Positions 1-64,000 of a stretch of 64,000 nucleotides of DNA are shown here, in pieces. The stretch is from an uncultured bacterium. Its GTDB lineage: Bacteria; Bacteroidota; Bacteroidia; Chitinophagales; CAIODY01. Each line of letters opens with the position of its first letter. The first letter of the stretch is position 1. A program made the position numbers and the translations under genes. The notes below the pieces were generated by a model. That model was given only the letters and a program-made list of their open reading frames with translations. It made no database searches and was not told the DNA's origin. Where the stretch lies: assembly GCA_903857255.1 (NCBI GenBank), contig CAIODY010000091.1, positions 11,831-75,830 of the forward strand, given 5' to 3'.

Positions 1-266
1 GTGATTTGTTTTTTTACCCATTTTAAACTGTCGGTGGCTTTGTTGGCTAATCGCCAACCAACATTCAATTGTGCTGAATCTTTTGCATCAAAATTTTTCT
101 GTTTCAACACCTCGTTGAGTGCATCATTCATTTTTTGTTCGGTGCTAAACCCAGCAAAATATTTCGCCGCCAATGTATCTTCTTTATGCAAAGCAGAAGC
201 CTGAACTACTTGCTGAAAAAGCATGGTGAAGCTGATTAATAATAAAACTAAATAAAGGTTTTTCAT
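1..266 (-). CDS. hypothetical secreted protein, N-terminal part (the gene runs off the left edge)
   Basis: The reverse complement of 1-266 is open from the ATG at 264-266. It reads MKNLYLVLLLISFTMLFQQVVQASALHKEDTLAAKYFAGFSTEQKMNDALNEV..., with a signal-peptide-like N-terminus. A TACATTTG -7 box lies about 33 nt upstream. I prefer this to the + strand 1..204 ORF in the track. Confidence 0.45.
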   Translation of the reverse strand, partial: MKNLYLVLLLISFTMLFQQVVQASALHKEDTLAAKYFAGFSTEQKMNDALNEVLKQKNFDAKDSAQLNVGWRLANKATDSLKWVKKQI

Positions 267-298
267 TTTTGCTTTGCGCATTTACCGAAAATATTTTT

Positions 299-306
299 CA
301 AATGTA
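299..306 (-). promoter_or_regulatory. Bacteroidota-type -7 promoter box (TACATTTG) for the leftward partial gene
   Basis: The + strand reads caaatgta, so the minus strand reads TACATTTG. This matches TAnnTTTG and lies about 33 nt upstream of the ATG at 266. Confidence 0.4.
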
Positions 307-875
307 AGCATACTAAATTAAACCCAAATTACCGAGCCGAACAAAAATGAAAAAATTGACAAACACTTTTCAGTACTTCAAGATTTTATCATTTTCCTGC
401 TCTGAAAAAACTTTGATGTACCAATTTATCTATTTCATCTTCACACAATTTTTGTTGAAGTTTTAAATCACAAAAAATAGCTTCATCAATGAATTGATGC
501 ATTCCCCGATTCAATATTTGCCTTCCGTCATCATTTTTTTGACTATAAATATCCCATCTTTATAGTGATAGATTGCTTTTGGGAATTCAAAAATTGAATC
601 TTTGAATGCAAATATTGCATCGCTGCCTTCCTCGATGGAATATTTGAACTCAACTTTTCAATTTTTGCCCATAATTATTTAGCCCAAAAGCCCACCGTTG
701 ATGCTTTTAACTACCTTTTTTTCTGGTTTAATGTTAGTTGTATGTTTTTTGAATGAGATAATGAAAAGGCGATAATTAAATATAAAATGCAGCATAGCAA
801 AAAGGCAATAGCCAATGTATCAACTATAAAAAACCAATTCATTAAAACTTAATTAACAGTTGTCAGAATTTTATT

Positions 876-883
876 TATTTTTG
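876..883 (+). promoter_or_regulatory. Bacteroidota-type -7 promoter box (TATTTTTG)
   Basis: It matches TAnnTTTG and lies 20 nt upstream of the ATG at 904. Confidence 0.4.
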
Positions 884-903
884 GTTTCCAAATTTTTTAA
901 GGC

Positions 904-3900
904 ATGAAAAAAATATTACTTTCGTTAGTTGCAGTTTTTATAGTTTTCCAAGTTTTTTTGGGAAGTAATGCGAAGGCGCAATGGGTAAATATTCCTGATA
1001 GTAATTTTGTGAATTGGTTAAAAAACAATGGCTTCAACAGTGCTATGAATGGTAGTTTGATGGATACTACAAATTCATTAATCACAACTACAAGGTCACT
1101 AACCATCAGAACAAATGTTTTTCCAAACAAATCTAATATTAAGGGTGTACAATACTTTGATTCATTAAATTATTTGGATTGTGGTCATTCGATAGATACC
1201 GTACCTCCATTACCACCCAACTTAAAAGTATTAATCGCATCTGGTAATCCGCTGAATAGCTTACCAACTCTGCCATCTGGCTTAAAATATTTAGATATTA
1301 ATGGTATAAATTTACAGGGCGGTTCACTTAACAATTTACCAACCTTACCTACAACACTTACTTATTTGAACGTCAGTAGTTGTCATTTTCCATTACCAAG
1401 TTTACAAAATATTTCACTCGATAGTTTAGATTGTAGTTATAATTTAAGCTTAAATTCACTTCCTATTTTACCAAACTCTTTACAATGGTTAAATTGTGCT
1501 GGCTTGGGAATGTTTGACTCAATAATAAATCTTCCGAATTCAATAACTTATTTGAATTGCAGTGTTAATAATTTGGTTTATATTTCTAATCTGCCAACTT
1601 CTTTAATTAATTTTAATTGCTATGGAAATCTTTTAACGTCTCTGCCTCCTTTACCAAGTACTTTAACCTCTTTTGATTGCGTTGGAAATCTTTTAACGTC
1701 TCTGCCTTCTTTGCCAATCTCTTTACCAGCGCTTTATTGTGGCAACAATCACTTAACCTCATTACCTTCTTTACCAAACTCGTTAACCTATATAGATTGT
1801 GATAATAATAATTTAACTGCATTACCTACTTTACCAAATTTATTAACCTATTTAGATTGTTCTTTTAATCAACTTGGAACCTTGCCACCCCTTCCTGCAA
1901 CACTTTTTAACTTAGTATGTAAAAACAATCAACTTACTTCCATCCCTGCCTTGCCAGCAATTTGTCAAGGAGGGCAATATGGAATTGACTTTACAAACAA
2001 TCTATTAACTAGTTTACCTGCTTTACCTGATTCATTTAGGGGAGAGCTAAGTTGTGGTTATAATCCTCATCTTTATTGTTTGCCTGACTTAAAAAACATC
2101 AGATATTTAGATATAACTGGCACAGGAATTACCTGTTTGCCAAGTTATGGTCATCTAATTCAGGTAAATAGCTCTTCAACATTTCCACCTTTGTGTGGTG
2201 TTTTTAATAGCAATAGCTGTGGTTTTTATTGGAACATCAGCGGTTCAGTTTATGCTGATAAAGATACTTCTTGTACCTATAATGCAACCGATAATGGTTT
2301 GCAAAATGTTAAGGTGCAACTATGGCGCAATGGCAATATCGAACAACAAGTATTTACAAATGTGAATGGTGATTATACTTTTAAAGTACATACCTATGAT
2401 ACCTTTCAGATAAAAGTAGATACAACTGGATTGCCTTATTTCTTAAGTTGTCCTAATCAACAAGTTCTTACCTCTATTATCACCGCTAGCGATTCAACAG
2501 ACTTCAACATGAACTTTGCTATGCGTTGTAAAAACGTAGTCAATGATGTAAAAGCACAAAGCATTAGTGCTGGGCATCATCGCCCAGGCAGAACTGATTA
2601 CTTAACAGTGGATTTATCAAACAGCGTAGGAAATAACGGCTACAATTGCAATACACCACTATCAGGCAAAATAAAATTATTCAAAACAGGTCCAGCAAAG
2701 TTTAAAGCTGGCAATTATTATTCATTAGCTCCAACCCTTGTAAGTGCTGATTCATTGATTTGGAATGTGAGCAATTTTAATTCATTTATCAATTTAGAAA
2801 TCAGTGTTGATACAGCTGCTCAAATAGGTCAGAATGTTTGCTATACCTTAATTGCTGTTCCCAATTTACCAGATGCTAACCCTTATAACGATACATTAAA
2901 CAGTTGTTTTCCAATTTTTAATTCTTTTGACCCCAATATTAAAACTGTTAACCCTCAAGGTAATTTAGGCATAGTTGACACATTGCTTACTTATACTATC
3001 CAATTTCAAAATACAGGAACAGACACAGCCATCAACATTGTAGTAAAAGATACCTTGAATAGCAATTTAGATATTTCAACTATTACAGTAATCAATAGTA
3101 GCTTCACACCTTTAGTACAAACGTTTGGGAATGTAGCAGTATTTAATTTCCCCAACATTTACTTAGTTGATAGCACTACCAATCCACCATTAAGTCATGG
3201 CTTTGTTACTTTTTCTATTAAACGTTTATTGGGCAGCAACGGAAGCCCTATTCCTAACAAAGCTTCTATTTATTTTGATTTGAATCCAGCAGTTGTAACC
3301 AACACAACCAATAATATAATTTGTAATAGTCCTACCACTTATAGTTTTAATCAATCTATTTATAGTGGCAATTATTTTGTTTTCAATGGTGATACATTGT
3401 ATAGCGCAGGTACTTATACAGATACTTTGGTAAATTATGTAGGTTGCGATTCGATTGTAACGCTGCATTTGTTGTTATGCACACCTATTTCAAATAATAT
3501 TTCCCAATCTATTTGCGGCAGCCAAACTTATTATTTCCATCATCAAAATTTAAACACCGCAGGGCTTTATCATGATACTTTAACCAATGTAAATGGTTGT
3601 GATTCCATTATCAATTTAACCTTGAATGTGGTTACAACTATTCGAGATAGTTTTACTCAAACCATTTGTTCTCCTCAAACATTCACATTTAATAGTCAAA
3701 CACTTTCGGCTAATGGTTTTTATAGCGATACTTTAACCAGCAGTGGTGGTTGTGATTCTATTTCTACGCTGCATTTAATTGTTAAAAATCCCTCTTCATC
3801 ATCCATTTCAGCCACTATTTGCAGCAATGATATTTATACATTGAATAGTCAAACATTCAGCAGCGCAGGCATTTATAATGATACTATTCCTAATTACGCA

Positions 3901-6720
3901 GGTTGCGATTCGGTGATTACTTTAACACTGCATGTAAATAATATTTCAGCCACACCAATCACCCAAACTGCTTGTGATAACTATTTATTTGGTGGGCAAA
4001 CTTTAACAGCAAGTGGCACTTATTATGATACGCTGACCAACTATTTGAATTGTGATTCGTTATTGGTTTTAACCTTAACTATCCATCATTCATCTTCATC
4101 AATCGTTTATGATACTACTTGTAATAATGTACCTTTTGTGTTGAATGGTAAAAGCTTTACTACTGCTGGTGTTCATTACGATACGTTGCAAAACTATATG
4201 CTGTGCGATTCCATCATCACATTGAATTTGTATCTAAAACCAATTGTGATAACCAATTTAAGTCAGACCATTTGTAATGGATATGTGTATGTATTTAATG
4301 GAAACAATTTAACCACCGCTGGCACTTACTATGATACTTTAACTGCTTACAATGGTTGCGACTCCATTGTTGCATTGAGTTTAGCTGTCAACAATCCATC
4401 AGCATCTGCTGTGAATGGCACATTGTGTAACGGCAATAATTTTGTGTTTAATAGCAAAACTTATACATCTGCTGGCACCTATTACGATACGCTGCAAAAC
4501 TATGTGCTTTGTGATTCGATAATTACGATTACAGTGATTAATGGAAGCAATTCTGCATCGGCGTTTAATCATACCACTTGCAGTAATAATCCTTACTATT
4601 TTCATCATCAATTCTTAAACGTAAGCAACAATTACAATGATACCATTCCAAATTATTTAGGCTGCGATTCAGTGATAACACTAACGCTCAATGTGCTACA
4701 AATAAGCGGTTCAGCCTATACTGATTCTATTTGTGGAAATCAGTATTATACGTTTCACAATCAAAATTTGAATATTGGCGGCACTTATTATGATACGTTG
4801 CAAAATTATTTGCTTTGCGATTCCATCATTACTTTAACATTGAAAGTAAATCCCATTAGCAATTATGCATTCACACAAGATATTTGCAGCAGCAGTTTTT
4901 ATACTTTCAATGGAAATAATTTAAACACCACAGGTTTTTATAAAGACACTTTGCAAAATTATCATCTCTGCGATTCCATCATCACGTTGCATTTAATTGT
5001 TCATCAGCCCGATACCACTAATTTAATTCAGCACATTTGCCGAGGTGGCAGTTATTCATTCAATAATCAAAGCTTGACTACCACTGGTGTTTATTGGGAT
5101 ACTTTATCAACCAGTTGGTTGGGTTGCGATAGTTTTATAGTGTTGCATTTATTTGTTGATACTGCCACTTATGCTTCTATCAATCACACCATTTGTAGTA
5201 ATAATTTCTACCATTTTCACCATCAAAACTTGAATCAAGCTGGCACTTATTATGATACCCTTTTGAATTATAACAATTGTGATTCTATAGTTACGCTTAC
5301 GCTAAGTATTTTGCCAACAAGCGGAACTATAATTCCGCAAAGCACTTGCGCCAATCAACCTTTTGTGTTTAATGGGCAATCATTAACTACAGCCGGCACT
5401 TATTATGATACCTTGCAAAACTATTTAGGCTGCGACAGCTTGATAACACTGCAACTATCTATTATTCCAACTTCGAGCTATTCGTATAATGATACTATTT
5501 GTGATAATCATCCATTATTATTTAATAATCATTTATTGCAAGCGTCAGGTACTTATTATGATACCTTGCAAAATTATTTAGGTTGCGACAGCTTGATAAC
5601 ACTGCATTTGATAGCACATACATCAGGTACTTTTATTTTTAGTGCAGGAGTTTGTAATGGAAGTACTTATAATTTTCAAGGCTTGAGTTTGACTACTGCT
5701 GGTACTTATACAGTAAACTATATTAATCAATTTGGCTGCGATAGTATTTTTGTTTTGCATTTGCATCAAGTGAATAGTAGCGGTTCATCATTTACTCAAA
5801 CTATTTGTGGCGGACAATCTTACAACTTCAATGGGCATAATTTGATTAACCCAGGTACTTATTATGATACGCTTACTAATTATATGGGCTGCGACAGCTT
5901 GATAACACTGCATTTGCAGGCTGGCTCTAGTTCGTTTAGCAATATCACTCAAACTATTTGCAATGGCTCATCTTACACTTTTCATAACCAACAATTAACC
6001 GCCTCGGGTATTTATTATGATACGTTAATTAATTCAAGTGGCTGTAACACTTTGGTAACACTAAATTTGACGGTGATTAATAATTCTTCTTCTACAATTA
6101 GCCAAACTATTTGTAATGGTCAATCGTATAATTTCTTTGGGCAACATTTGTTTGCAACTGGCTTTTACACACATCACTTCACCAACTACTTAGGCTGCGA
6201 TTCATCAGTAATATTAAATTTAACAGTAAATAAACCGAATGTAAATGTTACAGAAGTGGATACTATTTTAACTGCACAAGCAATAGGTTCAACTTATCAA
6301 TGGGCAACTTGTCATGGCAATCAACAAAATATTTATCAGCCTATTGCAGGTTCAACCAGTGCCAGTTTCACCGCTGATTCAACAGGTTGGTATGCTGTAA
6401 TTGTTACCACAAATGGCTGTATTGATACGAGCGTTTGTTACTTTGTAAACAGACCACCACTCAATACTGGCATTGGTGCGTTGAATAGTAGTAACATAAA
6501 AGTATATCCAAACCCAACTGATAATTTATTGCATATTCAATGGCAGCCCGAAGAGCATTTGCAAAAAATTATTTTGCAAGATGCTATTGGAAAAATGGTG
6601 AAAGAAATTTATCCAATCAACAATAACGAAACTTTATCTATCAAAGATTTACCGCAAGGAATTTATTTCTTGCACTTGCTAGGTAATAAAGAAAAAGTGT
6701 TGAAAGTGATAAAAGAATAA
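904..6720 (+). CDS. giant T9SS-secreted surface protein: LRR domain, beta-sandwich domains, 19 tandem two-Cys repeats and a T9SS C-terminal sorting domain
   Basis: 1938-aa ORF with a signal peptide (MKKILLSLVAVFIVFQVFLGSNAKA). It has about 15 leucine-rich repeats with an LTSLPxLP core. A Cna-B/SdrD-like segment and a DUF11-like segment (LTYTIQFQNTGTDTAINIVVKDTL) follow. Then come 19 repeats of about 51 aa. The C-terminus fits the T9SS sorting-domain pattern (KVYPNPTDNLLHIQ...GIYFLHLLG...KVIKE). Confidence 0.9.
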   Translation: MKKILLSLVAVFIVFQVFLGSNAKAQWVNIPDSNFVNWLKNNGFNSAMNGSLMDTTNSLITTTRSLTIRTNVFPNKSNIKGVQYFDSLNYLDCGHSIDTVPPLPPNLKVLIASGNPLNSLPTLPSGLKYLDINGINLQGGSLNNLPTLPTTLTYLNVSSCHFPLPSLQNISLDSLDCSYNLSLNSLPILPNSLQWLNCAGLGMFDSIINLPNSITYLNCSVNNLVYISNLPTSLINFNCYGNLLTSLPPLPSTLTSFDCVGNLLTSLPSLPISLPALYCGNNHLTSLPSLPNSLTYIDCDNNNLTALPTLPNLLTYLDCSFNQLGTLPPLPATLFNLVCKNNQLTSIPALPAICQGGQYGIDFTNNLLTSLPALPDSFRGELSCGYNPHLYCLPDLKNIRYLDITGTGITCLPSYGHLIQVNSSSTFPPLCGVFNSNSCGFYWNISGSVYADKDTSCTYNATDNGLQNVKVQLWRNGNIEQQVFTNVNGDYTFKVHTYDTFQIKVDTTGLPYFLSCPNQQVLTSIITASDSTDFNMNFAMRCKNVVNDVKAQSISAGHHRPGRTDYLTVDLSNSVGNNGYNCNTPLSGKIKLFKTGPAKFKAGNYYSLAPTLVSADSLIWNVSNFNSFINLEISVDTAAQIGQNVCYTLIAVPNLPDANPYNDTLNSCFPIFNSFDPNIKTVNPQGNLGIVDTLLTYTIQFQNTGTDTAINIVVKDTLNSNLDISTITVINSSFTPLVQTFGNVAVFNFPNIYLVDSTTNPPLSHGFVTFSIKRLLGSNGSPIPNKASIYFDLNPAVVTNTTNNIICNSPTTYSFNQSIYSGNYFVFNGDTLYSAGTYTDTLVNYVGCDSIVTLHLLLCTPISNNISQSICGSQTYYFHHQNLNTAGLYHDTLTNVNGCDSIINLTLNVVTTIRDSFTQTICSPQTFTFNSQTLSANGFYSDTLTSSGGCDSISTLHLIVKNPSSSSISATICSNDIYTLNSQTFSSAGIYNDTIPNYAGCDSVITLTLHVNNISATPITQTACDNYLFGGQTLTASGTYYDTLTNYLNCDSLLVLTLTIHHSSSSIVYDTTCNNVPFVLNGKSFTTAGVHYDTLQNYMLCDSIITLNLYLKPIVITNLSQTICNGYVYVFNGNNLTTAGTYYDTLTAYNGCDSIVALSLAVNNPSASAVNGTLCNGNNFVFNSKTYTSAGTYYDTLQNYVLCDSIITITVINGSNSASAFNHTTCSNNPYYFHHQFLNVSNNYNDTIPNYLGCDSVITLTLNVLQISGSAYTDSICGNQYYTFHNQNLNIGGTYYDTLQNYLLCDSIITLTLKVNPISNYAFTQDICSSSFYTFNGNNLNTTGFYKDTLQNYHLCDSIITLHLIVHQPDTTNLIQHICRGGSYSFNNQSLTTTGVYWDTLSTSWLGCDSFIVLHLFVDTATYASINHTICSNNFYHFHHQNLNQAGTYYDTLLNYNNCDSIVTLTLSILPTSGTIIPQSTCANQPFVFNGQSLTTAGTYYDTLQNYLGCDSLITLQLSIIPTSSYSYNDTICDNHPLLFNNHLLQASGTYYDTLQNYLGCDSLITLHLIAHTSGTFIFSAGVCNGSTYNFQGLSLTTAGTYTVNYINQFGCDSIFVLHLHQVNSSGSSFTQTICGGQSYNFNGHNLINPGTYYDTLTNYMGCDSLITLHLQAGSSSFSNITQTICNGSSYTFHNQQLTASGIYYDTLINSSGCNTLVTLNLTVINNSSSTISQTICNGQSYNFFGQHLFATGFYTHHFTNYLGCDSSVILNLTVNKPNVNVTEVDTILTAQAIGSTYQWATCHGNQQNIYQPIAGSTSASFTADSTGWYAVIVTTNGCIDTSVCYFVNRPPLNTGIGALNSSNIKVYPNPTDNLLHIQWQPEEHLQKIILQDAIGKMVKEIYPINNNETLSIKDLPQGIYFLHLLGNKEKVLKVIKE
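1160..2140 (+). repeat. leucine-rich repeat array (about 15 units of 20-22 aa) inside the 904..6720 gene
   Basis: Units repeat as LxxLxCxxNxLTSLPxLPxx (NLLTSLPPLPSTLTSFDC, NLLTSLPSLPISLPALYC, NHLTSLPSLPNSLTYIDC, NNLTALPTLPNLLTYLDC ...). Neighbouring units around 1620-1715 share the near-identical DNA string ggaaatcttttaacgtctctgcct. Confidence 0.8.
3311..6232 (+). repeat. 19 tandem coding repeats of about 153 nt (about 51 aa)
   Basis: Approximate consensus: sQTIC.G..Y.FNGq.LT.AGTYYDTL.NY.GCDSiiTL.L.V. The GCDS/CDS motif occurs 19 times. The 23-nt string tgcgacagcttgataacactgca recurs at 5431, 5584 and 5890, offsets of 153 and 306 nt. Confidence 0.85.
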
Positions 6721-6799
6721 GGATTACCATTTCCGAATTTTAATACTAAAAAAATAAAACCGAACGCTTATCTTTGGCACTCAAAATTTTTTTTAATCA

Positions 6800-7759
6800 A
6801 TGAAAAAGTTTATTTACGCTATTGCAACATCATTAATAGTTGCACATTCTTATGCACAAGCACCGCAAGCCGATAACGATTTGTATCCGCCAAATGCAGA
6901 GCCAGGCAAGTGTTACGCCAAATGTTTGAAGCCCGATGTGTTTGAAACTGTTACTGAAAAAGTGATGATTGAACCTGATAAAAAAGCGTACAGAATTATT
7001 CCGACAACATACAAAACGGTTACCGAACAAGTGATGGTGAAAGCCGAAACGAAGCGTTTGGAAATTATTCCAGCAGTATATGAAACGCAAACTGAACAAG
7101 TAAAAGTGAAAGACGAAACGAAGCGTTTAATCAACATTTCAGCTACTTACAAAACAGTTACAGAGCAAATGTTGACAAAACCCGAAGGGCAAAAATGGGT
7201 GAAAAAACATCAAACTGGTTGCTTGAGCGAAAACCCTGATGATTGCATTATTATGTGTTTGGAAAAAACACCTGCTGAATACAAAACTGTTACCAAACAA
7301 GTGTTGGATAAACCAGCTTCCACTCGTGAAGAAGTGATTCCAGCTGAATACAAAACCGTAACTAAAACTGTGGTGAAAACACCTGCCACTACTAAAGAAA
7401 TAGTAATTCCAGCCGAATACAAAACAGTTACCAAACAAGTGGTTGATGTAGCTGCTCATACAGTAGATGTAAACACACCGGCTGAATATCAAACGGTTTC
7501 AAAACGTGTTTTGAAAACAAAAGGTGGTTACAGCGAATGGAAAGAAATTGTTTGCGATAACAAAGTAAATACAGATGTGGTAAGTCAAATTCAATCTGCT
7601 TTGAAAAAGAAAGGTTATGATATTGGACCAAAAGGCGTTGATGGTGTTTTAGGAACTGATACCAAAGCTGCTTTGGTGAAATATCAAAAAGACAATTCAT
7701 TGCCTGTTGGTAATTTGAACATCGAAACGATGAAATCTTTGGGTGTAAAATTTGACTAA
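6800..7759 (+). CDS. secreted protein with seven (P)AEYKTVTKQV-type repeats and a C-terminal peptidoglycan-binding (PG_binding_1-like) domain
   Basis: Signal peptide MKKFIYAIATSLIVAHSYAQA. There are seven copies of x-Y-[KEQ]-T-[VQ]-[TS]-[EK]-[QTR]-[VM] (TTYKTVTEQV, AVYETQTEQV, ATYKTVTEQM, AEYKTVTKQV, AEYKTVTKTV, AEYKTVTKQV, AEYQTVSKRV). The C-terminus GYDIGPKGVDGVLGTDTKAALVKYQKDNSLPVGNLNIETMKSLGV resembles the PG-binding helical domain. Confidence 0.8.
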   Translation: MKKFIYAIATSLIVAHSYAQAPQADNDLYPPNAEPGKCYAKCLKPDVFETVTEKVMIEPDKKAYRIIPTTYKTVTEQVMVKAETKRLEIIPAVYETQTEQVKVKDETKRLINISATYKTVTEQMLTKPEGQKWVKKHQTGCLSENPDDCIIMCLEKTPAEYKTVTKQVLDKPASTREEVIPAEYKTVTKTVVKTPATTKEIVIPAEYKTVTKQVVDVAAHTVDVNTPAEYQTVSKRVLKTKGGYSEWKEIVCDNKVNTDVVSQIQSALKKKGYDIGPKGVDGVLGTDTKAALVKYQKDNSLPVGNLNIETMKSLGVKFD

Positions 7760-7777
7760 AATAATTTGCAAGAAACT

Positions 7778-7814
7778 AAAAAGCCGCAGCGATGAAAATT
7801 GTTGCGGCTTTTTT
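7778..7814. terminator. bidirectional intrinsic terminator between convergent genes
   Basis: The stem gccgcagc (7783-7790) pairs with gttgcggc (7801-7808) with one G-U pair. It is flanked by AAAAA on the left and TTTTTT on the right. Confidence 0.7.
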
Positions 7815-7833
7815 ATTGGTAAAATTCGTTCTA

Positions 7834-9144
7834 TCAAATCCTTTTCAAATCCGCTCCCAAAGCCATTAATCGCTTATCAATAAATTGATAACCACGGTCA
7901 ATTTGTTCGATATTATGAATGGTGGATTTTCCGTTGGCTGAAAGTGCTGCAATCAGCAAAGCCACACCGGCTCTGATGTCGGGGCTGGTCATGCTGATGC
8001 CACGGAGTTGATGTTGGCGATTATTTCCAATCACGGTGCAACGATGTGGGTCGCATAAAATAATCTGTGCGCCCATTTCAATTAATTTATCGGTAAAAAA
8101 TAATCTGCTCTCAAACATTTTTTGATGAATCAACACCGAGCCTTTTGCAAAAATAGAGGTTACTAAAACGATACTGATTAAATCAGGTGTGAAGCCAGGC
8201 CATGGTGCATCATCCACCGTCAGAATAGAGCCATCAATAAAGGTTTGAATCTCATAAGGTTTGCTACCATGCACAATGATGTCATCATTTTTTTCTTCAA
8301 AATCAATTCCTAATCGGCGAAAAACGGTGGGTATCAAACCCAAATGTTCGTAGCCAACTCCTTTAATTTTTATTTCAGATTGTGTAACGGCTGCTAAGCC
8401 AATAAAGCTGCCTACTTCAATCATATCAGGCAACAAACGATGTTCGGTGCCGCCTAATTTTTCAACGCCTTCAATCGAAATTAAATTGCTGCCAATGCCT
8501 GTAATTTTTGCACCCATTCTATTCAGCATGTTGCAAAGCTGCTGTAGATAAGGCTCACAGGCTGCATTGAAAATTGTTGTTTTGCCTTTTGCCATCACGG
8601 CTGCCATGATAATATTGGCTGTGCCCGTTACCGAAGCCTCATCCAGCAACATGTAGCAGCCTTTTAATTCCTTTGCATCAATGCTAAAAAATCCATCGTT
8701 GCTATCAAAATTAAATTTTGCACCCAAATTTTGAAAGCCTATAAAGTGAGTATCCAAGCGGCGTCTGCCAATTTTGTCGCCACCTGGTTTTGGCATAAAT
8801 GCTTTTTTGTATCGAGCCAATAATGGTCCTAAAATCATTATCGAACCACGAAGTGCGCCACCTTTTTTGCGAAATGCTTCGCTTTGCATAAAATCTAAAT
8901 TCACATCTTTTGCCTCGAAAGAATAGGTGTCGTCAGCAATTTTTGAAACAACAACACCAAAATCTCTCATCAAATCAATCAATGCCAGCACATCTCTGAT
9001 TTGCGGAATATTGCTAATCGTTATTTTTTCTTCGGTTAATAAAACAGCAGAAATAATCTGCAAAGCCTCATTCTTTGCGCCTTGCGGAGTGATTTCGCCA
9101 CTTAATTTTTTTCCACCAATAACTTCAAATGCTGTTGATTCCAT
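7834..9144 (-). CDS. murA: UDP-N-acetylglucosamine 1-carboxyvinyltransferase
   Basis: 436 aa. The N-terminus FEVIGGKKLSGEITPQGAKNEALQIISAVLLT and the overall length and pattern are typical of MurA. The gene ends with a TGA stop. Confidence 0.93.
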   Translation of the reverse strand: MESTAFEVIGGKKLSGEITPQGAKNEALQIISAVLLTEEKITISNIPQIRDVLALIDLMRDFGVVVSKIADDTYSFEAKDVNLDFMQSEAFRKKGGALRGSIMILGPLLARYKKAFMPKPGGDKIGRRRLDTHFIGFQNLGAKFNFDSNDGFFSIDAKELKGCYMLLDEASVTGTANIIMAAVMAKGKTTIFNAACEPYLQQLCNMLNRMGAKITGIGSNLISIEGVEKLGGTEHRLLPDMIEVGSFIGLAAVTQSEIKIKGVGYEHLGLIPTVFRRLGIDFEEKNDDIIVHGSKPYEIQTFIDGSILTVDDAPWPGFTPDLISIVLVTSIFAKGSVLIHQKMFESRLFFTDKLIEMGAQIILCDPHRCTVIGNNRQHQLRGISMTSPDIRAGVALLIAALSANGKSTIHNIEQIDRGYQFIDKRLMALGADLKRI

Positions 9145-9367
9145 AAATGAATTTTGTGAACGCTAAATTAAATTGCAGTTGCTTGCAATTCAAAAACAAA
9201 ACATTTTCTTACACACATTTTAAAACGAGTGTTAGAAATTTTGAGCGATAAAAAAATCTAACTACTTGTTTGGTATAATTTGAAACAGGTACTTGTATTT
9301 TTTTACTGAAAATGAGTTGGAAGGAAAATCAAAAAAATGTAAAAATTTTCACAAAGCATTTCATTCA

Positions 9368-10339
9368 CTAACTTTCTTCTTTTCTATTATTTTGAAACAT
9401 CGAAAACAAAACCGAGCCACCCAAACCCATTACAATAATCAATAGCGATAGGTAAGTAGGGGTATGGATGTTTAAAATTTCGAGCAACATTTTTACGCCG
9501 ATAAAAATCAAAATCAACGAAATGCCTTGTTGCAAATAAGCAAAGCGTTTGATAATATTACTCAACAAAAAAAACATCGACCGCAAACCCATAACCGCAA
9601 AAACGTTACTGCTGTAAATAATTAATTTATTTTGAGTAATGCTAAACACCGCAGGGATGCTATCAATGGCAAACACTACATCGGTAGTGGCAATTATCCA
9701 GATGACTAAAAACAAAGGGGTATAAAATTTTTTATCATTTTTGATGATGGAAAATGAAGTGGCTTTTACATCATCGCTAAAAGGCAAATATTTTTTCAGC
9801 CAACGGTATATCATGTTTTTTTCGGGCGAATAATTATCATCGCCATCTTCCTCATTTTCAAAAAATATTTTTACGCCTGTATAAATTAGTATCACTCCAA
9901 AAATGTACAATATCCAATGAAACTGCCCTACTAATGCGCTTCCTAAGCCTATGAAAATACCTCGGAAAATTATTGCGCCGATAATGCCCCAGAATAAAAT
10001 GCGCTGATGCGAACTTTGCGGCATTTGAAAATATTTCAAAATAAGGATGAACACAAAAATATTATCAGCCGATAGGCTCCATTCCATTAAATAACCACTA
10101 AAAAATTGTGCGCCGCTTTCATGTCCTTTTATCAGCCATAAAATACTGCCAAATGCAATAGCCATGATAAACCAAAAACCAGTTTGCAGCAAAGTGTTTT
10201 TAAAAGTAGGCGTATGATTTCGTTTTTGAAACAAACCCAAATCGAGCAGGATGATAAATATGAGCAAAACGCCAAAGCCAGCCAATAAGCTTTGTTCGGA
10301 TATTTTTGTGAGATTAAACAACAACGGTTGATGATACAT
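9368..10339 (-). CDS. TerC-family integral membrane protein
   Basis: Multi-pass membrane protein with TerC-family hallmarks (LLDLGLFQKRNH..., SLSADNIFVFILILKYF, DSIPAVFSIT). The track starts at a TTG (10345). The ATG at 10339 is the more likely start. Confidence 0.85.
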   Translation of the reverse strand: MYHQPLLFNLTKISEQSLLAGFGVLLIFIILLDLGLFQKRNHTPTFKNTLLQTGFWFIMAIAFGSILWLIKGHESGAQFFSGYLMEWSLSADNIFVFILILKYFQMPQSSHQRILFWGIIGAIIFRGIFIGLGSALVGQFHWILYIFGVILIYTGVKIFFENEEDGDDNYSPEKNMIYRWLKKYLPFSDDVKATSFSIIKNDKKFYTPLFLVIWIIATTDVVFAIDSIPAVFSITQNKLIIYSSNVFAVMGLRSMFFLLSNIIKRFAYLQQGISLILIFIGVKMLLEILNIHTPTYLSLLIIVMGLGGSVLFSMFQNNRKEES

Positions 10340-10361
10340 AAGCAACGCAGCAAAAGTATTG

Positions 10362-10508
10362 AACCCAAATTAAGCGGTATGATTTTTTATGAAAAAGTTA
10401 TTAAGTTAATGGTTATCCGTTATAAGGCAATACCATTGTATTCCCAATAACTTATTTAATTCAATAACGATTAACTTTTTTGTTTTTGTTCTACTGCTAA
10501 TTTGGGTT
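10362..10508 (-). promoter_or_regulatory. structured 5' leader of the TerC-family gene: a 13-bp long-range helix encloses about 120 nt
   Basis: AACCCAAATTAAGC (10362-10375) is complementary to GCTAATTTGGGTT (10496-10508), with one bulged A. An internal hairpin AAUAC-AAUG-GUAUU is present. The proximal arm lies 23 nt upstream of the ATG. The class is unknown: it could be a riboswitch-like leader or a MITE-like inverted repeat. Confidence 0.3.
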
Positions 10509-10625
10509 TACATGAATTCAAGAAAATAAATTTGCAAATGTGTTGGGCAAGTTATTATCTTCACTTCTGCATTTTTTTTCCACCCGTTGGAAAAACAAAT
10601 TCTAACTTGCTAAAACCACTGCAAT

Positions 10626-11075
10626 ATGGAAATTTTAAAAATTATCAAATCCACTGTACCACAGCCTATTGAAGTGGAAGCCATGCTTAATTTGCTATAT
10701 TCATCTAATTGGGTTTTGTCCAATCTGAATAAATTTTTAAAACCTTTCGGTATCACCCAACAGCAGTATAATGCTTTGCGAATTTTAAGAGGGCAGTATC
10801 CCAAACCAGCCAATGTAAAATTGGTTCGTGAACGATTGTTGGTGAAATTAAGCGATACATCACGATTAGTTGACCGCTTGGTAAAAAATGAATGGGTTAC
10901 CCGAAAAATTAATAAAAGTGATGGGAGGGCTGTAGATATTATCATCACCGAAAAAGGATTAGCCTTATTGAAAACAATTGATGAAGCGGAGCCATTAATG
11001 CTAAAAATTATGCAAAATCTTTCCGAAGCCGAACTGCATCAACTCAGTAAATTATTAGAAACTTTAAGAGGCTAA
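10626..11075 (+). CDS. MarR-family transcriptional regulator
   Basis: 149 aa. The winged-helix region reads ITQQQYNALRILRGQYPKPANVKLVRERLLVKLSDTSRLVDRLVKNEWVTRKINKSDGRAVDIIITEKGLALL. Confidence 0.85.
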   Translation: MEILKIIKSTVPQPIEVEAMLNLLYSSNWVLSNLNKFLKPFGITQQQYNALRILRGQYPKPANVKLVRERLLVKLSDTSRLVDRLVKNEWVTRKINKSDGRAVDIIITEKGLALLKTIDEAEPLMLKIMQNLSEAELHQLSKLLETLRG

Positions 11076-11325
11076 AAACTCCTATGTTTTCTCGTTGAAA
11101 TGTTGACAAAATGTGGACAATTGATTTTGTTATTTTTTGGCATAAGGCTATGACTGGTGTTAAATTTGCGTAATGTTTTAAGTAAAAATGCTTAAGCTAA
11201 ATTTAATTATTGCTTAATGCCAAACACGATGATAAATAGCTGATTTATACCAAATTTTGCATTGCTTTTTGAAAACCCTATATTCATAAACCCAAACTCA
11301 ATCAACTAAACTCAATTTCATCCTC

Positions 11326-14300
11326 ATGAAACGAAACCTTACCCGTTCGCTTTTAGCTACTGCTTTCTTTTTTATTTTCTGTCTTGTCACTTCTAATGAT
11401 AGTTGGGGGCAGGTTACACTAAGTGGCACTTCGTATACCCAAAATTTTGATGGGACTACACTTCCAACAGGGTGGAGTGCAAGGGATAATGCAACTTCAA
11501 CTACTTTAGGCTCAAGCACTAATACGCCAGCTACTTCCAACACTTGGGCTTCTACTACTGGTGAGTTTAGATTTTGTGCTTCTGCCAAAACTCCTTTAAC
11601 AGCTTCTTCTACCTCAACAGCTCAAAATAATGCAACAGATAGGTGTTTAGCAATTAGACCTTCTGGTTCATTTGCTGATCCTGGTCAATCGTTTAGTTTG
11701 CAAATTGCAAATACAACTGGTTTTACATCATTTAGTATTTCTTTTTCAGCACAATTATTAGACCCTCAGGTAAGAACATCTACCTATGCTGTTCAATATG
11801 GATTAGGAACTAGTCCAACAACTTGGACAACTGTTGGCACTACCTTTACAGATCTAGGAATTAATAGTGGGTCTTGGGGCGCTACTACCATCTCTAGAAG
11901 CTTTTCAAGTTCATTAGACAATAAAAGTGGGAATGTTTGGATAAGAATAGTTTGTTTGACTGCTTCATCTGGGTCAGGCAGTAGATGTACATTTGGAATA
12001 GATGATGTAAACTTAACTTGGTCAGGACCTACAAACTATTATTGGAATGGTAGTAACACATCAGCTTTAAGTGGCAATTGGAACACCAGTTCTAACTATT
12101 TTAGCACACCCACTGCTACCACTACTTTAGCACCATGGGTAGATGGTTCATCGAATACTGCTAACTTTCAAACAGCAAATGGTGGTACAGTTACTTTAGT
12201 AGCAAATCGTACATTTAATCAAGCGAATGTTTCAGGGACCAATTTCATTTTTTCCACCGCAAATGGTGGTGGTTCGGGTTATCAATTAAATGGACCAATT
12301 GTTTTGGCTGCTAGTGCTGCACTTCAAATGCCTGTTGATAATAGTTTAACCAATGACGCAACATTAGATTTATTAGGTAATCTATCAGGTGGTAGTTCAT
12401 CGGCATTGAATATCCGTTGCAATACAACAACAGCTGCAAATTCTTCCAGAATAAATTTGGCAGCAAATAACGTTGCTGTTTCAGTTCCTACAGTCAATAT
12501 AACAGGTTCTGGGACATCACAGGCAGGTTTTGTAGCTACTGCAACTGGCACTACTGTTTCATCAAACATTGTAAACAGCTCTTCTGCTGCAACTATGATT
12601 GGTGCTACGGGAAGCAACGATATTACCATAACAGGAAACATAAGTGGTAGCGGTTCGGTTTTGTTTGCTGCAGGGCAAAATGGAGGTAATGGAAACATTA
12701 CATTAACCCCATCTACCAGTAATACTTATAATGGCACCACTTATTTTAATGGTGGAACTGGGATAGTTAAATTAGGCAATGTAAATGGATTGTCTTCTTC
12801 ATCGGATATTGTGATGGGTGCAAACTCTACTTATGGACAAACATTAGATTTGAATGGCGTAAGCCCAACATTTCAATCATTAGCTTCAAATGGTGGAACA
12901 GGAAGTATTACTAACAACTCAACTTCAGCCAATAGCACATTAACTGTGAATCAAACCAGTACAAAAACATTTGGATTGGTAATAAGCGATGGCTCTAATA
13001 AAACAACAGCCTTCACAAAAGCGGGTTCGGGTTCACTCACCTTAAGTGCTGTTAATACCTACACAGGCGGAACATCAGTAAGTGGTGGAACATTAGTGGT
13101 TTCAGGCAACACCTCTGCTTCAGGAGCTTACACTGTTTCTAACGCAACATTAAATATTACGGGCACACCAACAGTTGCTGCAAGCTATAACTTAAATACA
13201 AGTGGTACTTTGTTAATCCTAGGTCAATCGAATACAGGAACAAATCCTGGAAGTTTTACTGCGGCTTATATTAGCATGAATGGTGGCACAATTCAATGCA
13301 ATGCCAGCGGAATTGATTTTAGCAATTCATCAGCAAAATATAAAGGAATCACGTTGAATAGTGGCGGTGGCACAATGGATGCCAATGGCGCAAATACAAT
13401 AACTTTGCAGCCAACAATTACTGGAACTGGCGCATTAACACTTACCAATTCCGGTGCGGCAGGCGGTGTAATAGTAATATATCAAGGTTCGAACAATGGA
13501 ACGGTTGGTTCTTTAGCCCACACTTATTCAGGTGGAACAACAATAAATGGTGGAACAAATGGTGTAACTGTAAGATTGGGTAGTGCACAGGGCTTACCAA
13601 CTACAACAGCGTTATCATTTTCAAATACTGCAAACACCACCTTTGATATGACAAACAATGGCGCAGGAAATTATAATCAACAAGTTTTTTCATTGTCTGG
13701 CGGTGGTTCGAATGGTGGAAATATTAATCTTGGGTCAGCAACATTGGCTGTTTCAGGTACTCAAACCACAAGCTATTCAGGAGTAATCAGTGGAACAGGT
13801 GGAGTAACTTGCTCAAGTAGCAGTGTGCAAACGCTTGCAGGCTCTAATACTTATACCGGAACTACATCAGTTAGTGGCGGCACTTTAACATTAAGTGGAA
13901 CAAATTCTTACAATGGTTCTTTAATCACAGGCGGCACATTATCGGTAAGCGCAGATGCGAATTTAGGAACAGCACCCGGCTCACCAACAACAAATATAAC
14001 TTTGGGTGGCGGCACATTAAGTGCTACATCAAGTTTTACATTAAACACCAATCGAAAAATAACTTTAACCAACTCGACCAGCAGCAACATTGATGTGGCT
14101 TCGGGGCAAACATTGTCTTATGGCGGAATTATTTCAGGTGGTGGAAATTTATCAAAAACATCCGCAGGCATTTTAACATTAAGTGGTGCAAATACTTACA
14201 CGGGCACAACTACAGTAAGTGCAGGCACTTTAGGTTTGAATGGAAGTTTAACATCGAACACAACTGTTAGCAACGGTGCAACATTATCTGGAACAGGCTC

Positions 14301-17300
14301 TACAAGCGGAACATGTAGTATTTCAGGAACCATTAGTCCTGCAGGGTCAGGCACAGCAGGCACTTTGAGTACTGGTAATTTTACTTTTGCTAATGGAAGT
14401 GCTTATACTTTGGATATTACAGATGTTGGCACAGCAAGCACCAATTGTGATAAAATTGCAGCAACAGGTACTTTTGCAATTGCTACAACAACCACTATTA
14501 ATGCTACTTTCAGTGGAAATGCCGTAACAAATTTTATTCCTACAACAACTTACAGTTGGATAATCGGAACTTATACTTCAGGCACACCATCTATCGGAAC
14601 AGTAACTGTGAATGCAAGTGGAGTTACGACCCAAGGGCAATTCACAGTGAGTGCAAGCGGCGGAAATATTTTATTGACTTATACACCAACCACCATCACC
14701 ATTTCATCACAAGCCGCATCAGCAGCTAATTTGACGCAAAATACTACTAACAACAATATCTATACTTTGATAGGAACGGCATCTGGAGCTTCGGTTACAG
14801 TTACTTCAGTAACATTCAGCGGAACATATACTGCTGCTGATTTAACGAATTTCAAATTGTATTACAACACAACAGGAACATTCGGAACAACAACACAATT
14901 GGGCAGCACAATTACTTCAATACCGACAAGCGGAAACGCAATAACTTTTTCAGGTTTCAATCAATCTATTGCTGTTGGCACTCCAGGATATTTTTATTTA
15001 AGCACTGATATTCCTTGCGCTGCAACAGGCGGAAATACTTTACAAATCAACGCTGTAGCTACTACTGACATTGGAACAACCTCGGCTGTGGCTGGTTCTA
15101 CATCCGCTGGTTCAAGTTTTAGTGTGGTGGCAACTACGCCAAACAATATTGCATCGGTTACACCAACAGCAGGTAATAACCAAGTGTCAGTTGCATTTGC
15201 AACGCCAAGCGGTTGTTATAGTGAAGTGATGATAGTTGCTACAGCCACTAATGCCAACAACAATGGTACACCAACAGGCAATGGAAGTAACTATACTGCC
15301 AGTTTAACTTATGGAAGCGGAACTGCTTTTGGAAATGGATTTGTTGTTTACAAAGGCTCAACTTCACCGCAAGTGGTAACTGGATTGACAAACGGAACGC
15401 TTTATTATTTCAAAGTGTTCACAAGAAACGGAACATCGTGGAGTAGCGGTGTAGAATCAAGTGCAACGCCAGCATTAATACCTGCAACTATTTATCAGCA
15501 AGGATTTGAAAGCGGGACTTTATCATCACCAAATTATTCTGGCGGAGCCACGATGGATGCTAATTTGAGCAATTCGAATTGGACAATAGCTGCAGGAACA
15601 TTACAAACATTTCAGGGTAGTGGTGGCACTGGAACCAAAGCTCTTGGCGTATCAAGTGGAAGTACATCCACACCTTACACACTTACTTTTTCCGTAGCAA
15701 GTGGCTATCAACTTTCAGTAACATCTTTTAGTTTTTGGAGCAACACTTCTTCAACATGTGCTGTAAGTTCAATAACCATTAACGGTATTACAATTACATC
15801 GGGAACAATTTCATCAACAACATCTTCTTCGGGTGTAAGCACTGGAACTTTAAGTGTTGCAAATACAGTTTCAGGTTTAACAGGAACAATTACCGTGGTA
15901 GTAAACATAACAGGTTCAGGTTCTTATAGAATTGATGATTTCACTTTAATAGGAAATGTAACTACAGTTCCAAACTATTATTTAGCAGCTAATACAGACC
16001 CAACCGTTGCTGCCAATTGGAGCACCAACACTAATGGAATTGGGGGAACTCAACCTACGTCAATGACTGCACCCGGATATTGGTATGTAACTCAAAACAG
16101 TAACACACCAACAACAACTTGGACAAACAGCTGGCTGCCAACAGGAACTGTCTATGTAGCTGCAGGTAGCACATTTAACATTGCAGGCACGATGGATTTG
16201 AGCAGTTCAACACAAATTGTTGCTTTAGGTTCTTCAGCTACGATTAATACAACTGCACCCGGATACATCAAAACCAGCAACAGCAGTGGGTTTTATGGCA
16301 GCACATCTACATCAATCAGCAATGCTAATAGTCCAACCATCAGCTTGAATAACGCATCAACAGTAGAATATTATGGCACAAGCACTCAAACTGTAACTAC
16401 AATTGTAACTTATGGAAATGTGAAATTCACTGGCAGTGGCGGCACTTACAACATTTCATCAGCTTTAGGAACAAGCGGTTCGCCTTATGTTTTTGCCAAT
16501 GGCACTTTAACCTTATCGGCTGGAACGCTTTATTTATCAATTGCTGCGGCTAATACAAGTTATATTTCGGTAGGAAATATTTCAATCATAGGTGGCACTT
16601 TAGATAATAATTCAACAGTTTCAGGAAATTCATGTTATTTGTATGTAAGTGGTAACTGGTCGCAAAGTGCAGGCGTAGTGCAGTTTTCAGGAACTGGGTA
16701 TGGCAAAATAATTTTTAATGGTGGAGCTTCATCTTCCTATTCAGGATTAATTTCCAGCTCAAGTTTTACTTATTGGTTAATGCAAGTTACCAACTCAACT
16801 TCATTAACATTAAATAGTAATGTAGCATTGAATGGATTTACAAATGGCACCAATGTTTTTACACTTGACTTAAGCTCAACTTTGATTGATGGCGGATATA
16901 CAATTTTAGCCAACAACTCAAGCGGAACCGCCAGTGGTAATGCTTTTGTGATTAGCGGCAATTATAAAGCAAGCAACAAAAATGGTTTTTCAGGAACGGT
17001 GTCAACAATTATTTCAACTTCATCAACCTCATTGCAACTTAGCAGCAGCACTTACAATTTAATTTCTTTAGGAAGTTCATCAACTGTTGAATATGCAGCA
17101 ACAACAGGCACACAAACAGTTAGCGCAAGAAGCGATTACAACAATATGACATTATCAGGTGGCAGCGCAAAAACATTAGGCGGCGCATCAACTGTGTCAG
17201 GCGTTTTAACTTTGACTAATGGAATTTTGACAACTACTTCTACCAATTTATTAACGCTGACAAATACTGCAAACACAGCAATATCAGGCGGTTCAACTAC

Positions 17301-20300
17301 TTCATTTATTAACGGACCAATCACTTGGACATTGGGAATTGCATTAACAGGCACTTACATCGTTCCAGTTGGGGTTACCTCAACTTATTATCCGATGGCA
17401 TTTGCAGCAGGAACAATCTCAAGCGGAAACCCAACTATCAATGTTCAAGCATTTTCTACATCACCAACCGGAACAGCTGATGGCAGCACGATTGCAGCCG
17501 TTGGAACGGAATATTGGAAAGTTATAACTACTGGTTCAACATTTGCTGTGTCATCATTTTCATTAGCAAAAACTACCAGCTTAGGTTCGATGAATGTCAT
17601 TGCTAAAAGCACTACCAATGCGGCTTTGAGCTTCTCAAGTATTGGTGGAAGTTCGGGAACTGTGAGCAGCACAACTGGTTTAGTGAACAGCAGCAGCGGC
17701 TTGAATGGTGCATCAACACTGTATTTGTGCTTTGGTCAAACATTTCAAACTTATTATTTATCAACTGGTGGCGCAACAAATAATTTAACTGATTGGTTTA
17801 GCAATAGCAATGGAACTGGCTCTAATCCTACATCTTTTACAGGTGTTGGCATTTATTGGAACATCATCAACAACACTTCAGTAACTAATGCAGCAGCTTG
17901 GACTTTGGGTAGCAATTCAAAAATAATTGTGGGCGATGGAACAAATGCAACAACGTTCACCATTCCATCATCAGCTGCTATCACAGGCACAACGGATGTT
18001 TCAAACAATGCTAACGAAATTATTCAATCTTCAAGCATCCCAACTTTCGGAACAATTTCAACAGGCAGCACTATTACTTATGACGGCACATTGGCGCAAA
18101 CCATTACTGCTGCTACTTATTACAACCTAACTATTTCAGGAAGCCGTGCTGCAAATGTGATTACATTGCCTTCACGACAAATAACAGTGAACAACACCTT
18201 TGACCCAAGTGCTTATAGTTCAACAGCATCTACGCCAGTAGTTGTTGGTACAGATACTTTCAACTTTAGCAGTGCATCGGCACAAACAGTTCCTGCATTT
18301 TATTATGGTAGGTTAAATTTAGGAACAGGACCGAGAACTTGGGCTTCAAGCGGCATCATTGATATCAATCAAGGATTTACGCCAACTTCAGGAACTAATA
18401 CGATTACAGGCAGTACTATTAGGTATTCAAGCAATTCATCGGGTTGGCTTTTATCATCATTCGCTACCAACATTTCGGGTTATCAATATAACAACTTGAT
18501 GTTTTCGGGCAGTGGTTCATGGTCAATGAATAATTTGGCATTAAAAGTGAAAAATGATTTGACAGTTTCGGCTGGAACATTAATCTTAAATGGTTCATCA
18601 TCCGCATCCAATGCGGTTTTTACGGTGGATGGAAAAGTAACTTTAAGTGGTGGAACAATTTTAACAAACAGCAATACCACTTACACTTCAACATTTAATA
18701 TCGGCGGAGATTTTACTTTGAATGGCGGAACGCTTACTCGTTCAGCCAGTGCTGCTGCGGCTTTAGTAGTTTTCAACAGTTCATCATCTACACAAAATTA
18801 TACACAAACATCGGGAACAATTTCTGGGACAATGTCAATTAATGTTGGAACGGGTTCAACAACCAACATCTTGAAATTGGCTTCCAACATGACTTTGGGC
18901 TCGGCAACAAGCAACAACATCACTGTAAATGTTTTGAATGGTTCAGCGATTGATTTCGGAACAAATATTCTTTCACAAAATTCAACAGGTGGCATTTTCA
19001 ATTTGCAAAGCGGCGCAAATTTGTATTCAGGAAATGCAAACGGAATTGTGGCAACGATTCCAAATACAGGTTCGGTGCAGGTTTCAACAATTACTTACAA
19101 CACGGCTGCGAATTATTTTTACAACGGCAGCGTTAATCAAATCACAGGAAGCGGCTTGCCGACTACTATAAATAATTTGACGATAAATAATTCAGCATCA
19201 AGCGGCGTTGTGAGCTTAACCAATTCTACAGCACCTAACAATTTATTTTTGAATAATGGCTATTTCAAAATTCCTTCGAGCATTAATTTGAATATGCCTA
19301 CAAGCAGCGTCATTACTGCAAATGGTGGCGATTTTGAATCTTCATCATCAGGTAATATTAATTTTGCTGGAAGCAATTTGATAAGCGGCGTTGTGAGCCT
19401 TTACCCAATTGTAAATGTAAATGGTTCAGTTGATTTTGGTAGTGCTTCGGCAATTTATAGCACAATGAAAATGAATAATGGTGGCAGCGTAATCAACAAT
19501 CCACCATATTATATCGCAGGTTCAACATTACAATACAACGCATCTACCAATCGTGGATTAGAGTGGAGTGCAACAATTAATCAAGGCTATCCATACCATG
19601 TTCAAATTAGCAACAGCATCACCTGCAATGCCAGTGGTGGAGCGGCTTCTACGGCTCGTCAATGCGGTGGAAATTTAACGATTGATAATGGTTCAACTTT
19701 TACCATGAACACAACTGCTGACCAAATGACTGTGCCAGTAACTGTAAAAGGAAACATGAACATCAATGGAACACTTGAATTATCGGGCGTTGCAGGTGGC
19801 GATTTAGTAGTAAAAGGAAATTGGACAAGAGCCAGCGGTGCAACATTTACACAACATCATCGTAAAGTAACCTTTGGTGGCGCATCACCTCAAACTATTG
19901 CTGCACCAAATATTTCGGCTGAAACCTTTGATGCCATTGCAATTAACAATACTTCTAACGGCACTAACAGTGGTGTGTTGCTGGCAAATGGGAATAATTT
20001 AGTAGTAAATGATAGCTTAATTTTAACTAGTGGAAAATTAAATGTAGGCAGTGGTGAAGTACAAATTTTAAGCACTTCGGTAAACGCTATTCAAGGTCAT
20101 GCAAGCATAAGCAGCAATCCAGCGACATCTAATTCATTTGTAGTTGGTGCAATTCGCAGAAAAATTTCAACCACAGCGGCTGCTTATGATTTCCCATTAG
20201 GAACTGATGCAGATAAATATGAAGTAGCGCAAATCAATGTGAATAGCAATGTGGATGTGGATAATTTGAAAGCAACGTTCAATCCTTTTGCCACAGCTGC

Positions 20301-21270
20301 TTGTAGCTATACTGGTAACTTACCTAATTTCAATGCGCCACCGCCAAGCAACGCAGGTATTCACGGCACACAGATAGTTGATATGTTGAATTATGGCTAT
20401 TATCAAGTAGAGCCTTATGATGCAACCAATTCACAAATGACTAACTATACTATCAATTACGACGCTCAAATGGCTTTCAACGGACATAGCAATGGTGTAG
20501 TAGGTTCAACTGCAGCAGGCGCACAATGTTATACTTTAATCAAAAAGCCTGCATGCGATAGTGCTTGGGGTTTGGGCGGTGGCACTTACAATAGCACCAT
20601 GCAACAAAGTGCAACTACTCCAACTTTAACATCAACCGTTACTTTGAAATTATTTGGCTTAAATGGTTTTTCAGAATTTGATGGTGGATTCAGCCCTGAT
20701 GCTGTATTGCCAATTGAATTGGTGAATTTCACAGTACAACAATCAGGCAATAATGCCGTGTTGAATTGGAACACGGCTTCAGAAAAAAACAATGATAAAT
20801 TTGAAATTGAAAGAAGCCTGAATGGTTTTGCTTTTGAAAAAATTGACGAAGTGAAAAGCAAGGGTGAAATGGCTAATAGCTATGATTTCGCAGACGCCAA
20901 CATCACTAATCTTAACAATAATATTTTGTATTATCGTTTGCGTCAAGTTGATTTTAATGGCAATTTCACTTATTCACCAGTTCGTTCGCTGATTTTGAAT
21001 AATGATGGAAAAGGCTTTGTGGTTAATACTTTTTATCCAAATCCGTTCAATTCATCTATTAAAATTCAACTGACTTCAACTAACACCAGTGATGCTAATT
21101 ATCAATTGTTTGATACCAAAGGCACTTTAGTTTTGCAATCAACCTTGCACATCAACAAAGGCGAAAACCTTTTAAATGTGGATGGTTTGGACAATTTAGC
21201 CAACGGCGTTTATTTGTTGAAAATAATCAGTGGCAGCAACGTATTCAACACTACTTTGCAAAAACAATAG
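11326..21270 (+). CDS. giant (3314 aa) T9SS-secreted beta-helix or adhesin-like protein with autotransporter-associated beta-strand (PATR-type) repeats
   Basis: Signal peptide MKRNLTRSLLATAFFFIFCLVTSNDSWG. Composition is extremely biased to S/T/G/N/A. PATR-like repeats include GSGSLTLSAVNTYTGGTSVSGGTLVVSG, LAGSNTYTGTTSVSGGTLTLSG and GILTLSGANTYTGTTTVSAGTLGLNG (nt about 12700-14350). There is an FN3-like piece, VTGLTNGTLYYFKVFTRNG. The C-terminus fits a T9SS sorting domain (FYPNPFNSSIKIQL...GVYLLKIISGSNVFNTTLQKQ). Confidence 0.9.
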   Translation: MKRNLTRSLLATAFFFIFCLVTSNDSWGQVTLSGTSYTQNFDGTTLPTGWSARDNATSTTLGSSTNTPATSNTWASTTGEFRFCASAKTPLTASSTSTAQNNATDRCLAIRPSGSFADPGQSFSLQIANTTGFTSFSISFSAQLLDPQVRTSTYAVQYGLGTSPTTWTTVGTTFTDLGINSGSWGATTISRSFSSSLDNKSGNVWIRIVCLTASSGSGSRCTFGIDDVNLTWSGPTNYYWNGSNTSALSGNWNTSSNYFSTPTATTTLAPWVDGSSNTANFQTANGGTVTLVANRTFNQANVSGTNFIFSTANGGGSGYQLNGPIVLAASAALQMPVDNSLTNDATLDLLGNLSGGSSSALNIRCNTTTAANSSRINLAANNVAVSVPTVNITGSGTSQAGFVATATGTTVSSNIVNSSSAATMIGATGSNDITITGNISGSGSVLFAAGQNGGNGNITLTPSTSNTYNGTTYFNGGTGIVKLGNVNGLSSSSDIVMGANSTYGQTLDLNGVSPTFQSLASNGGTGSITNNSTSANSTLTVNQTSTKTFGLVISDGSNKTTAFTKAGSGSLTLSAVNTYTGGTSVSGGTLVVSGNTSASGAYTVSNATLNITGTPTVAASYNLNTSGTLLILGQSNTGTNPGSFTAAYISMNGGTIQCNASGIDFSNSSAKYKGITLNSGGGTMDANGANTITLQPTITGTGALTLTNSGAAGGVIVIYQGSNNGTVGSLAHTYSGGTTINGGTNGVTVRLGSAQGLPTTTALSFSNTANTTFDMTNNGAGNYNQQVFSLSGGGSNGGNINLGSATLAVSGTQTTSYSGVISGTGGVTCSSSSVQTLAGSNTYTGTTSVSGGTLTLSGTNSYNGSLITGGTLSVSADANLGTAPGSPTTNITLGGGTLSATSSFTLNTNRKITLTNSTSSNIDVASGQTLSYGGIISGGGNLSKTSAGILTLSGANTYTGTTTVSAGTLGLNGSLTSNTTVSNGATLSGTGSTSGTCSISGTISPAGSGTAGTLSTGNFTFANGSAYTLDITDVGTASTNCDKIAATGTFAIATTTTINATFSGNAVTNFIPTTTYSWIIGTYTSGTPSIGTVTVNASGVTTQGQFTVSASGGNILLTYTPTTITISSQAASAANLTQNTTNNNIYTLIGTASGASVTVTSVTFSGTYTAADLTNFKLYYNTTGTFGTTTQLGSTITSIPTSGNAITFSGFNQSIAVGTPGYFYLSTDIPCAATGGNTLQINAVATTDIGTTSAVAGSTSAGSSFSVVATTPNNIASVTPTAGNNQVSVAFATPSGCYSEVMIVATATNANNNGTPTGNGSNYTASLTYGSGTAFGNGFVVYKGSTSPQVVTGLTNGTLYYFKVFTRNGTSWSSGVESSATPALIPATIYQQGFESGTLSSPNYSGGATMDANLSNSNWTIAAGTLQTFQGSGGTGTKALGVSSGSTSTPYTLTFSVASGYQLSVTSFSFWSNTSSTCAVSSITINGITITSGTISSTTSSSGVSTGTLSVANTVSGLTGTITVVVNITGSGSYRIDDFTLIGNVTTVPNYYLAANTDPTVAANWSTNTNGIGGTQPTSMTAPGYWYVTQNSNTPTTTWTNSWLPTGTVYVAAGSTFNIAGTMDLSSSTQIVALGSSATINTTAPGYIKTSNSSGFYGSTSTSISNANSPTISLNNASTVEYYGTSTQTVTTIVTYGNVKFTGSGGTYNISSALGTSGSPYVFANGTLTLSAGTLYLSIAAANTSYISVGNISIIGGTLDNNSTVSGNSCYLYVSGNWSQSAGVVQFSGTGYGKIIFNGGASSSYSGLISSSSFTYWLMQVTNSTSLTLNSNVALNGFTNGTNVFTLDLSSTLIDGGYTILANNSSGTASGNAFVISGNYKASNKNGFSGTVSTIISTSSTSLQLSSSTYNLISLGSSSTVEYAATTGTQTVSARSDYNNMTLSGGSAKTLGGASTVSGVLTLTNGILTTTSTNLLTLTNTANTAISGGSTTSFINGPITWTLGIALTGTYIVPVGVTSTYYPMAFAAGTISSGNPTINVQAFSTSPTGTADGSTIAAVGTEYWKVITTGSTFAVSSFSLAKTTSLGSMNVIAKSTTNAALSFSSIGGSSGTVSSTTGLVNSSSGLNGASTLYLCFGQTFQTYYLSTGGATNNLTDWFSNSNGTGSNPTSFTGVGIYWNIINNTSVTNAAAWTLGSNSKIIVGDGTNATTFTIPSSAAITGTTDVSNNANEIIQSSSIPTFGTISTGSTITYDGTLAQTITAATYYNLTISGSRAANVITLPSRQITVNNTFDPSAYSSTASTPVVVGTDTFNFSSASAQTVPAFYYGRLNLGTGPRTWASSGIIDINQGFTPTSGTNTITGSTIRYSSNSSGWLLSSFATNISGYQYNNLMFSGSGSWSMNNLALKVKNDLTVSAGTLILNGSSSASNAVFTVDGKVTLSGGTILTNSNTTYTSTFNIGGDFTLNGGTLTRSASAAAALVVFNSSSSTQNYTQTSGTISGTMSINVGTGSTTNILKLASNMTLGSATSNNITVNVLNGSAIDFGTNILSQNSTGGIFNLQSGANLYSGNANGIVATIPNTGSVQVSTITYNTAANYFYNGSVNQITGSGLPTTINNLTINNSASSGVVSLTNSTAPNNLFLNNGYFKIPSSINLNMPTSSVITANGGDFESSSSGNINFAGSNLISGVVSLYPIVNVNGSVDFGSASAIYSTMKMNNGGSVINNPPYYIAGSTLQYNASTNRGLEWSATINQGYPYHVQISNSITCNASGGAASTARQCGGNLTIDNGSTFTMNTTADQMTVPVTVKGNMNINGTLELSGVAGGDLVVKGNWTRASGATFTQHHRKVTFGGASPQTIAAPNISAETFDAIAINNTSNGTNSGVLLANGNNLVVNDSLILTSGKLNVGSGEVQILSTSVNAIQGHASISSNPATSNSFVVGAIRRKISTTAAAYDFPLGTDADKYEVAQINVNSNVDVDNLKATFNPFATAACSYTGNLPNFNAPPPSNAGIHGTQIVDMLNYGYYQVEPYDATNSQMTNYTINYDAQMAFNGHSNGVVGSTAAGAQCYTLIKKPACDSAWGLGGGTYNSTMQQSATTPTLTSTVTLKLFGLNGFSEFDGGFSPDAVLPIELVNFTVQQSGNNAVLNWNTASEKNNDKFEIERSLNGFAFEKIDEVKSKGEMANSYDFADANITNLNNNILYYRLRQVDFNGNFTYSPVRSLILNNDGKGFVVNTFYPNPFNSSIKIQLTSTNTSDANYQLFDTKGTLVLQSTLHINKGENLLNVDGLDNLANGVYLLKIISGSNVFNTTLQKQ

Positions 21271-21477
21271 TCGAAACAGAGTTGTTTGGATTAATTCTGT
21301 CAACAGAAAAATTGAATTGATTTTGTGATTCCTATTAACTATCCAAACCCAACAACACAAAGGCTTTACGCAGTTTTGATGCAACAAAAAAATTGCCTCA
21401 TAAAAAGTGAAGTTGCAAAGTTGACGAACATCAAAAACGAGAGAAAGATTTTTAATTTTACCAACAATTTTTTTAGA

Positions 21478-22146
21478 ATGAGAAATATTAAACTTCAATT
21501 TTTAGTCTTTTTTTTAAGTGTATTTTGTTTTGGATTTCAACAAATAAGTACATCAAAAAGTCACACGACAATTCAAGTTAAAATCAAAAACAAAAATGTT
21601 GTTGTTTATTATAACAATGATTCAACAAAGCAATTGACGTTTGCAGGAGCTGACGAAACACCATTTTTGTTAGATAACAATACTGTAATTTTTGTTCGTG
21701 AAACTTATGGTAACATTGATTTGCAAAAAGTGAAAAAGTTAATGAAAGTGAGGATTGACAACTTGATTGAGGAAACTATAACAGATAAGAAGCCATTTAA
21801 AGATGGATTGACATCAACAAATTTTATTGTTAACATTGACCAACCAACTTTATCTTTTGATAATAAGTTCCTTTATTTCTTAACTGAAAAATATGTTACC
21901 TCCTTTGAATTAGTTAAGGTTGATTTACAAACAGGGCAATGGATTGATTTGTTTGATGCAAACACATATTCGATGATGAAGTGTGGTCAATTTAAAGGAT
22001 TGATTTTGGTAGGTAAAGGTGAAATTCGAAATGAAGGAAGAAAAATGTATTATTACTTGTTGAATGAAAAAAATGAAAAATTGAAGGAGTTTGAATCATT
22101 CGAAAGTTATGAGCTTTTCAAAAAAAGTACACAAAATTGCCTTTAA
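21478..22146 (+). CDS. hypothetical secreted protein
   Basis: The internal Met at 21478 gives a signal-peptide-like start (MRNIKLQFLVFFLSVFCFGFQQISTS). The 51 codons upstream in the track ORF look non-coding. The gene is A+T-rich and I recognise no motif in it. Confidence 0.55.
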   Translation: MRNIKLQFLVFFLSVFCFGFQQISTSKSHTTIQVKIKNKNVVVYYNNDSTKQLTFAGADETPFLLDNNTVIFVRETYGNIDLQKVKKLMKVRIDNLIEETITDKKPFKDGLTSTNFIVNIDQPTLSFDNKFLYFLTEKYVTSFELVKVDLQTGQWIDLFDANTYSMMKCGQFKGLILVGKGEIRNEGRKMYYYLLNEKNEKLKEFESFESYELFKKSTQNCL

Positions 22147-22200
22147 AATTAAAAATGTATCACGAACAAATTTGTTTAATTTTTAGCAAGAAATATCTGA

Positions 22201-22803
22201 ATGAAAATTTTAAGAGTAGTAGGGATTTTAATTAAAGGCATAATCACAATTCCTTTTAGAGTTTTAGGTGCAATGTTCGAGGAAGAACCTAAAATTAAGA
22301 GTCCCTCTACAACTGTTAAATTTAAGAATCAAAATAAAAGTGGAGTTCCCGATTCATTTGATAAAGGAGAGAAATTTGAGGAATTCCTACGTGAAAAAAT
22401 TTTCACAAAAGAGAATTACATACTTGTTCATAAAACTCACAATTATCAAACTAATTCTAATGACTTTGTAGAAAGTAGTTTATTGCCCGACTTTAAATTC
22501 AGATGCAAATCAACTAACAAAGAATTTTTCGTTGAAGTAAAATTTAGAACAACAACTTTAGAAGGAAAAGTAGAATGGTGCAATCAAAAGCAATTTGAAC
22601 GTTATAAAAATGTCAATAAAAAAGCTCTAACTTTTTTGGCATTGGGCTATAAAGGAAGCCCAGCAAAGCCCGATGAGATATATGTGATTCCTATTTCAAA
22701 AATTAATTACTCGGGTTTATACCTTTCTACATTTGATGAATACAGAATTCCCACTAATAAGAATTTAAGTAATAACCAATTTTGGAAAATACAGAAAATA
22801 TAA
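22201..22803 (+). CDS. hypothetical membrane-anchored protein with a PD-(D/E)xK nuclease-like motif
   Basis: 200 aa with an N-terminal hydrophobic helix (ILRVVGILIKGIITIPFRVLGA). The motif arrangement is GEKFEEFL ... LPDFKF ... FFVEVKFR, i.e. E / PD / ExK as in restriction-endonuclease-fold or NERD-like proteins. The gene is A+T-rich (17/60 G+C at 22311-22370). Confidence 0.5.
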   Translation: MKILRVVGILIKGIITIPFRVLGAMFEEEPKIKSPSTTVKFKNQNKSGVPDSFDKGEKFEEFLREKIFTKENYILVHKTHNYQTNSNDFVESSLLPDFKFRCKSTNKEFFVEVKFRTTTLEGKVEWCNQKQFERYKNVNKKALTFLALGYKGSPAKPDEIYVIPISKINYSGLYLSTFDEYRIPTNKNLSNNQFWKIQKI

Positions 22804-22896
22804 TTCTACCAAACCAAAATCACCAACCTGCACCCATCCGAAATTTGAATTCAACTCATTTCCTATTCCCCTATTTTCTCTTCATCTTTGCAGCTT

Positions 22897-25305
22897 ATGA
22901 TTACCACCATTTTTGAAGGCGAACATTTAATGCCGGGCAACATCGGCAGATTAGCCATTATCGTAGTTTTTGTAGCATCGCTCATTGCTGCTGTTTCATT
23001 TTTTTTCAGCGAAAAAAAATCGGATGAAAAAGAAAAAACTGATTTCTTCAACTTAGGCAAATGGAGTTTCATCGCCATGAGTTTGGCTATGGCAGCCATT
23101 TTCAGCACATTGTTCTACATCATTTACAACCACTACTTTGAATATTATTACGCATGGCGACATAGCAGTTTAGAGTTGCCCGTGTATTACATCATCAGCA
23201 GTTTTTGGGAAGGGCAAGAAGGCAGTTTTTTGTTGTGGATGTTTTGGCAAACGGTGTTGGGCTTAATCATTTTAAAGTTTTCAAAAAGTTATAGAACACC
23301 AGTTTTGATGTGGATGAGTTTGGCGCAAATGCTGTTGTGTAGCATGTTGCTGGGCATTTATATTTTCGATTATCGAATGGGAAGCAATCCTTTTACGATG
23401 CTTCGTGATGCGATGCAAAACGCTCCGATTTTTAAGCAAGCGAATTATTTAAGTTTCATCACCGATGGCAATGGTTTGAATCCGTTGTTGCAAAATTATT
23501 GGATGGTGATTCATCCACCGGTGTTGTTTTTGGGTTTTGCATCGTGCATTGTTCCATTCGCTTTTGCGATGAGTGGTTGGTGGCGAAAAGATTTTGATGG
23601 CTGGACAAAACCTGCATTGGGCTGGACTTTGTTCAATGGCGTTGCTCTCACAACGGGTATCATGATGGGCGCAGCATGGGCTTACGAAGCATTAAGTTTT
23701 GGTGGTTATTGGGCTTGGGACCCAGTAGAGAATGCATCGCTGATGCCTTGGCTGACGCTGATTGCAGGCTTGCACACGTTGCTGGCATACAAGTATAGCG
23801 GACATGCACAAAAGGCAACTTTTATTTTATTTGGCTTGACTTTTTTGTTGGTGTTATACGCTTCGTTCCTTACCCGTAGCGGCATTCTGGGCACATCATC
23901 TGTCCATGCTTTTACCGATGATGGCTTAGGTTGGCAATTAGGATTCAACATTTTTGCTTTTTTAATTTTGTTTTTGGGGATGATTATTTTCAGAATTAAA
24001 AAAGTAGTAGAGCCTGAAAAAGAAGAAGAAATTTCATCTCGTGAATTTTGGATGTTCATCGGAGCCTTGGTGCTGCTGGTTTCTGTGATTCAAGTAACTT
24101 TCACTACTTCGATTCCTGTGTTCAATAAATTTTTCAATTTGAATTGGGCACCACCATCAAAACCTGTTGAGCATTACAACAAAATTCAAGTTTGGATTGC
24201 CATTCTGTTAGGCTTCTTAACTGGTGCAACACAATATTTGCGATTCAAAAAATCTGAATGGAAATTGTTTTTGAAAAGTATTATTCCTGTAAAAATTGTT
24301 TCGTTAATCATTGCAGGTTTTTGCATTTGGTATTTTGAAATTGGCAAAGTTGCTTATTGGCTAATGCTGTTTGCTGCTGTGTTTGCGGTGATTGGCAATG
24401 TGAATTATTTAGTGGTGAAATTGAAATCAAAATTCAAATTATCGGGTGCAAGCATTGCACACACTGGCTTTGGAATAATGCTGTTGGGCATTTTAATTTC
24501 ATCTTACAAACAAAAAATTCTTACAGAAAATAATCCCACCAATGGCATGATGGGCAAAGGTTTTGACGACAACATGAAACGTGAAAATATGTTGCTCGTG
24601 AAAAATGCTACCGAAAAATTAAATGGTTACGACATCACTTATGTGGGTGATAGCAGCGTTGCGCCCAACACTTTTTACAAAGTGCATTATGTGAAACACA
24701 ATACTGACGGCACTTTGGCGGATGATTTTTATTTGTACCCCAATGTGCAGGAAAATAAAAAAATGGGAACGGTGAATAATCCATCTACCAAACATTATTT
24801 CAGCCGTGATATTTATACCATTGTTACAGCCGCTTCTGAAAAGAAAAAAGACGAACCAACTGATGCAAAACAATATCAATTTTATAAAGCAAAACCGGGC
24901 GATACGATTCAGTTGAAAAAAGCAAAAGTGTTGGTAGAAAAAATCAGCAATGAAGTTTTAAGAAAAGATGTTCAGCAACAAAGTGGTGATATTGTGGCTT
25001 CGGTACGATGCCGTGTATTCAGCGACAATCAAAGCTTTGAAGCCGAGCCTGTTTATTTAATTCGGAATCAAATGGCTGTGCCTGTGGAAGCAAAAGTGGA
25101 AGATTTGGGTGTGAAAATTTTTGTGAATCAAATTTTGCCCAACGAAAATAAAATTGAATTTGGCATTGCCGAAGAAACACCAAAGTTAGATTACATCACT
25201 TTAAAAGCGATGGAATTTCCTTATATCAATTTGTTGTGGTTGGGCACTATTATCACTATGATTGGTTTTGTGATTTCGATTTGGAAGAGGACACAGAAGA
25301 AATAA
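22897..25305 (+). CDS. cytochrome c biogenesis heme-handling protein (CcmF/CcsA family)
   Basis: About 800-aa polytopic membrane protein with the tryptophan-rich heme-handling motif WGGYWAWDPVENASLMPWL. It sits directly upstream of the multi-heme ACIII operon. The track start is a TTG at 22888. The ATG at 22897 gives MITTIFEGEHLMPGNIG. Confidence 0.82.
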   Translation: MITTIFEGEHLMPGNIGRLAIIVVFVASLIAAVSFFFSEKKSDEKEKTDFFNLGKWSFIAMSLAMAAIFSTLFYIIYNHYFEYYYAWRHSSLELPVYYIISSFWEGQEGSFLLWMFWQTVLGLIILKFSKSYRTPVLMWMSLAQMLLCSMLLGIYIFDYRMGSNPFTMLRDAMQNAPIFKQANYLSFITDGNGLNPLLQNYWMVIHPPVLFLGFASCIVPFAFAMSGWWRKDFDGWTKPALGWTLFNGVALTTGIMMGAAWAYEALSFGGYWAWDPVENASLMPWLTLIAGLHTLLAYKYSGHAQKATFILFGLTFLLVLYASFLTRSGILGTSSVHAFTDDGLGWQLGFNIFAFLILFLGMIIFRIKKVVEPEKEEEISSREFWMFIGALVLLVSVIQVTFTTSIPVFNKFFNLNWAPPSKPVEHYNKIQVWIAILLGFLTGATQYLRFKKSEWKLFLKSIIPVKIVSLIIAGFCIWYFEIGKVAYWLMLFAAVFAVIGNVNYLVVKLKSKFKLSGASIAHTGFGIMLLGILISSYKQKILTENNPTNGMMGKGFDDNMKRENMLLVKNATEKLNGYDITYVGDSSVAPNTFYKVHYVKHNTDGTLADDFYLYPNVQENKKMGTVNNPSTKHYFSRDIYTIVTAASEKKKDEPTDAKQYQFYKAKPGDTIQLKKAKVLVEKISNEVLRKDVQQQSGDIVASVRCRVFSDNQSFEAEPVYLIRNQMAVPVEAKVEDLGVKIFVNQILPNENKIEFGIAEETPKLDYITLKAMEFPYINLLWLGTIITMIGFVISIWKRTQKK

Positions 25306-25313
25306 AATTTACC

Positions 25314-25652
25314 ATGAAAGAGTTCCTGCAAAATTTATGGACTTTCTTTTTTTATGTTGTTTTTATCGGAACAATTTTATTCGTGTTTTATTTTTTAATT
25401 GATTCAGTTAGCGAAATTGCAAATCGGTCTGAAGGAAAGAATACTTTGTTGGCTGAATTATGTGACTTCACAGACAAGCAAGCCGTCTGGATATGCAGTG
25501 CTGAAAGTATAGTAATGGTAATACTTTCAGGGGTTTCTATTTTTTATTTATTGAACTCGAAGAAATTAATCTCATTTCTTTTCTTCATTCTTATTTGGCT
25601 TTTTTTCTTTCTCACTTTGTGGTTTGAAAATTCACACAGAAATGGTTGTTGA
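25314..25652 (+). CDS. small hypothetical membrane protein
   Basis: The internal ATG at 25314 (MKEFLQNLWTFFFYVVFIGTILFVFYFLI...) follows the stop of the upstream gene. There are three predicted hydrophobic helices. The longer track ORF (25236) overlaps the preceding gene. Confidence 0.45.
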   Translation: MKEFLQNLWTFFFYVVFIGTILFVFYFLIDSVSEIANRSEGKNTLLAELCDFTDKQAVWICSAESIVMVILSGVSIFYLLNSKKLISFLFFILIWLFFFLTLWFENSHRNGC

Positions 25653-25897
25653 ATTTTTTGTTCGCCCAAAAGTGGCAACAGCAAAAAGTGAAAAGATGAT
25701 AAGTGGTAAAAGTTTTTTCATGTTCAAAAATAAAAATCAAAACGAAAGTTTGAAAAATATTTTCTGTTTTTCAAAAACATGACATTCATCATGTTTTGCC
25801 TTTCGCCTTCTACAATTGGCTACACACCTACTCGTTTTGTGTAAAAATATTTTATCGGTAAATTAATTTTATGCTTTTATAATTGAAAAGCGCAACT

Positions 25898-25905
25898 TAC
25901 ATTTG
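25898..25905 (+). promoter_or_regulatory. candidate -7 promoter box (TACATTTG) for the ACIII/cox operon
   Basis: It matches TAnnTTTG, lies 48 nt upstream of the actA ATG, and is the only such box in the 300-nt gap before actA. Confidence 0.4.
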
Positions 25906-25952
25906 CGGCTATCTATAAAAAACGGCTCACTAATTTTTCTTACGAATAGTTT

Positions 25953-27146
25953 ATGTATAAACCGGAAAACGCTGTACTCAAGCCAATCTTGGCACTTTTC
26001 TTTTTAACATTTATCGTTACAAAATTCTCATTCGCTGCGGTGGATGGCGAAGCAATCTTTAAAAACAACTGTAGCAGTTGTCATAAGATTGACGAAAAAA
26101 TGACTGGTCCGGCTTTAAAAGATGTTGAGAAAAGACGCGACAGAGCTTGGATTCATAAATGGGTACACAACTCGGCTGCTGTGGTTGCAAGTGGTGATGA
26201 TTATGCTGTGAAATTATTTAACGATTACAGCAAAACGCAAATGACTCAATTTCCAAATTTAAAAGATGAAGAAATTGATGGCATTTTGGATTATATCAAA
26301 ACGTATAAACCACCAGTTGCAAAAGCTACCACAGCAGGCGGTGATGCAAAAGAAGAAAACGGCGATTCACTTTATTTCTTAGCCTTGTTATTTATCATTT
26401 TCGTAGTAGTTTATTTGTTGATTGGCAAAGTAAACCGAAGTTTAATTTCATTGGTAAATGAAAAACAGCCAGGTGTTTTACCTAAACCAATTCCGTTATA
26501 CAAAAATCGCAGAATGCTTGGTTTCTTAGGCATTTTGGCGGTTATCTTTATTGGTTGGAGAGCTGCTGATTCGGCTGTTGACATGGGTCGTTCGCAGGGT
26601 TATACTCCAACTCAACCAATTAAATATTCTCACAAATTGCATGCTGGTGCAGTGGAAGATGGCGGTATGGCGATTGATTGTAAATATTGCCACGTTGGTG
26701 TTGAAAAAGGTAAACAAGCTGGTATTCCAACTGTAAATATTTGTATGAATTGTCACAAAGCTGTTGGTGAAACAGTGAACGGCACTGGCAAGGAAGAAAT
26801 TCAAAAAATTCGCGACGCTTATACATCGGGTAAACCTGTTGAATGGATTCGTATTCATAACTTACCTGACCATGTATTCTTTAGTCATGCGCAACACGTA
26901 AAAGCTGGTGGATTAGAATGTCAAACTTGTCATGGCGAAATTCAAAAAATGGAAATCGTTTCACAAAATCAGCCATTGTCAATGAGTTGGTGTATCAATT
27001 GTCATCGCGAAACAAAAGTATTGTTCAACGACAATAAATATTATGCGATGTATGAAAAATTACACCAAGACATGAAAGACGGAAAAATTAAAGGTGTAAC
27101 TGAAGCGATGATGGGTGGTTTGGAATGTCAAAAATGTCACTACTAA
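25953..27146 (+). CDS. actA: Alternative Complex III subunit ActA: multiheme cytochrome c with an extra N-terminal monoheme domain
   Basis: Six CxxCH motifs (CSSCH, CKYCH, CMNCH, CQTCH, CINCH, CQKCH). A TM helix (LYFLALLFIIFVVVYLLIG) separates the first monoheme domain from the pentaheme part. It is the first gene of an actABCDEF-ordered cluster. Confidence 0.88.
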   Translation: MYKPENAVLKPILALFFLTFIVTKFSFAAVDGEAIFKNNCSSCHKIDEKMTGPALKDVEKRRDRAWIHKWVHNSAAVVASGDDYAVKLFNDYSKTQMTQFPNLKDEEIDGILDYIKTYKPPVAKATTAGGDAKEENGDSLYFLALLFIIFVVVYLLIGKVNRSLISLVNEKQPGVLPKPIPLYKNRRMLGFLGILAVIFIGWRAADSAVDMGRSQGYTPTQPIKYSHKLHAGAVEDGGMAIDCKYCHVGVEKGKQAGIPTVNICMNCHKAVGETVNGTGKEEIQKIRDAYTSGKPVEWIRIHNLPDHVFFSHAQHVKAGGLECQTCHGEIQKMEIVSQNQPLSMSWCINCHRETKVLFNDNKYYAMYEKLHQDMKDGKIKGVTEAMMGGLECQKCHY

Positions 27147-27260
27147 TTTGAAATTCAATTGAACGCAGATTATTATGATTATTAAGATTGGCACAGATTA
27201 AAAATCATAACTTATCATAAAAATCAGCGTCATCAGCGTTCTATAAAAAATAAAAAATCT

Positions 27261-27288
27261 TAGTACCTAATACATAGTACTTAATACA
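27261..27288 (+). repeat. tandem 14-mer TAGTACcTAATACA / TAGTACtTAATACA, ending 9 nt upstream of the actB ATG
   Basis: Read directly from the sequence. The two copies differ at one position. Related copies are at 32251-32277 and 36140-36168. Confidence 0.85.
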
Positions 27289-27297
27289 TTCAAAAAG

Positions 27298-30200
27298 ATG
27301 GAAAAAAAATATTGGAAAGGTTTTGAAGAATTAAATCAAACAGAAGAGCACAAAGCAACTGTTCAAAATGAATTTAAAGAAGAGTTGCCTTTGGTTGAAT
27401 TGTTTGATGAAAAATTCGGAACGCAAAGTACAGGTCGCCGCGATTTCTTAAAAGTAATGGGCTTCAGCGTTGCTGCTGCTACAATTGCTGCAAGTTGCGA
27501 AATCCCTGTTCGTAAAGCAATTCCTTATGTAATCAAACCTGAGGAAGTTGTTCCGGGTGTTGCCAACTGGTATGCTTCTTCATATACGGATGGTGGCGAA
27601 TATTGCTCAATCTTAGTAAAAAGCCGCGAAGGTCGTCCAATCAAAATTGAAGGAAATCATAACAGCACTATTACCAAAGGTGGCACCAGTGCTCGTGTTC
27701 AAGCCAGCGTATTAAGTTTGTATGATACTAATCGCAGCAAAAATCCTTCTATCAACGGTAGCGAAGCATCATGGGATAAAATTGATGCAGCTATTAAAGG
27801 CGAATTGGCAAAAGGCGGTGTAGCTATTGTAACTTCAACTATTCTTTCACCAACTACAAAATCTGTTATCGCAGATTTTATCAAAAAATATCCGGGCAGC
27901 AAACACGTAACTTATGATGCACAATCATACAGTGGTATGTTGAGTGCTAACGAAGCTTCTTTTGGAAAATATGCTTTACCATCTTACGATTTTTCAAAAG
28001 CGAATGTGATTGTAAGTTTTGGTGCTGATTTCTTAGGCACTTGGATTTCGCCTGTTGAATTCACTAAACAATATGTACAAGGCAGAAAATTAGTGGGCGA
28101 TAAATATGAAATGAGCAAACATTTCCAAGTTGAATCTCATTTGAGTTTAACTGGTGCTAATGCTGATGACAGATTGGTGATTCACCCATCTGAAGAAGGT
28201 TTGGCAGTGGCTGATTTATACAATGCTTTGAATGGCGGTGCTTGCAAAATGCCTGCTATGAAAAAAGTTGCTGACGCTTTAATGGCTGCAAAAGGCTCGT
28301 CATTGGTGGTTTCGGGTAGCAACGATGTGAATATTCAAATGGTTGTAAATGCTATCAACACGATGTTGGGCAACTATGGTTCTACATTAGATATTCATCA
28401 TCATGCCAATTATGCACAAGGAAATGATGCCGAAGTTGCAGCTTTAATTGAAGATTTAAACGCAGGAAAATATGGTACAGTGATGATTGCAGGTTGCAAC
28501 CCAGCTTACGATTATCCTACACAAAAATTTGCTGATGCGATTAAGAAAACTGCTTGCAGAATTTCTTTCAATGCATCAATGGATGAAACAACTAAGTTGT
28601 GTAATTATCACACACCTGATAATCATTATTTGGAAAGCTGGAATGATGCAGAGCCTAAAGTTGGTTTGTATAGTATCACACAGCCAGTTATTGCGCCATT
28701 ATTTAAAACTCGTCAATTCCAAGATAGCTTATTGAAATGGATTGACTGCCCAAGCGATTACTATTCTTATTTACAAGAAAACTGGACAAAAAATATTTTG
28801 AAAGGTGATGTAAATGATTGGGATGCTGCAGTAAAATTAGGTGTTCATGGTGGTGGCGAAGAAGTTGTTGCAGTTTCAAAAAAAGAAGATAAATCTGCAA
28901 AAGCTGAAGATAAAAAATCTGCACCAAAAGCAAGTGGCAATGTTGAATCTGCTTTAGCAGCTATCAGTAGCACTTACAATGGTAAAAAAGGAATGGCAGT
29001 AGTTTTATATGAAAAAGTAGCTTTAGGAAATGGCAAACATGCTAACAATCCTTGGTTGCAAGAAATGCCAGACCCAATCACTAAAACGACTTGGGACAAT
29101 TACGCGATGATTTCTTATGCTACTGCATTGAAATTGGGCTTAATGGATAATAACGGAAGTTTATTCAGCGACCACAAACCTATGTGGGATGCGAAAGAAA
29201 CTAAATTGGTGAATGTAAAAGTTGGAAACACAACTATCAAATTGCCTTCATTAGTTCAACCTGGTATGGCTGACGATACTATTGCAATTGCAGTAGGTTA
29301 TGGCAGAACAGAAGCTGGTAAAGTGGGCAATGGTGTTGGTTCAAATGCTTATCCATTCAAAACTTGGAACAATGGAACTTGGTTGGGAAGTGCGATGAAT
29401 GCTGATGTTACAGCTACTTCTGAAAAAACAACTTTGGCGCAAACTCAAACGCATCATAGCTACGAAGGTCGTAGAGTAATTAAAGAAACAACATTGGCAG
29501 CTCACAAAGCCAATCCTAAAGCTGTAAACGAAGACCGTGAAGATATTAAAGCAATGACCACAACGCTTTATGGAGATAATCCACGTTATGGTCAGCATGA
29601 TTATAGCCAAGGCTTGAAATGGCACATGGCTATTGATTTGAATAGTTGTACTGGTTGTGGAAACTGTACTATTGCTTGTCAATCTGAAAATAACGTTTCT
29701 GTTGTTGGTAAAGACCACGTGATTCGTTCACACGAAATGCATTGGATTCGTATTGATAGATATTATTCAATCGGAAATAATGAAGGCGGCTTCAATACAA
29801 TGGAAAAAAATATCAATGCCGAACCAAATTTCCAAAACGTTCAGGTTGTGTTCCAACCTTTGATGTGTCAGCATTGTGCGAATGCACCATGTGAAAATGT
29901 TTGCCCTGTAAATGCAACCAATCACAGCAGCGAAGGCTTGAATCAAATGGCTTACAACCGTTGTATCGGGACAAGATATTGCGCAAACAACTGTCCTTAT
30001 AAAGTTCGTCGTTTCAACTGGATGGACTGGAATGGTGCTGATAGCTTTGAAGACAATATGCAAGAACAAGTTGAAGTATTGGGTATGTCGGAAAATTTAA
30101 CACGTATGGTGTTGAATCCTGATGTAACAGTTCGTGCAAGGGGGGTTATCGAAAAATGTTCTTTCTGCGTTCAACGTATCCAAGAAGGAAAATTAGAAGC

Positions 30201-30495
30201 GAAGAAAAATAATATGGAATTGGCTGATGGCATGATTCGTACAGCTTGTCAATCATCTTGCCCTGCTGATGCTATTGTATTTGGAAATATCAATGATAAA
30301 GAGAGTGCAGTTCGTAAAATGTATGATGCTGAAGATGAACGCCGTTTGTATTTTGTAATTGAAGAAATCAACGTGCAACCATCTGTAGGATATTTGGCTA
30401 AAGTGAGAAATACAGAAACAACAGGCACTTGGATGGAAAGCAAAGGCAAACACGAAGAACATCACGAAGAGAAAAAAGCAGAAGCAAAGGCATAA
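27298..30495 (+). CDS. actB: Alternative Complex III subunit ActB: Tat-exported molybdopterin-oxidoreductase-like domain fused to a 4Fe-4S ferredoxin-type domain
   Basis: Twin-arginine signal GRRDFLKVMGFSVAAATIAAS. A large MopB-like N-terminal half is followed by Cys clusters CTGCGNCTIACQSEN, CQHCANAPCENVCP, CIGTRYCANNCPYKVRRFN and CSFCVQRI. Confidence 0.92.
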   Translation: MEKKYWKGFEELNQTEEHKATVQNEFKEELPLVELFDEKFGTQSTGRRDFLKVMGFSVAAATIAASCEIPVRKAIPYVIKPEEVVPGVANWYASSYTDGGEYCSILVKSREGRPIKIEGNHNSTITKGGTSARVQASVLSLYDTNRSKNPSINGSEASWDKIDAAIKGELAKGGVAIVTSTILSPTTKSVIADFIKKYPGSKHVTYDAQSYSGMLSANEASFGKYALPSYDFSKANVIVSFGADFLGTWISPVEFTKQYVQGRKLVGDKYEMSKHFQVESHLSLTGANADDRLVIHPSEEGLAVADLYNALNGGACKMPAMKKVADALMAAKGSSLVVSGSNDVNIQMVVNAINTMLGNYGSTLDIHHHANYAQGNDAEVAALIEDLNAGKYGTVMIAGCNPAYDYPTQKFADAIKKTACRISFNASMDETTKLCNYHTPDNHYLESWNDAEPKVGLYSITQPVIAPLFKTRQFQDSLLKWIDCPSDYYSYLQENWTKNILKGDVNDWDAAVKLGVHGGGEEVVAVSKKEDKSAKAEDKKSAPKASGNVESALAAISSTYNGKKGMAVVLYEKVALGNGKHANNPWLQEMPDPITKTTWDNYAMISYATALKLGLMDNNGSLFSDHKPMWDAKETKLVNVKVGNTTIKLPSLVQPGMADDTIAIAVGYGRTEAGKVGNGVGSNAYPFKTWNNGTWLGSAMNADVTATSEKTTLAQTQTHHSYEGRRVIKETTLAAHKANPKAVNEDREDIKAMTTTLYGDNPRYGQHDYSQGLKWHMAIDLNSCTGCGNCTIACQSENNVSVVGKDHVIRSHEMHWIRIDRYYSIGNNEGGFNTMEKNINAEPNFQNVQVVFQPLMCQHCANAPCENVCPVNATNHSSEGLNQMAYNRCIGTRYCANNCPYKVRRFNWMDWNGADSFEDNMQEQVEVLGMSENLTRMVLNPDVTVRARGVIEKCSFCVQRIQEGKLEAKKNNMELADGMIRTACQSSCPADAIVFGNINDKESAVRKMYDAEDERRLYFVIEEINVQPSVGYLAKVRNTETTGTWMESKGKHEEHHEEKKAEAKA

Positions 30496-30658
30496 TTTGC
30501 AAATTTGATAATTAAATACAATGGCTTCATTCTGTAATAGAAGAAGTTAAAATTTGAAAATAGAAAAGCTAAAAAAATAAAAAAGTAGAGTTGAAAATAA
30601 AAGTTTAAAATCATTTTTAAATTTCTAAATTTTCAAATCTTCAAATTGAAAATAACTT

Positions 30659-32077
30659 ATGTCATTTAAAGAATCAGCATTACGGGAGCCTTTAGTAGAA
30701 GGTAACAAGTCGTACAAAGATGTTACAAACGACATCACCAACAGTATTTTTGGCACACCAACAAAAGGTTGGTTTGTTGCTTTTGGATTATCTGTTGCGT
30801 TGTTGTTGTATGGCGTATTTTGCGTTACTTATTTTGTTTACTATGGTATTGGAACTTGGGGCAGTAATAAAACCATAGGTTGGGCTTGGGATATCACCAA
30901 CTTCGTTTGGTGGATTGGTATCGGACATGCTGGTACATTGATTTCAGCCATCTTGTTATTGTTCCGTCAAAAATGGCGTACAGGTGTAAATCGTGCAGCT
31001 GAAGCAATGACGATTTTTGCGGTAATGTGTGCTGGCGTATTTCCTGTATTGCACATGGGTCGTGTGTGGATGGGTTTTTTCATTTTACCTTATCCAAATA
31101 CTCGTGGACCATTATGGCCAAACTTTGTATCTCCATTATTGTGGGATGTATTTGCGATTTCAACTTATTTCTCGGTTTCATTAATGTTCTGGTACACAGG
31201 TTTGATTCCTGATATTGCAACAATCCGTGACAGAGCAAAAAAAATTTGGCAACAAAAATTCTACGGTGCTTTATCATTTGGCTGGACAGGTTCTGCAAAG
31301 CACTGGCAACGCCACGAATCATTATCATTGGTGTTGGCAGGTTTATCTACACCACTTGTATTGTCAGTACACACGATAGTATCCTTTGACTTCGCCACTT
31401 CAGTAATTCCAGGCTGGCATACCACCATCTTCCCACCATACTTCGTTGCTGGTGCGGTATTCTCAGGTTTTGCAATGGTGCAAACGCTGATGTTGATGAC
31501 AAGAAAATTATTAAGATTAGAAGAGTATATCACTTTGAGTCATATTGATTCAATGAACCGAATCATCACTTTAACTGGTTCAATTGTTGGCTGTGCTTAT
31601 TTAACTGAATTGTTCACAGCATGGTATTCAGGCGCATTGTACGAACAGTATGCATTTATGAATCGTGCATTAGGACCTTATTGGTGGAGCTATTGGGGAA
31701 TGATGTTGTGTAACGTGGTATCTCCTCAATTGTTCTGGAGCAAAAAATTACGTACAAGCATTTTCTGGACTTTCTTCTTATCAATTGTGGTAAATATTGG
31801 TATGTGGTTCGAACGTTTCGTAATCATCGTTACATCATTGCACCGTGATTATTTACCATCTAGCTGGAATATGTTCTCTCCAACTTGGGTTGATATCGGA
31901 TTCTATTTAGGAACATTCGGCTTGTTCTTTACTTTATACTTATTGTTTGCTAAATATTTCCCTGTAATTGCAGTAGCTGAAATTAAGCATGTATTGAAAA
32001 CTACAGGTAATACACCAGCTCGTGAGGCTGAGTTGAAGGCAATAATGGATAAAGCAGCAGCGGTTGATGCTGCATAA
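30659..32077 (+). CDS. actC: Alternative Complex III subunit ActC (NrfD/PsrC-like quinol-interacting membrane subunit)
   Basis: 472-aa polytopic membrane protein at the position expected for ActC, with NrfD-like sequence character (WDITNFVWWIGIGHAGTLISAILLL). Confidence 0.88.
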   Translation: MSFKESALREPLVEGNKSYKDVTNDITNSIFGTPTKGWFVAFGLSVALLLYGVFCVTYFVYYGIGTWGSNKTIGWAWDITNFVWWIGIGHAGTLISAILLLFRQKWRTGVNRAAEAMTIFAVMCAGVFPVLHMGRVWMGFFILPYPNTRGPLWPNFVSPLLWDVFAISTYFSVSLMFWYTGLIPDIATIRDRAKKIWQQKFYGALSFGWTGSAKHWQRHESLSLVLAGLSTPLVLSVHTIVSFDFATSVIPGWHTTIFPPYFVAGAVFSGFAMVQTLMLMTRKLLRLEEYITLSHIDSMNRIITLTGSIVGCAYLTELFTAWYSGALYEQYAFMNRALGPYWWSYWGMMLCNVVSPQLFWSKKLRTSIFWTFFLSIVVNIGMWFERFVIIVTSLHRDYLPSSWNMFSPTWVDIGFYLGTFGLFFTLYLLFAKYFPVIAVAEIKHVLKTTGNTPAREAELKAIMDKAAAVDAA

Positions 32078-32112
32078 TGTGATGATGTGATAATTTGAAA
32101 ATGTGCAAATTG

Positions 32113-32199
32113 AATACAAATACACTTTACCACATAGCAACATAGAAAAGATAGAATACAAGAGATAAAGTTAAGTTACACATAGTTTCGCAAGCGAAA
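32113..32199 (+). repeat. intergenic repeat element, copy 1 (actC-actD spacer)
   Basis: aatacaaatacactttaccacatagcaacatagaa...aatacaaga...acatagtttcgcaagcgaaa. It aligns along its whole length with copies at 39543, 40403 and 58156(-). Confidence 0.8.
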
Positions 32200-32250
32200 T
32201 AAAAATGAAAAAACTTTGTGCCTTGGCGTGATAAAAATTAAAATCGGTCT

Positions 32251-32277
32251 TAGTACATAGTACTTAATACTAAATAC
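32251..32277 (+). repeat. TAGTACA / TAGTACTTAATAC / TAAATAC variant of the tandem motif upstream of actD
   Basis: Read directly from the sequence. It ends 10 nt before the ATG at 32288. Confidence 0.75.
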
Positions 32278-32287
32278 AAAAAGAAAA

Positions 32288-32833
32288 ATGGGAAGTAAAA
32301 AATTCTTACTGGGTATTTTCGGCGATGAAGATGTATTGCTCGAAGGTGTGCCTGCAATCAGAGAAAAGGGTATAAAAATTTACGACGTATTCACTCCGTT
32401 CCCAATTCACGGATTAGATACAGCAATGGGTTTACGTGAAAGTAAATTGCACATAGCAGGGTTCATTTATGGCATTACAGGAACATCAATTGCTTTGGGT
32501 TTCATGACTTGGGCTAATACTTTTGATTGGAGAGTAAATTTTGGTGGCAAACCTTTTTGGAGTTGGCCAGCCTACATTCCAATCACTTTTGAATTGACTG
32601 TATTGATGGCATCAGCTGGTATGGTGGCTACATTCATGTATTTGTGCCGCTTAGCGCCAGGTGTTCAAAAACACATTATGGATTTACGTCAGACTGATGA
32701 TAAAATGGTTGTTGCTATTGAAATTGACGAACATACTGATGTAAATAATTTAACCAGCATTTTAAAATCAAGCGGTGCTGAAGAAGTGAATACAAAGGTG
32801 ATTGATGATTGGTACAGATATAAAATTGCATAA
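32288..32833 (+). CDS. actD: Alternative Complex III subunit ActD (DUF3341-type)
   Basis: 181 aa. The N-terminus GIFGDEDVLLEGVPAIREKGIKIYDVFTPFPIHGLD is followed by two TM helices. Operon position fits ActD. Confidence 0.82.
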   Translation: MGSKKFLLGIFGDEDVLLEGVPAIREKGIKIYDVFTPFPIHGLDTAMGLRESKLHIAGFIYGITGTSIALGFMTWANTFDWRVNFGGKPFWSWPAYIPITFELTVLMASAGMVATFMYLCRLAPGVQKHIMDLRQTDDKMVVAIEIDEHTDVNNLTSILKSSGAEEVNTKVIDDWYRYKIA

Positions 32834-32968
32834 GCAATTTGAAAATTTGAGAATGAGAAAATTTGAAAATTGAAATACAGATTCTTTGTTTGATTCAGAA
32901 TGGCAACCAATTGAAACCGTCATCCTGAACGAAGTGAAGAAACTAAAAAAAATAGAACTGAAATAAAA

Positions 32969-33649
32969 ATGAGAAATAAATTTTTAGTAACAGCAAGCAT
33001 AGTGGCAGCAACTTTCTTAAGTTCTTGCTTTCGTGATGCAAAAAAACCAGGCTTAGAATATATGCCCGATATGGCACATCCGGTGTCTGTTGAAACTTAT
33101 GATGAAAGTAAGAATCTGGATATCAGTGCTGGCAGAACGAGCGAAAAATTCAGCGCATTGCAGCCTGTAAAAGGAACTGTGCCTACTGCACAAGGAATGT
33201 TGCCTTTCAAAAATGATGAGTATGATAATACTACTTCATACAAACCTTATCACCATGAATTTTCACCAGAAGGAGAAAAAGCTAGTGATGCCGATAAAAA
33301 TCCATTGGAAGTAAACAAAATCAATTTAACTGAAGGCAAACGTTTGTTCACTATTTATTGTTCGCCTTGTCATGGTGCCGAAGGCAATGCTGATGGAACA
33401 GTTACTATTGCTAACAATCATGCTTTCCCAATGGGAGCTCCATTCAGTTATTTCACTGATGCGAATTTAGCGTTAACCGAAGGACACATGTTTTATATTA
33501 CACAATATGGTAGAAACTCAATGGGAAGTTATGCTTCGCAATTGAATCCAAACGAACGTTGGAAAGTGATTATGTATGTAAAGCAAATGCAAGCTGATTA
33601 TGTAGCAAAAAATTCAGCAGCAAAAAAAGAAGAAAAGAAAAAAGCATAG
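32969..33649 (+). CDS. actE: Alternative Complex III subunit ActE (lipid-anchored monoheme cytochrome c)
   Basis: Lipobox-like FLSSC, a single CSPCHG heme motif, and the expected operon position. Confidence 0.82.
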   Translation: MRNKFLVTASIVAATFLSSCFRDAKKPGLEYMPDMAHPVSVETYDESKNLDISAGRTSEKFSALQPVKGTVPTAQGMLPFKNDEYDNTTSYKPYHHEFSPEGEKASDADKNPLEVNKINLTEGKRLFTIYCSPCHGAEGNADGTVTIANNHAFPMGAPFSYFTDANLALTEGHMFYITQYGRNSMGSYASQLNPNERWKVIMYVKQMQADYVAKNSAAKKEEKKKA

Positions 33650-33755
33650 TATTATGAATTAGGTATCAAGTATTATGATGTTCTTCTTAATTCCTAATAC
33701 TTAATTCTTAATTCAGCAATCAATAAATCTAAAATCATTAAATAGAAAATATTAA

Positions 33756-34979
33756 ATGGGACATCACAACACAGAAGTAGATTTGAATGAACGTTTTGAA
33801 TTTCCAGCAAAACTAAAGAACATAGCGTTTGGCTTGATGGGCGTTGGTTTGCTAGCGTTTTTAGCTGGCGTATTCATTAGTCATGATAGCACACGAACAT
33901 TGGCTGTCATGTTGCAAAATGGTTTGTTCTTTATGTTGATTACATTAATCAGCACATTTTTTATCGCTATTCACTACATGGCAAATGGCGGTTACATGGT
34001 CGCATTGAAGCGTATTCCTGAAGCTATAAGCCAAACGATGCCAATCATTGCTTTGTTTGTTTTTGGGTTGATTGCTTACATCATTTTAGGAAAACGCAAT
34101 GACATTTTTATTTGGTTAAATATTCCAGCTATTAAAAATGCTGAAGCTCGTGAATTGTTGGAAGGGAAAACGGGTTATTTGAATGTGCCGTTTTTTATCG
34201 TTCGTATCATTGCTTATTTAACAGTGTGGAGTTTTGGCGTAATGCAATATCGTAAGTTCTCTTTGCAAGAAGATGCAGCACCAGCAGGTTCGATGAAAAA
34301 CCACATCAACAGTCGTTTGTTCTCAGGGTTCTTCTTAGTATTTTTTGCAGTAACTATCTCTACTTCATCATGGGATTGGTTAATGAGTATTGATGCAAAA
34401 TGGTATTCAACCATGTATGGTTGGTATTGCTTTGTAAGTGCTTTGGTGAGTGGCATTTCACTAATGATGTTAGTGATACAATATTTAAGAAACCAAGGTC
34501 ATTTGAAAGCTGTTACTGATGAACATGTTCATGACTTAGGTAAATTCATGTTTGCATTCTCCATCTTGTGGACTTACCTATGGTTCTCACAATACATGTT
34601 GATTTGGTATTCAAACAACCCAGAAGAAACAGTTTATTTCCGCCAACGTTATGACCATTACAAAGTATTATTCTATTTGAATTTGTTGATGAACTTCGTT
34701 ACACCAATTTTTGTGTTGATGAAAAACACTTCAAAAAGAAATTCAAGAGTATTGGTGTTTATTGCTTCTGTTATCATCATTGGTCATTGGGTTGATTATT
34801 ATCAAATGATTATGCCTGGTACAGTTGGCAACAACTGGCATATTGGAATGCAGGAAATTGGTTTACCGATTTTCTTTGTTGGATTGATTATCTGGAGAAC
34901 ATTCAGTCAATTGGAAAAAGCGCCATTGATTCCGAAAAATCATCCTTATTTGCAAGAGAGTTTGCATCATCATGTATAA
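33756..34979 (+). CDS. actF: Alternative Complex III subunit ActF (second NrfD-like membrane subunit)
   Basis: 407-aa polytopic membrane protein immediately after actE. This is the standard ACIII gene order. Confidence 0.82.
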   Translation: MGHHNTEVDLNERFEFPAKLKNIAFGLMGVGLLAFLAGVFISHDSTRTLAVMLQNGLFFMLITLISTFFIAIHYMANGGYMVALKRIPEAISQTMPIIALFVFGLIAYIILGKRNDIFIWLNIPAIKNAEARELLEGKTGYLNVPFFIVRIIAYLTVWSFGVMQYRKFSLQEDAAPAGSMKNHINSRLFSGFFLVFFAVTISTSSWDWLMSIDAKWYSTMYGWYCFVSALVSGISLMMLVIQYLRNQGHLKAVTDEHVHDLGKFMFAFSILWTYLWFSQYMLIWYSNNPEETVYFRQRYDHYKVLFYLNLLMNFVTPIFVLMKNTSKRNSRVLVFIASVIIIGHWVDYYQMIMPGTVGNNWHIGMQEIGLPIFFVGLIIWRTFSQLEKAPLIPKNHPYLQESLHHHV

Positions 34980-35088
34980 GCCAAGTATAATGAATAGTGA
35001 ATATTGAGCATTAAGACAAATACAAAAAGACTTTTAGCCATTAGGGCAGAAAATAAAACTAATAACATAAAATAATTAACGAAAAATA

Positions 35089-36129
35089 ATGACAACGATT
35101 ATTATAGTAGGTATCATCATATTATTGATTAGCATTGTGTTTCAGGTGGCAAAAACCAGCGAAATGGTTAGTACTTTAAAAGGTGCTGCACAATCAAGAA
35201 AAGATTCAAACAATATTTTGGGAATATTGATGTTGGTGTTTATGCCCGTATTTCTAATTGGTTGCATTTGGTCAGCAGTCCACTTTCACAAAGATTTTTT
35301 ACCTGAATCTGCTTCGGTGCACGGTGATTGGATTGATAGCGTATTCAATACAACTTTGATTGTAACAGGATTGGTTTTCTTTCTTACTCAAATTGCCTTG
35401 TTTTGGTTTGCATTCAGATATCGCGAACAAGAAGGAAAGAAAGCATTGTACTATCCTGAAAATAATAAATTGGAAATGTGGTGGACAATTATTCCTGCTA
35501 TTTTCATGACAGTATTGGTTGTTACAGGATTGTTCTATTGGTATAAAATTACTGCACCAGCTCCTAAAGATGCGATGGTGATTGAAGTTACAGGAAAGCA
35601 ATTCAATTGGATTGCTCGTTACCCAGGTAAAGATGGAAAATTAGGGCATAAAAATTTTACTTTGATTAATGATAACAACGTGGAGGGATTAGATTGGAAT
35701 GATGAAGCCACAAAAGATGATATTATTCCAACTGAATTACATTTTGTTGTAGGCAAGCCAACTAAAATTATCATTAATTCAAGAGATGTAATGCACAATT
35801 TCGATTTACCGCATTTCCGTGTAAAATTAGATGCAGTACCGGGTATCCCAACTACATTTTGGTTCACACCAAAATATACTACCGAAGAAATGAGAGTTAG
35901 AGTTGGTAATCCAAAATTTAATTTTGAGTTGGCTTGTGCTCAAATTTGCGGACAAAGCCATTATGCTATGAAAATGGCAGTAGTGGTACAAACACAAGCT
36001 GAATTTGATGCTTGGATAAAAGACCAAAAGCCTTATTACGAAACTGCAATGCCTGCACCAGCAGTGGCTGAATCAGTACCAGCAGCTGAAGAAAAGAAAG
36101 ACGAAGCAAAAAAGGAAGAGAAAAAATAA
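35089..36129 (+). CDS. coxB: cytochrome c oxidase subunit II (CuA subunit, no fused cytochrome c domain)
   Basis: Two N-terminal TM helices, HNFDLPHFRVKLDAVPG, and CuA ligands CAQICGQSHYAM. There is no CxxCH motif. Confidence 0.9.
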   Translation: MTTIIIVGIIILLISIVFQVAKTSEMVSTLKGAAQSRKDSNNILGILMLVFMPVFLIGCIWSAVHFHKDFLPESASVHGDWIDSVFNTTLIVTGLVFFLTQIALFWFAFRYREQEGKKALYYPENNKLEMWWTIIPAIFMTVLVVTGLFYWYKITAPAPKDAMVIEVTGKQFNWIARYPGKDGKLGHKNFTLINDNNVEGLDWNDEATKDDIIPTELHFVVGKPTKIIINSRDVMHNFDLPHFRVKLDAVPGIPTTFWFTPKYTTEEMRVRVGNPKFNFELACAQICGQSHYAMKMAVVVQTQAEFDAWIKDQKPYYETAMPAPAVAESVPAAEEKKDEAKKEEKK

Positions 36130-36139
36130 ATAAAAATCA

Positions 36140-36168
36140 TAGTACCTAATACATTAGTACTTAATTCA
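36140..36168 (+). repeat. tandem TAGTACCTAATACA-t-TAGTACTTAATTCA upstream of ctaD
   Basis: Read directly from the sequence. It ends 12 nt before the ATG at 36181. The upstream context AAAAAATAAA(T)AAAAATC is shared with the actB copy. Confidence 0.85.
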
Positions 36169-36180
36169 AAAAGAAAATAA

Positions 36181-38022
36181 ATGAGTTCAACAGCAACACA
36201 TCACGTATCAGAAGAAGCCATCTATCATAAGGCTGAGTGGCATACACATCATCACCATGAACACAATGGTCATGACCATCAGGATACTTTTTTCAGCAAA
36301 TACGTCTTTTCGCAAGACCATAAAATGATTGCCAAACAGTTCTTGGTAACTGGTATTTTTTGGGCAATTATCGGCGGATTGATGAGTGCTTTATTTCGCA
36401 TTCAATTAGGTTATCCTGATGAACATTTTGGATTTTTGAGTTCATTATTAGGTCATTGGGCACCAGGTGGAAAAATTGACCCTCAATACTATTTAGCATT
36501 AGTAACTATGCATGGTACTATCATGGTATTCTTTGTATTGACTGGTGGATTAAGCGGAACGTTCTCTAACTTTTTGATTCCATTGCAAGTAGGCGCAAGA
36601 GATATGGCATCACCAGCTTTGAATATGCTAAGTTATTGGATGTTCGTGTTATCAAGCGTTGTGATGTTCTCTTCTTATTTCGTTTCATCTGGTCCTGCAT
36701 CAGCTGGTTGGACAGTTTATCCGCCATTGAGTGCTTTGCCTGAAGCAGTAAAAGGTTCAGGAACTGGTCAGGGTTTATGGTTAATCAGTATTGCATTATT
36801 CATTGTATCAGCATTATTGGGTGGTTTGAACTATGTGGCTACCATTTTAAATATGCGTACAAAAGGAATGACGATGACTCGTTTGCCTTTAACCATCTGG
36901 TCATTTTTATTAACTGCTATTTTAGGTATATTGTCTTTCCCGGTATTGTTGAGTGCAGCGTTGTTATTAATTTTCGATAGAAGCTTAGGCACTTCATTTT
37001 ATTTAAATGAAATTTATATCAACGGTCATGCAATGGTTGAACAAACTGGTGGTTCATCTATTTTATTCCAACACTTATTCTGGTTCTTAGGTCATCCTGA
37101 AGTTTACATCGTTATTCTTCCAGCGATGGGTTTAGTATCTGAAGTATTAGCTGTTAGTGCTCGTAAGCCTATCTTTGGTTACAAAGCCATGATTGGTTCT
37201 ATGTTGGCAATTGGTGGTTTATCATTCATCGTTTGGGCGCATCACATGTTCGTATCAGGTATGAATCCTTTTGTAGGTTCTATCTTCGTGGTATTAACGT
37301 TGATTATCGCCGTACCATCTGCTGTAAAAGTATTCAACTGGATTGCAACTATCTGGAGAGGTAGTATCCGTTTCACTCCGCAATCATTATTTGCTATTGG
37401 TTTTGTAAGCTTATTCATCAGCGGTGGTTTGACAGGATTGTTCTTAGGAAACTCAACAGTTGATATTGAATTGACTAAAACTTATTTCGTGGTAGCTCAC
37501 TTCCATATTGTAATGGGTGTTGCGGCGTTCTTCGGTTTGTTTGCTGGTGTTTATCACTGGTATCCAAAAATGTTTGGTCGCTACATGAATAACACTTTGG
37601 GTTACATTCACTTCTTTGTAACCTTCATTGGTAGCTATTTGATTTTCTGGCCTATGCACTATCAGGGAATGGCTGGTTTACCTCGTTGGTATTATACACA
37701 CAGCAGCTACGAAACATTCGGTCACATGGGCGAATTGAGCAAATTCATTTCTACTGTTGCTGTTATCGTTTTCCTCATGCAGGTGTTCTTTATTATCAAC
37801 TTCTTCTACAGCATGTATAAAGGAAGAAAAGTAACTGAACAAAATCCATGGGAAGCTACTACATTGGAATGGACTACACCGATTCAAGCACCACATGGCA
37901 ACTGGGAAGGTGATATTCCTGAAGTTTACCGTTGGCCTTATGATTACAGTAAAGAAAACGGAGAAGGATTTATTACGCAGGATACACCTATGAAACCAGG
38001 TGAACAACAATTGCACCATTAA
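36181..38022 (+). CDS. ctaD: cytochrome c oxidase subunit I
   Basis: 613 aa with classic heme-copper oxidase motifs (TMHGTIMVFF, WFLGHPEVYIVILPAMG, VWAHHMFVSGM, HFHIVMG). Confidence 0.95.
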   Translation: MSSTATHHVSEEAIYHKAEWHTHHHHEHNGHDHQDTFFSKYVFSQDHKMIAKQFLVTGIFWAIIGGLMSALFRIQLGYPDEHFGFLSSLLGHWAPGGKIDPQYYLALVTMHGTIMVFFVLTGGLSGTFSNFLIPLQVGARDMASPALNMLSYWMFVLSSVVMFSSYFVSSGPASAGWTVYPPLSALPEAVKGSGTGQGLWLISIALFIVSALLGGLNYVATILNMRTKGMTMTRLPLTIWSFLLTAILGILSFPVLLSAALLLIFDRSLGTSFYLNEIYINGHAMVEQTGGSSILFQHLFWFLGHPEVYIVILPAMGLVSEVLAVSARKPIFGYKAMIGSMLAIGGLSFIVWAHHMFVSGMNPFVGSIFVVLTLIIAVPSAVKVFNWIATIWRGSIRFTPQSLFAIGFVSLFISGGLTGLFLGNSTVDIELTKTYFVVAHFHIVMGVAAFFGLFAGVYHWYPKMFGRYMNNTLGYIHFFVTFIGSYLIFWPMHYQGMAGLPRWYYTHSSYETFGHMGELSKFISTVAVIVFLMQVFFIINFFYSMYKGRKVTEQNPWEATTLEWTTPIQAPHGNWEGDIPEVYRWPYDYSKENGEGFITQDTPMKPGEQQLHH

Positions 38023-38043
38023 TTTTCAATAGAAAAATAAAAA

Positions 38044-38930
38044 TTGACAAAAGCTATTTCCATATCGAACCCTATCATCAGCAAAATCTATGATTATGGT
38101 GTGTTGGCTAAATTCAAGCTCACCTCCTTCATCATCATGAGTGCGGCGGCGGGCTATGGAATTGCTTTTCAGGGGTCATTAAATACATTTAAGTTCTTTA
38201 GTTTATTAGTAGGCGGATTTTTAATTACAGCTTCATCTAATGCCATCAATCAGATTCTGGAAAGAAATTTTGATGTATTGATGGACAGAACAGCTAACCG
38301 ACCATTGGCATCAGAACGTATGAGTTTGATGGAAGCCATGGTAGCAGCAGGTTTTGCAGGCGTTGGAGGGGTAATGGTATTGTGGTTTTATTGCAATAAC
38401 ATTGCAGGTATATTAGGCGCACTGGCTTTATTGAGCTATGCATTTATATATACGCCAATGAAACGGATTTCTCCCATTTCAGTATGGGTAGGAGCTATAC
38501 CAGGTGCCTTGCCACCAATGATAGGCGTAGTTGCAGCAACTGGCAGATTAGATGCATTGGCCTGGGTAATGTTTGGCATTCAGTTCTTATGGCAGTTTCC
38601 ACACTATTGGGCTATTGCCTGGTGATTGACGAAGATTATCAGAAAGCAGGTTATAAAATGTTGCCGTCAAAAGGCGGAAAAGACAGAATCACTGCATCAT
38701 TCAGTTTGTTATATGCAGCCATGTTGATTCCGATGGGAATTATCCCGACTTATTTTGGCTGGTGCAATAATTTAACTTTGGTCATTATGGTGCTTTGCGG
38801 ATTAATGATGTTGGTGCAGGCAATCGTTCTTTTTATAAAATTAGATAACAAGGCAGCAAGAGGATTAATGTTTGGTTCATTTGTTTATTTACCAATTGTT
38901 TTGCTGGCTTTAATCATAGGAAAAATATAA
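38044..38930 (+). pseudogene. cyoE: heme O synthase (protoheme IX farnesyltransferase) interrupted by a single-nucleotide frameshift
   Basis: ORF 38044..38625 ends ...FLWQFPHYWAIAW-TGA. ORF 38484..38930, in another frame, continues ...LVIDEDYQKAGYKMLPSKGG... to a normal CyoE/CtaB C-terminus. Adding one G to the GG at 38621-38622 restores AIAWVIDEDYQKAGYKMLP and a protein of about 295 aa. Confidence 0.85.
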
Positions 38931-38937
38931 GTACAAA

Positions 38938-39534
38938 ATGGCAACAACAGCTACATATCAACCAACTGCCGACGATTATAAAATTAATCCGAAGAAGTTT
39001 GCTTTATGGGCGGCAATTGCCAGCATCTGTATGTTCTTTGTTGGCATCACCAGCGCATTTATTGTAAAAAAAGGTGCTGATGTAGCCAACGGACATTGGA
39101 TGTTTTTTAAAATGCCGGTGATATTTTATTTCAGCACGGTAGTTATTGTATTAAGCAGTGTGAGTTTGTTTTTTGCTAAAAAGTTCTTTTTAAAAGGTGA
39201 TAAAAGCGGCTATCAGATTTCGATGTTAATCAGTTCCATATTAGGCACAGTATTTTTAGTGATGCAATATCTAGGTTGGAGAGCATTAGTTGAAATTGGA
39301 GTTTATTTGGGTGGTAGTTTATCTAACCCGAGCGGTTCGTTTTTTTACATTATTTCGGGCACACATGCTTTACATATTTTGGGTGGCTTAATCATTATGT
39401 ATTGGGCAACCATTAAAGCATTTGTTCGCAAAACTAATGTACAGAGCAAATTGGGAATAGAGTTGATTTCTACTTACTGGCATTTTGTAGATTTCTTATG
39501 GTTGTATTTATTTGCGATGTTGCTTTTCTTCTAG
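38938..39534 (+). CDS. cytochrome c oxidase subunit III family protein (first copy)
   Basis: 198 aa and five TM helices. The C-terminal motif STYWHFVDFLWLYLF is typical of COX3. Confidence 0.8.
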   Translation: MATTATYQPTADDYKINPKKFALWAAIASICMFFVGITSAFIVKKGADVANGHWMFFKMPVIFYFSTVVIVLSSVSLFFAKKFFLKGDKSGYQISMLISSILGTVFLVMQYLGWRALVEIGVYLGGSLSNPSGSFFYIISGTHALHILGGLIIMYWATIKAFVRKTNVQSKLGIELISTYWHFVDFLWLYLFAMLLFF

Positions 39535-39542
39535 CAAGTAAT

Positions 39543-39630
39543 AACAAATACATTCAACCACATAGGGACATAAAAAACATAGAAGACAAGATTAAAAAGA
39601 CAAAGAGAACATAAGTTTCACAAGCGAAAA
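39543..39630 (+). repeat. intergenic repeat element, copy 2 (spacer between the two cox3 genes)
   Basis: aacaaatacattcaaccacatagggacata...caagattaaaaag...gaacataagtttcacaagcgaaaaaa. It starts 9 nt after the upstream stop codon. Confidence 0.8.
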
Positions 39631-39712
39631 AATTTGTGAAACAGGGAAAATAGAAAAAGAAATATTCGTGCATTCGTGGCGAAAAAAATAAAAAACAGAA
39701 AATAAAATAAAC

Positions 39713-40399
39713 ATGAGTTCAACAGCAACGACAAGTTCAAACGTATGGGGTGGTGGCGTATCACCATTTAATGTGCGTTGGGGAAAATTAATGATGTGGT
39801 ACTTTTTGGTGAGTGATGCTTTTACCTTTTCTGCCTTACTGGTAGCTTATGGCACTATTCGCACCATGAATCCTTGGTGGCCTAACCCACAACATGTATT
39901 CCGCAGCTTTCCTTTTTGTGGCACTGCCAATTTACCGCTGTTATTCGTAAGTTTAATGACTTTCATCCTCATCATGAGTTCGGTAACTATGGTGTTGGCT
40001 GTTTACGAAGGACATCGCAACAACCGCAACAAAGTGATTATGTGGATGATACCAACTATTATTGGTGGTATAGCTTTCTTGAGTTGCCAAGCTTGGGAAT
40101 GGACACATTTAATTGTTGACGAACATACCCGTTTAACATCTAACTTTTTTGGTCCGATAGTAAATGGCGAAGAAACACATGGTCCAGCACAATTTGGTCA
40201 GTTGTTTTTTGTTATCACAGGTTTCCACGGCTTTCACGTATTTTCGGGGGTTATTATCAATATCTTATTAACACTTGCAGTGGCAAAAGGAACATTCGAT
40301 AAAAAAGGAAATTACGAAATGGTTGAAAAAGTAGGCTTATACTGGCACTTTGTAGATTTAGTGTGGGTATTTGTGTTCTTGTGTTTTTATCTTTTATAA
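39713..40399 (+). CDS. cytochrome c oxidase subunit III family protein (second copy)
   Basis: 228 aa with FFVITGFHGFHVFSGV and GLYWHFVDLVWVFVFLCFY, both typical COX3 motifs. Confidence 0.85.
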   Translation: MSSTATTSSNVWGGGVSPFNVRWGKLMMWYFLVSDAFTFSALLVAYGTIRTMNPWWPNPQHVFRSFPFCGTANLPLLFVSLMTFILIMSSVTMVLAVYEGHRNNRNKVIMWMIPTIIGGIAFLSCQAWEWTHLIVDEHTRLTSNFFGPIVNGEETHGPAQFGQLFFVITGFHGFHVFSGVIINILLTLAVAKGTFDKKGNYEMVEKVGLYWHFVDLVWVFVFLCFYLL

Positions 40400-40402
40400 C
40401 CC

Positions 40403-40484
40403 ATACAATTTAACCACAAAGGCACAGTAGTTTTCATAGCAATACAAAATGCAAGCGACGCATAGTTTCGCAAGCGAAAAAAAA
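40403..40484 (+). repeat. intergenic repeat element, copy 3 (cox3 to subunit IV spacer)
   Basis: catacaatttaaccacaaaggcacagtag...caatacaaaatgcaagcgacgcatagtttcgcaagcgaaaaaaaa. It starts 4 nt after the upstream stop codon. Confidence 0.75.
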
Positions 40485-40511
40485 TAATTCATAATTCATA
40501 ACTCAATTAAT

Positions 40512-40880
40512 ATGTCAGAAGAAGTACACGAACACGAAGCATCAAGCCCAAAAACAATTTGGAGAACTTTCTGGATTTTATTGGCAATTACTATTGGTGA
40601 AATTTTGTTTGCAGTTTTAGTTGCACCACACATGGGCGGCAAACTAATCCCTAACTTATTATATGCTGTATTGTCTATCATGAAAGCAGGCTATATCATT
40701 TCTGAATTTATGCACATGAAATACGAAGCCAAAAACTTGATTCGTACAGTAGGTTTACCAACCTTGCTTTTGATTTGGTTAATCACCGCTTTAGCCATGG
40801 AAGGCACCAGTTGGAAACACATGATGAACAAACCCATGCCCGAAGGTGCTGAAATGGAACATGCGGCTGCCAGCAAATAA
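40512..40880 (+). CDS. prokaryotic cytochrome c oxidase subunit IV family protein
   Basis: 122 aa and three TM helices (TFWILLAITIGEILFAVLVA...). It is the last gene before the operon terminator. Confidence 0.72.
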   Translation: MSEEVHEHEASSPKTIWRTFWILLAITIGEILFAVLVAPHMGGKLIPNLLYAVLSIMKAGYIISEFMHMKYEAKNLIRTVGLPTLLLIWLITALAMEGTSWKHMMNKPMPEGAEMEHAAASK

Positions 40881-40900
40881 ACGATGCTGCTAAAAATATT

Positions 40901-40936
40901 AAAAGCCTCTTTACCATAGTGTAGAGAGGCTTTTTT
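40901..40936 (+). terminator. intrinsic terminator closing the ACIII/cox cluster
   Basis: A 10-bp stem, gcctctttac (40905-14) pairing with gtagagaggc (40921-30) with one G-U pair, has a 6-nt loop and is followed by TTTTTT. Confidence 0.75.
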
Positions 40937-41106
40937 ATTGCCTTGTTTCAATGGCTGTATAATCAAGATGGGTGGATAATTGCTGAACTGCTGTGATGCT
41001 TTGAGATGAGCGGTATTGCTTTTTTATAAAAAATGATGAAAACTTTTTCGATTTCATTTAATATATTCGCAACCTATTTTTTTAATCACCTAATTATCCC
41101 AATTTT

Positions 41107-42969
41107 ATGAAGGTAAACAAACTGATTATTGCACTATGCTTAGTGTTTGTTGGCTATACTACTATTACTTTAGCTCAATCGAAAAAGAAGAAGAGTAATA
41201 CCGAACAAACCGATGATGAAAACACTGATGATGCACCCAAAAAATCATCGAAGAAATCAAAAAAAGCGGCGGAGGAGGAGGATGGAAGCGATGCCGATTT
41301 TAAACCTACCAAAAGTGCTAATAGAATTGAAGTGGATATAAAAGTAAAAGACAATTCTGATGGCTCATCGAGTGCGGTGGTAGTGCCTGTGGGCGAAGAT
41401 GGGGTAATATTGTTTGCACAAAGTGCCGAACACAGCAAGGATGGGGCAAAGCAATGGCTTTTCAAACACTATGATACCAAATTAAACGAAATTGCTAACA
41501 CTTCTTATGGCGTTAATAAAAGTGTTGCCTTCTTTAAATATTATTTCGATAAAGAAAAGAATGCCATTTATATTTTGATGGGCGAAAAAGGTAAATCGGG
41601 CAGTGCTGAAAACGAAGCCAACAATGTTTATATGGAAGGCAATGTGGAAATTTTGAAGTATAATATCAAGAACGATAAAATTTCTTCTACCGCTGGTATG
41701 TTACCAGTGCGAACCTCTATCAATAGTTTTGTGGAGAAAAAAGGTACGGCTTATTTTGGTGGTAATACTTTGCCCAGTAGCACACAAATTTATTTAAAGC
41801 AATGCTATATTTTTGGGTTGTGTTGTATTCCGGGCTTATTAGGTGCTGCTCACATTCCATACCATCCTATTTTGTTTAAAGCCAACCTAAAAGAAAAAAA
41901 TTTCACTTTAGAAACCATGAATTATTCGGGCGATGCTTCGGTGGTTAATATATCTACTGGCGATGATGTGGATGAAGTTTCGGCGGCAGTGGCTAATCGC
42001 CCAAGTAGTAAGGAGCCTGCCAAGATGTATTTGAAGAATTTTGAAGCAGGCAAATTGGTTAGCACTTATAAATTTAAAACAAAATCAGATGAAGAGCTGA
42101 CTAACGCTTCTATTTATAAACTTTCGCAAGGCGATGATTTAGTTTTTGGCACTTATGCTGCACCTTTGGCTGATAAACCCTTCTTAAAAAAGATACAAAA
42201 GTTTGAAATCTCTTATAACACCAATAGTGCCGATGGATTTTTTATTTCTCGGTTTATCGAAGGCAAACAAAAATATCTAAAACGCTTCAATTTTGATAAG
42301 TATATTGAAGTTAGCGCACCATCTTCATTTTTTATTGGCAAAAAAAGAGTGGCAAAAATGATTAAATCATCCATGTCGTTTCTTTTACAAAACGTTATTA
42401 AGAAAGATGATAACCATTATGTATTAATTGGGGATATTTTTATGCCACATTATCATACTGCATATAGAAGTAATGGTAAAACCACCGAAGCTGTTCAAGT
42501 ATTTGATGGTTGGTTGTTTGTAGCTGCTTTGGTATGCAACTTCGACCCCGAAGTTGGTAAGATGAATTGGATTTCGGTACTCCATGCGTATGATTTTAAA
42601 CACTCTAAAGATAATGCCATTTCTATTTCATCTACCATACGCCCCAAAGTGCAAATTTTGCCATCAGATAATACCGATAATATAGTAGCTGTGTATAACG
42701 ATGGTAAACACATCAAATCTACTATCATTGCGCCCGATGGAAGTGTTACAGAAGGCAGAAAAAAGACTATTGATATGGGCTTGAAGAATGATAAAGATAA
42801 AGTAACCAATACTTATGGCGGCGGACAGGTAGATTATTGGTATGGTAATTACTTTATTGCTTATGGTGCACAACGAATTAAAACCAAAGGGCAATTATTT
42901 GGCGGAAGAAGAACTATTTTTTACATCAATAAGATTGCTTACAAACAAAAAGCTACTACTGACGATTAA
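41107..42969 (+). CDS. hypothetical secreted protein (620 aa) with a K/E/D-rich low-complexity N-terminal region
   Basis: Signal peptide MKVNKLIIALCLVFVGYTTITLAQS, then KKKKSNTEQTDDENTDDAPKKSSKKSKKAAEEEDGSD. I recognise no catalytic motif. Confidence 0.7.
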   Translation: MKVNKLIIALCLVFVGYTTITLAQSKKKKSNTEQTDDENTDDAPKKSSKKSKKAAEEEDGSDADFKPTKSANRIEVDIKVKDNSDGSSSAVVVPVGEDGVILFAQSAEHSKDGAKQWLFKHYDTKLNEIANTSYGVNKSVAFFKYYFDKEKNAIYILMGEKGKSGSAENEANNVYMEGNVEILKYNIKNDKISSTAGMLPVRTSINSFVEKKGTAYFGGNTLPSSTQIYLKQCYIFGLCCIPGLLGAAHIPYHPILFKANLKEKNFTLETMNYSGDASVVNISTGDDVDEVSAAVANRPSSKEPAKMYLKNFEAGKLVSTYKFKTKSDEELTNASIYKLSQGDDLVFGTYAAPLADKPFLKKIQKFEISYNTNSADGFFISRFIEGKQKYLKRFNFDKYIEVSAPSSFFIGKKRVAKMIKSSMSFLLQNVIKKDDNHYVLIGDIFMPHYHTAYRSNGKTTEAVQVFDGWLFVAALVCNFDPEVGKMNWISVLHAYDFKHSKDNAISISSTIRPKVQILPSDNTDNIVAVYNDGKHIKSTIIAPDGSVTEGRKKTIDMGLKNDKDKVTNTYGGGQVDYWYGNYFIAYGAQRIKTKGQLFGGRRTIFYINKIAYKQKATTDD

Positions 42970-42997
42970 AAGTGTACGACAACAATCACTTATAAAG

Positions 42998-43029
42998 GCT
43001 CAAACTGTAATGGTTTGGGCTTTTTTTTT
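42998..43029 (+). terminator. intrinsic terminator after the 41107..42969 gene
   Basis: Stem gctcaaac (42998-43005) pairs with gtttgggc (43013-43020) with one G-U pair. A run of nine T follows. Confidence 0.7.
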
Positions 43030-43034
43030 GCGGC

Positions 43035-43214
43035 TTACCCCCTTTTAGGAAAATTTCACCCCTTTTTTTTTCTGAAAAGGGGGTGAAAAAAATTAAAAGA
43101 CTACCTTTTTTAAAAATTTCACCCCCTTTTTTTTAAATTTTAGGAGTAAGAATTTTCAGAAGGGGAGTAGTTTTTAAAATTTCACCCCTTTTTTTATTTT
43201 TTTCACCCCTTTTG
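43035..43214 (+). repeat. phased array of TTTCACCCC(C)TTTT motifs (five direct copies plus one full inverted copy)
   Basis: The reference A of the motif (ttcAcccc or ttAccccc) is at 43037, 43058, 43121, 43184 and 43205, giving spacings of 21, 63, 63 and 21 nt. An inverted copy, aaaagggggtgaaa, is at 43075-43088. Confidence 0.85.
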
Positions 43215-43274
43215 CTAATAAAAAAAGCTGTGTTTTGATTATTTTTTCTACCAAGCTCACCTACCATACATCAT

Positions 43275-43295
43275 GTGGAAAAACCATGTGGATAA
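43275..43295 (+). promoter_or_regulatory. two DnaA-box-like 9-mers 12 nt apart
   Basis: TGTGGAAAA (43275-83) has one mismatch. TGTGGATAA (43287-95) is the exact complement of TTATCCACA. Both sit inside the direct repeat CATGTGGA(A/T)AA. Confidence 0.3.
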
Positions 43296-43344
43296 ATATT
43301 ATATGAAACAATAGTTTCTTTTTTGGAAAATTATTGAAAGTGAT

Positions 43345-43352
43345 TATTTTTG
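43345..43352 (+). promoter_or_regulatory. candidate -7 promoter box (TATTTTTG) for the 43392 gene
   Basis: It matches TAnnTTTG and lies 40 nt upstream of the ATG. Confidence 0.35.
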
Positions 43353-43391
43353 TTATACAAATCTATTTTCTAACCACTAAATTTTTTAAAA

Positions 43392-44057
43392 ATGACTTTA
43401 ACACAACATGTATCTTACGATTTTGTTACCATGAAAGTAGCCGATAAAACTATTTTCGGCGAAAAAGTTTACACCCAGCTATTAGCCAATGCAGCCACTT
43501 TCATAGGTTTGCCTCATGCGCCTGCTGCTGTGCAGGCGGCTAATACTGATTTGGCAAATAAAACTGCTGCCGCTGACAATGGCGATAAAACTGCTATTGA
43601 TAACAGAGATGCTTCAGAAAAAGCTTGGATAAAAATTTTTAAAGAAAATGCTAAATTGGTTGATAACACTGCTAATGGCGATAAAACCATTATTGATAAA
43701 AGTGGTTATAATGCTACTAAAGCTAATAGTGAGCATACGGTAGCACCTACTTCATTAACTAATCATCAAACCAGTGTTGATGGCATGACTAATGCTATAA
43801 AAAGCAGTGTAGATGCGGATACTAATATAGCTGCTTTTGTGCATTTTGCTAAAACTGCCAATGTGCAGGTGCAGCAAATGGGCAATCAGCTCAATTTTAC
43901 TGTAGGCACTGAAAAAATCAATATTGTTTTCGATACACATCGTAGCGTTGTGATTAATGGTTTGGCAAGCCATGTGGCAGTGCAGGTACAAGCCATGGGG
44001 ATTAACTTAGCTGGTGCCAGTCAGTTGACTAATGCCCGAACTAATTCACCACAATAA
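43392..44057 (+). CDS. hypothetical protein (221 aa)
   Basis: A clean ORF with its own candidate promoter box and a strong downstream terminator. It has no signal peptide and no motif I recognise. Confidence 0.65.
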   Translation: MTLTQHVSYDFVTMKVADKTIFGEKVYTQLLANAATFIGLPHAPAAVQAANTDLANKTAAADNGDKTAIDNRDASEKAWIKIFKENAKLVDNTANGDKTIIDKSGYNATKANSEHTVAPTSLTNHQTSVDGMTNAIKSSVDADTNIAAFVHFAKTANVQVQQMGNQLNFTVGTEKINIVFDTHRSVVINGLASHVAVQVQAMGINLAGASQLTNARTNSPQ

Positions 44058-44113
44058 TCTAAAAAGGGTATAGATGGCTGGTTAATAGCCAATAATAATT
44101 GTACTAAACCTTG

Positions 44114-44149
44114 AGTATGGCGAACTTTTAAAGTTCGCCATACTTTTTT
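44114..44149 (+). terminator. intrinsic terminator
   Basis: A perfect 14-bp stem, agtatggcgaactt pairing with aagttcgccatact, is followed by TTTTT. Confidence 0.8.
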
Positions 44150-44418
44150 AGGTACCCTCTGTTTAAAACTTAGTATGCCTTAGCAAACTAAGAGGCTGAG
44201 TGGTTTTGTTTTTTTTAGTAGTTGTAAAAAAAATGACCATCAATGCTGGCAGTAATACCGAAGTAAAAGTTTTAGCAGCACAGGTACTATTACTTTGTTA
44301 AGATAAATTTTCCTTTAGTGAAAATAAAAAGGCTTTTTGAAAAATCGGGTAGCCTTTTTAATTTATCCTCCTCTTTTTCATTAAAATCAATTATTTTCGC
44401 CCATCGAAAAAAAATTGC

Positions 44419-45294
44419 ATGGCATTACAGTTTGGTAAAAAATATTCCGAAAAAGCAAAACCAAGTTATATCTACTCCATTTTTGGGGTGGCGTTGGTAT
44501 TGTTTATGCTGGGTTTGCTGGGCATAGTGGTGCTGAATGCAAAAAAGCTAAGCGATTATTTTAAAGAAAATGTGGAGTTCAGTTTGATACTCATGGATAC
44601 TTGTTCGCCCGAACAAGCAGCCAACATCAAAAAAACATTAGATGGTAATCCGCATGTAAAATCATCTGAATTAGTGAGTAAAGACGAGGCTTTGAAGCGT
44701 TTTAAGAAAAATTTTCAGGAAGATTTTGTTGAATTGATTGAATACAATCCGTTGTATGCATCGGTGAACTTTCATTTGAATAGCGATTATGCTCACACCG
44801 ATTCTATCAAAAAAATTGAAGCGCAATTTTTAGCAACCAGGCAAGTAAAAGAATTGTATTATCAGCATTCATTGGTTGAAACCATGAATCAGAATGCAAA
44901 AAAAATATCCATCATCATTTTAGTGATTGCATTGGTATTGTTTTTCATTGCTATTGCTTTAATTGACAACACCATAAAATTGGTGATGTACAGTAATCGC
45001 TTTCTCATTAAAAGTATGCAGTTGGTGGGCGCAACACGTTGGTTCATCAGCAAACCATTTATTGTTCGTTCATTTGTCAATGGTTTGTTGAGCTCAATTT
45101 TAGCCATCATTTTATTAGCTGTTTTAGGATTTTATGCCAATCAATTAATTCCTGAATTATCATCATTAATTCAACCCACTGATATTGCATTATTATTTTT
45201 CATCGTTATTTTTATTGGTGTTGCCATTTCAACATGGAGCACCTATCGTTCGGTAACAAAATATCTGAAATTGAAATTGGATGAATTGTATTAG
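44419..45294 (+). CDS. ftsX: cell division permease-like protein FtsX
   Basis: 291 aa. Topology and sequence are typical of Bacteroidota FtsX: one N-terminal TM helix, a periplasmic domain, then three C-terminal TM helices (MQLVGATRWFISKPF). Confidence 0.82.
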   Translation: MALQFGKKYSEKAKPSYIYSIFGVALVLFMLGLLGIVVLNAKKLSDYFKENVEFSLILMDTCSPEQAANIKKTLDGNPHVKSSELVSKDEALKRFKKNFQEDFVELIEYNPLYASVNFHLNSDYAHTDSIKKIEAQFLATRQVKELYYQHSLVETMNQNAKKISIIILVIALVLFFIAIALIDNTIKLVMYSNRFLIKSMQLVGATRWFISKPFIVRSFVNGLLSSILAIILLAVLGFYANQLIPELSSLIQPTDIALLFFIVIFIGVAISTWSTYRSVTKYLKLKLDELY

Positions 45295-45367
45295 AATGAT
45301 AACGGTTTACAAAAAATAATTTCACACAAAAAGCGTTTAATATTTTCAACATAAAAAAAGTATAACA

Positions 45368-45658
45368 ATGGCACAAGCAAAATCAACTAACCAACCAAAA
45401 AGCAAAGCAGCCAATAAATTGCAAAATTATCATGGCGTATTGCTGTTTGATAAAACCAGCTATCTTTTAATGGGCGTATGTGTAGTATTAGTGATGATTG
45501 GTTTTATGCTAATGAGCGGCGGTGGCTCAACTAACCCACATGAATTTCATCCAGAAGAATTGTATAGTTTTCGTCGTGTTACATTAGCACCATTAGTGAT
45601 TTTGATTGGCTTTGGTGTTGGTATTTTTTCCATCGTTCGCAAACACAACGAAGCCTAA
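45368..45658 (+). CDS. small two-TM membrane protein (DUF3098-like)
   Basis: 96 aa with LLFDKTSYLLMGVCVVLVMIGFMLMSGG ... RRVTLAPLVILIGFGVGIF. The position between ftsX and uppP is conserved in Bacteroidota, as far as I recall. Confidence 0.55.
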   Translation: MAQAKSTNQPKSKAANKLQNYHGVLLFDKTSYLLMGVCVVLVMIGFMLMSGGGSTNPHEFHPEELYSFRRVTLAPLVILIGFGVGIFSIVRKHNEA

Positions 45659-45687
45659 TTTTCCTTAAGCTTTTATAAATTATTTTA

Positions 45688-46578
45688 ATGACCACACTGC
45701 AAGCCATTATCATTGCTATTGTTGAAGGCATCACCGAATTTTTGCCCATCAGCAGCACAGCGCACATGAAATTTACCAATCCATTAATTGGTGTGGATGG
45801 CAATTCACCATTTGCCGAAATGTTTGAGGTGATTATTCAGTTGGCTGCAATTCTATCAGTGGTGTTGGTGTATCGAAAAAAATTTTTCGATTTCAAGCAT
45901 TTTAGTTTTTACATCAAATTATTAGTGGCTGTTATGCCAGCATTGGTAGTTGGTGCATTGCTGAAAAAGCATATAGATGCGGCTTTGAGTAATTTGATTT
46001 TTATTGCCTGCATTATGATTGCTGGCGGAGTTGTGTTGTTGTTTATTGATAAATGGATGAACAAAACCACCTTAGATAATGAAGCTGAAATCACTTACCC
46101 CAAAGCATTTACAATCGGTTGCTTTCAAGTTCTGTCTATCATTTTTCCTGGCTTAAGCCGAAGTGCATCAACTATTATTGGTGGGATGCAACAAAAATTA
46201 ACAAGAAGATTGGCGGCAGAATTTTCTTTCTTCTTAGCTGTTCCAACCATGTTTGCTGCCAGCGTAAAATCATTTTTAGATGCGATGAAAGAAAATTATT
46301 TGGTTGCTCATAATATCACCGAAGAGCAAGCAAAATCAATGCATTTAAGCATGACGCATGATATTTTTGGCAGCGAAAATTTTCATTCGTTATTCAATCA
46401 TCACAACTTAGTTGTGTTTATTATTGGGTGCTTAATTTCCTTTTTCATTGCACTCATCGCTGTTAAAACCTTCATCAATTATTTAAGCAAACACGGCTTC
46501 AGAGTGTTTGGTATTTACCGCATCATTATCGGCGCAGTGATGTTAGGATTGATTTTCGGAATGCACTTAGGGCAATAA
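45688..46578 (+). CDS. uppP: undecaprenyl-diphosphate phosphatase
   Basis: N-terminus LQAIIIAIVEGITEFLPISSTAHM and the PGLSRSASTIIGG motif. Confidence 0.92.
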   Translation: MTTLQAIIIAIVEGITEFLPISSTAHMKFTNPLIGVDGNSPFAEMFEVIIQLAAILSVVLVYRKKFFDFKHFSFYIKLLVAVMPALVVGALLKKHIDAALSNLIFIACIMIAGGVVLLFIDKWMNKTTLDNEAEITYPKAFTIGCFQVLSIIFPGLSRSASTIIGGMQQKLTRRLAAEFSFFLAVPTMFAASVKSFLDAMKENYLVAHNITEEQAKSMHLSMTHDIFGSENFHSLFNHHNLVVFIIGCLISFFIALIAVKTFINYLSKHGFRVFGIYRIIIGAVMLGLIFGMHLGQ

Positions 46579-46592
46579 GTGCTTTGCCGTTT

Positions 46593-47111
46593 TTAATTAT
46601 AATACGGCGCAATCATCAAATACACAATCACACCAGTTACAGTTACATACAACCAAATGGGGAAAACGATTTTTGCAATTTTTTTGTGCTTATCAAATCG
46701 TTGTTGTAAGCCACGTGAAAGCGTAATTAATATCAACGGAAAACTGACAGCTGCCAAAATGATGTGGCTAATTAATAAGAAAAAATAAACTGGGCGAATC
46801 CAGCCTTCGCCACCAAAAGGAGTTGGTTTTGATAACGAATGATACACCACATACAACACCAAAAACAATCCTGAAAATGCAAAAGCGGTGAGCATAGTTT
46901 TTTTATGTGCATCACGTTTTTTATTCAAGATAAAAGTTAAACCGACAATTAATAAAACGCTTACAACGGCATTAATGATGGCATTGATAAACGGAATGAT
47001 TTTTAAATCCAATTGCAATTCGGGCTTCGGCATCAAATACATGATGGCTACTGCGATTGGCACTAAAATGGATGGCACTAAAATGAGCCATTTATGATTT
47101 TGGTTTTGCAT
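46593..47111 (-). CDS. DUF420-family membrane protein (CtaM-like oxidase assembly factor family)
   Basis: 172 aa and four TM helices with the conserved His-containing helices (LYVVYH, LLISHIILAAVSFPL). It is adjacent to an SCO gene. Confidence 0.75.
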   Translation of the reverse strand: MQNQNHKWLILVPSILVPIAVAIMYLMPKPELQLDLKIIPFINAIINAVVSVLLIVGLTFILNKKRDAHKKTMLTAFAFSGLFLVLYVVYHSLSKPTPFGGEGWIRPVYFFLLISHIILAAVSFPLILITLSRGLQQRFDKHKKIAKIVFPIWLYVTVTGVIVYLMIAPYYN

Positions 47112-47194
47112 TTTTAGATTTTATTTTTTCACACAAAGGCGCAAAGACACAAAGTGTTTTTTCAATTTTCAAATCAACACATTTTCAAATTATT

Positions 47195-47896
47195 CTAATC
47201 TTTCGGCGGACGTAATTCATTCACATCGTTTGATAATTCTTTTAAAAGAATCACAATGTCTTTTTTCAATTTATCTACTGCTACGCTATCCGTTCCATCA
47301 TAATAACCACGGATGATTCGGTGATTATCCACCAACACCAATTTTTCGCTGTGGTCGAAGGTTTCTGGTCCATCAGCTTGTGCAGCTAAGAAATAACTTT
47401 TCAAACTTAAGTCATACAATGCTTGTCTGGAGCCAGTTAACAAGTGCCATTTTGTGCCATCAATTTTAAATCTGTCAGCATATTTTTTTAATTGTGGCAC
47501 TGAATCATGCTCGGGGTCAACGGTGTGTGAAAGAATTTCAATCCATTTTACATTTTTAAATTCTTCTTGCACACGATAAAGTTGGTGCATCATTTTTGGG
47601 CAAATTGTAACACACGAACAAAAGAAAAAGTTAGCTACATAAATTCTTTGTTTTAATGAATCGTTAGTAATGATATTGCCGTTTTGGTCAGTCAATTTAA
47701 AATCGGCAATAGTGTGATAAACTGAATCGTATTTTGTTTTGCCTTTAAAATCTTTGTAAGGTTTTATTTCGCCAGTTGCAAACCAACGCGGTAATCGTTT
47801 TGGAAAACCAACATACACATTATAATAGAGCCAAAAGCCCAAAGGCAGCAATATTGCTATGCCGATGCCGATGATGCCTGTTTTTGTTTTGTTCAT
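47195..47896 (-). CDS. SCO1/SenC-family copper chaperone (thioredoxin fold)
   Basis: It has a CxxxC copper motif (FFFCSCVTICPKMMHQL) and HTVDPEHD. The start at 47896 (MNKTKTGIIGIG...) is preferred because a TACTTTTG -7 box lies inside the longer track ORF. Confidence 0.82.
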   Translation of the reverse strand: MNKTKTGIIGIGIAILLPLGFWLYYNVYVGFPKRLPRWFATGEIKPYKDFKGKTKYDSVYHTIADFKLTDQNGNIITNDSLKQRIYVANFFFCSCVTICPKMMHQLYRVQEEFKNVKWIEILSHTVDPEHDSVPQLKKYADRFKIDGTKWHLLTGSRQALYDLSLKSYFLAAQADGPETFDHSEKLVLVDNHRIIRGYYDGTDSVAVDKLKKDIVILLKELSNDVNELRPPKD

Positions 47897-47916
47897 AAAT
47901 GAGTTGAAAAAGATTG

Positions 47917-47924
47917 CAAAAGTA
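47917..47924 (-). promoter_or_regulatory. candidate -7 promoter box (TACTTTTG) for the SCO/DUF420 pair
   Basis: The + strand reads caaaagta. The box lies 21 nt upstream of the ATG at 47896 and downstream of the FKBP gene terminator. Confidence 0.4.
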
Positions 47925-47963
47925 GTGTAAGAAATGCAAACGATAATAGACATTTTCTAAAAC

Positions 47964-47999
47964 AAAAAAAGCCATTGGTGGTTTAACAATGGCTTTTTT
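47964..47999 (-). terminator. intrinsic terminator after the FKBP isomerase gene (bidirectional in form)
   Basis: Stem gccattg (47971-77) pairs with caatggc (47987-93). A7 on the left and T6 on the right flank it. Confidence 0.7.
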
Positions 48000-48017
48000 A
48001 TTTTTTATGAAATTATT

Positions 48018-48905
48018 TTATTCCCAACCTTTCAATTCTAAATCAAATACTAAAACTGAATTAGCAGGAATATCTTGCCCCATGGCTTGCGAACCGTAAC
48101 CCAATGCTGATGGAACAATGAATTTAGCTTTTGCACCTTTGTTCAATAACAAAACGCCTTCATCCCAAGCACGAATCATAGAACCTTCGCCTACATTAAA
48201 TTTCAAAGGCTCAACATGATGTTTTGATGCATCAACATTTGAATCAAACATTTTTCCATCTAACAAATAACCTGTGTAATTCATGATTGCTTTTTTGCCT
48301 TTTTCAATATTAGCACCTGTTCCTTTTTGTGTGATGATGTAATACAAACCACTTTCAGTTTTCTGAACATCTTTCAATCCTTTTTCTTTGATGTAATTTT
48401 GAATTAAAGCATCATCAGTAGCCATTTGAGCTTTGGCTGCATCCATTTGTTTTTGTTGTGCTTCGGCTGCCGAAGTTATATCTTCTACAATCAAAATAGA
48501 TTTCACTTTTGAATGTGCTTTGATAAATGGAGGACGCATTTTTTCATCAGGGAAAATTGAATCGGTTGGTAACATAAACACAGCACTGTCGCCCTTTTTC
48601 ATCAACATCAACCAAGCCATGATGTCATATTTTCCTTTCGATTGACGAATAGGAATTTGAATAGCTTTTGGTGGCGCACCATTCATGCCTTTGTGCGTAT
48701 CCATAATCACTGAATCTTTATCCGTAACGTTGATGATATTGATAGTAACCACATCACCAATTTTAGCAGTTGTTTTTCCACTACCTTCTTTTAAAATTTT
48801 GTACTCAACACCACCGCCTAATTTTTTAAAACCACCACTTAAATTACATGATGCAATGCTGATGATGGCTAATGCCGCAATACTTAGTTTGATAACACTT
48901 TTCAT
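48018..48905 (-). CDS. FKBP-type peptidyl-prolyl cis-trans isomerase (lipoprotein)
   Basis: Lipobox ISIASC. The C-terminal FKBP domain reads YTGYLLDGKMFDSN...FNVGEGSMIRAWDEGVLLLNKGAKAKFIVPSALGYG. Confidence 0.88.
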   Translation of the reverse strand: MKSVIKLSIAALAIISIASCNLSGGFKKLGGGVEYKILKEGSGKTTAKIGDVVTINIINVTDKDSVIMDTHKGMNGAPPKAIQIPIRQSKGKYDIMAWLMLMKKGDSAVFMLPTDSIFPDEKMRPPFIKAHSKVKSILIVEDITSAAEAQQKQMDAAKAQMATDDALIQNYIKEKGLKDVQKTESGLYYIITQKGTGANIEKGKKAIMNYTGYLLDGKMFDSNVDASKHHVEPLKFNVGEGSMIRAWDEGVLLLNKGAKAKFIVPSALGYGSQAMGQDIPANSVLVFDLELKGWE

Positions 48906-48956
48906 TTTATTTGTTTGAATTTGATTTATATGTTTAACGAAATTTAGAAAAAAATT

Positions 48957-49976
48957 TTATTGTAATTGTACTTTGATTTCAGGCAAAGCATTTAAGAAAA
49001 TTTGCAAAGTTTCATCCAATGTTTTAAAACTGTGTCCACCTGATGCGTTTTTGTGTCCACCACCTTCAAAATATTTGCTGCAAATTTCATTCACCGCAAT
49101 ATCACCTTTGCTTCGCAATGACAATTTCACACGTTCGGTTCTATCAACAATTAAGCAAGCCAATTTTATTCCTTTGATAGATAACGGATAATTCACCAAA
49201 CCTTCCGTATCGCCAGTTGTGATTTGAAATTGTTTCAATTCCTCTTTAGTGATGGTGATGTAAGCCGTGTTGTATTCGGGCAACACTTTCAATTTGTTTA
49301 ATAAACAATAGCCCACAAATTGCAAGCGATTGAGCCTGTTGGTATCAAAAATATTTTCAAAAATATCGTAGGGCTTCACTCCAATTTCTAACAATTCGGC
49401 AGTGATGTGATGCACATCAGGCGTTGTGCTATTAAATTTAAAAGAGCCGCTATCCGTCAAAATGCCCGTGTACAAACACGTTGCGCTATCTAAATTAATT
49501 TTTTCTTTATCGCCCATGCGAACAATAAATTTGTAAATCAATTCTGCGGTCGCAACTGCTTTGGTATCAGCATAAGCAGCATTTTCAAATCCTTCGGCAT
49601 TCAAATGATGGTCAATCATCACCTTCAAAGCGTTGGATTGGCGCACTACTTCGCCCATTTCATTGATTCTGCCTAAATTGTTAAAATCTAAACAAAAAAT
49701 TAAATCGGCTTCGGCAATGGCTTGTTTGCTAGCTTCTTCGGTTTCTGGGAATTCCCAAACGGTATTATTGCCGGGCAACCACCACAAAAAATCAGGATAA
49801 TCAGTTGGTGAAATCACTTGGACTTGATGATTCAACTGAATTAAATAATGATACAAACCCAACGACGAACCCATCGCATCACCATCAGGTTTATGATGTG
49901 TGGTGATAACAATTTTTTTGGGCGATGAAGAATGCAACAGCTGTTGAACTGTTTCTATATTTTTATCGTTGAGCAA
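48957..49976 (-). CDS. nrnA: DHH/DHHA1-family phosphoesterase (NrnA-like oligoribonuclease / pAp phosphatase)
   Basis: Motifs HHKPDGDAMGS, DHH (MIDHHL) and GGGHKNASGG. Confidence 0.8.
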   Translation of the reverse strand: MLNDKNIETVQQLLHSSSPKKIVITTHHKPDGDAMGSSLGLYHYLIQLNHQVQVISPTDYPDFLWWLPGNNTVWEFPETEEASKQAIAEADLIFCLDFNNLGRINEMGEVVRQSNALKVMIDHHLNAEGFENAAYADTKAVATAELIYKFIVRMGDKEKINLDSATCLYTGILTDSGSFKFNSTTPDVHHITAELLEIGVKPYDIFENIFDTNRLNRLQFVGYCLLNKLKVLPEYNTAYITITKEELKQFQITTGDTEGLVNYPLSIKGIKLACLIVDRTERVKLSLRSKGDIAVNEICSKYFEGGGHKNASGGHSFKTLDETLQIFLNALPEIKVQLQ

Positions 49977-49997
49977 TGCCTAATTTTTTTTGGGCTG

Positions 49998-50005
49998 CAA
50001 ATGTA
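49998..50005 (-). promoter_or_regulatory. candidate -7 promoter box (TACATTTG) for the nrnA-like gene
   Basis: The + strand reads caaatgta. The box lies 22 nt upstream of the start at 49976. Confidence 0.4.
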
Positions 50006-50068
50006 CTATTTAGGAATGATATTTTGTGCTGTGAAGATTGTTGTTAAATTGATAACAAAAATTCACAA

Positions 50069-51523
50069 TCACAATTGATGTTCAGAAAAAATATTCAAAT
50101 ACTTGCTGCGATACGATGAGCGATAAATATAAAACGCCAACGCTGCTTGAAATGCTAATGAAATAAAAGATGCAATGCTATAACCTGTGAATGGAATAGG
50201 ATAAAACAAACAAATTAATTGTCCGCCATTTGCTCCAAAAACCATTGGCAATGCGGCATACATCACCGCATAGTAAATGACGATGATTAAAATATTGTTT
50301 TTGAAATTGGTGCAATACAATAAAAATCGGGTAACAAAAATATCGCGAATCAACAGCAATAACACACCAAAATAAAAAAATGATAAATGCTGATTGATGA
50401 ATTCTCTTTTATTATCTGAAATTAAATTGAAGATTTTAAAATTATCCGAAGCCAATGAATCGGGTTTGTGAACCAACGAAAGCGTTGCTAATGCTAACAA
50501 AAACAGACCACTTACAATTCCGCTAATTAACCAAAGCGGCGATGAAAAATTTAATTTTTTAAAATTGAATGAATTAAAATCAGCTACAAACATTTTATAA
50601 TCAACAATGTTTTTTCGCTCAATTAGCAACAAGAATGAAGTGATAGAAACTAAAAAATAAGTTACAAAATTCAATTTCAAAAACACCACATCAAATGCAC
50701 TGAAATTTATTCCATCCGTAAATTCGCTGTGGAAGCTGAACCCGAAGCAATAAATAATTACAAATACAATAAAGGCAAGCCACACTTTCGAATCGTTTTT
50801 GTATTGCAATTCGGTTCTGATGTTTCTATAAATGCCCATCACCCCCCATGATAAAAAAACGAACACAAAAAATAAATTGAAAAAATTACCCCACGGAATG
50901 CCATACCAAGAAATATTGCGGTGAAATAATAATCCTTGAATAGTCATGGTGCTGCTGGTTTGATAGCCAATCAACAATGCCATGATGAAGAAAAATGTGG
51001 TGTTAATTTTCGTGTTGCTGAATGAAGATGATTGATTGCCTGTGATACTCAACAAGCTGAAAAGCAAGCCCAAGGCATTGGCGAACATGCCCGAGAAAAT
51101 TGTAACCAACCCAATAAATACATCTTGCGAAAAATTATCGGAAGAAAAACAACACAAAAAATAAACGCCCAAACACCATATTGCGCCATACCATTGAAAC
51201 AAAGTAGGACCAAATAATTTCCCAATCGTAATTTTCCAAGGGCTCAAACCCGTCATCCGTTGCCTATCCCAGGTTTTTTCATTGATTTCCGAAGCCACGG
51301 CATCAGCCGCTTGTTTGGTGCCCCACACCGAAACAAGGATGTGAAAAATTGCCAACGAAACATAACGCAACGGACTCAATTTATCATAAGGATGCAAACC
51401 GATAACAATGGTGATAATATAAATTAAGCCGATTAAAAGCGGCATTACAATCATTCTGTTTTGGCGCAATTCAAGCCAAGCATTGCGTTGCAATTCAGGA
51501 TTAGATGAAAATATTTTATTCAT
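50069..51523 (-). CDS. polytopic membrane protein, putative permease partner of the adjacent ABC ATPase
   Basis: 484 aa with many hydrophobic helices. It starts 6 nt downstream of the ABC ATPase stop. Confidence 0.65.
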   Translation of the reverse strand: MNKIFSSNPELQRNAWLELRQNRMIVMPLLIGLIYIITIVIGLHPYDKLSPLRYVSLAIFHILVSVWGTKQAADAVASEINEKTWDRQRMTGLSPWKITIGKLFGPTLFQWYGAIWCLGVYFLCCFSSDNFSQDVFIGLVTIFSGMFANALGLLFSLLSITGNQSSSFSNTKINTTFFFIMALLIGYQTSSTMTIQGLLFHRNISWYGIPWGNFFNLFFVFVFLSWGVMGIYRNIRTELQYKNDSKVWLAFIVFVIIYCFGFSFHSEFTDGINFSAFDVVFLKLNFVTYFLVSITSFLLLIERKNIVDYKMFVADFNSFNFKKLNFSSPLWLISGIVSGLFLLALATLSLVHKPDSLASDNFKIFNLISDNKREFINQHLSFFYFGVLLLLIRDIFVTRFLLYCTNFKNNILIIVIYYAVMYAALPMVFGANGGQLICLFYPIPFTGYSIASFISLAFQAALAFYIYRSSYRSKYLNIFSEHQL

Positions 51524-51529
51524 AATTGA

Positions 51530-52429
51530 TTAAGCGTTTTTAATGGTTTTTAAATAGGCATCTTGTATGTTGCCCGTTTCTTTATAAAATTCTGAAACCT
51601 GCAAACCTTTACCCATAAAGTATTGCATGCAATCTTGCAAAGTATATTTTTCGTTGATAGCAATAGTTGCTTTATCATTTTCGGTATTCAACACTTCATA
51701 CATTTCGTTGTTGGCGAATGAATACAACAGCGAAATATTAGCTGCATGAATCACAAAATGATTCACCGATTTTTTATTTTCTACATTCATATCAAAACCG
51801 CTTTCAACAATTTTTCCATTTTTCAAAATCAATAAATTGTTGGCATATTGGTCAAGCTCTGCTAAAATATGCGATGAAACAATCAATGTAATTCCTTCTT
51901 GATTTAATTTTTTAAACAAGCCTGCCAATTCAATCCTTGCTTCAGGGTCTAAGCCTGATGCAGGTTCATCCAATATCAAATATTTGGGTTGATGAATAAT
52001 GGCTTGTGCAATGCCCACCCGTTGGCGCATACCACGAGATAAATTTTTAATTAGTTCATGCGTTTTGTTTGTTAAGTGCACTTGTGCAATCACTTGTTCA
52101 ATTCGTTCATCATTTTTCAAGCCATGTGCCGCGGCAAAATAACTGATAGATTGTTCGATGGTGAGTTGCTCATACAAACCAAAATTGTCAGCCAAAAAAC
52201 CTGTCATCCGATGACAAGCATGTGGCTCAACAGCGATATCAATTTCATCCATCAAAATTTTTCCGTGAGTAGGTAATGTGAGCGCAGTTAAACATCGCAT
52301 CAGCGTTGTTTTTCCAGCTCCGTTTGGTCCTACTAAAGCAGTGATACTGCCTTGCGGAATATCAACAGTAATGTCTTGCAATGCTAAAAAATTAGCATAA
52401 TCAAATGAAAGGTTTTGAATTGAAATCAT
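51530..52429 (-). CDS. ABC transporter ATP-binding protein
   Basis: Walker A GPNGAGKTT, signature LSRGMRQRV and Walker B LILDEP. Confidence 0.9.
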   Translation of the reverse strand: MISIQNLSFDYANFLALQDITVDIPQGSITALVGPNGAGKTTLMRCLTALTLPTHGKILMDEIDIAVEPHACHRMTGFLADNFGLYEQLTIEQSISYFAAAHGLKNDERIEQVIAQVHLTNKTHELIKNLSRGMRQRVGIAQAIIHQPKYLILDEPASGLDPEARIELAGLFKKLNQEGITLIVSSHILAELDQYANNLLILKNGKIVESGFDMNVENKKSVNHFVIHAANISLLYSFANNEMYEVLNTENDKATIAINEKYTLQDCMQYFMGKGLQVSEFYKETGNIQDAYLKTIKNA

Positions 52430-52459
52430 AAAACGAATGTAATATTTTCGGTGAATAAA

Positions 52460-53170
52460 TTAAGCAACAACCAACGCATTATCTTTTAGAATTGGAACAA
52501 CAGGTGTTTCATTTTCAGTTAAACAAAATTGCAAATCAAAATCGGCTCCTAAATTTTGTAATCGCCCAAAATGATTAGCCATGCGATGATATTCATACAA
52601 ATTATTTTTTGCCAAGCCATATAATTGCTCCATCATTTTTGAAGAATCGCAAGCCATGGTAAAATCATTTTTCAACCGATGCACAATGCCGCCAGCCATC
52701 AAACTATCTTCTACATTCACTTTGTCTTTCCAGGCTGAACAAGCCATCAACACAGGCTTTTGCTGTTGCAATAAAAATTCAGCTAACGCATCCATATTCG
52801 TAAATGCACCAATGACAATGGTTTCAGCCGCATGACACAAGTGCAACATTTTTGTTCCGTTGGTGGTGGTGAGTACCAAAGTTTTATTTTTCACTTCATC
52901 CTTCATGTATTGTTTCGGTGAATTTCCATACACAAAACCTTCGGGCAGTTTTGCGTCACGTTCGGCTGCCAGCAAATGATTGGGCTCATTTTTAAATTGC
53001 AAACATTCTTCGATGGTTGCCACAGGAATTACTTTTTCAGCACCATAATGCAACGCCGTACAAATGGTGGAAGTGGCACGAAGCACATCAATCACCACAG
53101 CAATTTTTCCTTCTAAATTGTAAGTGTGTAATAACGAAGGCGATAAACAAATTTCTATAGTTGGTTTCAT
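52460..53170 (-). CDS. 2-phosphosulfolactate phosphatase family protein (ComB-like)
   Basis: 236 aa with VVIDVLRATSTICTAL and TTNGT motifs, both typical of the ComB family. Confidence 0.72.
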   Translation of the reverse strand: MKPTIEICLSPSLLHTYNLEGKIAVVIDVLRATSTICTALHYGAEKVIPVATIEECLQFKNEPNHLLAAERDAKLPEGFVYGNSPKQYMKDEVKNKTLVLTTTNGTKMLHLCHAAETIVIGAFTNMDALAEFLLQQQKPVLMACSAWKDKVNVEDSLMAGGIVHRLKNDFTMACDSSKMMEQLYGLAKNNLYEYHRMANHFGRLQNLGADFDLQFCLTENETPVVPILKDNALVVA

Positions 53171-53176
53171 GAAAAA

Positions 53177-55093
53177 TCATTTTCTTATCACAGTGCCCGA
53201 AGCCTTTGCCAAATCAGCTTTCATAACACTTAATTGCAGATGAATATATTGCAACTGAATTTCTTCTTCTAAGTTTTTTTCAGTTTTTATTTTTTGCAAA
53301 TTCTGGTTAATCAACTTCAATAATTTTTTCAGTTTAAAATGATGAACAGATGAGTTGACATCTTCTTCAAAATTCATTTCACGGTCTTTAATAAATATCT
53401 GATGTTTCGATTCCCAATTGGGGCTCAACAAATATTGGTCTTTCAACAATTCGGCTACAAACGCCGATATTTCCTCATCAGGCGAATTAATAAAACTACT
53501 TGAATCAAAAGAATTTGTTTGTTCAAACTCTTGCAAAAACTGATTGAAAATTTTTGCACACACCACATTATCAATCAAACTGATTTCGATTTCATCAAAT
53601 AAAAATTCAGCAACAGTTTTATTATTACTCAAAGTTTTACTTCCCCATTCCAGCAAAATGCGAATTATATTTTTTTCCTGTTCTTCATCAGGATTCCCAT
53701 GAAAAAAATCGGGTTGTGTTGTTTGGTCAAAATTACTAACCGACTGTTGTTGTAGTAATGAAGCGTCTTCCGAAGGAATGGCGGCATTTTTTTTCAATGC
53801 TGTTCGCATCAAATTATTCACTTCTCTTATCACCATTTCTTCACTCAATTGCATTAAGCCGCAAAACTCTTTGATGTATTCACCACGAACAAATCCATCC
53901 GGAATTTTTCCAAACATGGTTATCAAATCCTTTGTTACAGCCGCTTTACGATAAGGGTCAGCTTTTGTTTCTTCTATTGAAAATTGAATTTTGAATCGGA
54001 TAAAATCTTTCGCATTCTTCAACACAAATTCGTTGAAACCTTGTGCGCCGTGCTTGTGCATGTAGCTATCAGGGTCTTCGCCATCAGGCAACAACACAAT
54101 TTTCAAATTCAAACCTTCTTCAATTATCAGTTCCAATCCTCTCAATGCTGCTTTAATACCTGCTGCATCGCCATCGTACAACAACACAATATTTTGTGTG
54201 TAACGTTTTATTAATCTTATTTGGTCAATCGTCAAAGCCGTTCCACTGCTGGCTGCCACGTTTTCAACACCACCTTGATGCAAAGAAATTACATCCATAT
54301 AACCTTCTACCAAATAACAAAAATCATTTTTTGCAATTGGATTTCTTGCTTGATACAAGCCATACAAAACTTTGCTTTTGTGATAAACTTCTGTTTCGGG
54401 GCTGTTGAAATATTTTGCAACCGTTTTATCTTTTCGCAACGTACGTGCGCCAAAAGCCACCACCCTGCCCGATACATTATGAATGGGAAAAATTACACGA
54501 GCTCTAAAAAAATCAGCATTGCGTTGTTGTGTGGTCAATCCGCTGCTTTTTAATAATTCTAAAGTAAAACCTTTTTCCTGCCCATAGTTGGTGAAAGCCT
54601 GCTCTGAATCAGGGTTATAGCCGAGTTCAAATTTTTTCATCACGGCTTCACTCAACTGGCGTTCTTTAAAATAACTCATGCCAATTGATTTGCCTTCATC
54701 GGTATTCCATAATTGCTCAACAAAATATTCTTTGGCTAATTGATTGAGCGATAAAAGTTGCTCACGTGATTTTTGTTCCTCAATTTGCTTGGGCGATAAT
54801 TGCACATTGGCAATGGCAATGTTGTATTTTTTTGCCAGCCACTCCAACGATTCGGGATAAGTGAGGTGCTCATGCTCCATCACAAATTTTGTAACATTAC
54901 CTGCCTTGCCACAACCAAAACATTTGTAAATGCCTTTAGCCGCCGAAACCGTGAATGATGGCGATTTTTCTTCGTGAAATGGACAATTGCCAATATAATT
55001 TACGCCACGTTTTTTCAACGAAACGAAATCGCCGATAACGTCTTCAATTCGAGCTACGGAAAGTATTTGCTGTATGGTATCGGGTGCTATCAA
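53177..55093 (-). CDS. dnaG: DNA primase
   Basis: Zinc ribbon CPFHEEKSPSFTVSAAKGIYKCFGCGKAG and a TOPRIM region (LVEGYMDVISL, LLYDGDAAGIKA). It uses a TTG start. Confidence 0.93.
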   Translation of the reverse strand: MIAPDTIQQILSVARIEDVIGDFVSLKKRGVNYIGNCPFHEEKSPSFTVSAAKGIYKCFGCGKAGNVTKFVMEHEHLTYPESLEWLAKKYNIAIANVQLSPKQIEEQKSREQLLSLNQLAKEYFVEQLWNTDEGKSIGMSYFKERQLSEAVMKKFELGYNPDSEQAFTNYGQEKGFTLELLKSSGLTTQQRNADFFRARVIFPIHNVSGRVVAFGARTLRKDKTVAKYFNSPETEVYHKSKVLYGLYQARNPIAKNDFCYLVEGYMDVISLHQGGVENVAASSGTALTIDQIRLIKRYTQNIVLLYDGDAAGIKAALRGLELIIEEGLNLKIVLLPDGEDPDSYMHKHGAQGFNEFVLKNAKDFIRFKIQFSIEETKADPYRKAAVTKDLITMFGKIPDGFVRGEYIKEFCGLMQLSEEMVIREVNNLMRTALKKNAAIPSEDASLLQQQSVSNFDQTTQPDFFHGNPDEEQEKNIIRILLEWGSKTLSNNKTVAEFLFDEIEISLIDNVVCAKIFNQFLQEFEQTNSFDSSSFINSPDEEISAFVAELLKDQYLLSPNWESKHQIFIKDREMNFEEDVNSSVHHFKLKKLLKLINQNLQKIKTEKNLEEEIQLQYIHLQLSVMKADLAKASGTVIRK

Positions 55094-55237
55094 GGCAATT
55101 TGATAATGTGATAATATGCTAATGTGCTAATAAAAATTATTTCGATTGAGCAACATTTTTTCTTTACAAAAGTAAATTAAAAAGTGAGAATTATCTGATT
55201 GCAATAATTCAGCAATTAAGAGATGTTGTGCTGAAAT

Positions 55238-55273
55238 AAAAAAACCTGCAACAAAAATAATCTGTTGCAGGTT
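55238..55273 (-). terminator. intrinsic terminator after the small T9SS cargo gene
   Basis: An 11-bp stem, aacctgcaaca pairing with tgttgcaggtt, is followed on the minus strand by a U-run (A7 on the + strand). Confidence 0.75.
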
Positions 55274-55299
55274 CTGAAATATTTTTTTGAAATCAAAGA

Positions 55300-55983
55300 T
55301 TATTCAATCACCAATTTTTGGCGACCAACAATTCCGTTTTCATTTCTGATGCTAATGAAGTAAACACCTTTACCAAAGCGGCTTGCGTCAATTTGTGTTT
55401 TTTCGGAAGTTAAAGTAAATGTTTCAACTTTTCTACCCAACAAATCAAATACATCAGCAAAATTGGTTGCAGTAAAATTATTTAATTGCACATCAAAAAT
55501 TCCTTTTGATGGGTTGGGGAAAATATTGAAGTTTGAATTTTCGATGTTTGAAATACCCGTTGTTGCTGCATTAACAGTGAATGCACTTGATTTCAAACCG
55601 ATACATCCGCTACCAGTTTTGTCAGTAACCGACAATGAATAAGCTCCTGTTGTTGCGCCAGCAGGAATGGTAAATGAACAAATAAATGAATTGCCACTTG
55701 CACTTACAACACTGATTGGGCTTATCATTGCAGAACCATTCATCAACATAATACCACTATAAGTTCCTGTGGTTAATGCAACACAATTTGATGTACAAGC
55801 ACATGTTCCTGAAGTACTAAAAGTAACATTAGTTCCGCCAGTAACAGTTAAGTTGATTGTTGCACCTTGTGTTCCGCTAGTTGGCGATACACTGCTAATT
55901 GTAAATTGCCCCTGCGCCATGACAAACAATGTTGAGCAAACAAATAAAGCCGAAAGAATTAATTGTGTAGATATTTTTTTCAT
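55300..55983 (-). CDS. small secreted Ig-like protein with a T9SS C-terminal sorting domain
   Basis: Signal peptide MKKISTQLILSALFVCSTLFVMAQG. The C-terminus FNIFPNPSKGIFDVQL...GVYFISIRNENGIVGRQKLVIE fits the T9SS sorting-domain pattern. Confidence 0.8.
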   Translation of the reverse strand: MKKISTQLILSALFVCSTLFVMAQGQFTISSVSPTSGTQGATINLTVTGGTNVTFSTSGTCACTSNCVALTTGTYSGIMLMNGSAMISPISVVSASGNSFICSFTIPAGATTGAYSLSVTDKTGSGCIGLKSSAFTVNAATTGISNIENSNFNIFPNPSKGIFDVQLNNFTATNFADVFDLLGRKVETFTLTSEKTQIDASRFGKGVYFISIRNENGIVGRQKLVIE

Positions 55984-56002
55984 TTTTTATAAAATTTTGT
56001 TT

Positions 56003-56010
56003 CAAATGTA
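56003..56010 (-). promoter_or_regulatory. candidate -7 promoter box (TACATTTG)
   Basis: The + strand reads caaatgta. The box lies 20 nt upstream of the ATG at 55983 and just downstream of the rpoD terminator. Confidence 0.4.
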
Positions 56011-56019
56011 ATGAAAAAA

Positions 56020-56069
56020 ATAAAAAAGGCGGAAAACAATTTTCTGCAATAGAATTTTTTTTCCGCCTT
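56020..56069 (-). terminator. intrinsic terminator after rpoD
   Basis: An 11-bp stem, aaggcggaaaa (56026-36) pairing with ttttccgcctt (56059-69), is followed on the minus strand by a U-run. Confidence 0.75.
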
Positions 56070-56099
56070 CGAAAAAATAAAAATCAACTAGGTCAACAA

Positions 56100-56963
56100 T
56101 TAATCTAAATAGGTTTTTAATGTTCGGCTAAATGAATCGCGGCGCAATTTTTTAATTGCTTTTTCTTTTATTTGACGCACTCTTTCACGAGTCAAATGTT
56201 CCTTTTCAGCAATTTCATCTAATGAAAGTGCTTGCCCATCTAAACCAAAAAAGTAAGCAACAATGCCTGCTTCACGAGTTGGCAAAGTAGATAAAACAGT
56301 TTTTATTTCGCTTTGCAAAGATTCGTTTAACAATGATTTATCAGGCGATGGTAAACCATTATCAGCCATCATATCGCCATAAGTTAAATCTTCGCCATCA
56401 GCCAAAGGCGCATCAGTGCTCATGTGTTTGCGGCTACCTTCATTCAATAAAGCATTCACATCCTTTTCGGTAATATCCAGCATGTTGGCTATTTCAGCCA
56501 CTTGCGGCTCACGTTCGTTTTCTTGTTCAAATTGCAACATAGCTTTATTCACCTTTGAATAATTGCCAATTTTATTCAGCGGTAATCGCACTAATCTGCT
56601 TTGCTCTAATAACGATTGCAAAATGGATTGACGAATCCACCACACGGCATAAGAAATAAATTTGAATCCTTTAGTTTCATCAAAGCGCTGTGCAGCTTTG
56701 ATTAATCCTAAATTTCCTTCGTTGATTAAATCGCTCAAAGGCAAGCCTTGATGCTGATATTGTTTAGCAACCGACACCACGAATCGCAAATTAGCATTCA
56801 CTAATTTATCTAAAGCTTCGGTGTCGCCTTCTTTAATTTTACGAGATAAAATGGCTTCCTGTTCGGGCGTAACCATTTCTAATTTTGAAATTTCGTGTAA
56901 ATACTTTTCAATCGACTGACTGTCGCGATTGGTAATTTGTGTGGTAATTTTAATTTGTCTCAT
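56100..56963 (-). CDS. rpoD: primary RNA polymerase sigma factor (sigma-70 family, Bacteroidota short form)
   Basis: 287 aa with region 2 (NLRFVVSVAKQY, ISYAVWWIRQSI) and region 4 (LTRERVRQIKEKAIKKLR). Confidence 0.93.
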   Translation of the reverse strand: MRQIKITTQITNRDSQSIEKYLHEISKLEMVTPEQEAILSRKIKEGDTEALDKLVNANLRFVVSVAKQYQHQGLPLSDLINEGNLGLIKAAQRFDETKGFKFISYAVWWIRQSILQSLLEQSRLVRLPLNKIGNYSKVNKAMLQFEQENEREPQVAEIANMLDITEKDVNALLNEGSRKHMSTDAPLADGEDLTYGDMMADNGLPSPDKSLLNESLQSEIKTVLSTLPTREAGIVAYFFGLDGQALSLDEIAEKEHLTRERVRQIKEKAIKKLRRDSFSRTLKTYLD

Positions 56964-57227
56964 AGTTTTACGGTTTGGTTTGGTGATAAAATTTGTTTCA
57001 GCATTTTGATGTTTTTTTGTTTGTTTAGTTTAAGTACATCAGTCAACAGGTTTTTGTCGTTATGCTTCCTACTACATAGATGACTTTCGCCTGCTAAAAG
57101 TTGCATGCAGCAAAGAAATTAAACCTTGATTTAACAAATCATCAGCTAATCACTTCATTTGTGTTAGTAAAATCACGTAAACTATAAATTGAGGGAAGAA
57201 GTCTAAATAGCTTTGGCAAGCTTCTGA

Positions 57228-58103
57228 CTAATTTATGTAGCCCATTTTTTTGAGCCTCAAACTGTTGTCAATCCAGCCTTCTTGAACTTTCACAGTCAGT
57301 TCTAAAAAAACTTTTTTGCCCACAAAAGCTTCAATTTCTTTTCGAGCAGCTGTACCTAATTTTTTTAATGCAGCTCCATTTTTGCCAATGATAATGCCTT
57401 TGTGTGTTTCACGATTGACAATCACTGTCGCTTTAATCACATCAATATTGGGCTTCTCTTGATATTCAGTAACCATCACATCGCTGTGATAAGGAATTTC
57501 TTCTTTGTATTGCAAAAATATTTTTTCTCGAACCATTTCACCAGCAAAAAACCTTACGTTTCTATCGCTAATATCCTCCTTTGAAAAATATGGTTCGGCT
57601 TCGGGCAAATACTTTAAAATTTTCTCAATCAGTTCGTTCAAATGATAACTCTCTAATGCTGAAACGCCCAATACTTCTGCCACTCCAGCATGACTGCGCC
57701 AATAATTCAATTTCATTTCCAACATGCTTTCGCCAATCAAATCCACTTTGTTGATGACCACAAAAATGGGTGCTTTGGTTTTTATCATTTGCATCCAACC
57801 CGAAGCCACACTTTCATTCATGCCAGGTTCTAATAAATAAATCAACACATCGGCATCTTCCATGCTTTCTTTTATCGCATCATTCATCGTTTCCTGCATT
57901 TTGTAAGCAGGTTGCAAAATACCTGGCGTATCACCAAAAACTATCTGACATTTTTTATGATTAAAAATTCCTAAAATTCTTTTTCTAGTAGTTTGAGCTT
58001 TGGGCGAAACGATTGATAATTTTGTACCCAACAAAGCATTCAAAAGCGTTGATTTTCCTACGTTTGGTAAGCCAATAATATTTACAAAGCCAGATTGATG
58101 CAT
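57228..58103 (-). CDS. era: GTPase Era
   Basis: G1 motif GLPNVGKSTLLN, DTPG, NKVD, and a C-terminal KH domain (VNRETHKGIIIGKNGAALKKLG). Confidence 0.93.
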   Translation of the reverse strand: MHQSGFVNIIGLPNVGKSTLLNALLGTKLSIVSPKAQTTRKRILGIFNHKKCQIVFGDTPGILQPAYKMQETMNDAIKESMEDADVLIYLLEPGMNESVASGWMQMIKTKAPIFVVINKVDLIGESMLEMKLNYWRSHAGVAEVLGVSALESYHLNELIEKILKYLPEAEPYFSKEDISDRNVRFFAGEMVREKIFLQYKEEIPYHSDVMVTEYQEKPNIDVIKATVIVNRETHKGIIIGKNGAALKKLGTAARKEIEAFVGKKVFLELTVKVQEGWIDNSLRLKKMGYIN

Positions 58104-58155
58104 AAGTTTATTTTAGAGTTTTTTTGTTTCCAGCAGCTAAAATAGATTCCATTGA

Positions 58156-58247
58156 TTTTTTTCGCTTGCGAAACTATGTTCGCTTTGAATTTCAATCTTG
58201 TATTTCTCTGAATTCTATGTCGCTATGTGGTTAAATGTATTTGTATT
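58156..58247 (-). repeat. intergenic repeat element, copy 4 (mqnB-like to era spacer, minus strand, sense to the flanking genes)
   Basis: The reverse complement reads aatacaaatacatttaaccacatagcgacatagaa...aatacaagattgaaa...gaacatagtttcgcaagcgaaaaaaa. It starts 10 nt after the upstream (minus-strand) stop codon. Confidence 0.8.
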
Positions 58248-58256
58248 GAGATGCTT

Positions 58257-58934
58257 TTATTTCAAAAATTCTTCCACAACATTAATCAAAAAACTGCTCA
58301 AATTTTCAATTGATTTTTTCATCTCCCATTTTGCTTTGTTTCGTTCACCAATAAAATTTGATGCTACTCTGATTTGTTTGAAAGGAATTTTCTTGTGTAA
58401 CATTACATGATGAAATGCAGCGCCTTCCATGCTTTCAGCATCACAATGAAATTTTTGATTCAGTTTTTCCAACCGATTTTCATCAGCCTCAATTAAATTA
58501 ACTGACCTGCCAATTGCTTTTTTTATCGGATGAAATGGAATAGGAAATTTTGAATCATTTGCCAACATTGTTTTTGAAAATGGAAATTCATTTTCGTTCA
58601 TCAAATTCAAATCAAACAAAGTTTTGTAATTATCGTTTTCAAACGCACCATTATCAGCAAAGCAATCGGCAACTACTTCAACTATATTTCCTAACTCGGT
58701 AAAATTTTCTTTCACCCCTGCAAAACCTGCTTGTATGACGGCATCGGGGCGAAGATGCTGCAAATACTCCATCAAATGAAAAGTGAAAATTGCACTACCA
58801 ATGCCTGCAATCAGCACATCAATTTGTTTGTGGTTTTTTTTAAAAGAAAAAATATTTTTCTGTTGCTGAAACTCAAAATGTTGCAGCAATGGCTGAATTT
58901 CGTGAACGGTGGCAGATACAATTAACAATCGCAT
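58257..58934 (-). CDS. phosphorylase family 1 protein, futalosine hydrolase-like (MqnB-like)
   Basis: 225 aa. The pattern is MRLLIVSATVHEI ... VLIAGIGS ... IQAGFAG ... GNIV ... ESMEGAAF ... FKQIRVASNFIGERNKAKWEM. This matches the MTA/SAH-nucleosidase/MqnB fold pattern. Confidence 0.6.
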   Translation of the reverse strand: MRLLIVSATVHEIQPLLQHFEFQQQKNIFSFKKNHKQIDVLIAGIGSAIFTFHLMEYLQHLRPDAVIQAGFAGVKENFTELGNIVEVVADCFADNGAFENDNYKTLFDLNLMNENEFPFSKTMLANDSKFPIPFHPIKKAIGRSVNLIEADENRLEKLNQKFHCDAESMEGAAFHHVMLHKKIPFKQIRVASNFIGERNKAKWEMKKSIENLSSFLINVVEEFLK

Positions 58935-58994
58935 GGAACAAAAATAATGCGTTGCAACTACTTTTTACGCTTCCTAGATTTTAATTTCGCCACT

Positions 58995-59402
58995 ATGTTT
59001 TATTTAACAAGAAGAGAGCATTTTAATGCAGCGCACAAGCTTTTCAATAAAAATTGGAGCGATGAAAAAAACTTGGAAGTGTTCGGAGGTTGCGCCAATC
59101 CTAATTGGCACGGGCACAACTATGTTTTGTTCGTTACCGTAAAAGGTGAAGTAAATCCTGAAACGGGCTATGTGGTGAACATGAAAGACATCAGCATTTT
59201 AATCAGAACAAATATTTTGGATAAAGTTGACCACAAAAACTTGAATCTGGATGTTGACTTTTTAAAAGACATTGTTCCTTCGGCTGAAAATTTTGCAAAA
59301 GCAATTTGGGATGTATTAAAACCGCACATCAAAGACTGCGAATTGCATTGTGTGAAATTGCAGGAAACGGAAAATATTTATGTAGAATATTTTGGTGAAT
59401 AA
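58995..59402 (+). CDS. queD: 6-carboxy-5,6,7,8-tetrahydropterin synthase
   Basis: The sequence MFYLTRREHFNAAHKLFNKNWSDEKNLEVFGGCANPNWHGHNY is typical of the PTPS/QueD family. The internal ATG at 58995 is preferred over the track start. Confidence 0.82.
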   Translation: MFYLTRREHFNAAHKLFNKNWSDEKNLEVFGGCANPNWHGHNYVLFVTVKGEVNPETGYVVNMKDISILIRTNILDKVDHKNLNLDVDFLKDIVPSAENFAKAIWDVLKPHIKDCELHCVKLQETENIYVEYFGE

Positions 59403-59540
59403 GAGTTTTTAAAGAAAAGGCTTAACGCAAAGTTGGCAAAATAAATACACGGCAAAGAACGCTAAGAAAAAAGATTTAGGTCGAATAAGACGTCGCATCA
59501 CAGCTACTTTGCGGCTTGGCGTGAGAAAAAATAAAAAATT

Positions 59541-62045
59541 ATGTCAGAAGAAATAATACCAAAACAAAATAATGAAGTTGACACTGTAACCGACCTCTAC
59601 AAAGGTTGGTTTTTAGATTATGCATCTTATGTAATTCTCGAACGTGCTGTGCCTGCGGTGGAAGATGGTTTGAAGCCTGTGCAACGCCGAATTTTGCATG
59701 CCATGAAAGAAATGGATGATGGCAGATTTAATAAAGTGGCGAATGTAATTGGGCAAACCATGCAATATCATCCGCATGGTGATGCATCAATTGGTGATGC
59801 GATGGTGGCGATTGGGCAAAAAGAATTGTTGATTGAAACGCAAGGAAACTGGGGCGATGTACGTACTGGCGATGATGCGGCGGCGCCAAGATATATCGAA
59901 GCTCGACTCTCGAAGTTCGCTTTGGATGTGGCTTTCAACGCAAAAACAACGCAATGGCAATTGAGTTATGATGGCAGAAAAAATGAGCCGGTTGCATTGC
60001 CGATGAAGTTTCCGTTGTTGTTGGCGCAAGGTGTTGAGGGGATTGCAGTGGGTTTGGCAACGAAAGTTTTACCGCATAATTTTTGTGAATTAATTCAGGC
60101 TTCTGTTCAATATTTAAAAGGAAGAAAATTTGAATTGTTCCCTGATTTCATGATGGGTGGAATGATTGATGTGGCTAATTACAATGATGGCAAACGTGGT
60201 GGCAAACTTCGTGTCAGAGCCAAGATTGAGGAACTGGACAAAAAAACTTTGCTGATAAAAGATATTCCATTTGGCACTACGACCACTTCAGTGATGGAAA
60301 GTATTGTTAAGGCAAATGATAATGGAAAAATCAAAATCAAAAAAATAGTTGACAATACTGCGGCGAATGTAGAGATTGAAATCCAGCTGGCACCAGGCAT
60401 TTCGCCCGATGTAACCATTGATGCGTTGTATGCTTTTACTGATTGTGAAGTTTCTATTTCGCCCAATGCTTGTGTGATTGTGAACGATAAACCAGTGTTC
60501 ATAGGTGTTTCGGAGTTGTTGAAAATTTCGACAGATAACACGATGGATTTGTTGAAGAAAGAATTGGAAATAAAATTGAGTGAACTAAATGAAAAATGGC
60601 ATTACACTTCACTCGAAAAAATATTTTTTGAAGAAAAAATTTATAAAGAATTAGAAAAGAAACATGAAGATTGGGAAGCCGTGATTGCAGCCATTGACAA
60701 GGCTTTTGCGCCATTCAAAAAAAATCTGAAAAGAAATATTGAACGGGAAGATATTTTAAAACTGACAGAGAAACCTGTTCGCCGAATTTACAAATTGGAT
60801 ATTGATGAATTGATTGCACAAATCAACAACATCGAAAATGACATCCAACAAACGCAAAATGATTTAGACCATTTACGCGATTTTACGATTACTTATTTTG
60901 AAAATTTATTGAAAAAATATGGCAAAGGAAAAGAACGAAAAACTGAAATCAGAACATTCGACAATATTCAAGTAGCGGCTGTAGCCATTGCCAATACTAA
61001 GTTGTACGTGAATTGGAACGAAGGATTTATTGGCAGTGGTTTGAAAAAAGATGAGTTCTTATTTGATTGCAGCGACCTCGATAATATCGTTGTTTTCCGA
61101 AAAGATGGAAAAATGATGGTTACCAAAGTGAGCGACAAAACCTTTGTGGGCAAGGATATTATTCATGTTGAAATTTTTAAAAAGAATGATGAACGAACCA
61201 CTTACAATTTAATTTATTTGGATGGAGCTTCGCAAATCAGCTATGTGAAAAGGTTTCAGGCTGGTGGTGTAACCCGTGATAAAGAATATGATTTAACAAA
61301 AGGCGACCCGAAATCGAAGGTTTTATATTTTTCATCGAACCCAAATGGTGAAGCTGAAAAAGTAACGGTGGTGCTGAAACCCACAGCCAGCGCAAGAATC
61401 AAGGTATTTGATTTTGATTTTGCTGAATTAGAAATTAAAGGCAGAGGCAGTAATGGTAATCAACTCACGAAATATCCAGTGCATAAAATTTCGCTGAAAG
61501 AAAAAGGAAAATCAACTTTAAGCGGCATCAAAATTTATTACGATGATGAAGTGGGCAGATTGAATACCGACGGCAAAGGCAAGCTGTTGGGCAATTTCGA
61601 GGGCGATGACAAAATAATTGCGTTGTATAAAGATGGCACTTACGAACTCACCAATTATGAATTGACGAATCGTTTTGAAAGCAATCAAATTGTAACGGTT
61701 GAAAAATTTGATGCACAAAAACCAATCAGTTGTATTTATTACGATGCTGAAATGAAGTGTTTTAATGCTAAAAGATTTTTGATTGAAACACAAACATTGA
61801 ACACCAAATTTTTATTTATAAAAGAGGGTGAGAAAAATGAATTGTTGTTAGCAACCACACAAGCCAAGCCTATTGTGCGATTGAAAGCCGGTAAAAAGAA
61901 AAGCGAAGCGGTGGAATACAAAACTGACTTGTCAATGGTAACAGAAGTAAAAGGCTGGAAAACTGTTGGAACAAAAATCGGTACTGATATTTTAAGTGCT
62001 GAATTGTTTGTGGAAGAAGAGCCGAAGACTGGGGAGTTGTTTTAG
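59541..62045 (+). CDS. parC: DNA topoisomerase IV subunit A
   Basis: FLDYASYVILERAVPAVEDGLKPVQRRILHAM...QYHPHGDASIGDAMV...APRYIEARL, about 830 aa. This is the Bacteroidota ParC pattern rather than GyrA. Confidence 0.85.
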   Translation: MSEEIIPKQNNEVDTVTDLYKGWFLDYASYVILERAVPAVEDGLKPVQRRILHAMKEMDDGRFNKVANVIGQTMQYHPHGDASIGDAMVAIGQKELLIETQGNWGDVRTGDDAAAPRYIEARLSKFALDVAFNAKTTQWQLSYDGRKNEPVALPMKFPLLLAQGVEGIAVGLATKVLPHNFCELIQASVQYLKGRKFELFPDFMMGGMIDVANYNDGKRGGKLRVRAKIEELDKKTLLIKDIPFGTTTTSVMESIVKANDNGKIKIKKIVDNTAANVEIEIQLAPGISPDVTIDALYAFTDCEVSISPNACVIVNDKPVFIGVSELLKISTDNTMDLLKKELEIKLSELNEKWHYTSLEKIFFEEKIYKELEKKHEDWEAVIAAIDKAFAPFKKNLKRNIEREDILKLTEKPVRRIYKLDIDELIAQINNIENDIQQTQNDLDHLRDFTITYFENLLKKYGKGKERKTEIRTFDNIQVAAVAIANTKLYVNWNEGFIGSGLKKDEFLFDCSDLDNIVVFRKDGKMMVTKVSDKTFVGKDIIHVEIFKKNDERTTYNLIYLDGASQISYVKRFQAGGVTRDKEYDLTKGDPKSKVLYFSSNPNGEAEKVTVVLKPTASARIKVFDFDFAELEIKGRGSNGNQLTKYPVHKISLKEKGKSTLSGIKIYYDDEVGRLNTDGKGKLLGNFEGDDKIIALYKDGTYELTNYELTNRFESNQIVTVEKFDAQKPISCIYYDAEMKCFNAKRFLIETQTLNTKFLFIKEGEKNELLLATTQAKPIVRLKAGKKKSEAVEYKTDLSMVTEVKGWKTVGTKIGTDILSAELFVEEEPKTGELF

Positions 62046-62066
62046 AGGAAATTAAAATGAATTCGT

Positions 62067-62870
62067 GTGAACAATAAAGTTTTTAAGAATCTTTTTCAAG
62101 ATGCACTATTTAATAATGACTTGAATTTAGCTGTAGAAATTTCAATTAAAAATCTACCAAAATGTCTTTATAAAATTTTACCTACTAAAAACGATAGAAT
62201 TAAAACTTTGGAAGACGAATCAGTGTGGTTTTCAAATCCAAATTTCTTTGATGATTTTCTTGATACAGGATTTTGGAAGAATGAAGATTTGAATTTTGAA
62301 TCAATAATAAAGGCTTCAAATGTTGACCCAAATACTTTTGAAAACATTGACGCAATGAAATCGACGATTGAGTTTGCTAAAGAAAAATTAAGAAAGGATG
62401 TTAAAAACATTTTCCATTCTTTATCCCTTTTTGAAGATATCGAAAACCCTGTCTATTGGTCAATGTATGGTGATAACGGAAAGGGATTTGCAATTCAGTA
62501 TAATTTTAATCATTCCAAATCTTTGGAATTAGATTACATGGTTTTCCCAGTTATTTATTCCAACACCCCATTAGATTTGAATGAGACTCTTAAAAGGAAA
62601 GACACTTTTCAATATTTGCTTTCACTTTATAAAGGAGATTGCTGGTCGTTTCAAAATGAATGGAGATGTTTAGTTAAACCAAATGAAATCGACAAGGGAA
62701 CAGTTAAAAAAGCTCCAAAAATTGAAGCAGTTTATCTTGGTTTAAAATGTTTGACTGAACACAAAATAGATTTAATTGAAATCGCAAAGCAAAAGAAAAT
62801 TTTGGTTTACGAAATGATTCCATCATGGAATTCATGTAATCTAATTGCTAAGCCTATTTATTTTCCTTGA
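62067..62870 (+). CDS. hypothetical protein, DUF2971-like
   Basis: GTG start. It has VWFSNPNFFDDFLD and PVYWSMYGDNGKGFAIQYNF, which resemble the DUF2971 signature. The gene is very A+T-rich (14/60 G+C at 62101-62160, against 31/60 at 60001-60060 in parC). Confidence 0.55.
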   Translation: MNNKVFKNLFQDALFNNDLNLAVEISIKNLPKCLYKILPTKNDRIKTLEDESVWFSNPNFFDDFLDTGFWKNEDLNFESIIKASNVDPNTFENIDAMKSTIEFAKEKLRKDVKNIFHSLSLFEDIENPVYWSMYGDNGKGFAIQYNFNHSKSLELDYMVFPVIYSNTPLDLNETLKRKDTFQYLLSLYKGDCWSFQNEWRCLVKPNEIDKGTVKKAPKIEAVYLGLKCLTEHKIDLIEIAKQKKILVYEMIPSWNSCNLIAKPIYFP

Positions 62871-62877
62871 TTAGAAA

Positions 62878-63231
62878 TTATTTTCGCTTCCAAGGTGGTA
62901 ATTTTGAATTAGTGATTGAATCAGAAACATGCTTTAAATATGATTGGTACTTGTCAATCTGTTCAGCAGTGAGTACTTTTTTAATATTGCTGTCTTTATT
63001 TTGAGATAACTCTCCAGCTTTATTGACAGCCTTCTTGGCTTCATATTGGGAAGTGTACATTTCTAAAAACACTTTATTTATGCTGTCTTCTTGTGTTTTA
63101 GTTAAGGTTAATAATTTTGAATAAAATTGTGTTGCTTTCTGTGCACTTTTTTCAGGAGATTCTACTTGTGCATAAATGTTTTTATTTGCTAAAAACATAA
63201 CCATTGTTAAAAATAGGATGACTTTTTTCAT
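62878..63231 (-). CDS. small hypothetical secreted helical protein
   Basis: The internal ATG at 63231 gives the signal peptide MKKVILFLTMVMFLANKNIYAQ. The mature part is K/E/Q-rich and helical-looking. Confidence 0.55.
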   Translation of the reverse strand: MKKVILFLTMVMFLANKNIYAQVESPEKSAQKATQFYSKLLTLTKTQEDSINKVFLEMYTSQYEAKKAVNKAGELSQNKDSNIKKVLTAEQIDKYQSYLKHVSDSITNSKLPPWKRK

Positions 63232-63489
63232 TTGAAATTTTTGTTTAAAAATATTTTGAATTGCCAAGGTATCTAAATTTATTCCTACTAAAAAAGAATT
63301 TGAAGAAATAGAAAAATCAAACGAGCAATTCAAAAAGATGAACAATTGCGAATGCTGATTTGGGGTCGTCCACAATTTTATTTATTAATAATATTTTTTG
63401 TCATTAACCAGCAGTAAATTAAATTATAAGTCAAATAAAAAAAGGAAACCAAAAGTTGATTCCCTTTTTTATTTATTGAAAAACTCTTA

Positions 63490-64000
63490 TCAAAGCTTAG
63501 CATTCAATTTTGCTATTTCAGCAATTCGCTTTTCAGCCAGCATCAATGCTGCTTTGTGCGATGTAATATTTTCCGATTCAGAAGTATTGAAAATATCCAT
63601 TGTCAATCCATAAACCTTATCAGCTTTACCCATTGCACGTTCACGATTGTAGCCCAACATTTCGGTATAAACATTAATCAATCCACCTGAATTAATTAAA
63701 AAATCAGGCGCATACAACATGCCCATTTGCTTTACAGCGTTGCCATGCAATACTTCATCTTCTAATTGATTGTTTGCACAACCTGCTATGATGGCGCATT
63801 TCAAGCGTTTTAAAGTGCTGTCATTCACTGTTGCGCCCATTGCACAAGGTGCATATACATCCATTTTCACATCATAAATTGCATCTGGCTCAACAGCGTT
63901 GATACCGCTAAATTTATTTTGCAAAGCTTTCACTTTATCAGTTGCAATATCAGTTACATAAACTGTTGCGCCGTCTTTCACTAACATTTCAATTAAATAA
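63490..64000 (-). CDS. Glu/Leu/Phe/Val dehydrogenase family protein (leucine dehydrogenase-like), C-terminal part; the gene continues beyond the window
   Basis: The frame is open to the right edge. The sequence ...VYVTDIA...VYAPCAMGATVND...IIAGCANNQL...YAPDFLINSGGLINV is typical of the NAD-binding domain of this family. Confidence 0.82.
   Translation of the reverse strand, partial: YLIEMLVKDGATVYVTDIATDKVKALQNKFSGINAVEPDAIYDVKMDVYAPCAMGATVNDSTLKRLKCAIIAGCANNQLEDEVLHGNAVKQMGMLYAPDFLINSGGLINVYTEMLGYNRERAMGKADKVYGLTMDIFNTSESENITSHKAALMLAEKRIAEIAKLNAKL

Follow-up and report, generated by a model that had tools for sequence, protein, structure and literature searches.

Results

Heptamer arrays in the act-cta cluster

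The window, i.e. the whole stretch of 64,000 nt analysed here, belongs to an uncultured freshwater Chitinophagales MAG (G000), for which the nearest record is 'Chitinophagales bacterium Jr-16oct17-254' (G001), and carries a gene cluster encoding alternative complex III plus an aa3 oxidase. The gene identities proposed in the initial annotation hold, with ActB, ActC, CoxB and CtaD recognised by NCBIfam and ActD and COX4_pro by Pfam. The same unusual sequence had been described there in front of the start codons of actB, actD and ctaD, and direct reading of the sequence finds it at all three positions (Table 1). Its description as a tandem 14-mer was right as to the tandem repetition and wrong as to the period, which is 7: the arrays are built from a heptamer, (TARTWCN)x3-4, with the variants TAGTACN, TAATACN and TAATTCN, in which G and A variants alternate. 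Read directly, the forward arrays contain TAG or TAA stop codons in all three frames and no AUG, and with 0-2 G per array they match S1-type A/U(C)-rich tracts in composition. The linkers that follow the arrays of actB, actD and ctaD (TTCAAAAAG, AAAAGAAAA and AAAAGAAAATAA, respectively) place A at -3 and -6. For actF, a looser version of the motif had been reported; an array is present there, but the element is actually an inverted repeat, in which 33655-33675 faces 33695-33715 with 19 of 21 positions paired.

Table 1. Repeat features of the act-cta cluster, with positions counted from the first letter of the window.
Feature	Position	Strand	Remarks
Separate repeat module ATCAGCGTCATCAGCGTTCTAT	27223-27244	+	11 genome copies
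actB leader block: A-rich AAAAAATAAAAAATCT, array, then linker TTCAAAAAG	27243-27297	+	conserved; ATG at 27298
actB heptamer array TAGTACC TAATACA TAGTACT TAATACA	27261-27288	+	4 units
actD heptamer array TAGTACA TAGTACT TAATACT AAATACA	32251-32278	+	this genome only; 9-nt linker AAAAGAAAA to ATG at 32288
G-type left arm TGAATTAGGTATCAAGTATTA	33655-33675	+	6 nt past actE stop codon
C-type array before actF, TAATTCC TAATACT TAATTCT TAATTCA	33688-33715	+	right hairpin arm
Stop-proximal G-type heptamer array ATAATGAATAGTGAATATTGA	34987-35007	+	7 nt past actF stop codon; example of the polarity rule
ctaD heptamer array TAGTACC TAATACA (T) TAGTACT TAATTCA	36140-36168	+	shared with G001; 12-nt linker AAAAGAAAATAA to ATG at 36181
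coxIV array TAATTCA TAATTCA TAACTCA	40485-40505	+	6 nt before ATG at 40512

At actB, the heptamer array sits between the start codon and the separate ATCAGCGTCATCAGCGTTCTAT module, copies of which usually have an A-rich run and an ATG within 10-30 nt downstream. The stretch 27200-27250 reaches about ten times the depth of its flanks in lake metagenome contigs and is multi-copy there. The locus sequence was found in DNA metagenome runs only, with no RNA sequencing run holding it, and the matching DNA metagenome contigs contained no indel variants of the array. Elsewhere in the cluster, a 1-nt frameshift at 38621-38625 splits the heme O synthase gene cyoE. It is specific to this assembly and, since G001 has one extra G and an intact cyoE frame, was either introduced by sequencing or assembly or arose as a very recent lesion.

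Frequency, placement and polarity of the arrays

Allowing at most two mismatches, TAGTACYTAATAC has 13 matches in the window compared to 1.83 expected, a number that none of 100 shuffles reached. The genome-wide search that had been suggested for the motif returned four exact copies of the 13-mer TAGTACYTAATAC in 2.97 Mb, all of them within the act-cta cluster, on the sense (+) strand and before ATGs. Window excess over shuffles and genome-wide exact count together rule out a chance occurrence of the motif.

If at least two tandem TARTWCN units are required, the genome holds 36 sites, of which 22 are intergenic (the intergenic share of the genome amounts to about 12% according to a crude ORF call) and 16 are co-oriented with the downstream gene. 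The family is found almost exclusively in oxidative-phosphorylation operons of this genome. In seven genes, namely actB, actD, ctaD, coxIV (COX4_pro, 40512), atpH, atpA and rplQ, the array ends 7-16 nt before the ATG, while the actF array ends 40 nt before its ATG. Searching the region from -60 to -1 for any array of period 7 or 14, we obtained 19 of 2383 genes compared to 1-4 in mononucleotide shuffles and 2 in coding windows; the set includes actB, actD, coxIV, atpF, atpH, atpA and pntB as well as rpsK, rplQ, obg, pfkA, gcvH, phoU and ftsW. The same periodicity was present in 31 of 492 leaders from 80 Chitinophagales act-cta loci and in 0 of 489 coding windows, with leader units that are quite different from TARTWCN and among which TTTTGAA is common.

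The arrays are furthermore polar with respect to translation signals. Among 987 spacers between co-directional genes, start-proximal arrays have more C than G in seven of eight cases, most of them without any G, while arrays at most 10 nt past the upstream stop codon have more G than C in all five cases (Fisher p ~0.005 for start- versus stop-proximal polarity). G-type arrays, which are the complement of the G-poor start-proximal ones, were found 0-9 nt past stop codons. This polarity relative to start and stop codons fits selection on the mRNA strand.

Heptamer arrays were additionally observed in other contexts. In reverse orientation, (GAATTAN)n arrays are translated in frame as ...ELRIRNYELGI... 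inside proteins: in four T9SS C-terminal sorting domains they directly follow the YPNP motif (C25:44265, C37:9298, C130:4642 and C134:24530), in an IspG-like enzyme they form an insert (C123:28815), and a further site lies at C34:21864. Longer (CTTAATA)n arrays of 7-8 units are located at or near contig ends (C6:235-282 and C81:1-55), and since the same unique sequence follows both, the assembly probably broke at these repeats.

Turnover and conservation among relatives

At actB, the array is kept in five species of the genus: four units are present in this genome, three each in G001 and G005, two degenerate ones in G004, and four in another order (AGTACTA AGTACTC AATACTA AATACTA) in the species of locus L079. 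A small hairpin module replaces the array in G006, and other genera have none. The ctaD array of G001 differs from that of G000 by one substitution and one 1-nt deletion, and G002 carries two units, TAATTCA TAATACA. The actD array occurs in G000 only: the 99%-identical relative G001 has a spacer of 37 nt compared to 210 nt, and G004 and G005 carry ATCATAA x4 at the array position. AATAAC-type heptamers precede actD and actF in G003, actE in G002 and rplQ in G003 and G005, and rplQ of G002 and G004 has TAATTCA x3-4. The dominant heptamer family accordingly differs among species, with TAATWCNTAATWC counted 49 times in G000, 30 times in G001 and 11 times in G003, and AATAACN(1-2)AATAAC 20, 24 and 125 times, respectively. 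The array is also dispensable, being absent at actD in G001 and G006, at actB in G006 and other genera, and from most cistrons of the same operon. The conserved signal that had been assumed from this genome is contradicted by the single-genome actD copy, the missing actB copies and the use of different heptamers by congeners. These different heptamers at the same site argue against a sequence-specific reader.

Conservation is nevertheless partial rather than absent. Alignable spacers of G000 and G001 are identical at 321 of 326 positions, compared to 74-89% (about 83%) at third codon positions, and the actA-actB spacer differs between the two by two indels only, corresponding to a 9-nt unit of another repeat and one 7-nt array unit. 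After right-alignment, the actB leaders of G001 and G005 are 97% identical from -30 to -1, compared to 53% in the coding region from +31 to +60, and in the comparison of G000 with G005 the identity at third positions amounts to 62% over the first 600 nt of actB. These identities suggest purifying selection on the leader; the actB array is retained in several species with near-saturated synonymous sites. The conserved block of 48 nt may instead reflect recent transfer, copying or gene conversion, which we considered because the neighbouring IVP cassette (see below) is about 95% identical across species with far more diverged flanks.

Two further rearrangements were noted. In the actC leader (window 30580-30658 compared), a palindrome AAATTAGCACATTAGCA-n4-AGCTAATTAGCAAATTATAAAAnTT is kept in G001-G006 and in G008 from another genus, and is replaced by an unrelated TTTAAATTTCTAAATTTTCAAATC repeat in this genome. 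Only here does atpA directly follow atpH with a heptamer-array leader (C134:2062-2127 compared to G001-G005); in the five relatives it resides elsewhere, for example about 6 kb from atpH in G001 and 33 kb from the atp cassette in G004, and is preceded by a promoter-like TAnnTTTG box.

RNA structure, promoter and rRNA pairing

The AGUAC/GUACU stem of 5 bp that had been proposed to form between repeats is indeed predicted, yet it is weak (ctaD leader, -3.7 kcal/mol, z = -0.95). Folding z-scores of the spacers amount to -2.0 for actB, -0.1 for actD and -0.95 for ctaD, the actB value stemming from a different upstream hairpin. The arrays of these three genes have no complementary partner arm, so that with the GUAC stem as the only predicted pairing a structured RNA element was rejected for them. 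The actF spacer folds better than shuffles (z = -2.3), and its hairpin holds no ORF. Predicted accessibility of the arrays, taken as unpaired probability, is unremarkable with percentiles of 0.19-0.97 and a median near 0.5, and does not bear out an exceptionally unstructured landing pad; the region from -20 to +20 is predicted to be moderately open (percentiles 0.64-0.99).

Sigma-A promoters of Bacteroidota are marked by a -7 box TAnnTTTG with TTTG further upstream. This -7 box was found at no array, which speaks against an internal promoter there; the sole intergenic copy in the cluster lies at 25898, upstream of actA. Pairing of the Shine-Dalgarno or epsilon type with the 16S rRNA of the same genome was rejected, since the best duplexes are no better than those of shuffles, 0.70-0.79 of which reach the observed energy. 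The 5' region of this 16S rRNA (C30:24247-25773), GGCTTAATACATGCAAG, has the 10-mer CTTAATACAT in common with the actB leader, which constitutes identity, not complementarity, and is probably due to chance; its 3' end reads GGAATACCTCCTTT. A scan with the covariance models of Rfam 15 gave no match on the arrays and only a weak one to sau-19, at the terminator 40887-40939, leaving no known RNA family as a candidate. TRAP (TrpBP, PF02081) and CsrA (PF02599) were dismissed as partners, as the genes for both are absent from the genome.

Four-helix-bundle cassettes

The heptamer unit recurs outside the window, on contig C134, where a 117-aa gene between the atpF stop and the atpH start encodes a four-helix-bundle protein (23S_rRNA_IVP, PF05635, E = 4e-44). 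This atp cassette (C134:1074-1493) consists of the gene flanked by inverted heptamer arrays, with TGAATTAAGAACTAAGTATTAGGTATTA as the left arm and TAATACCTAATACTTAATTCTTAATACA (C134:1466-1493), reading TAATACC TAATACT TAATTCT TAATACA, as the right arm, which ends 10 nt before the atpH ATG and so displays the same unit and spacing as the act-cta arrays. The genome has six IVP genes, each situated between co-directional genes, and the same is true of nearly all of the 40 examined in the congeners G001-G005. Each cassette has copy-specific inverted short-repeat arms, of which, on the mRNA strand, the left one is G-rich and the right one is C-rich and abuts the next start codon; in G003, the right arm of the cassette before atpC (L057) contains TAAGTAC TTAGTAC.

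The six IVP genes of the genome all lie outside the act-cta cluster, and none was found in the cluster of the window or in 20 + 80 related loci. With no IVP gene in about 100 act-cta clusters, there is no direct sign that the actB, actD and ctaD arrays are leftovers of a cassette, and we regard such an origin as possible yet unsupported.

Including synonymous sites, the DNA of the atp cassette is about 95% identical among G000, G001 (L033) and G004 (L039), while the flanking atpH is much more diverged, which suggests, as judged from this comparison, recent movement of the cassette between species. Across the three genomes the left arm is variable and the right arm invariant, and the G004 cassette has an extra C-type arm between left arm and gene. 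We dropped the invariance of the right arm as a sign of constraint, since the whole cassette is near-identical and may have moved recently.

As a separate observation, three paralogous TGTACAAAGTATTAGGTATTAAGTACA copies, each followed by (ATG)AAAATACAAAATCCCGAAGC, are located at C134:3717-3730, C134:7379-7392 and C34:11338-11351. Every copy contains a G-type array of the TAATAC family in a small GTAC-closed hairpin and looks like an IVP cassette at its left end, but none of the three was seen to have an IVP ORF.

Discussion

In this study, we followed up a repeated leader sequence in a respiratory gene cluster by genome-wide counting, comparison with relatives and structure prediction. The element is genuine and not a product of chance, and at the level of the mRNA it is either active or tolerated. 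The sequences show how the arrays are built, where and in which direction they lie, their polarity, distribution and turnover, and that they are partly conserved. The initial annotation had seen in them a shared translation-initiation or regulator-binding signal that coordinates the large catalytic subunits in an organism without Shine-Dalgarno pairing. The lineage indeed does not use such pairing, and a shared signal is in keeping with the leader position, the sense orientation, the distance of 7-16 nt to the start codon and the enrichment over shuffles and coding windows, although the analysis identified no regulator. The restriction to large catalytic subunits does not stand, as the genes for ActD, CoxIV, AtpH and L17 have the array and actC, ctaC and ctaE lack it, and an ancient conserved signal of catalytic subunits is ruled out by comparison with act-cta clusters from 10 close relatives and about 90 more distant ones. 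From what the compared sequences tell, the element belongs to a species-specific general repeat system and does not serve the large catalytic subunits as a switch of their own.

A class of heptamer repeats before start codons has already been described. MacGregor reported TAACTGA direct repeats in marine Beggiatoaceae, cyanobacteria and five Bacteroidetes in 2015, with unknown function and with translational control via S1, Csp or CsrA as a proposal (PMC4679880). Both TAACTGA and TARTWCN repeats comprise tandem 7-nt units with related heptamers interspersed (2-6 copies in the case of TAACTGA), are mostly intergenic and forward-oriented, the distance from TAACTGA repeats to the start codon being between a few and about 40 nt, and occur inside ribosomal-protein operons with strain-specific distribution. 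They likewise have reverse copies after stop codons and inside ORFs, and stops in all three frames. In contrast to that system, the unit here is TARTWCN and the host a Chitinophagales MAG, several unit families exist side by side, so that a given site may hold one family in one species and another in a congener, and units are common to the arms of four-helix-bundle cassettes, whereas PMC4679880 mentions neither four-helix-bundle genes nor intervening sequences. As the anatomy is the same and the unit different, we place the element in the TAACTGA-type class of heptamer repeats, within which TARTWCN is a different sequence family.

An older parallel is given by the STRR (short tandemly repeated repetitive) heptanucleotide sequences of heterocystous cyanobacteria, reportedly described by Mazel et al. 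in 1990. These share with the present arrays the organisation as tandem heptamer families, the intergenic location, the lineage-specific distribution and the unknown function, and differ in phylum and unit sequences; to our knowledge, they are not described as sitting at a set distance from start codons.

We tentatively favour a reading in which the arrays represent a fast-turnover heptamer module that would make up the distal portion of the region where translation of internal cistrons starts without a Shine-Dalgarno sequence, an initiation role that we infer and hold to be about as open to doubt as to belief, leaning slightly to doubt. In Bacteroidota, an A-rich 'Kozak-like' stretch takes the place of the Shine-Dalgarno sequence. 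Among the heptamer direct repeats that fill intercistronic spacers in this lineage, TARTWCN arrays would be a local family, presumably transcribed within a long actA-to-coxIV mRNA and situated at roughly -40 to -10 of internal cistrons, just 5' of the A-rich stretch. Being G-poor, free of AUG and, supposedly, largely single-stranded, the array would serve as a ribosome loading platform on the internal cistron, possibly via bS1 or another single-strand RNA-binding protein, while stop codons in all frames would end stray upstream translation. Arrays could arise and turn over by repeat dynamics, in which units are added or lost, sequence is copied from one spacer to another and the dominant family of the species takes the place of others, and the same repeat system may supply the inverted arms of the 23S_rRNA_IVP cassettes.

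Such a platform would resemble the G-poor, A/U-rich enhancers bound by S1, as known from AU-rich E. coli leaders and the TMV omega leader, in that a G-poor repeat leader sits just 5' of the start region on an mRNA without Shine-Dalgarno pairing. The likeness is one of sequence; the present arrays differ in that their GUAC units are able to pair with one another and that they are predicted to be of average accessibility. In Flavobacterium johnsoniae, A at -3 and -6 promotes initiation and the neighbourhood of start codons is depleted in AUG, while bS1 has been proposed to bind around -12 to -15 (PMC6847099); the initiation region there is comparable to the linkers described here with respect to A at -3 and -6. 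UAG triplets repeated close to a start codon are also reminiscent of the (G/U)AG leaders bound by Bacillus TRAP, in which, by contrast, triplets are spaced by 2-3 nt instead of 7 or 14 nt and number 9-11 instead of 2-4 copies, while this genome has no TrpBP gene.

The main rival to a function in initiation regards the arrays as filler, selfish or neutral and with no function of its own, generated by a repeat-producing or mobile process (slippage, copying between spacers, decay of hairpin or cassette arms) and kept where, and in the orientation in which, it is harmless, namely free of G and AUG next to start codons. We consider this possible, if rather unlikely. Presence or absence of arrays varies among very close relatives, whole spacers are replaced, and the abundance of heptamer families is species-specific, all of which filler would explain, as it would the long arrays at contig ends and the in-frame arrays tolerated inside proteins. 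A continuum moreover runs from the full IVP cassette via the ORF-less hairpin in the actF spacer to the solo arm. Filler accounts less readily for shared spacers and an actB leader that are conserved well above synonymous sites, or for tight placement at 7-16 nt recurring in seven genes, and the lack of any IVP gene in about 100 act-cta clusters deprives it of a direct sign of cassette remnants.

The relation to the cassettes allows for a more specific alternative. ORF-bearing 23S rRNA intervening sequences (S23p/IVP) have been described in Coxiella burnetii (PMC4990558). Among the cassettes of the present lineage, the right arm between atpF and atpH shares array unit and start-codon distance with the act-cta arrays and the actF spacer constitutes an ORF-less two-arm hairpin, whereas no PF05635 ORF lies next to the actB, actD and ctaD arrays, which also lack a complementary arm. 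The IVP/Avd-like protein of the atpF-atpH cassette could recognise TAATWCN arrays and in this way couple alternative complex III, cytochrome oxidase, ATP synthase and L17, which we regard as improbable; that the arrays are mRNA or DNA sites for this protein and a domesticated selfish cassette runs a post-transcriptional regulon appears a shade less probable again. The equal distance of 10 nt between the cassette arm and the next ATG speaks for recognition, as does the fact that seven of the eight TARTWCN-led genes (actF counted) are oxidative-phosphorylation genes, although arrays within one operon are not independent and effectively reduce to three loci. Heptamer families tend to be more numerous in genomes that have a cassette with matching arms, and AATAAC, the dominant solo family of G003 (actD, actF and rplQ), matches the arms of the resident cassette L058. 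Copying of arrays from cassette arms would, however, yield the same correlation. GTGAATG/CATTCAC, the top solo family of G000, has no cassette with matching arms, and G005 is rich in AATAAC arrays with no such cassette among its six (in a genome that is 87% complete); furthermore, no nucleic-acid specificity is known for the protein family. If the proposal were true, a single regulon would tie together alternative complex III, cytochrome c oxidase, ATP synthase and an operon for ribosomal proteins, and the heptamer 'code' would differ from species to species in accordance with the cassettes residing there.

A role of the arrays in processing or stability of the transcript is very improbable. 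Cleavage of an RNase E/G or RNase Y type in the A/U-rich, supposedly single-stranded array, or by RNase III in a duplex where a complementary arm exists, would split the 15-kb transcript into segments of differing half-lives, in line with unusually long spacers that contain small hairpins followed by A-runs, and with the long duplexes of actF spacer and cassette arms, which are like RNase III-processed 23S rRNA intervening sequences (PMC4990558). Yet the actB, actD and ctaD arrays have no complementary partner, and a cleavage site would not need tight spacing to the ATG. Least probable of all is a DNA-level element, i.e. an internal promoter or the operator of a transcription factor binding direct repeats, since, despite the AT-rich array and direct repeats being a common operator design, no array has a -7 box, sites repeated every 7 bp do not face the same side of the helix, unit number (2-4) and unit sequence vary between species, and the strict strand polarity relative to translation signals points to RNA.

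Conclusions

How ribosomes of Bacteroidota find internal cistrons without Shine-Dalgarno pairing is still unclear, and the locus described herein joins this question to the heptamer repeats before start codons, which have been known since 2015 (heptamer STRR reportedly since 1990) without explanation. It offers a natural series, with three near-identical arrays in one respiratory operon and 0, 2, 3 or 4 units in sister species, and the unit shared with a cassette arm provides a concrete candidate for a partner protein. Should the arrays be inert, the locus would still show the rapid rebuilding of operon spacers by repeat modules.

Follow-up and report, generated by a model that had tools for sequence, protein, structure and literature searches.

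A sense-oriented, A-rich repeat in the intercistronic spacers of an uncultured freshwater Bacteroidota genome

Four intergenic spacers in a stretch of 64,000 nucleotides (here called the window) from an uncultured freshwater Bacteroidota MAG were found to carry copies of a non-palindromic element of ~95 nt, designated family A. This element is probably a lineage-specific, non-autonomous and non-coding dispersed repeat within a mosaic of BIME/BOX-like character. It is inserted in or absent from orthologous sites in related species, it is combined with other small modules in recurring orders, and it has no conserved RNA structure beyond a short hairpin. On balance, family A resembles mobile filler that the host tolerates more closely than it does a conserved regulatory signal. 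The nearest named relatives of the source organism are Chitinophagaceae, with ~64% identity in Cox3.

Family A and the associated modules

An earlier note on this DNA had listed four full-length copies, and an HMM built from the four recovered exactly these (E 1e-16 to 1e-23) and nothing more at E ≤ 10 with the filters off in the 64-kb window. Copy c1 (coordinates 32105–32206, + strand; nhmmer match 32110–32203, E 1.3e-22) is located in the actC-actD spacer, with a module designated Z before it and modules X and Y after it. Copy c2 (39535–39636, + strand; nhmmer 39538–39635, E 2.9e-17) directly follows the TAG stop codon in the cox3a-cox3b spacer and is itself followed by a linker and X. Copy c3 (40400–40486, + strand; nhmmer 40404–40484, E 1.5e-16), the shortest and most diverged of the four, directly follows the TAA stop codon in the cox3b-cox4 spacer, and c4 (58150–58256, − strand; nhmmer 58155–58251, E 1.7e-23) lies between pnp and era. 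As had been claimed, the flanking genes encode ActC (NrfD) and ActD, COX3 and COX3, COX3 and COX4, and a PNP_UDP_1 protein (futalosine-hydrolase-like) and Era, and all four copies are in the sense orientation relative to both neighbouring genes. Three of the copies are within 8.4 kb; c4 lies on the opposite strand at a distance of 17.7 kb. For family A and module X alike, three of the four occurrences in the window are in respiratory-chain gene clusters.

Pairwise identity among the four copies was 57–73%, lower than the 70–75% previously estimated by eye. The 5′ and 3′ terminal motifs each gave three matches at ≤3 mismatches, compared with 0.00 expected from shuffles. When the flanks were aligned, the unit was found to start ~8 nt further 5′ than first described (GCAnnnnnAATACAAATAC), leaving no gap after the stop codon in c2, c3 and c4, and the four copies start 0–35 nt past a stop codon.

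The termini of family A are conserved and the middle is variable in the alignment, as is expected of a sequence recognised at its ends. The 5′ end is GCAnnnnnAATACAAATACATTTAACCACATAG, and the 3′ end consists of ACATAG, a hairpin (TTTCGC-AA-GCGAAA) and an A-run (A-type end, ATAG + TTTCGCAAGCGAAA). When a fifth copy, from the related genome L067 (see below), was included, all five cores were in the sense orientation and the inverted repeat TTTCGC-N2-GCGAAA was the best conserved block, being identical in four of five copies. The hairpin is preceded by ATAG (CATAG-TTTCGC) in four of five copies and by ATAAG in c2, where one hairpin arm is also mutated (TTTCAC). Base content is ~50% A and 13–14% G. 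No terminal inverted repeats were found when the aligned ends were compared by eye, AATACAAATACATTTAACC (5′) and GCAAGCGAAAAAAA (3′) not being complementary. Among the 25 longest of 604 inverted pairs, those involving family A join different copies on opposite strands, not the ends of one copy, and no inverted dimers were seen among the four window copies.

The actC-actD spacer had been described as a composite of several modules, and modules X, Y and Z proved to be real and to recur elsewhere. Module X (CTTTGYGNCTTGGCGTGA followed by an A-run) has four matches in the window by HMM, and its motif ACTTTGYGSCTTGGCGTGA gave three matches where 0.04 were expected. X is found 3′ of c1 (32205–32245, + strand, CTTTGTGCCTTGGCGTGA plus an A-run; E 3.6e-8) and 3′ of c2 (39657–39695, + strand, ATATTCGTGCATTCGTGGCGAAAAAA; E 2.8e-6). 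Solo copies are present in the SCO1/SenC-DUF420 spacer (47116–47162, − strand; E 3.9e-6), where it is preceded by Z (47163–47194) in the same Z…X frame as in the actC-actD spacer, minus family A, and just upstream of a gyrA/parC-like gene (59496–59539, + strand; E 5e-8). In the latter case an exact X module was located at 59506–59524, and the remainder of the spacer is not family A. The sequence at 59422–59473, previously put forward as a more diverged copy of family A, was missed by the HMM, and its local alignment scores fell within the range of shuffles and control spacers; it was rejected as a copy.

Outside the window, X occurs twice in L067, where the X core ATATTCGTGCATTCGTGGCGAAAA (7774–7804), identical to that found after c2, follows a family B element. 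An X-like box in the actC-actD spacer was also seen in the related genomes L075 (E 0.013) and L074 (E 0.93, by eye). The seven best-scoring X matches (E ≤ 0.013) are all in the sense orientation, five of them being sequences from which the X model was built. A mini-ORF in X was considered and rejected, as reading frames and start codons are not conserved on reading through the copies at c1, c2, L067 and 47116.

Module Y, made up of TAGTAC/TAATAC repeats, was identified by alignment directly upstream of actD (32249–32278, + strand), and has sister copies upstream of actB (27259–27288, with an exact match at 27261) and upstream of coxI (36138–36168, by alignment). Module Z, consisting of period-8 repeats of the AATTTGAAAAT type, directly follows the actC stop codon (32078–32112, + strand). 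Z-like runs are present at 30493–30519, 32834–32872 and 47163–47194 (− strand) and, in the antisense orientation, at 55097–55131. The Z motif AATAATTTGAAAATGTG gave eight matches compared with 2.6 expected, and Z adjoins four stop codons on their 3′ side. The building blocks of X and Z are tandem units of 8 nt (e.g. ATTCGTGC-ATTCGTGG and AAATTTGA repeats), and many of the spacers are built of 7–8-nt or 14-nt tandem units.

Two palindromic families were also found. Family B, an imperfect palindrome (CAGATNCTT..CAGNATGNC / GTCATCCTGAACGAAGTGAAG), is located in the actD-cytochrome c spacer (32873–32943, + strand) and aligns with copies at non-orthologous spacers in other genomes, namely cox3b-cox4 in the relative L069 and the spacer between the cytochrome c gene and the next gene in L074; a further copy was recognised by eye in the coxI-ctaB spacer of L067. 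Family E, also an imperfect palindrome (GAACGCAGATTATTATGAT ... AATCAGCGTCATCAGCGTTC), is in the actA-actB spacer (27161–27241, + strand) and has an alignable counterpart between PTPS and gyrA in the relative L072. Homology between A and B was rejected, as alignment z-scores were about 0, and family E is likewise unrelated to A. The module orders seen were Z-A-X-Y (actC-actD), A-X (cox3a-cox3b, also in L067), Z-X (47116–47194), B-X (L067, 7690–7804) and Z-B (32834–32943).

Family A in other genomes and at orthologous spacers

The statement in the earlier note that no described class of element matches family A was borne out at the sequence level. The whole window gave no match to Rfam (Rfam 15) at the gathering score, and the spacers carrying c1 and c4 gave only noise (E 5–10) at E ≤ 10. 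No match to the c4 unit was found among plasmids and phages using blastn, no match to the 3′ 18-mer was found in viral contigs, and a full-text literature search for the family A motifs returned nothing relevant.

A genome-wide scan had been proposed, and the part of it that was run, a search with the exact 3′ 19-mer across 185,579 species-representative genomes, revealed one true extra copy of family A (L005). Neither of the two exact 19-mers of the window was among the matches, and its own genome is therefore not in this collection. A further match, in a Lachnospiraceae genome (L006), had no similarity to the rest of family A and was rejected; it was treated as chance because about four chance matches are expected for a 19-mer in 596 Gb. 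A metagenome collection scanned with the 5′ 20-mer returned 47 loci, all attributable to chance, none of which fits the family A HMM.

The operon containing the first three copies was then retrieved from six related species via Cox3 homologues. Coding sequence identity to the window was 92.8% for L069, 80.2% for L060, 80.0% for L067, 79.2% for L054 and 71.5% for L057. L067 and L054 are sisters (89.5% identity), and L067 belongs to the same species as L005. Among the related species examined, family A was found only once outside the window, at cox3a-cox3b in L067/L005/L068, and it was not found in L054, the sister of L067, or in L060, L074 or L075. At cox3a-cox3b, identity between the family A copies of the window and L067 is 72% across the full spacer and reaches 84% in its 5′ 56 nt, compared with 58% at the third codon positions of the genes beside this spacer. 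Similarity above that of third codon positions suggests that the element is under constraint, whether for mobility or for a function in the host.

A clean insertion was found at pnp-era. In L072, which is the same relative as L069 and derives from the same scaffold, the site is empty, with only 15 nt between the two genes (TAA-AACTCTTAAATACTT-ATG), and the Era gene is 88% identical to that of the window at the nucleotide level. The same 15 nt are kept in the window to the right of an insertion of 134–138 nt, which is made up of family A and a 35-nt tail (whole unit 58121–58254, − strand). Both junctions fall within A-runs, inverted ends are lacking, and a target duplication, if there is one, is ambiguous and no longer than AA/AAAA.

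Family A is also missing from all three operon spacers of L069, so that its presence varies at orthologous sites. The actC-actD spacer is 34 nt in L069 compared with 210 nt in the window, and the 74-nt cox3a-cox3b spacer of L069 is unrelated to that of the window and homologous to that of L060. At cox3b-cox4, the L069 spacer is as long as that of the window, but palindromic family B replaces family A, the slot having the same stop codon and the same right-hand boundary, (A)nTAATTNATAATTCATAACTCAATTAATATG, in both genomes; different modules compete for one slot directly past the stop codon. In the outgroup (L057–59), spacers are 14–48 nt throughout the operon. As the corresponding spacers are empty, swapped or short in the close relative and the outgroup, family A is not a conserved requirement of these operons.

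At cox3a-cox3b, the window clusters with L067, and L069 with L060, over the final 20 nt of cox3a and the entire spacer, but in the adjoining coding sequence the window pairs with L069 (119 of 120 nt). This discordance between the cassette and its flanks points to a spacer cassette swapped through recombination rather than a simple insertion. The operon spacers of L067 also carry small gene pairs with DUF433/DUF5615 and DUF4160/DUF2442 domains, indicating that such spacers accept insertions.

The locus provides a clean and datable case in which operon spacers of one Bacteroidota lineage have grown from ~15–40 nt to 110–210 nt via small repeat modules. A practical effect is that, in metagenome assemblies of this group, such repeats lead to false small ORFs being called and to contigs being interrupted.

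Contigs of the sample ERZ1426822 encode ActD and Era identical to those of the window, yet have spacers of 34 nt and 15 nt at the two sites. These could represent polymorphism within the species, or a chimeric assembly with an L069-like species.

Transcript context and alternative explanations

The hairpin at the 3′ end of family A is followed by an A-run and not a U-run, and it is therefore not an intrinsic terminator, as the earlier note had recognised. No terminator-like site was found inside the three operon spacers with family A when the region 25500–41300 was scanned, nor in the c4 spacer, which was assessed by reading, and a classical terminator was identified after cox4 (40902–40939). 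The three operon copies are therefore very probably included in one ACIII/cytochrome-oxidase mRNA. When folded singly, c1, c3 and c4 showed no gain in stability over shuffled sequences (z-scores about 0), and c2 has a private 10-bp hairpin. The consensus fold of the five family A sequences contains only a 5-bp terminal stem (UUUCG/CGAAA; −1.76 kcal/mol), and neither covariation nor any conserved RNA structure beyond this hairpin was detected in them.

The sense strand of family A has stop codons in all three frames and 0–2 potential start codons (AUG/GUG/UUG) per copy, compared with 10–12 on the antisense strand. Selected depletion of sense start codons was considered and rejected, as base composition is sufficient to explain the low sense count (P 0.1–0.67) and only the antisense excess is significant (P 0.002–0.07). 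A promoter role for A, X or Z was also rejected, as on reading these modules none of them was seen to contain the Bacteroidota −7 box TAnnTTTG. This box is present in ordinary promoter spacers, as TACATTTG upstream of actA (25653–25952 spacer) and as TAAATTTG near 10526; a sigma-70 promoter scan is uninformative for Bacteroidota. GC skew tracks the gene strand, and replication-linked and transcription-linked orientation are therefore inseparable by skew.

Of the three roles offered in the earlier note, which were mRNA processing or stability sites, docking sites setting subunit stoichiometry, and a REP/BIME-like selfish repeat, the last is favoured, in the broad sense only, by the empty site, the swapped slot, the mosaics and the short outgroup spacers. 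A functional intercistronic RNA element, acting on the polycistronic mRNA to tune subunit stoichiometry in a phylum where initiation is not guided by Shine-Dalgarno pairing, is possible, if unlikely. Such an element might be a ribosome landing or standby platform (bS1-type binding), a site for an RNA-binding protein, an RNase entry site through which the stabilities of adjacent cistrons are uncoupled, or a Rho-loading stretch, and the proposal rests on the A/C-rich, start-poor and stop-rich RNA with its repeated (C)AUAG and AAUACAA motifs. The essentially unstructured state of c1, c3 and c4 would suit single-strand binders. The uniform sense orientation of the five A cores and the seven best-scoring X matches is suggestive and could equally mean a function at the RNA level. 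Placement within the ACIII/cytochrome oxidase operon, which applies to three of the four copies of family A, and the presence of X in a third respiratory spacer are consistent with this explanation, as are the excess of window-L067 identity over third codon positions and the X-like box in the actC-actD spacer of three species. However, the ~93% identical relative and the outgroup run the same operon without family A, the latter on spacers of 14–48 nt, and in the relative an unrelated palindromic repeat occupies the cox3b-cox4 slot. In addition, one copy separates the functionally unrelated pnp and era genes where the relative has an empty site, the paralogues share only 57–73% identity with a variable middle, and the scarcity of sense start codons is accounted for by composition alone.

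A variant of this proposal, which we regard as rather doubtful, is that A and X together form a transferable intercistronic RNA cassette that uncouples cistrons and offers a platform for ribosomes or RNA-binding proteins. Operons would acquire this start-free, stop-rich, unstructured and A-rich spacer by insertion or recombination, and would keep it for retuning stoichiometry. If so, the A + X cassette would represent a previously undescribed type of mobile module acting on translation or stability, and not inert filler.

It is improbable that the copies are simply filler generated locally, by slippage, duplication and gene conversion among A-rich spacers together with homologous recombination between species, with neither mobility nor function. 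The grouping of three of four copies within 8.4 kb, the tandem units of many spacers, the junctions in A-runs and the recombination-type pattern at cox3a-cox3b would all be consistent with such an origin. However, c4 is a clean insertion 17.7 kb away, on the other strand and between an unrelated gene pair, families B and E are found at non-orthologous spacers of different species, and slippage is not expected to yield conserved termini.

Finally, it is very improbable that a regulator or nucleoid-associated protein binds, at the DNA level, to TTTCGC-N2-GCGAAA, to the CATAG boxes that recur in family A and to the period-8 tandem motifs of X and Z, and so controls the respiratory operon or organises the DNA locally. 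In favour of such sites, no block is better conserved than the 6+6 inverted repeat, X and Z consist of 8-nt tandem units, and respiratory genes are favoured. Against them, a palindromic operator would not be expected to keep a strict orientation relative to transcription, the copies are missing in close relatives, and the palindrome of c2 is mutated. The sites also lie inside the operon, and the one canonical promoter box of Bacteroidota type that was read, upstream of actA, is 6–14 kb upstream of them.

Proposed origin and relation to known repeat classes

If family A is a dispersed repeat, it would be one of no fewer than five small families (A, B, E, X and Y/Z) that have recently spread through the intercistronic spacers of a single uncultured genus of freshwater Bacteroidota and lengthened them. 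The family A unit, of ~95–135 nt, would enter between the upstream stop codon and the A-rich initiation region of ~15–40 nt that precedes the downstream gene, and inserted copies would ride passively on the polycistronic mRNA. The sense orientation and stop-adjacent position are probably what remains after purifying selection. In a spacer of 15–35 nt, only a stop-adjacent site would spare the A-rich initiation region. Sense RNA would be tolerated, being unstructured, with 0–2 starts, stops in three frames and no terminator, and an antisense insert would put 10–12 AUG/GUG/UUG codons before a gene. In Bacteroidota, translation is initiated without Shine-Dalgarno selection, and in the absence of this pairing the inserts that are tolerated, their orientation and their distance from the start codon constitute a natural experiment on the rules of initiation at internal cistrons.

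Copying might be carried out by a trans-acting single-strand transposase (HUH/Y1, RAYT-like) that recognises the end formed by ATAG and the hairpin, or might occur by recombination or template switching between A-rich spacers. Features that count against a dispersed repeat are the lack of terminal inverted repeats, the lack of a target duplication beyond the ambiguous AA/AAAA, and the lack of a transposase domain in the 30 of 44 window ORFs scanned against Pfam. The clustering of A and X at respiratory genes could reflect function, or local copying, instead of free transposition. Equally, the signs that resemble function (sequence constraint, sense orientation and respiratory bias) could also fit a constraint imposed by mobility, local copying and a selection filter.

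Family A belongs with the small dispersed intergenic repeats, among which it is unusual in being non-palindromic, always in the sense orientation and adjacent to stop codons. The BIMEs of Enterobacteriaceae, which are composed of REP units and short motifs, are similarly intergenic, often located between co-transcribed genes and past stop codons, and transcribed with the operon. They also combine several modules in recurring orders, and their presence varies among related species. Here too, several distinct short modules are joined in orders that recur across numerous intergenic spacers. However, BIMEs have G+C-rich palindromic REP units in alternating orientation, they occur in another phylum, and they share no sequence similarity with family A, in which the only hairpin is the terminal one, of 5–6 bp and A/T-rich. 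Neither a REP palindrome nor a boxA/B/C core was found, the core of family A being non-palindromic and having no Rfam match even at E ≤ 10.

BOX elements of Streptococcus pneumoniae (Firmicutes) have a boxA-boxB-boxC organisation, form stable secondary structures and occur in both orientations. They resemble the present mosaic in being modular composites (~45–60-nt blocks in fixed order with variable content) that are intergenic, non-coding and without a known transposase of their own, and differ from it in their stable folding, their use of both orientations, their host phylum and their lack of any sequence relation to family A.

MITEs, such as the Correia elements of Neisseria, RUP and a P. 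gingivalis MITE (PMC4596501), are like family A small non-autonomous insertions that are present or absent between close relatives, and they may be co-transcribed and alter the expression of neighbouring genes. The hallmarks of MITEs, however, are terminal inverted repeats and target-site duplications; family A lacks the former, and any duplication at pnp-era is AA/AAAA at most.

REP sequences (20–40 bp) are essentially tagged palindromes, with GTAG/CGTC tags, and like REPIN elements are mobilised by RAYT (an IS200/IS605-type Y1 transposase; PMC3733652), the GTAG tag and the palindrome being recognised by these transposases (PMC3733652). They reach high copy numbers and frequently form inverted dimers. 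As in family A, terminal inverted repeats are lacking, the sequences are mainly located past coding regions between unidirectional genes, and a tetranucleotide lies directly 5′ of the terminal stem-loop, GTAG in REP and ATAG in family A (PMC3733652). REP also lacks a target duplication, of which family A shows AA/AAAA at most. Family A differs in being ~95 nt, of which the hairpin accounts for 14 nt, in carrying ATAG and not GTAG/CGTC, and in that no dimers were seen. It is therefore not a short G-C-rich palindrome of 20–40 bp and does not have a GTAG/CGTC tag, though ATAG resembles one. If family A is mobilised via its ATAG and hairpin end, a mechanism of the REP/RAYT type would extend to a non-palindromic, A-rich element. 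Families B and E carry CGTC beside palindromic arms and, judged by eye only, are closer to REP/REPIN than is family A.

Short spacers in ERZ1426822 contigs and gene pairs in the operon of related species

Two short contigs in the ENA sample ERZ1426822 were found to encode ActD and Era proteins identical to those encoded in the window. The spacers in these contigs are just 34 nt and 15 nt long, matching the lengths seen in the closest relative (loci L069 and L072), and their counterparts in the window are at 32078–32287 and 58104–58256. Either the species is polymorphic for the presence or absence of the family A repeat copies c1 (actC–actD) and c4 (pnp–era), or the ERZ1426822 contigs are chimeric assemblies.

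Small gene pairs encoding DUF433 with DUF5615 and DUF4160 with DUF2442 proteins were found within the ACIII/cytochrome-oxidase operon of related species (L067, coordinates 1962–2520 and 8717–9218; L075, coordinates 8920–9174; also L068), inserted in the actD/cyt c and ctaB/cox3a spacers. These look like toxin-antitoxin pairs, and they are absent from the actD–cyt c and ctaB–cox3a positions of the window.

Other repeats in gene spacers

The imperfect palindromes of families B and E are located at 32873–32943 and 27161–27241 in the window, and in related species at L069 10688–10775, L074 4014–4095, L067 7690–7770 and L072 8745–8842. These families recall the repeats behind the spurious 'HPERSEGS'-type ORFs of many Bacteroidota. 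In both families, the tetranucleotide CGTC adjoins an arm of the palindrome (CCGTCATCCTGAACGAAG; CAGCGTCATCAGCGTTC), and both are, in form, candidate relatives of the CGTC-tagged REP-like repeats on record for Bacteroidetes (PMC3733652).

A period-8 run (GATAATGT GATAATAT GCTAATGT GCTAATAA) similar to module Z is located at 55097–55131, just upstream of a minus-strand dnaG-like gene, and is the sole Z-like run that is antisense relative to its genes. It bears a loose likeness to a Fur-box hexamer array.

Hairpins of the CACCCC/GGGGTG type, with T-runs, are clustered in the 422-nt gap 3′ of a gene for a 620-aa protein (42970–43391), and may be stacked bidirectional terminators or else another repeat family. 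The cluster is made up of three direct repeats, CCTTTT..AAAATTTCACCCCTTTTTTTTT, at 63-nt spacing together with their inverted partners, AAAAGGGGGTGAAAAAAA, especially at 43041–43232.

Gene arrangement near era and repeat-containing proteins

Gene callers place a 48-aa ORF in a 264-nt spacer on the minus strand (56964–57227; locus L064, 3998–4144), and there is a 4-nt overlap between this ORF and the beginning of the sigma-70 family gene that lies downstream of era. The PNP-like and PTPS genes are divergent and, because only 12 nt (58935–58946) separate their start codons, the promoter of each must lie within the coding sequence of the other.

Two very large ORFs with internal repeats, of 1938 and 3314 aa (904–6720 and 11326–21270), probably encode secreted or surface repeat proteins. 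In one of them the units, at 3360–6150, are 153 nt (51 aa) long and contain Cys codons that are conserved; the other has Gly/Thr-rich units of 36–40 nt at 12720–14229. Seven tandem repeats of 69 nt (23 aa) were also found at 6932–7525, in an ORF of 319 aa that has a peptidoglycan-binding domain at its C-terminal end.

Follow-up and report, generated by a model that had tools for sequence, protein, structure and literature searches.

A helically phased 21-bp repeat array upstream of a Bacteroidota gene family is most likely a gene-control element rather than a replication origin

Phased A-tracts produce curved DNA upstream of promoters, as at the plc promoter of Clostridium perfringens and at phage promoters; the known cases have three to six A-tracts within ~60 bp adjoining the −35 element. 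The ARG boxes of ArgR are 18-bp palindromes placed 3 bp apart, with their dyads at a centre-to-centre distance of 21 bp on one face of the helix, where they are bound by an oligomer; one or two pairs overlap the promoter, and different species share the consensus. Iterons are direct repeats of 17–22 bp that are bound by Rep proteins; they recur in tandem about every two helical turns, in an AT-rich setting, and their sequences are specific to each lineage. Partition centromeres (R1 parC, F sopC and tubC) consist of 7–12 or more short phased repeats, often with dyads, upstream of or beside the regulated operon; they diverge fast in sequence while retaining their architecture, and the adjacent operon encodes both the small RHH or HTH protein that binds them and an NTPase. 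The operators of LytTR regulators (AgrA, ComE, HdrR/BrsR type) combine 9-bp cores in direct orientation with a 12-bp spacer, giving 21 bp centre-to-centre, upstream of the regulated promoter (PMC6193735).

Here, we analyse a repeat array in a 64,000-nucleotide stretch of DNA from an uncultured Bacteroidota bacterium (the whole of this stretch is called the window below). The array is one instance of an upstream cis-element that is conserved in one gene family, and it is most likely a gene-control element, not a replication origin. It shares features with the systems described above and departs from every one of them. As at the phased A-tract promoters, A/T tracts lie ~10.5 bp apart upstream of a promoter and strong curvature is predicted, but the arrays described here extend over 190–320 bp and contain conserved non-A/T cores, and two members lack predicted curvature. 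ARG boxes have the same 21-bp geometry, but here there are 9–15 units and no conserved consensus. The array has the two-turn tandem period, the AT-rich surroundings and the lineage-specific sequences of iterons, but there is no Rep gene, the context is one of chromosomal housekeeping genes, the linked family is a non-Rep family at unrelated sites, and this family was not found on plasmids or phages. The numerous short phased repeats, the dyads, the position beside a gene and the fast divergence within a retained architecture are also those of partition centromeres; in place of a small DNA-binding protein and a ParA/ParM/TubZ-type NTPase, however, the locus encodes a neutral protein with a helical bundle and an FN3 domain, monocistronic between two terminators.

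The likeness to LytTR operators lies in the unit itself, which in the window is an invariant 9-bp core, TTTCACCCC, followed by 12 variable bases. The copies of TTTCACCCC at 43180 and 43201 are separated by a 12-bp spacer, where LytTR repeats stand 11–13 bp apart, and the other copies stand at multiples of 21. LytTR sites, however, are pairs ~4–11 bp upstream of the −35 element, whereas here 9–15 units end up to 110 bp upstream. The LytTR consensus ACCNCTTAN is loosely resembled by ACCCCTTTT in the window and by ACATCTTTT in the related locus L012; ACCCCTTTT agrees at 6 of the 7 specified positions, for which we estimate a chance of ~0.16 per array (anywhere in a 21-nt unit, on either strand). 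This resemblance is compatible with chance, and most other arrays of the family do not match. Neither the 20 window ORFs scanned nor the genes called at the related loci include a LytTR gene. Since the array misses at least one defining feature of each known family, we describe it as similar to a phased operator or upstream activating array and file it in none of them.

A preliminary description of the region had reported five direct copies of a C-tract plus T-tract motif, and re-reading of the sequence upholds its five reference A positions (43037, 43058, 43121, 43184 and 43205), with spacings of 21, 63, 63 and 21 nt. The inverted copy that it described is equally sound: a 14-nt inverted pair (43054–43067 and 43075–43088) has 13 of its 14 positions complementary around a 7-nt loop, and its hairpin has a predicted energy of −11.3 kcal/mol as single-stranded DNA (z = −2.4). 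Two details needed correction. The first short copy, given as TTCACCCC, actually reads TTACCCCCTTTT (also written TTACCCCC), and the degenerate inverted copy AGAAGGGGAG, placed at 43159–43168, lies one base further to the left (Table 1). The layout of five copies holds for the strong copies, but the 21-nt slots between them are occupied by degenerate units, so that the run is continuous and comprises about nine units. Arranging the sequence in 21-nt rows and tracking the register shows these intermediate slots to be filled by units such as AAAAGACTACCTTTTTT at 43096–43112, which is similar to units reading AAAAGAnGCnTCTTTT in L008 and L012, the closest relatives. A register-tracking script found nine units in the window array, with every spacing equal to 21 nt. 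A repeat search recovered a 27–31-nt unit in three to four copies at spacings of 63/63/20, including three copies of a 31-nt unit 63 nt apart, while the autocorrelation of the array peaks at 63 and 84 and its spectrum at 21.2 and 10.4 nt. The proposal that the copies, set apart by multiples of 21 nt, share one side of the helix stands, and inverted copies are among the repeats.

The motif had also been described as occurring nowhere else in the 64 kb. Its clustering is indeed confined to this region: TTTCACCCC(C)TTT has five copies within 160 nt, four direct and one inverted, where 0.32 are expected per 64 kb, and five of the six matches to TTTCACCCCTTTT with at most one mismatch in the 64 kb fall in 43054–43213 (four on the plus strand and one on the minus strand). 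For TTTCACCCCTTTT, shuffled sequences gave an expectation of 0.32 and a maximum of 2. The sixth match, with one mismatch, lies at 7192–7204 and is the only one elsewhere in the 64-kb window, where the motif does not behave as a dispersed repeat of the REP/BIME/MITE type. The hexamer CACCCC is not enriched over the whole window (11 observed, 10.5 expected), and the signal therefore resides in the clustering. A coding repeat, in which 21 nt would equal seven codons, was ruled out, as no ORF runs across the window array.

Table 1. Positions of the features in the window and of the arrays at related loci (window numbering for the window, locus numbering for the other loci).
Feature	Sequence	Position	Strand	Basis or remark
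Domain-less 620-aa gene, upstream		41107–42969
Intrinsic terminator of the 620-aa gene; 5' limit of the module		42994–43024	+	14-pair stem, then T9 run
Tandem array, ~9–10 units of 21 nt with a 63-nt (3-unit) super-period	consensus unit AAATTTCACCCCTTTTTTTTA; example TTTCACCCC-T(n)-A(n)	43030–43235	+
Short/degenerate copy	TTACCCCCTTTT	43035–43046	+	Sequence
Core copy in long copy 43050–43071	TTTCACCCCTTTT	43054–43066	+	Motif scan
Inverted core copy, pairs with 43054–43067	TTTCACCCCCTTT on the minus strand	43076–43088	−	Motif scan, inverted repeat, fold
Degenerate unit, dyad AAAAG-N5-CTTTT	AAAAGACTACCTTTTTT	43096–43112	+	21-nt rows
Core copy in long copy 43113–43134	TTTCACCCCCTTT	43117–43129	+	Motif scan
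Degenerate inverted copy	AGAAGGGGAG	43158–43167	+	Sequence; member of an inverted pair
Core copy in long copy 43176–43195	TTTCACCCCTTTT	43180–43192	+	Motif scan
Last core copy, 21 nt beyond the preceding one	TTTCACCCCTTTT	43201–43213	+	Motif scan
Tandem 13-nt repeat	CATGTGGAAAAAC/CATGTGGATAAA	43272–43296	+	Repeat search
Predicted Bacteroidetes sigma-A-type promoter	−33 TTTG (43321–43324), 20-nt spacer, −7 TATTTTTG (43345–43352)	43321–43352	+
Monocistronic 221-aa gene, N-terminal helical bundle and C-terminal FN3		43392–44057	+
Intrinsic terminator of the 221-aa gene		44113–44145	+	15-pair stem, then T run
Array, L008		3600–3850
Array, L012	unit AAAAGAAGCATCTTTTCGTC	470–790
Array, L014	unit CCGTGCAACGTAACACAGCCC	2714–2940
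Array, L015	unit GAAGCGACGAAAATnnnTTTC	2629–2950
Array, L017	unit CTTCATCAGGATAAATTTTAT	805–1045
Array, L019		2515–2835
Array, L021	unit AAAACCTTAAGGTTTTCACTC	3030–3285
Array, L022	unit TAAAACGCGCGTTTTAACC	3930–4140
Array, L023		4223–4425
Array, L024		540–775
Array, L145	unit CTCAAACCTTACCTTTAAAAA	2655–2865

The window is a low-GC (~35%) chromosomal region of the Bacteroidota type, with genes for alternative complex III, cytochrome c, caa3 oxidase subunits, FtsX, DUF3098, UppP/BacA, SCO1, a sigma-70 factor and Era. The terminator and the gene at 43392 that flank the array are as described previously. Bacteroidetes promoters have the consensus TTTG / TAnnTTTG, and the predicted promoter of the window, TTTG-N20-TATTTTTG, had no mismatches in a pattern scan; it lies 47 nt ahead of the ATG and can be aligned with that of L008. 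With its own promoter and with terminators on both sides, the 221-aa gene reads as monocistronic. The array occupies the stretch 85–290 bp ahead of the −33 element, with 107 bp between the end of its last core and the −33 TTTG. At both the window and L008 the array ends ~85–110 bp upstream of the promoter, beyond typical class I/II activator sites, a distance that speaks against a bound regulator.

The preliminary description had left it to be checked whether the locus is conserved or strain-specific. It is conserved: a period-21 array is present in the upstream intergenic region at 12 of 12 family loci. These independent loci are the window and 11 fetched, mutually divergent members of a family of ~190 clusters, and all of the relatives are metagenomic. 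The fetched proteins are 61, 56, 36, 35, 35, 33, 28, 27, 25, 24 and 23% identical to the window protein; their genes stand in eleven different neighbourhoods, with a GC content of 35–51% where computed, and one of them comes from a Chitinophagales MAG. The arrays contain 9–15 tandem units spaced by 21 ± 1 nt (mostly 21, sometimes 20 or 22) according to the register-tracking script, and TRF independently assigned a period of 21 or its multiples (41/42, 62/63, 83/84, 104) to all of them. The spectral fundamental is 20.6–21.5 nt across the arrays, with a harmonic at 10.1–11.0. They are 190–320 bp in size and are located 20–170 bp ahead of the start codon. Comparable period-21 arrays are essentially absent outside these intergenic regions in the ~130–135 kb of loci and the window; a weak 21/42/63-nt signal at 479–724 contained no tandem array on inspection.

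From one locus to another, the units have unrelated sequences (examples in Table 1). Within an array, the best-conserved parts of the units are non-A/T cores such as TTTCACCCC or GTGCAACGTAACAC, and each unit has a well-conserved core or dyad of 9–14 bp framed by A- and T-tracts. The units usually carry a dyad of the form A3-5-xy-N-y'x'-T3-5, with inverted half-sites alternating about once per helical turn. Whole inverted units are found in the window, L015 and L017, and in L017 palindromes of 15+15 nt mark the ends of sub-arrays. In 11 of the 12 arrays, C is abundant and G scarce on the gene-sense strand (two-sided binomial ~0.006), so that the array is polarised relative to the gene. A promoter-like TTTG-N-TAnnTTTG lies 32–47 nt ahead of the ATG in the window, L008, L014, L019 and L022; it is downstream of the array and, in L022, at the array 3' edge. 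A single orthologous regulator predicts some conservation of the motif across species, and the lack of any such conservation weighs against one. Identity within an array, too, could stem from concerted evolution instead of selection on a recognition sequence, which likewise weakens the case for a regulator.

The linked protein belongs to a family that is fairly widespread in Bacteroidota. A phmmer search against 1.84 billion representatives gave 190 matches at E ≤ 0.001, nearly all of 215–225 aa, amounting to ~190 clusters at 50% identity; a word-indexed search returned only three relatives. The AlphaFold2 model calculated with the family alignment (pLDDT 93.5) has a bundle of long helices at residues 10–104 and a C-terminal FN3 domain, and FN3 domains were the only matches in Foldseek and PDB profile searches. 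The median pI of the family is 6.7, and no segment resembles a signal peptide. The 221-aa protein had no match in Pfam (E up to 10), NCBIfam, PHROG or PADLOC, and nothing suggests that it is a DNA-binding, Rep or Par protein. Autoregulation by this protein is unlikely, as its pI is neutral and it lacks both a basic domain and a DNA-binding fold. A neutral neighbour of this kind, together with the absence of a conserved neighbouring regulator gene across the 12 loci, counts against the regulator reading.

The period, size, position and polarity of the array are conserved while its sequence turns over, which argues that it is a selected DNA-level element serving the downstream gene. We give a probability of about one in two to the proposal that it is a phased and mostly bent stretch of DNA on which a regulator of the downstream promoter would assemble cooperatively. 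Each 21-bp unit, equal to two helical turns, would expose the same side of a helix that is, in most cases, intrinsically bent; a putative sequence-specific regulator encoded elsewhere would bind once per two turns, and would oligomerise or wrap the DNA and so set the activity of the promoter. It would probably act as a dimer or, like LytTR proteins, recognise direct repeats. The analysis itself establishes the array and its phasing, its place between terminator, promoter and gene, an architecture conserved without its sequence, the predicted curvature, the strand polarity and the constancy among strains; protein binding, the identity of the binder and the direction of control (activation or repression) are what we infer here. 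Since the best-conserved part of the units is a specific core and not the A/T tracts, and since inverted copies are present, a sequence-specific protein is favoured. The cooperative regulator array that had been offered as one possibility in the preliminary description fits these data: the array is upstream of the conserved promoter of a monocistronic gene, with the same architecture at every homologue examined.

The main rival, to which we assign a clearly lower likelihood, is an element that works through DNA structure and independently of a dedicated protein. Phased A/T tracts would curve the upstream DNA and modulate the promoter directly, by RNA polymerase wrapping, by supercoiling or temperature sensing, or through non-specific architectural proteins, and the units could change in sequence provided that their 10.5/21-bp phasing stays. 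Conserved architecture with unrelated sequences would then be accounted for, and no cognate factor would be needed. We calculated curvature with a wedge model using Bolshoy-type parameters, which passed sanity checks only (A5N5 and A4T4 curved, T4A4 straight). By this model, the window array is the most curved predicted 126-bp segment of the 64 kb (rank 1 of 6388), and the array is top-ranked within its own locus in 9 of 11 cases; an A/T-tract indicator peaks at ~10.5 bp in six arrays. Some curvature arises trivially in any 21-bp tandem repeat. When the columns of an array were permuted with period and composition kept, the real array was the more curved one at most loci (5/11 at 5% or less), L014 and L015 being the exceptions. 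What curvature does not explain is that no curvature is predicted for L014, GC-rich and devoid of A-tracts, or for L015, both of which still keep the exact 21-nt period, that the non-A/T cores TTTCACCCC and GTGCAACGTAACAC are the best-conserved part of the units, and that the arrays have a C-rich sense strand and inverted copies. A functionally neutral satellite that persists or regenerates beside the gene by replication slippage or unequal crossing-over is improbable in our judgement. The complete turnover of unit sequence between lineages and the multi-unit super-periods of 42, 62–63, 83–84 and 104 nt detected by TRF, which show growth by block duplication, are what such a satellite would leave; but 12 of 12 deeply diverged lineages share its period, position and similar size, conservation that is unexpected without selection, polarity is kept as well, and the other intergenic regions of these loci have no such arrays. 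The inverted copies in the window, L015 and L017 also make slippage alone insufficient. The dyads of the units could instead form ~10 small hairpins in a transcript, most plausibly an antisense RNA from a divergent promoter acting as an sRNA or protein sponge, but we see little chance of this. The fold energies are below those of shuffles on both strands, the arrays are asymmetric between strands, and a perfect TAnnTTTG box is present on the minus strand at 43365 of the window. Nevertheless, minus-strand promoter-like boxes are weak or absent at half the loci, and the terminator of the upstream gene ends at 43029 while the array begins at 43030, so there is no space for a sense promoter between them. 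The minus (G-rich) strand is the stabler one in 9 of 11 arrays, but this is expected from composition alone. Several alternating units disrupt the pairing without compensation (in L021, AAACCTTAAGGTTT versus AAACCTACAGGAAAT), and no Rfam covariance model matched at its gathering score in the window and 10 related loci, with sub-threshold noise only in 42900–43450.

The proposal that the repeats are iterons or centromere-like sites, bound by a Rep or partition protein at the origin of a plasmid or phage or at a par site, had led the preliminary description and is now very unlikely. Direct repeats with a period of ~21–22 bp on one helical face in an AT-rich region do have this appearance, and two DnaA-box 9-mers on the minus strand, one perfect and one with a single mismatch, lie 40–60 bp downstream of the window array within the tandem 13-nt repeat. 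This repeat is peculiar to this genome and outside the conserved module, and the DnaA boxes are absent from the other 11 loci, which rejects them as a feature of the class. A metagenome scan for TTTCACCCC-N10-40-TTTCACCCC found 120 loci, none with the family gene; at most of them the motif is repeated 2–4 times at 20–22 bp on unrelated contigs that resemble ordinary iterons. The collection probably does not include this genome, and the scan is therefore uninformative on other targets of the motif in it. Against a replicon stand the chromosomal housekeeping surroundings, the lack of Rep, ParA and ParB genes among the 20 window ORFs scanned and of such domains in the adjacent proteins, and the 12 arrays at 12 unrelated chromosomal positions, always with the same non-Rep gene. 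The linked gene, moreover, had no tblastn match in 72,556 plasmids or 50,697 phages and none in IMG/VR. We regard a contingency locus, in which slipped-strand changes in C/T tracts or in unit number toggle the downstream gene by phase variation, as equally far-fetched. The homopolymer tracts do vary between copies (C4-C5, T4-T9), which is why slippage had been suspected; however, the differences in tract length are compensated so that the 21/63 register is preserved, and the array is upstream of the promoter, neither between promoter elements nor inside an ORF. An identical 221-aa protein is encoded by 15 metagenomic contigs; in the three of these that cover the intergenic region (L001–L003), every base agrees with the window, and so does the length of each tract. 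A further point in favour of phase variation is that four other short-read contigs break inside the array or at its 3' edge; these breaks could reflect either trouble of the assembler with repeats or unresolved heterogeneity. The arrays are invariant in every near-identical set (window/L001–L003, L008–L011, L015/L016, L017/L018, L019/L020 and L145/L146), a small sample of six comparisons, and slipped-strand variation is thus not seen among them.

Tentatively, and with less assurance than we attach to a regulator platform at this locus, the arrays may represent an unrecognised class of cis-regulatory satellite, a 'helical-phase enhancer', dedicated to one Bacteroidota family: its architecture, with a 21-bp period, 9–15 units, a dyad framed by A/T tracts and a fixed polarity, would be under strong selection while its sequence turns over fully, and it would be read by a fast co-evolving dedicated factor or through DNA shape. 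We found no paper on 21-bp upstream tandem repeats in Bacteroidetes in an incomplete coverage of the literature, which is weak evidence that arrays of this class are undescribed. If confirmed, the association would mean that an uncharacterised Bacteroidota family has an upstream DNA architecture of its own, one that computation can recognise. It would also provide a rare clean case for separating the read-out of shape or phase from that of bases, as the architecture is kept across deep divergence and the sequence is not. The period-21 array would offer a simple handle for spotting promoters of the family in metagenomes, and would point to a strongly regulated gene whose function merits testing. 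More generally, 'iteron-like' chromosomal repeats need not mark a replicon.

Some minor observations concern single loci. A pattern scan of a genome collection, built from a three-sequence alignment, returned only the Chitinophagales MAG already included. Fur-box resemblances, GGATAATGATTATCC in L017 and TAATAATTATTATCA in L019, are limited to those two arrays and leave the class unexplained. Comparison of L015 with L016 showed no terminal repeats around the module and so gave no evidence for a mobile cassette; the two loci have 1.4 kb in common at 99% identity, and differ in a rearrangement on the upstream side and an IS3 insertion on the downstream side.

Between the 21-nt array and the promoter of the family gene, which encodes a helical bundle and an FN3 domain, the window carries a 13-nt tandem repeat. 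A perfect DnaA-box 9-mer lies on the minus strand inside this repeat, together with a second 9-mer with one mismatch, and no conservation of these boxes was found upstream of the family's 11 other genes. The 3.3 kb that ends with the perfect box holds nine DnaA-box-like 9-mers (at most one mismatch), compared with about 0.5 per kb window-wide; the majority of the nine are within coding sequence. For the window as a whole, 32 such 9-mers were observed and 22 were expected. The 620-aa protein encoded upstream of the array gave zero matches to Pfam, NCBIfam, PHROG or PADLOC.

For the same strain, four independent short-read contigs (L004-L007) begin within the array or precisely at its 3' edge. 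These starts could be an assembler artefact arising from the internal repeats, or they could be a sign of unresolved population heterogeneity.

In one related locus (L022), the array region is free of stop codons in the reading frame of the family gene that follows it, and the open frame continues from the array into that gene; since 21 nt equals seven codons, this open frame is probably coincidental. Units of the arrays in two other loci, L017 and L019, are similar to the 7-1-7 Fur-box consensus, a likeness that could reflect iron control in those species or mere AT-rich palindromes. A different 21-nt unit is repeated in an unrelated metagenomic contig (L057), where the copies sit between a 553-aa ORF's stop codon and a terminator-like hairpin; thus, 21-nt arrays occur in further contexts too.

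Positions of the repeats, boxes and other features in the window and in related or unrelated loci
Feature	Locus	Position	Unit or detail
13-nt tandem repeat	window	43272-43296	CATGTGGAAAAAC/CATGTGGATAAA
DnaA box, perfect	window	43287-43295	TTATCCACA
DnaA box, one mismatch	window	43274-43282	
DnaA-box-like 9-mers	window	40041-43295	
620-aa gene	window	41107-42969	
Contig starts	window	43181-43225	
AT-rich repeat	window	30613-30647	ATTTTCAA x4.4
AT-rich repeat	window	32836-32875	AATTTGAA x5
AT-rich repeat	window	33684-33757	TTCTTAA x4.4
AT-rich repeat	window	55097-55131	AATGTGAT x4.4
Giant ORF	window	904-6720	1938 aa
60-nt repeats	window	1611-1860	
Giant ORF	window	11326-21270	3314 aa
ORF with 69-nt repeats	window	6800-7759	319 aa
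Stop-free frame, array into gene	L022	3935-4831	
Fur-box-like units	L017	810-1040	GGATAATGATTATCC
Fur-box-like units	L019	2515-2640	TAATAATTATTATCA, GGTAATAATTACC
21-nt array	L057	1893-2222	AGTTTCTAAAGGAGTGAAAGG x15.7
Heptamer repeats	L015	3675-3765	
Heptamer repeats	L017	354-387	
IS3-family element	L016	3709-5173	HTH_Tnp_1 and rve

In two related loci the family gene is flanked by tandemly repeated heptamers (GGAGACA/AGGAGAC); those in L015 lie past the stop codon, and those in L017 lie where the upstream intergenic region begins. In L016, an IS3-family element is inserted 36 nt past the family-gene stop codon. Of the two copies, 99% identical, that one sample yielded, a single one carries this insertion; the upstream flank of L016 diverges as well, starting roughly 700 nt ahead of the ATG.

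Elsewhere in the window, AT-rich tandem repeats of 7-8 nt, a separate repeat class from the 21-nt array, directly precede several genes, both within the respiratory gene cluster and at the gene at 53177-55093. Upstream of the 1938-aa ORF, positions 479-724 have weak self-similarity at 21, 42 and 63 nt, but inspection showed no clear tandem array there; positions 611-766, also upstream of this ORF, rank with the window's more curved segments by prediction. The 1938-aa ORF is one of two giant ORFs, and the 60-nt tandem repeats inside it look like repeat-protein coding sequence; 69-nt repeats are found in a 319-aa ORF.
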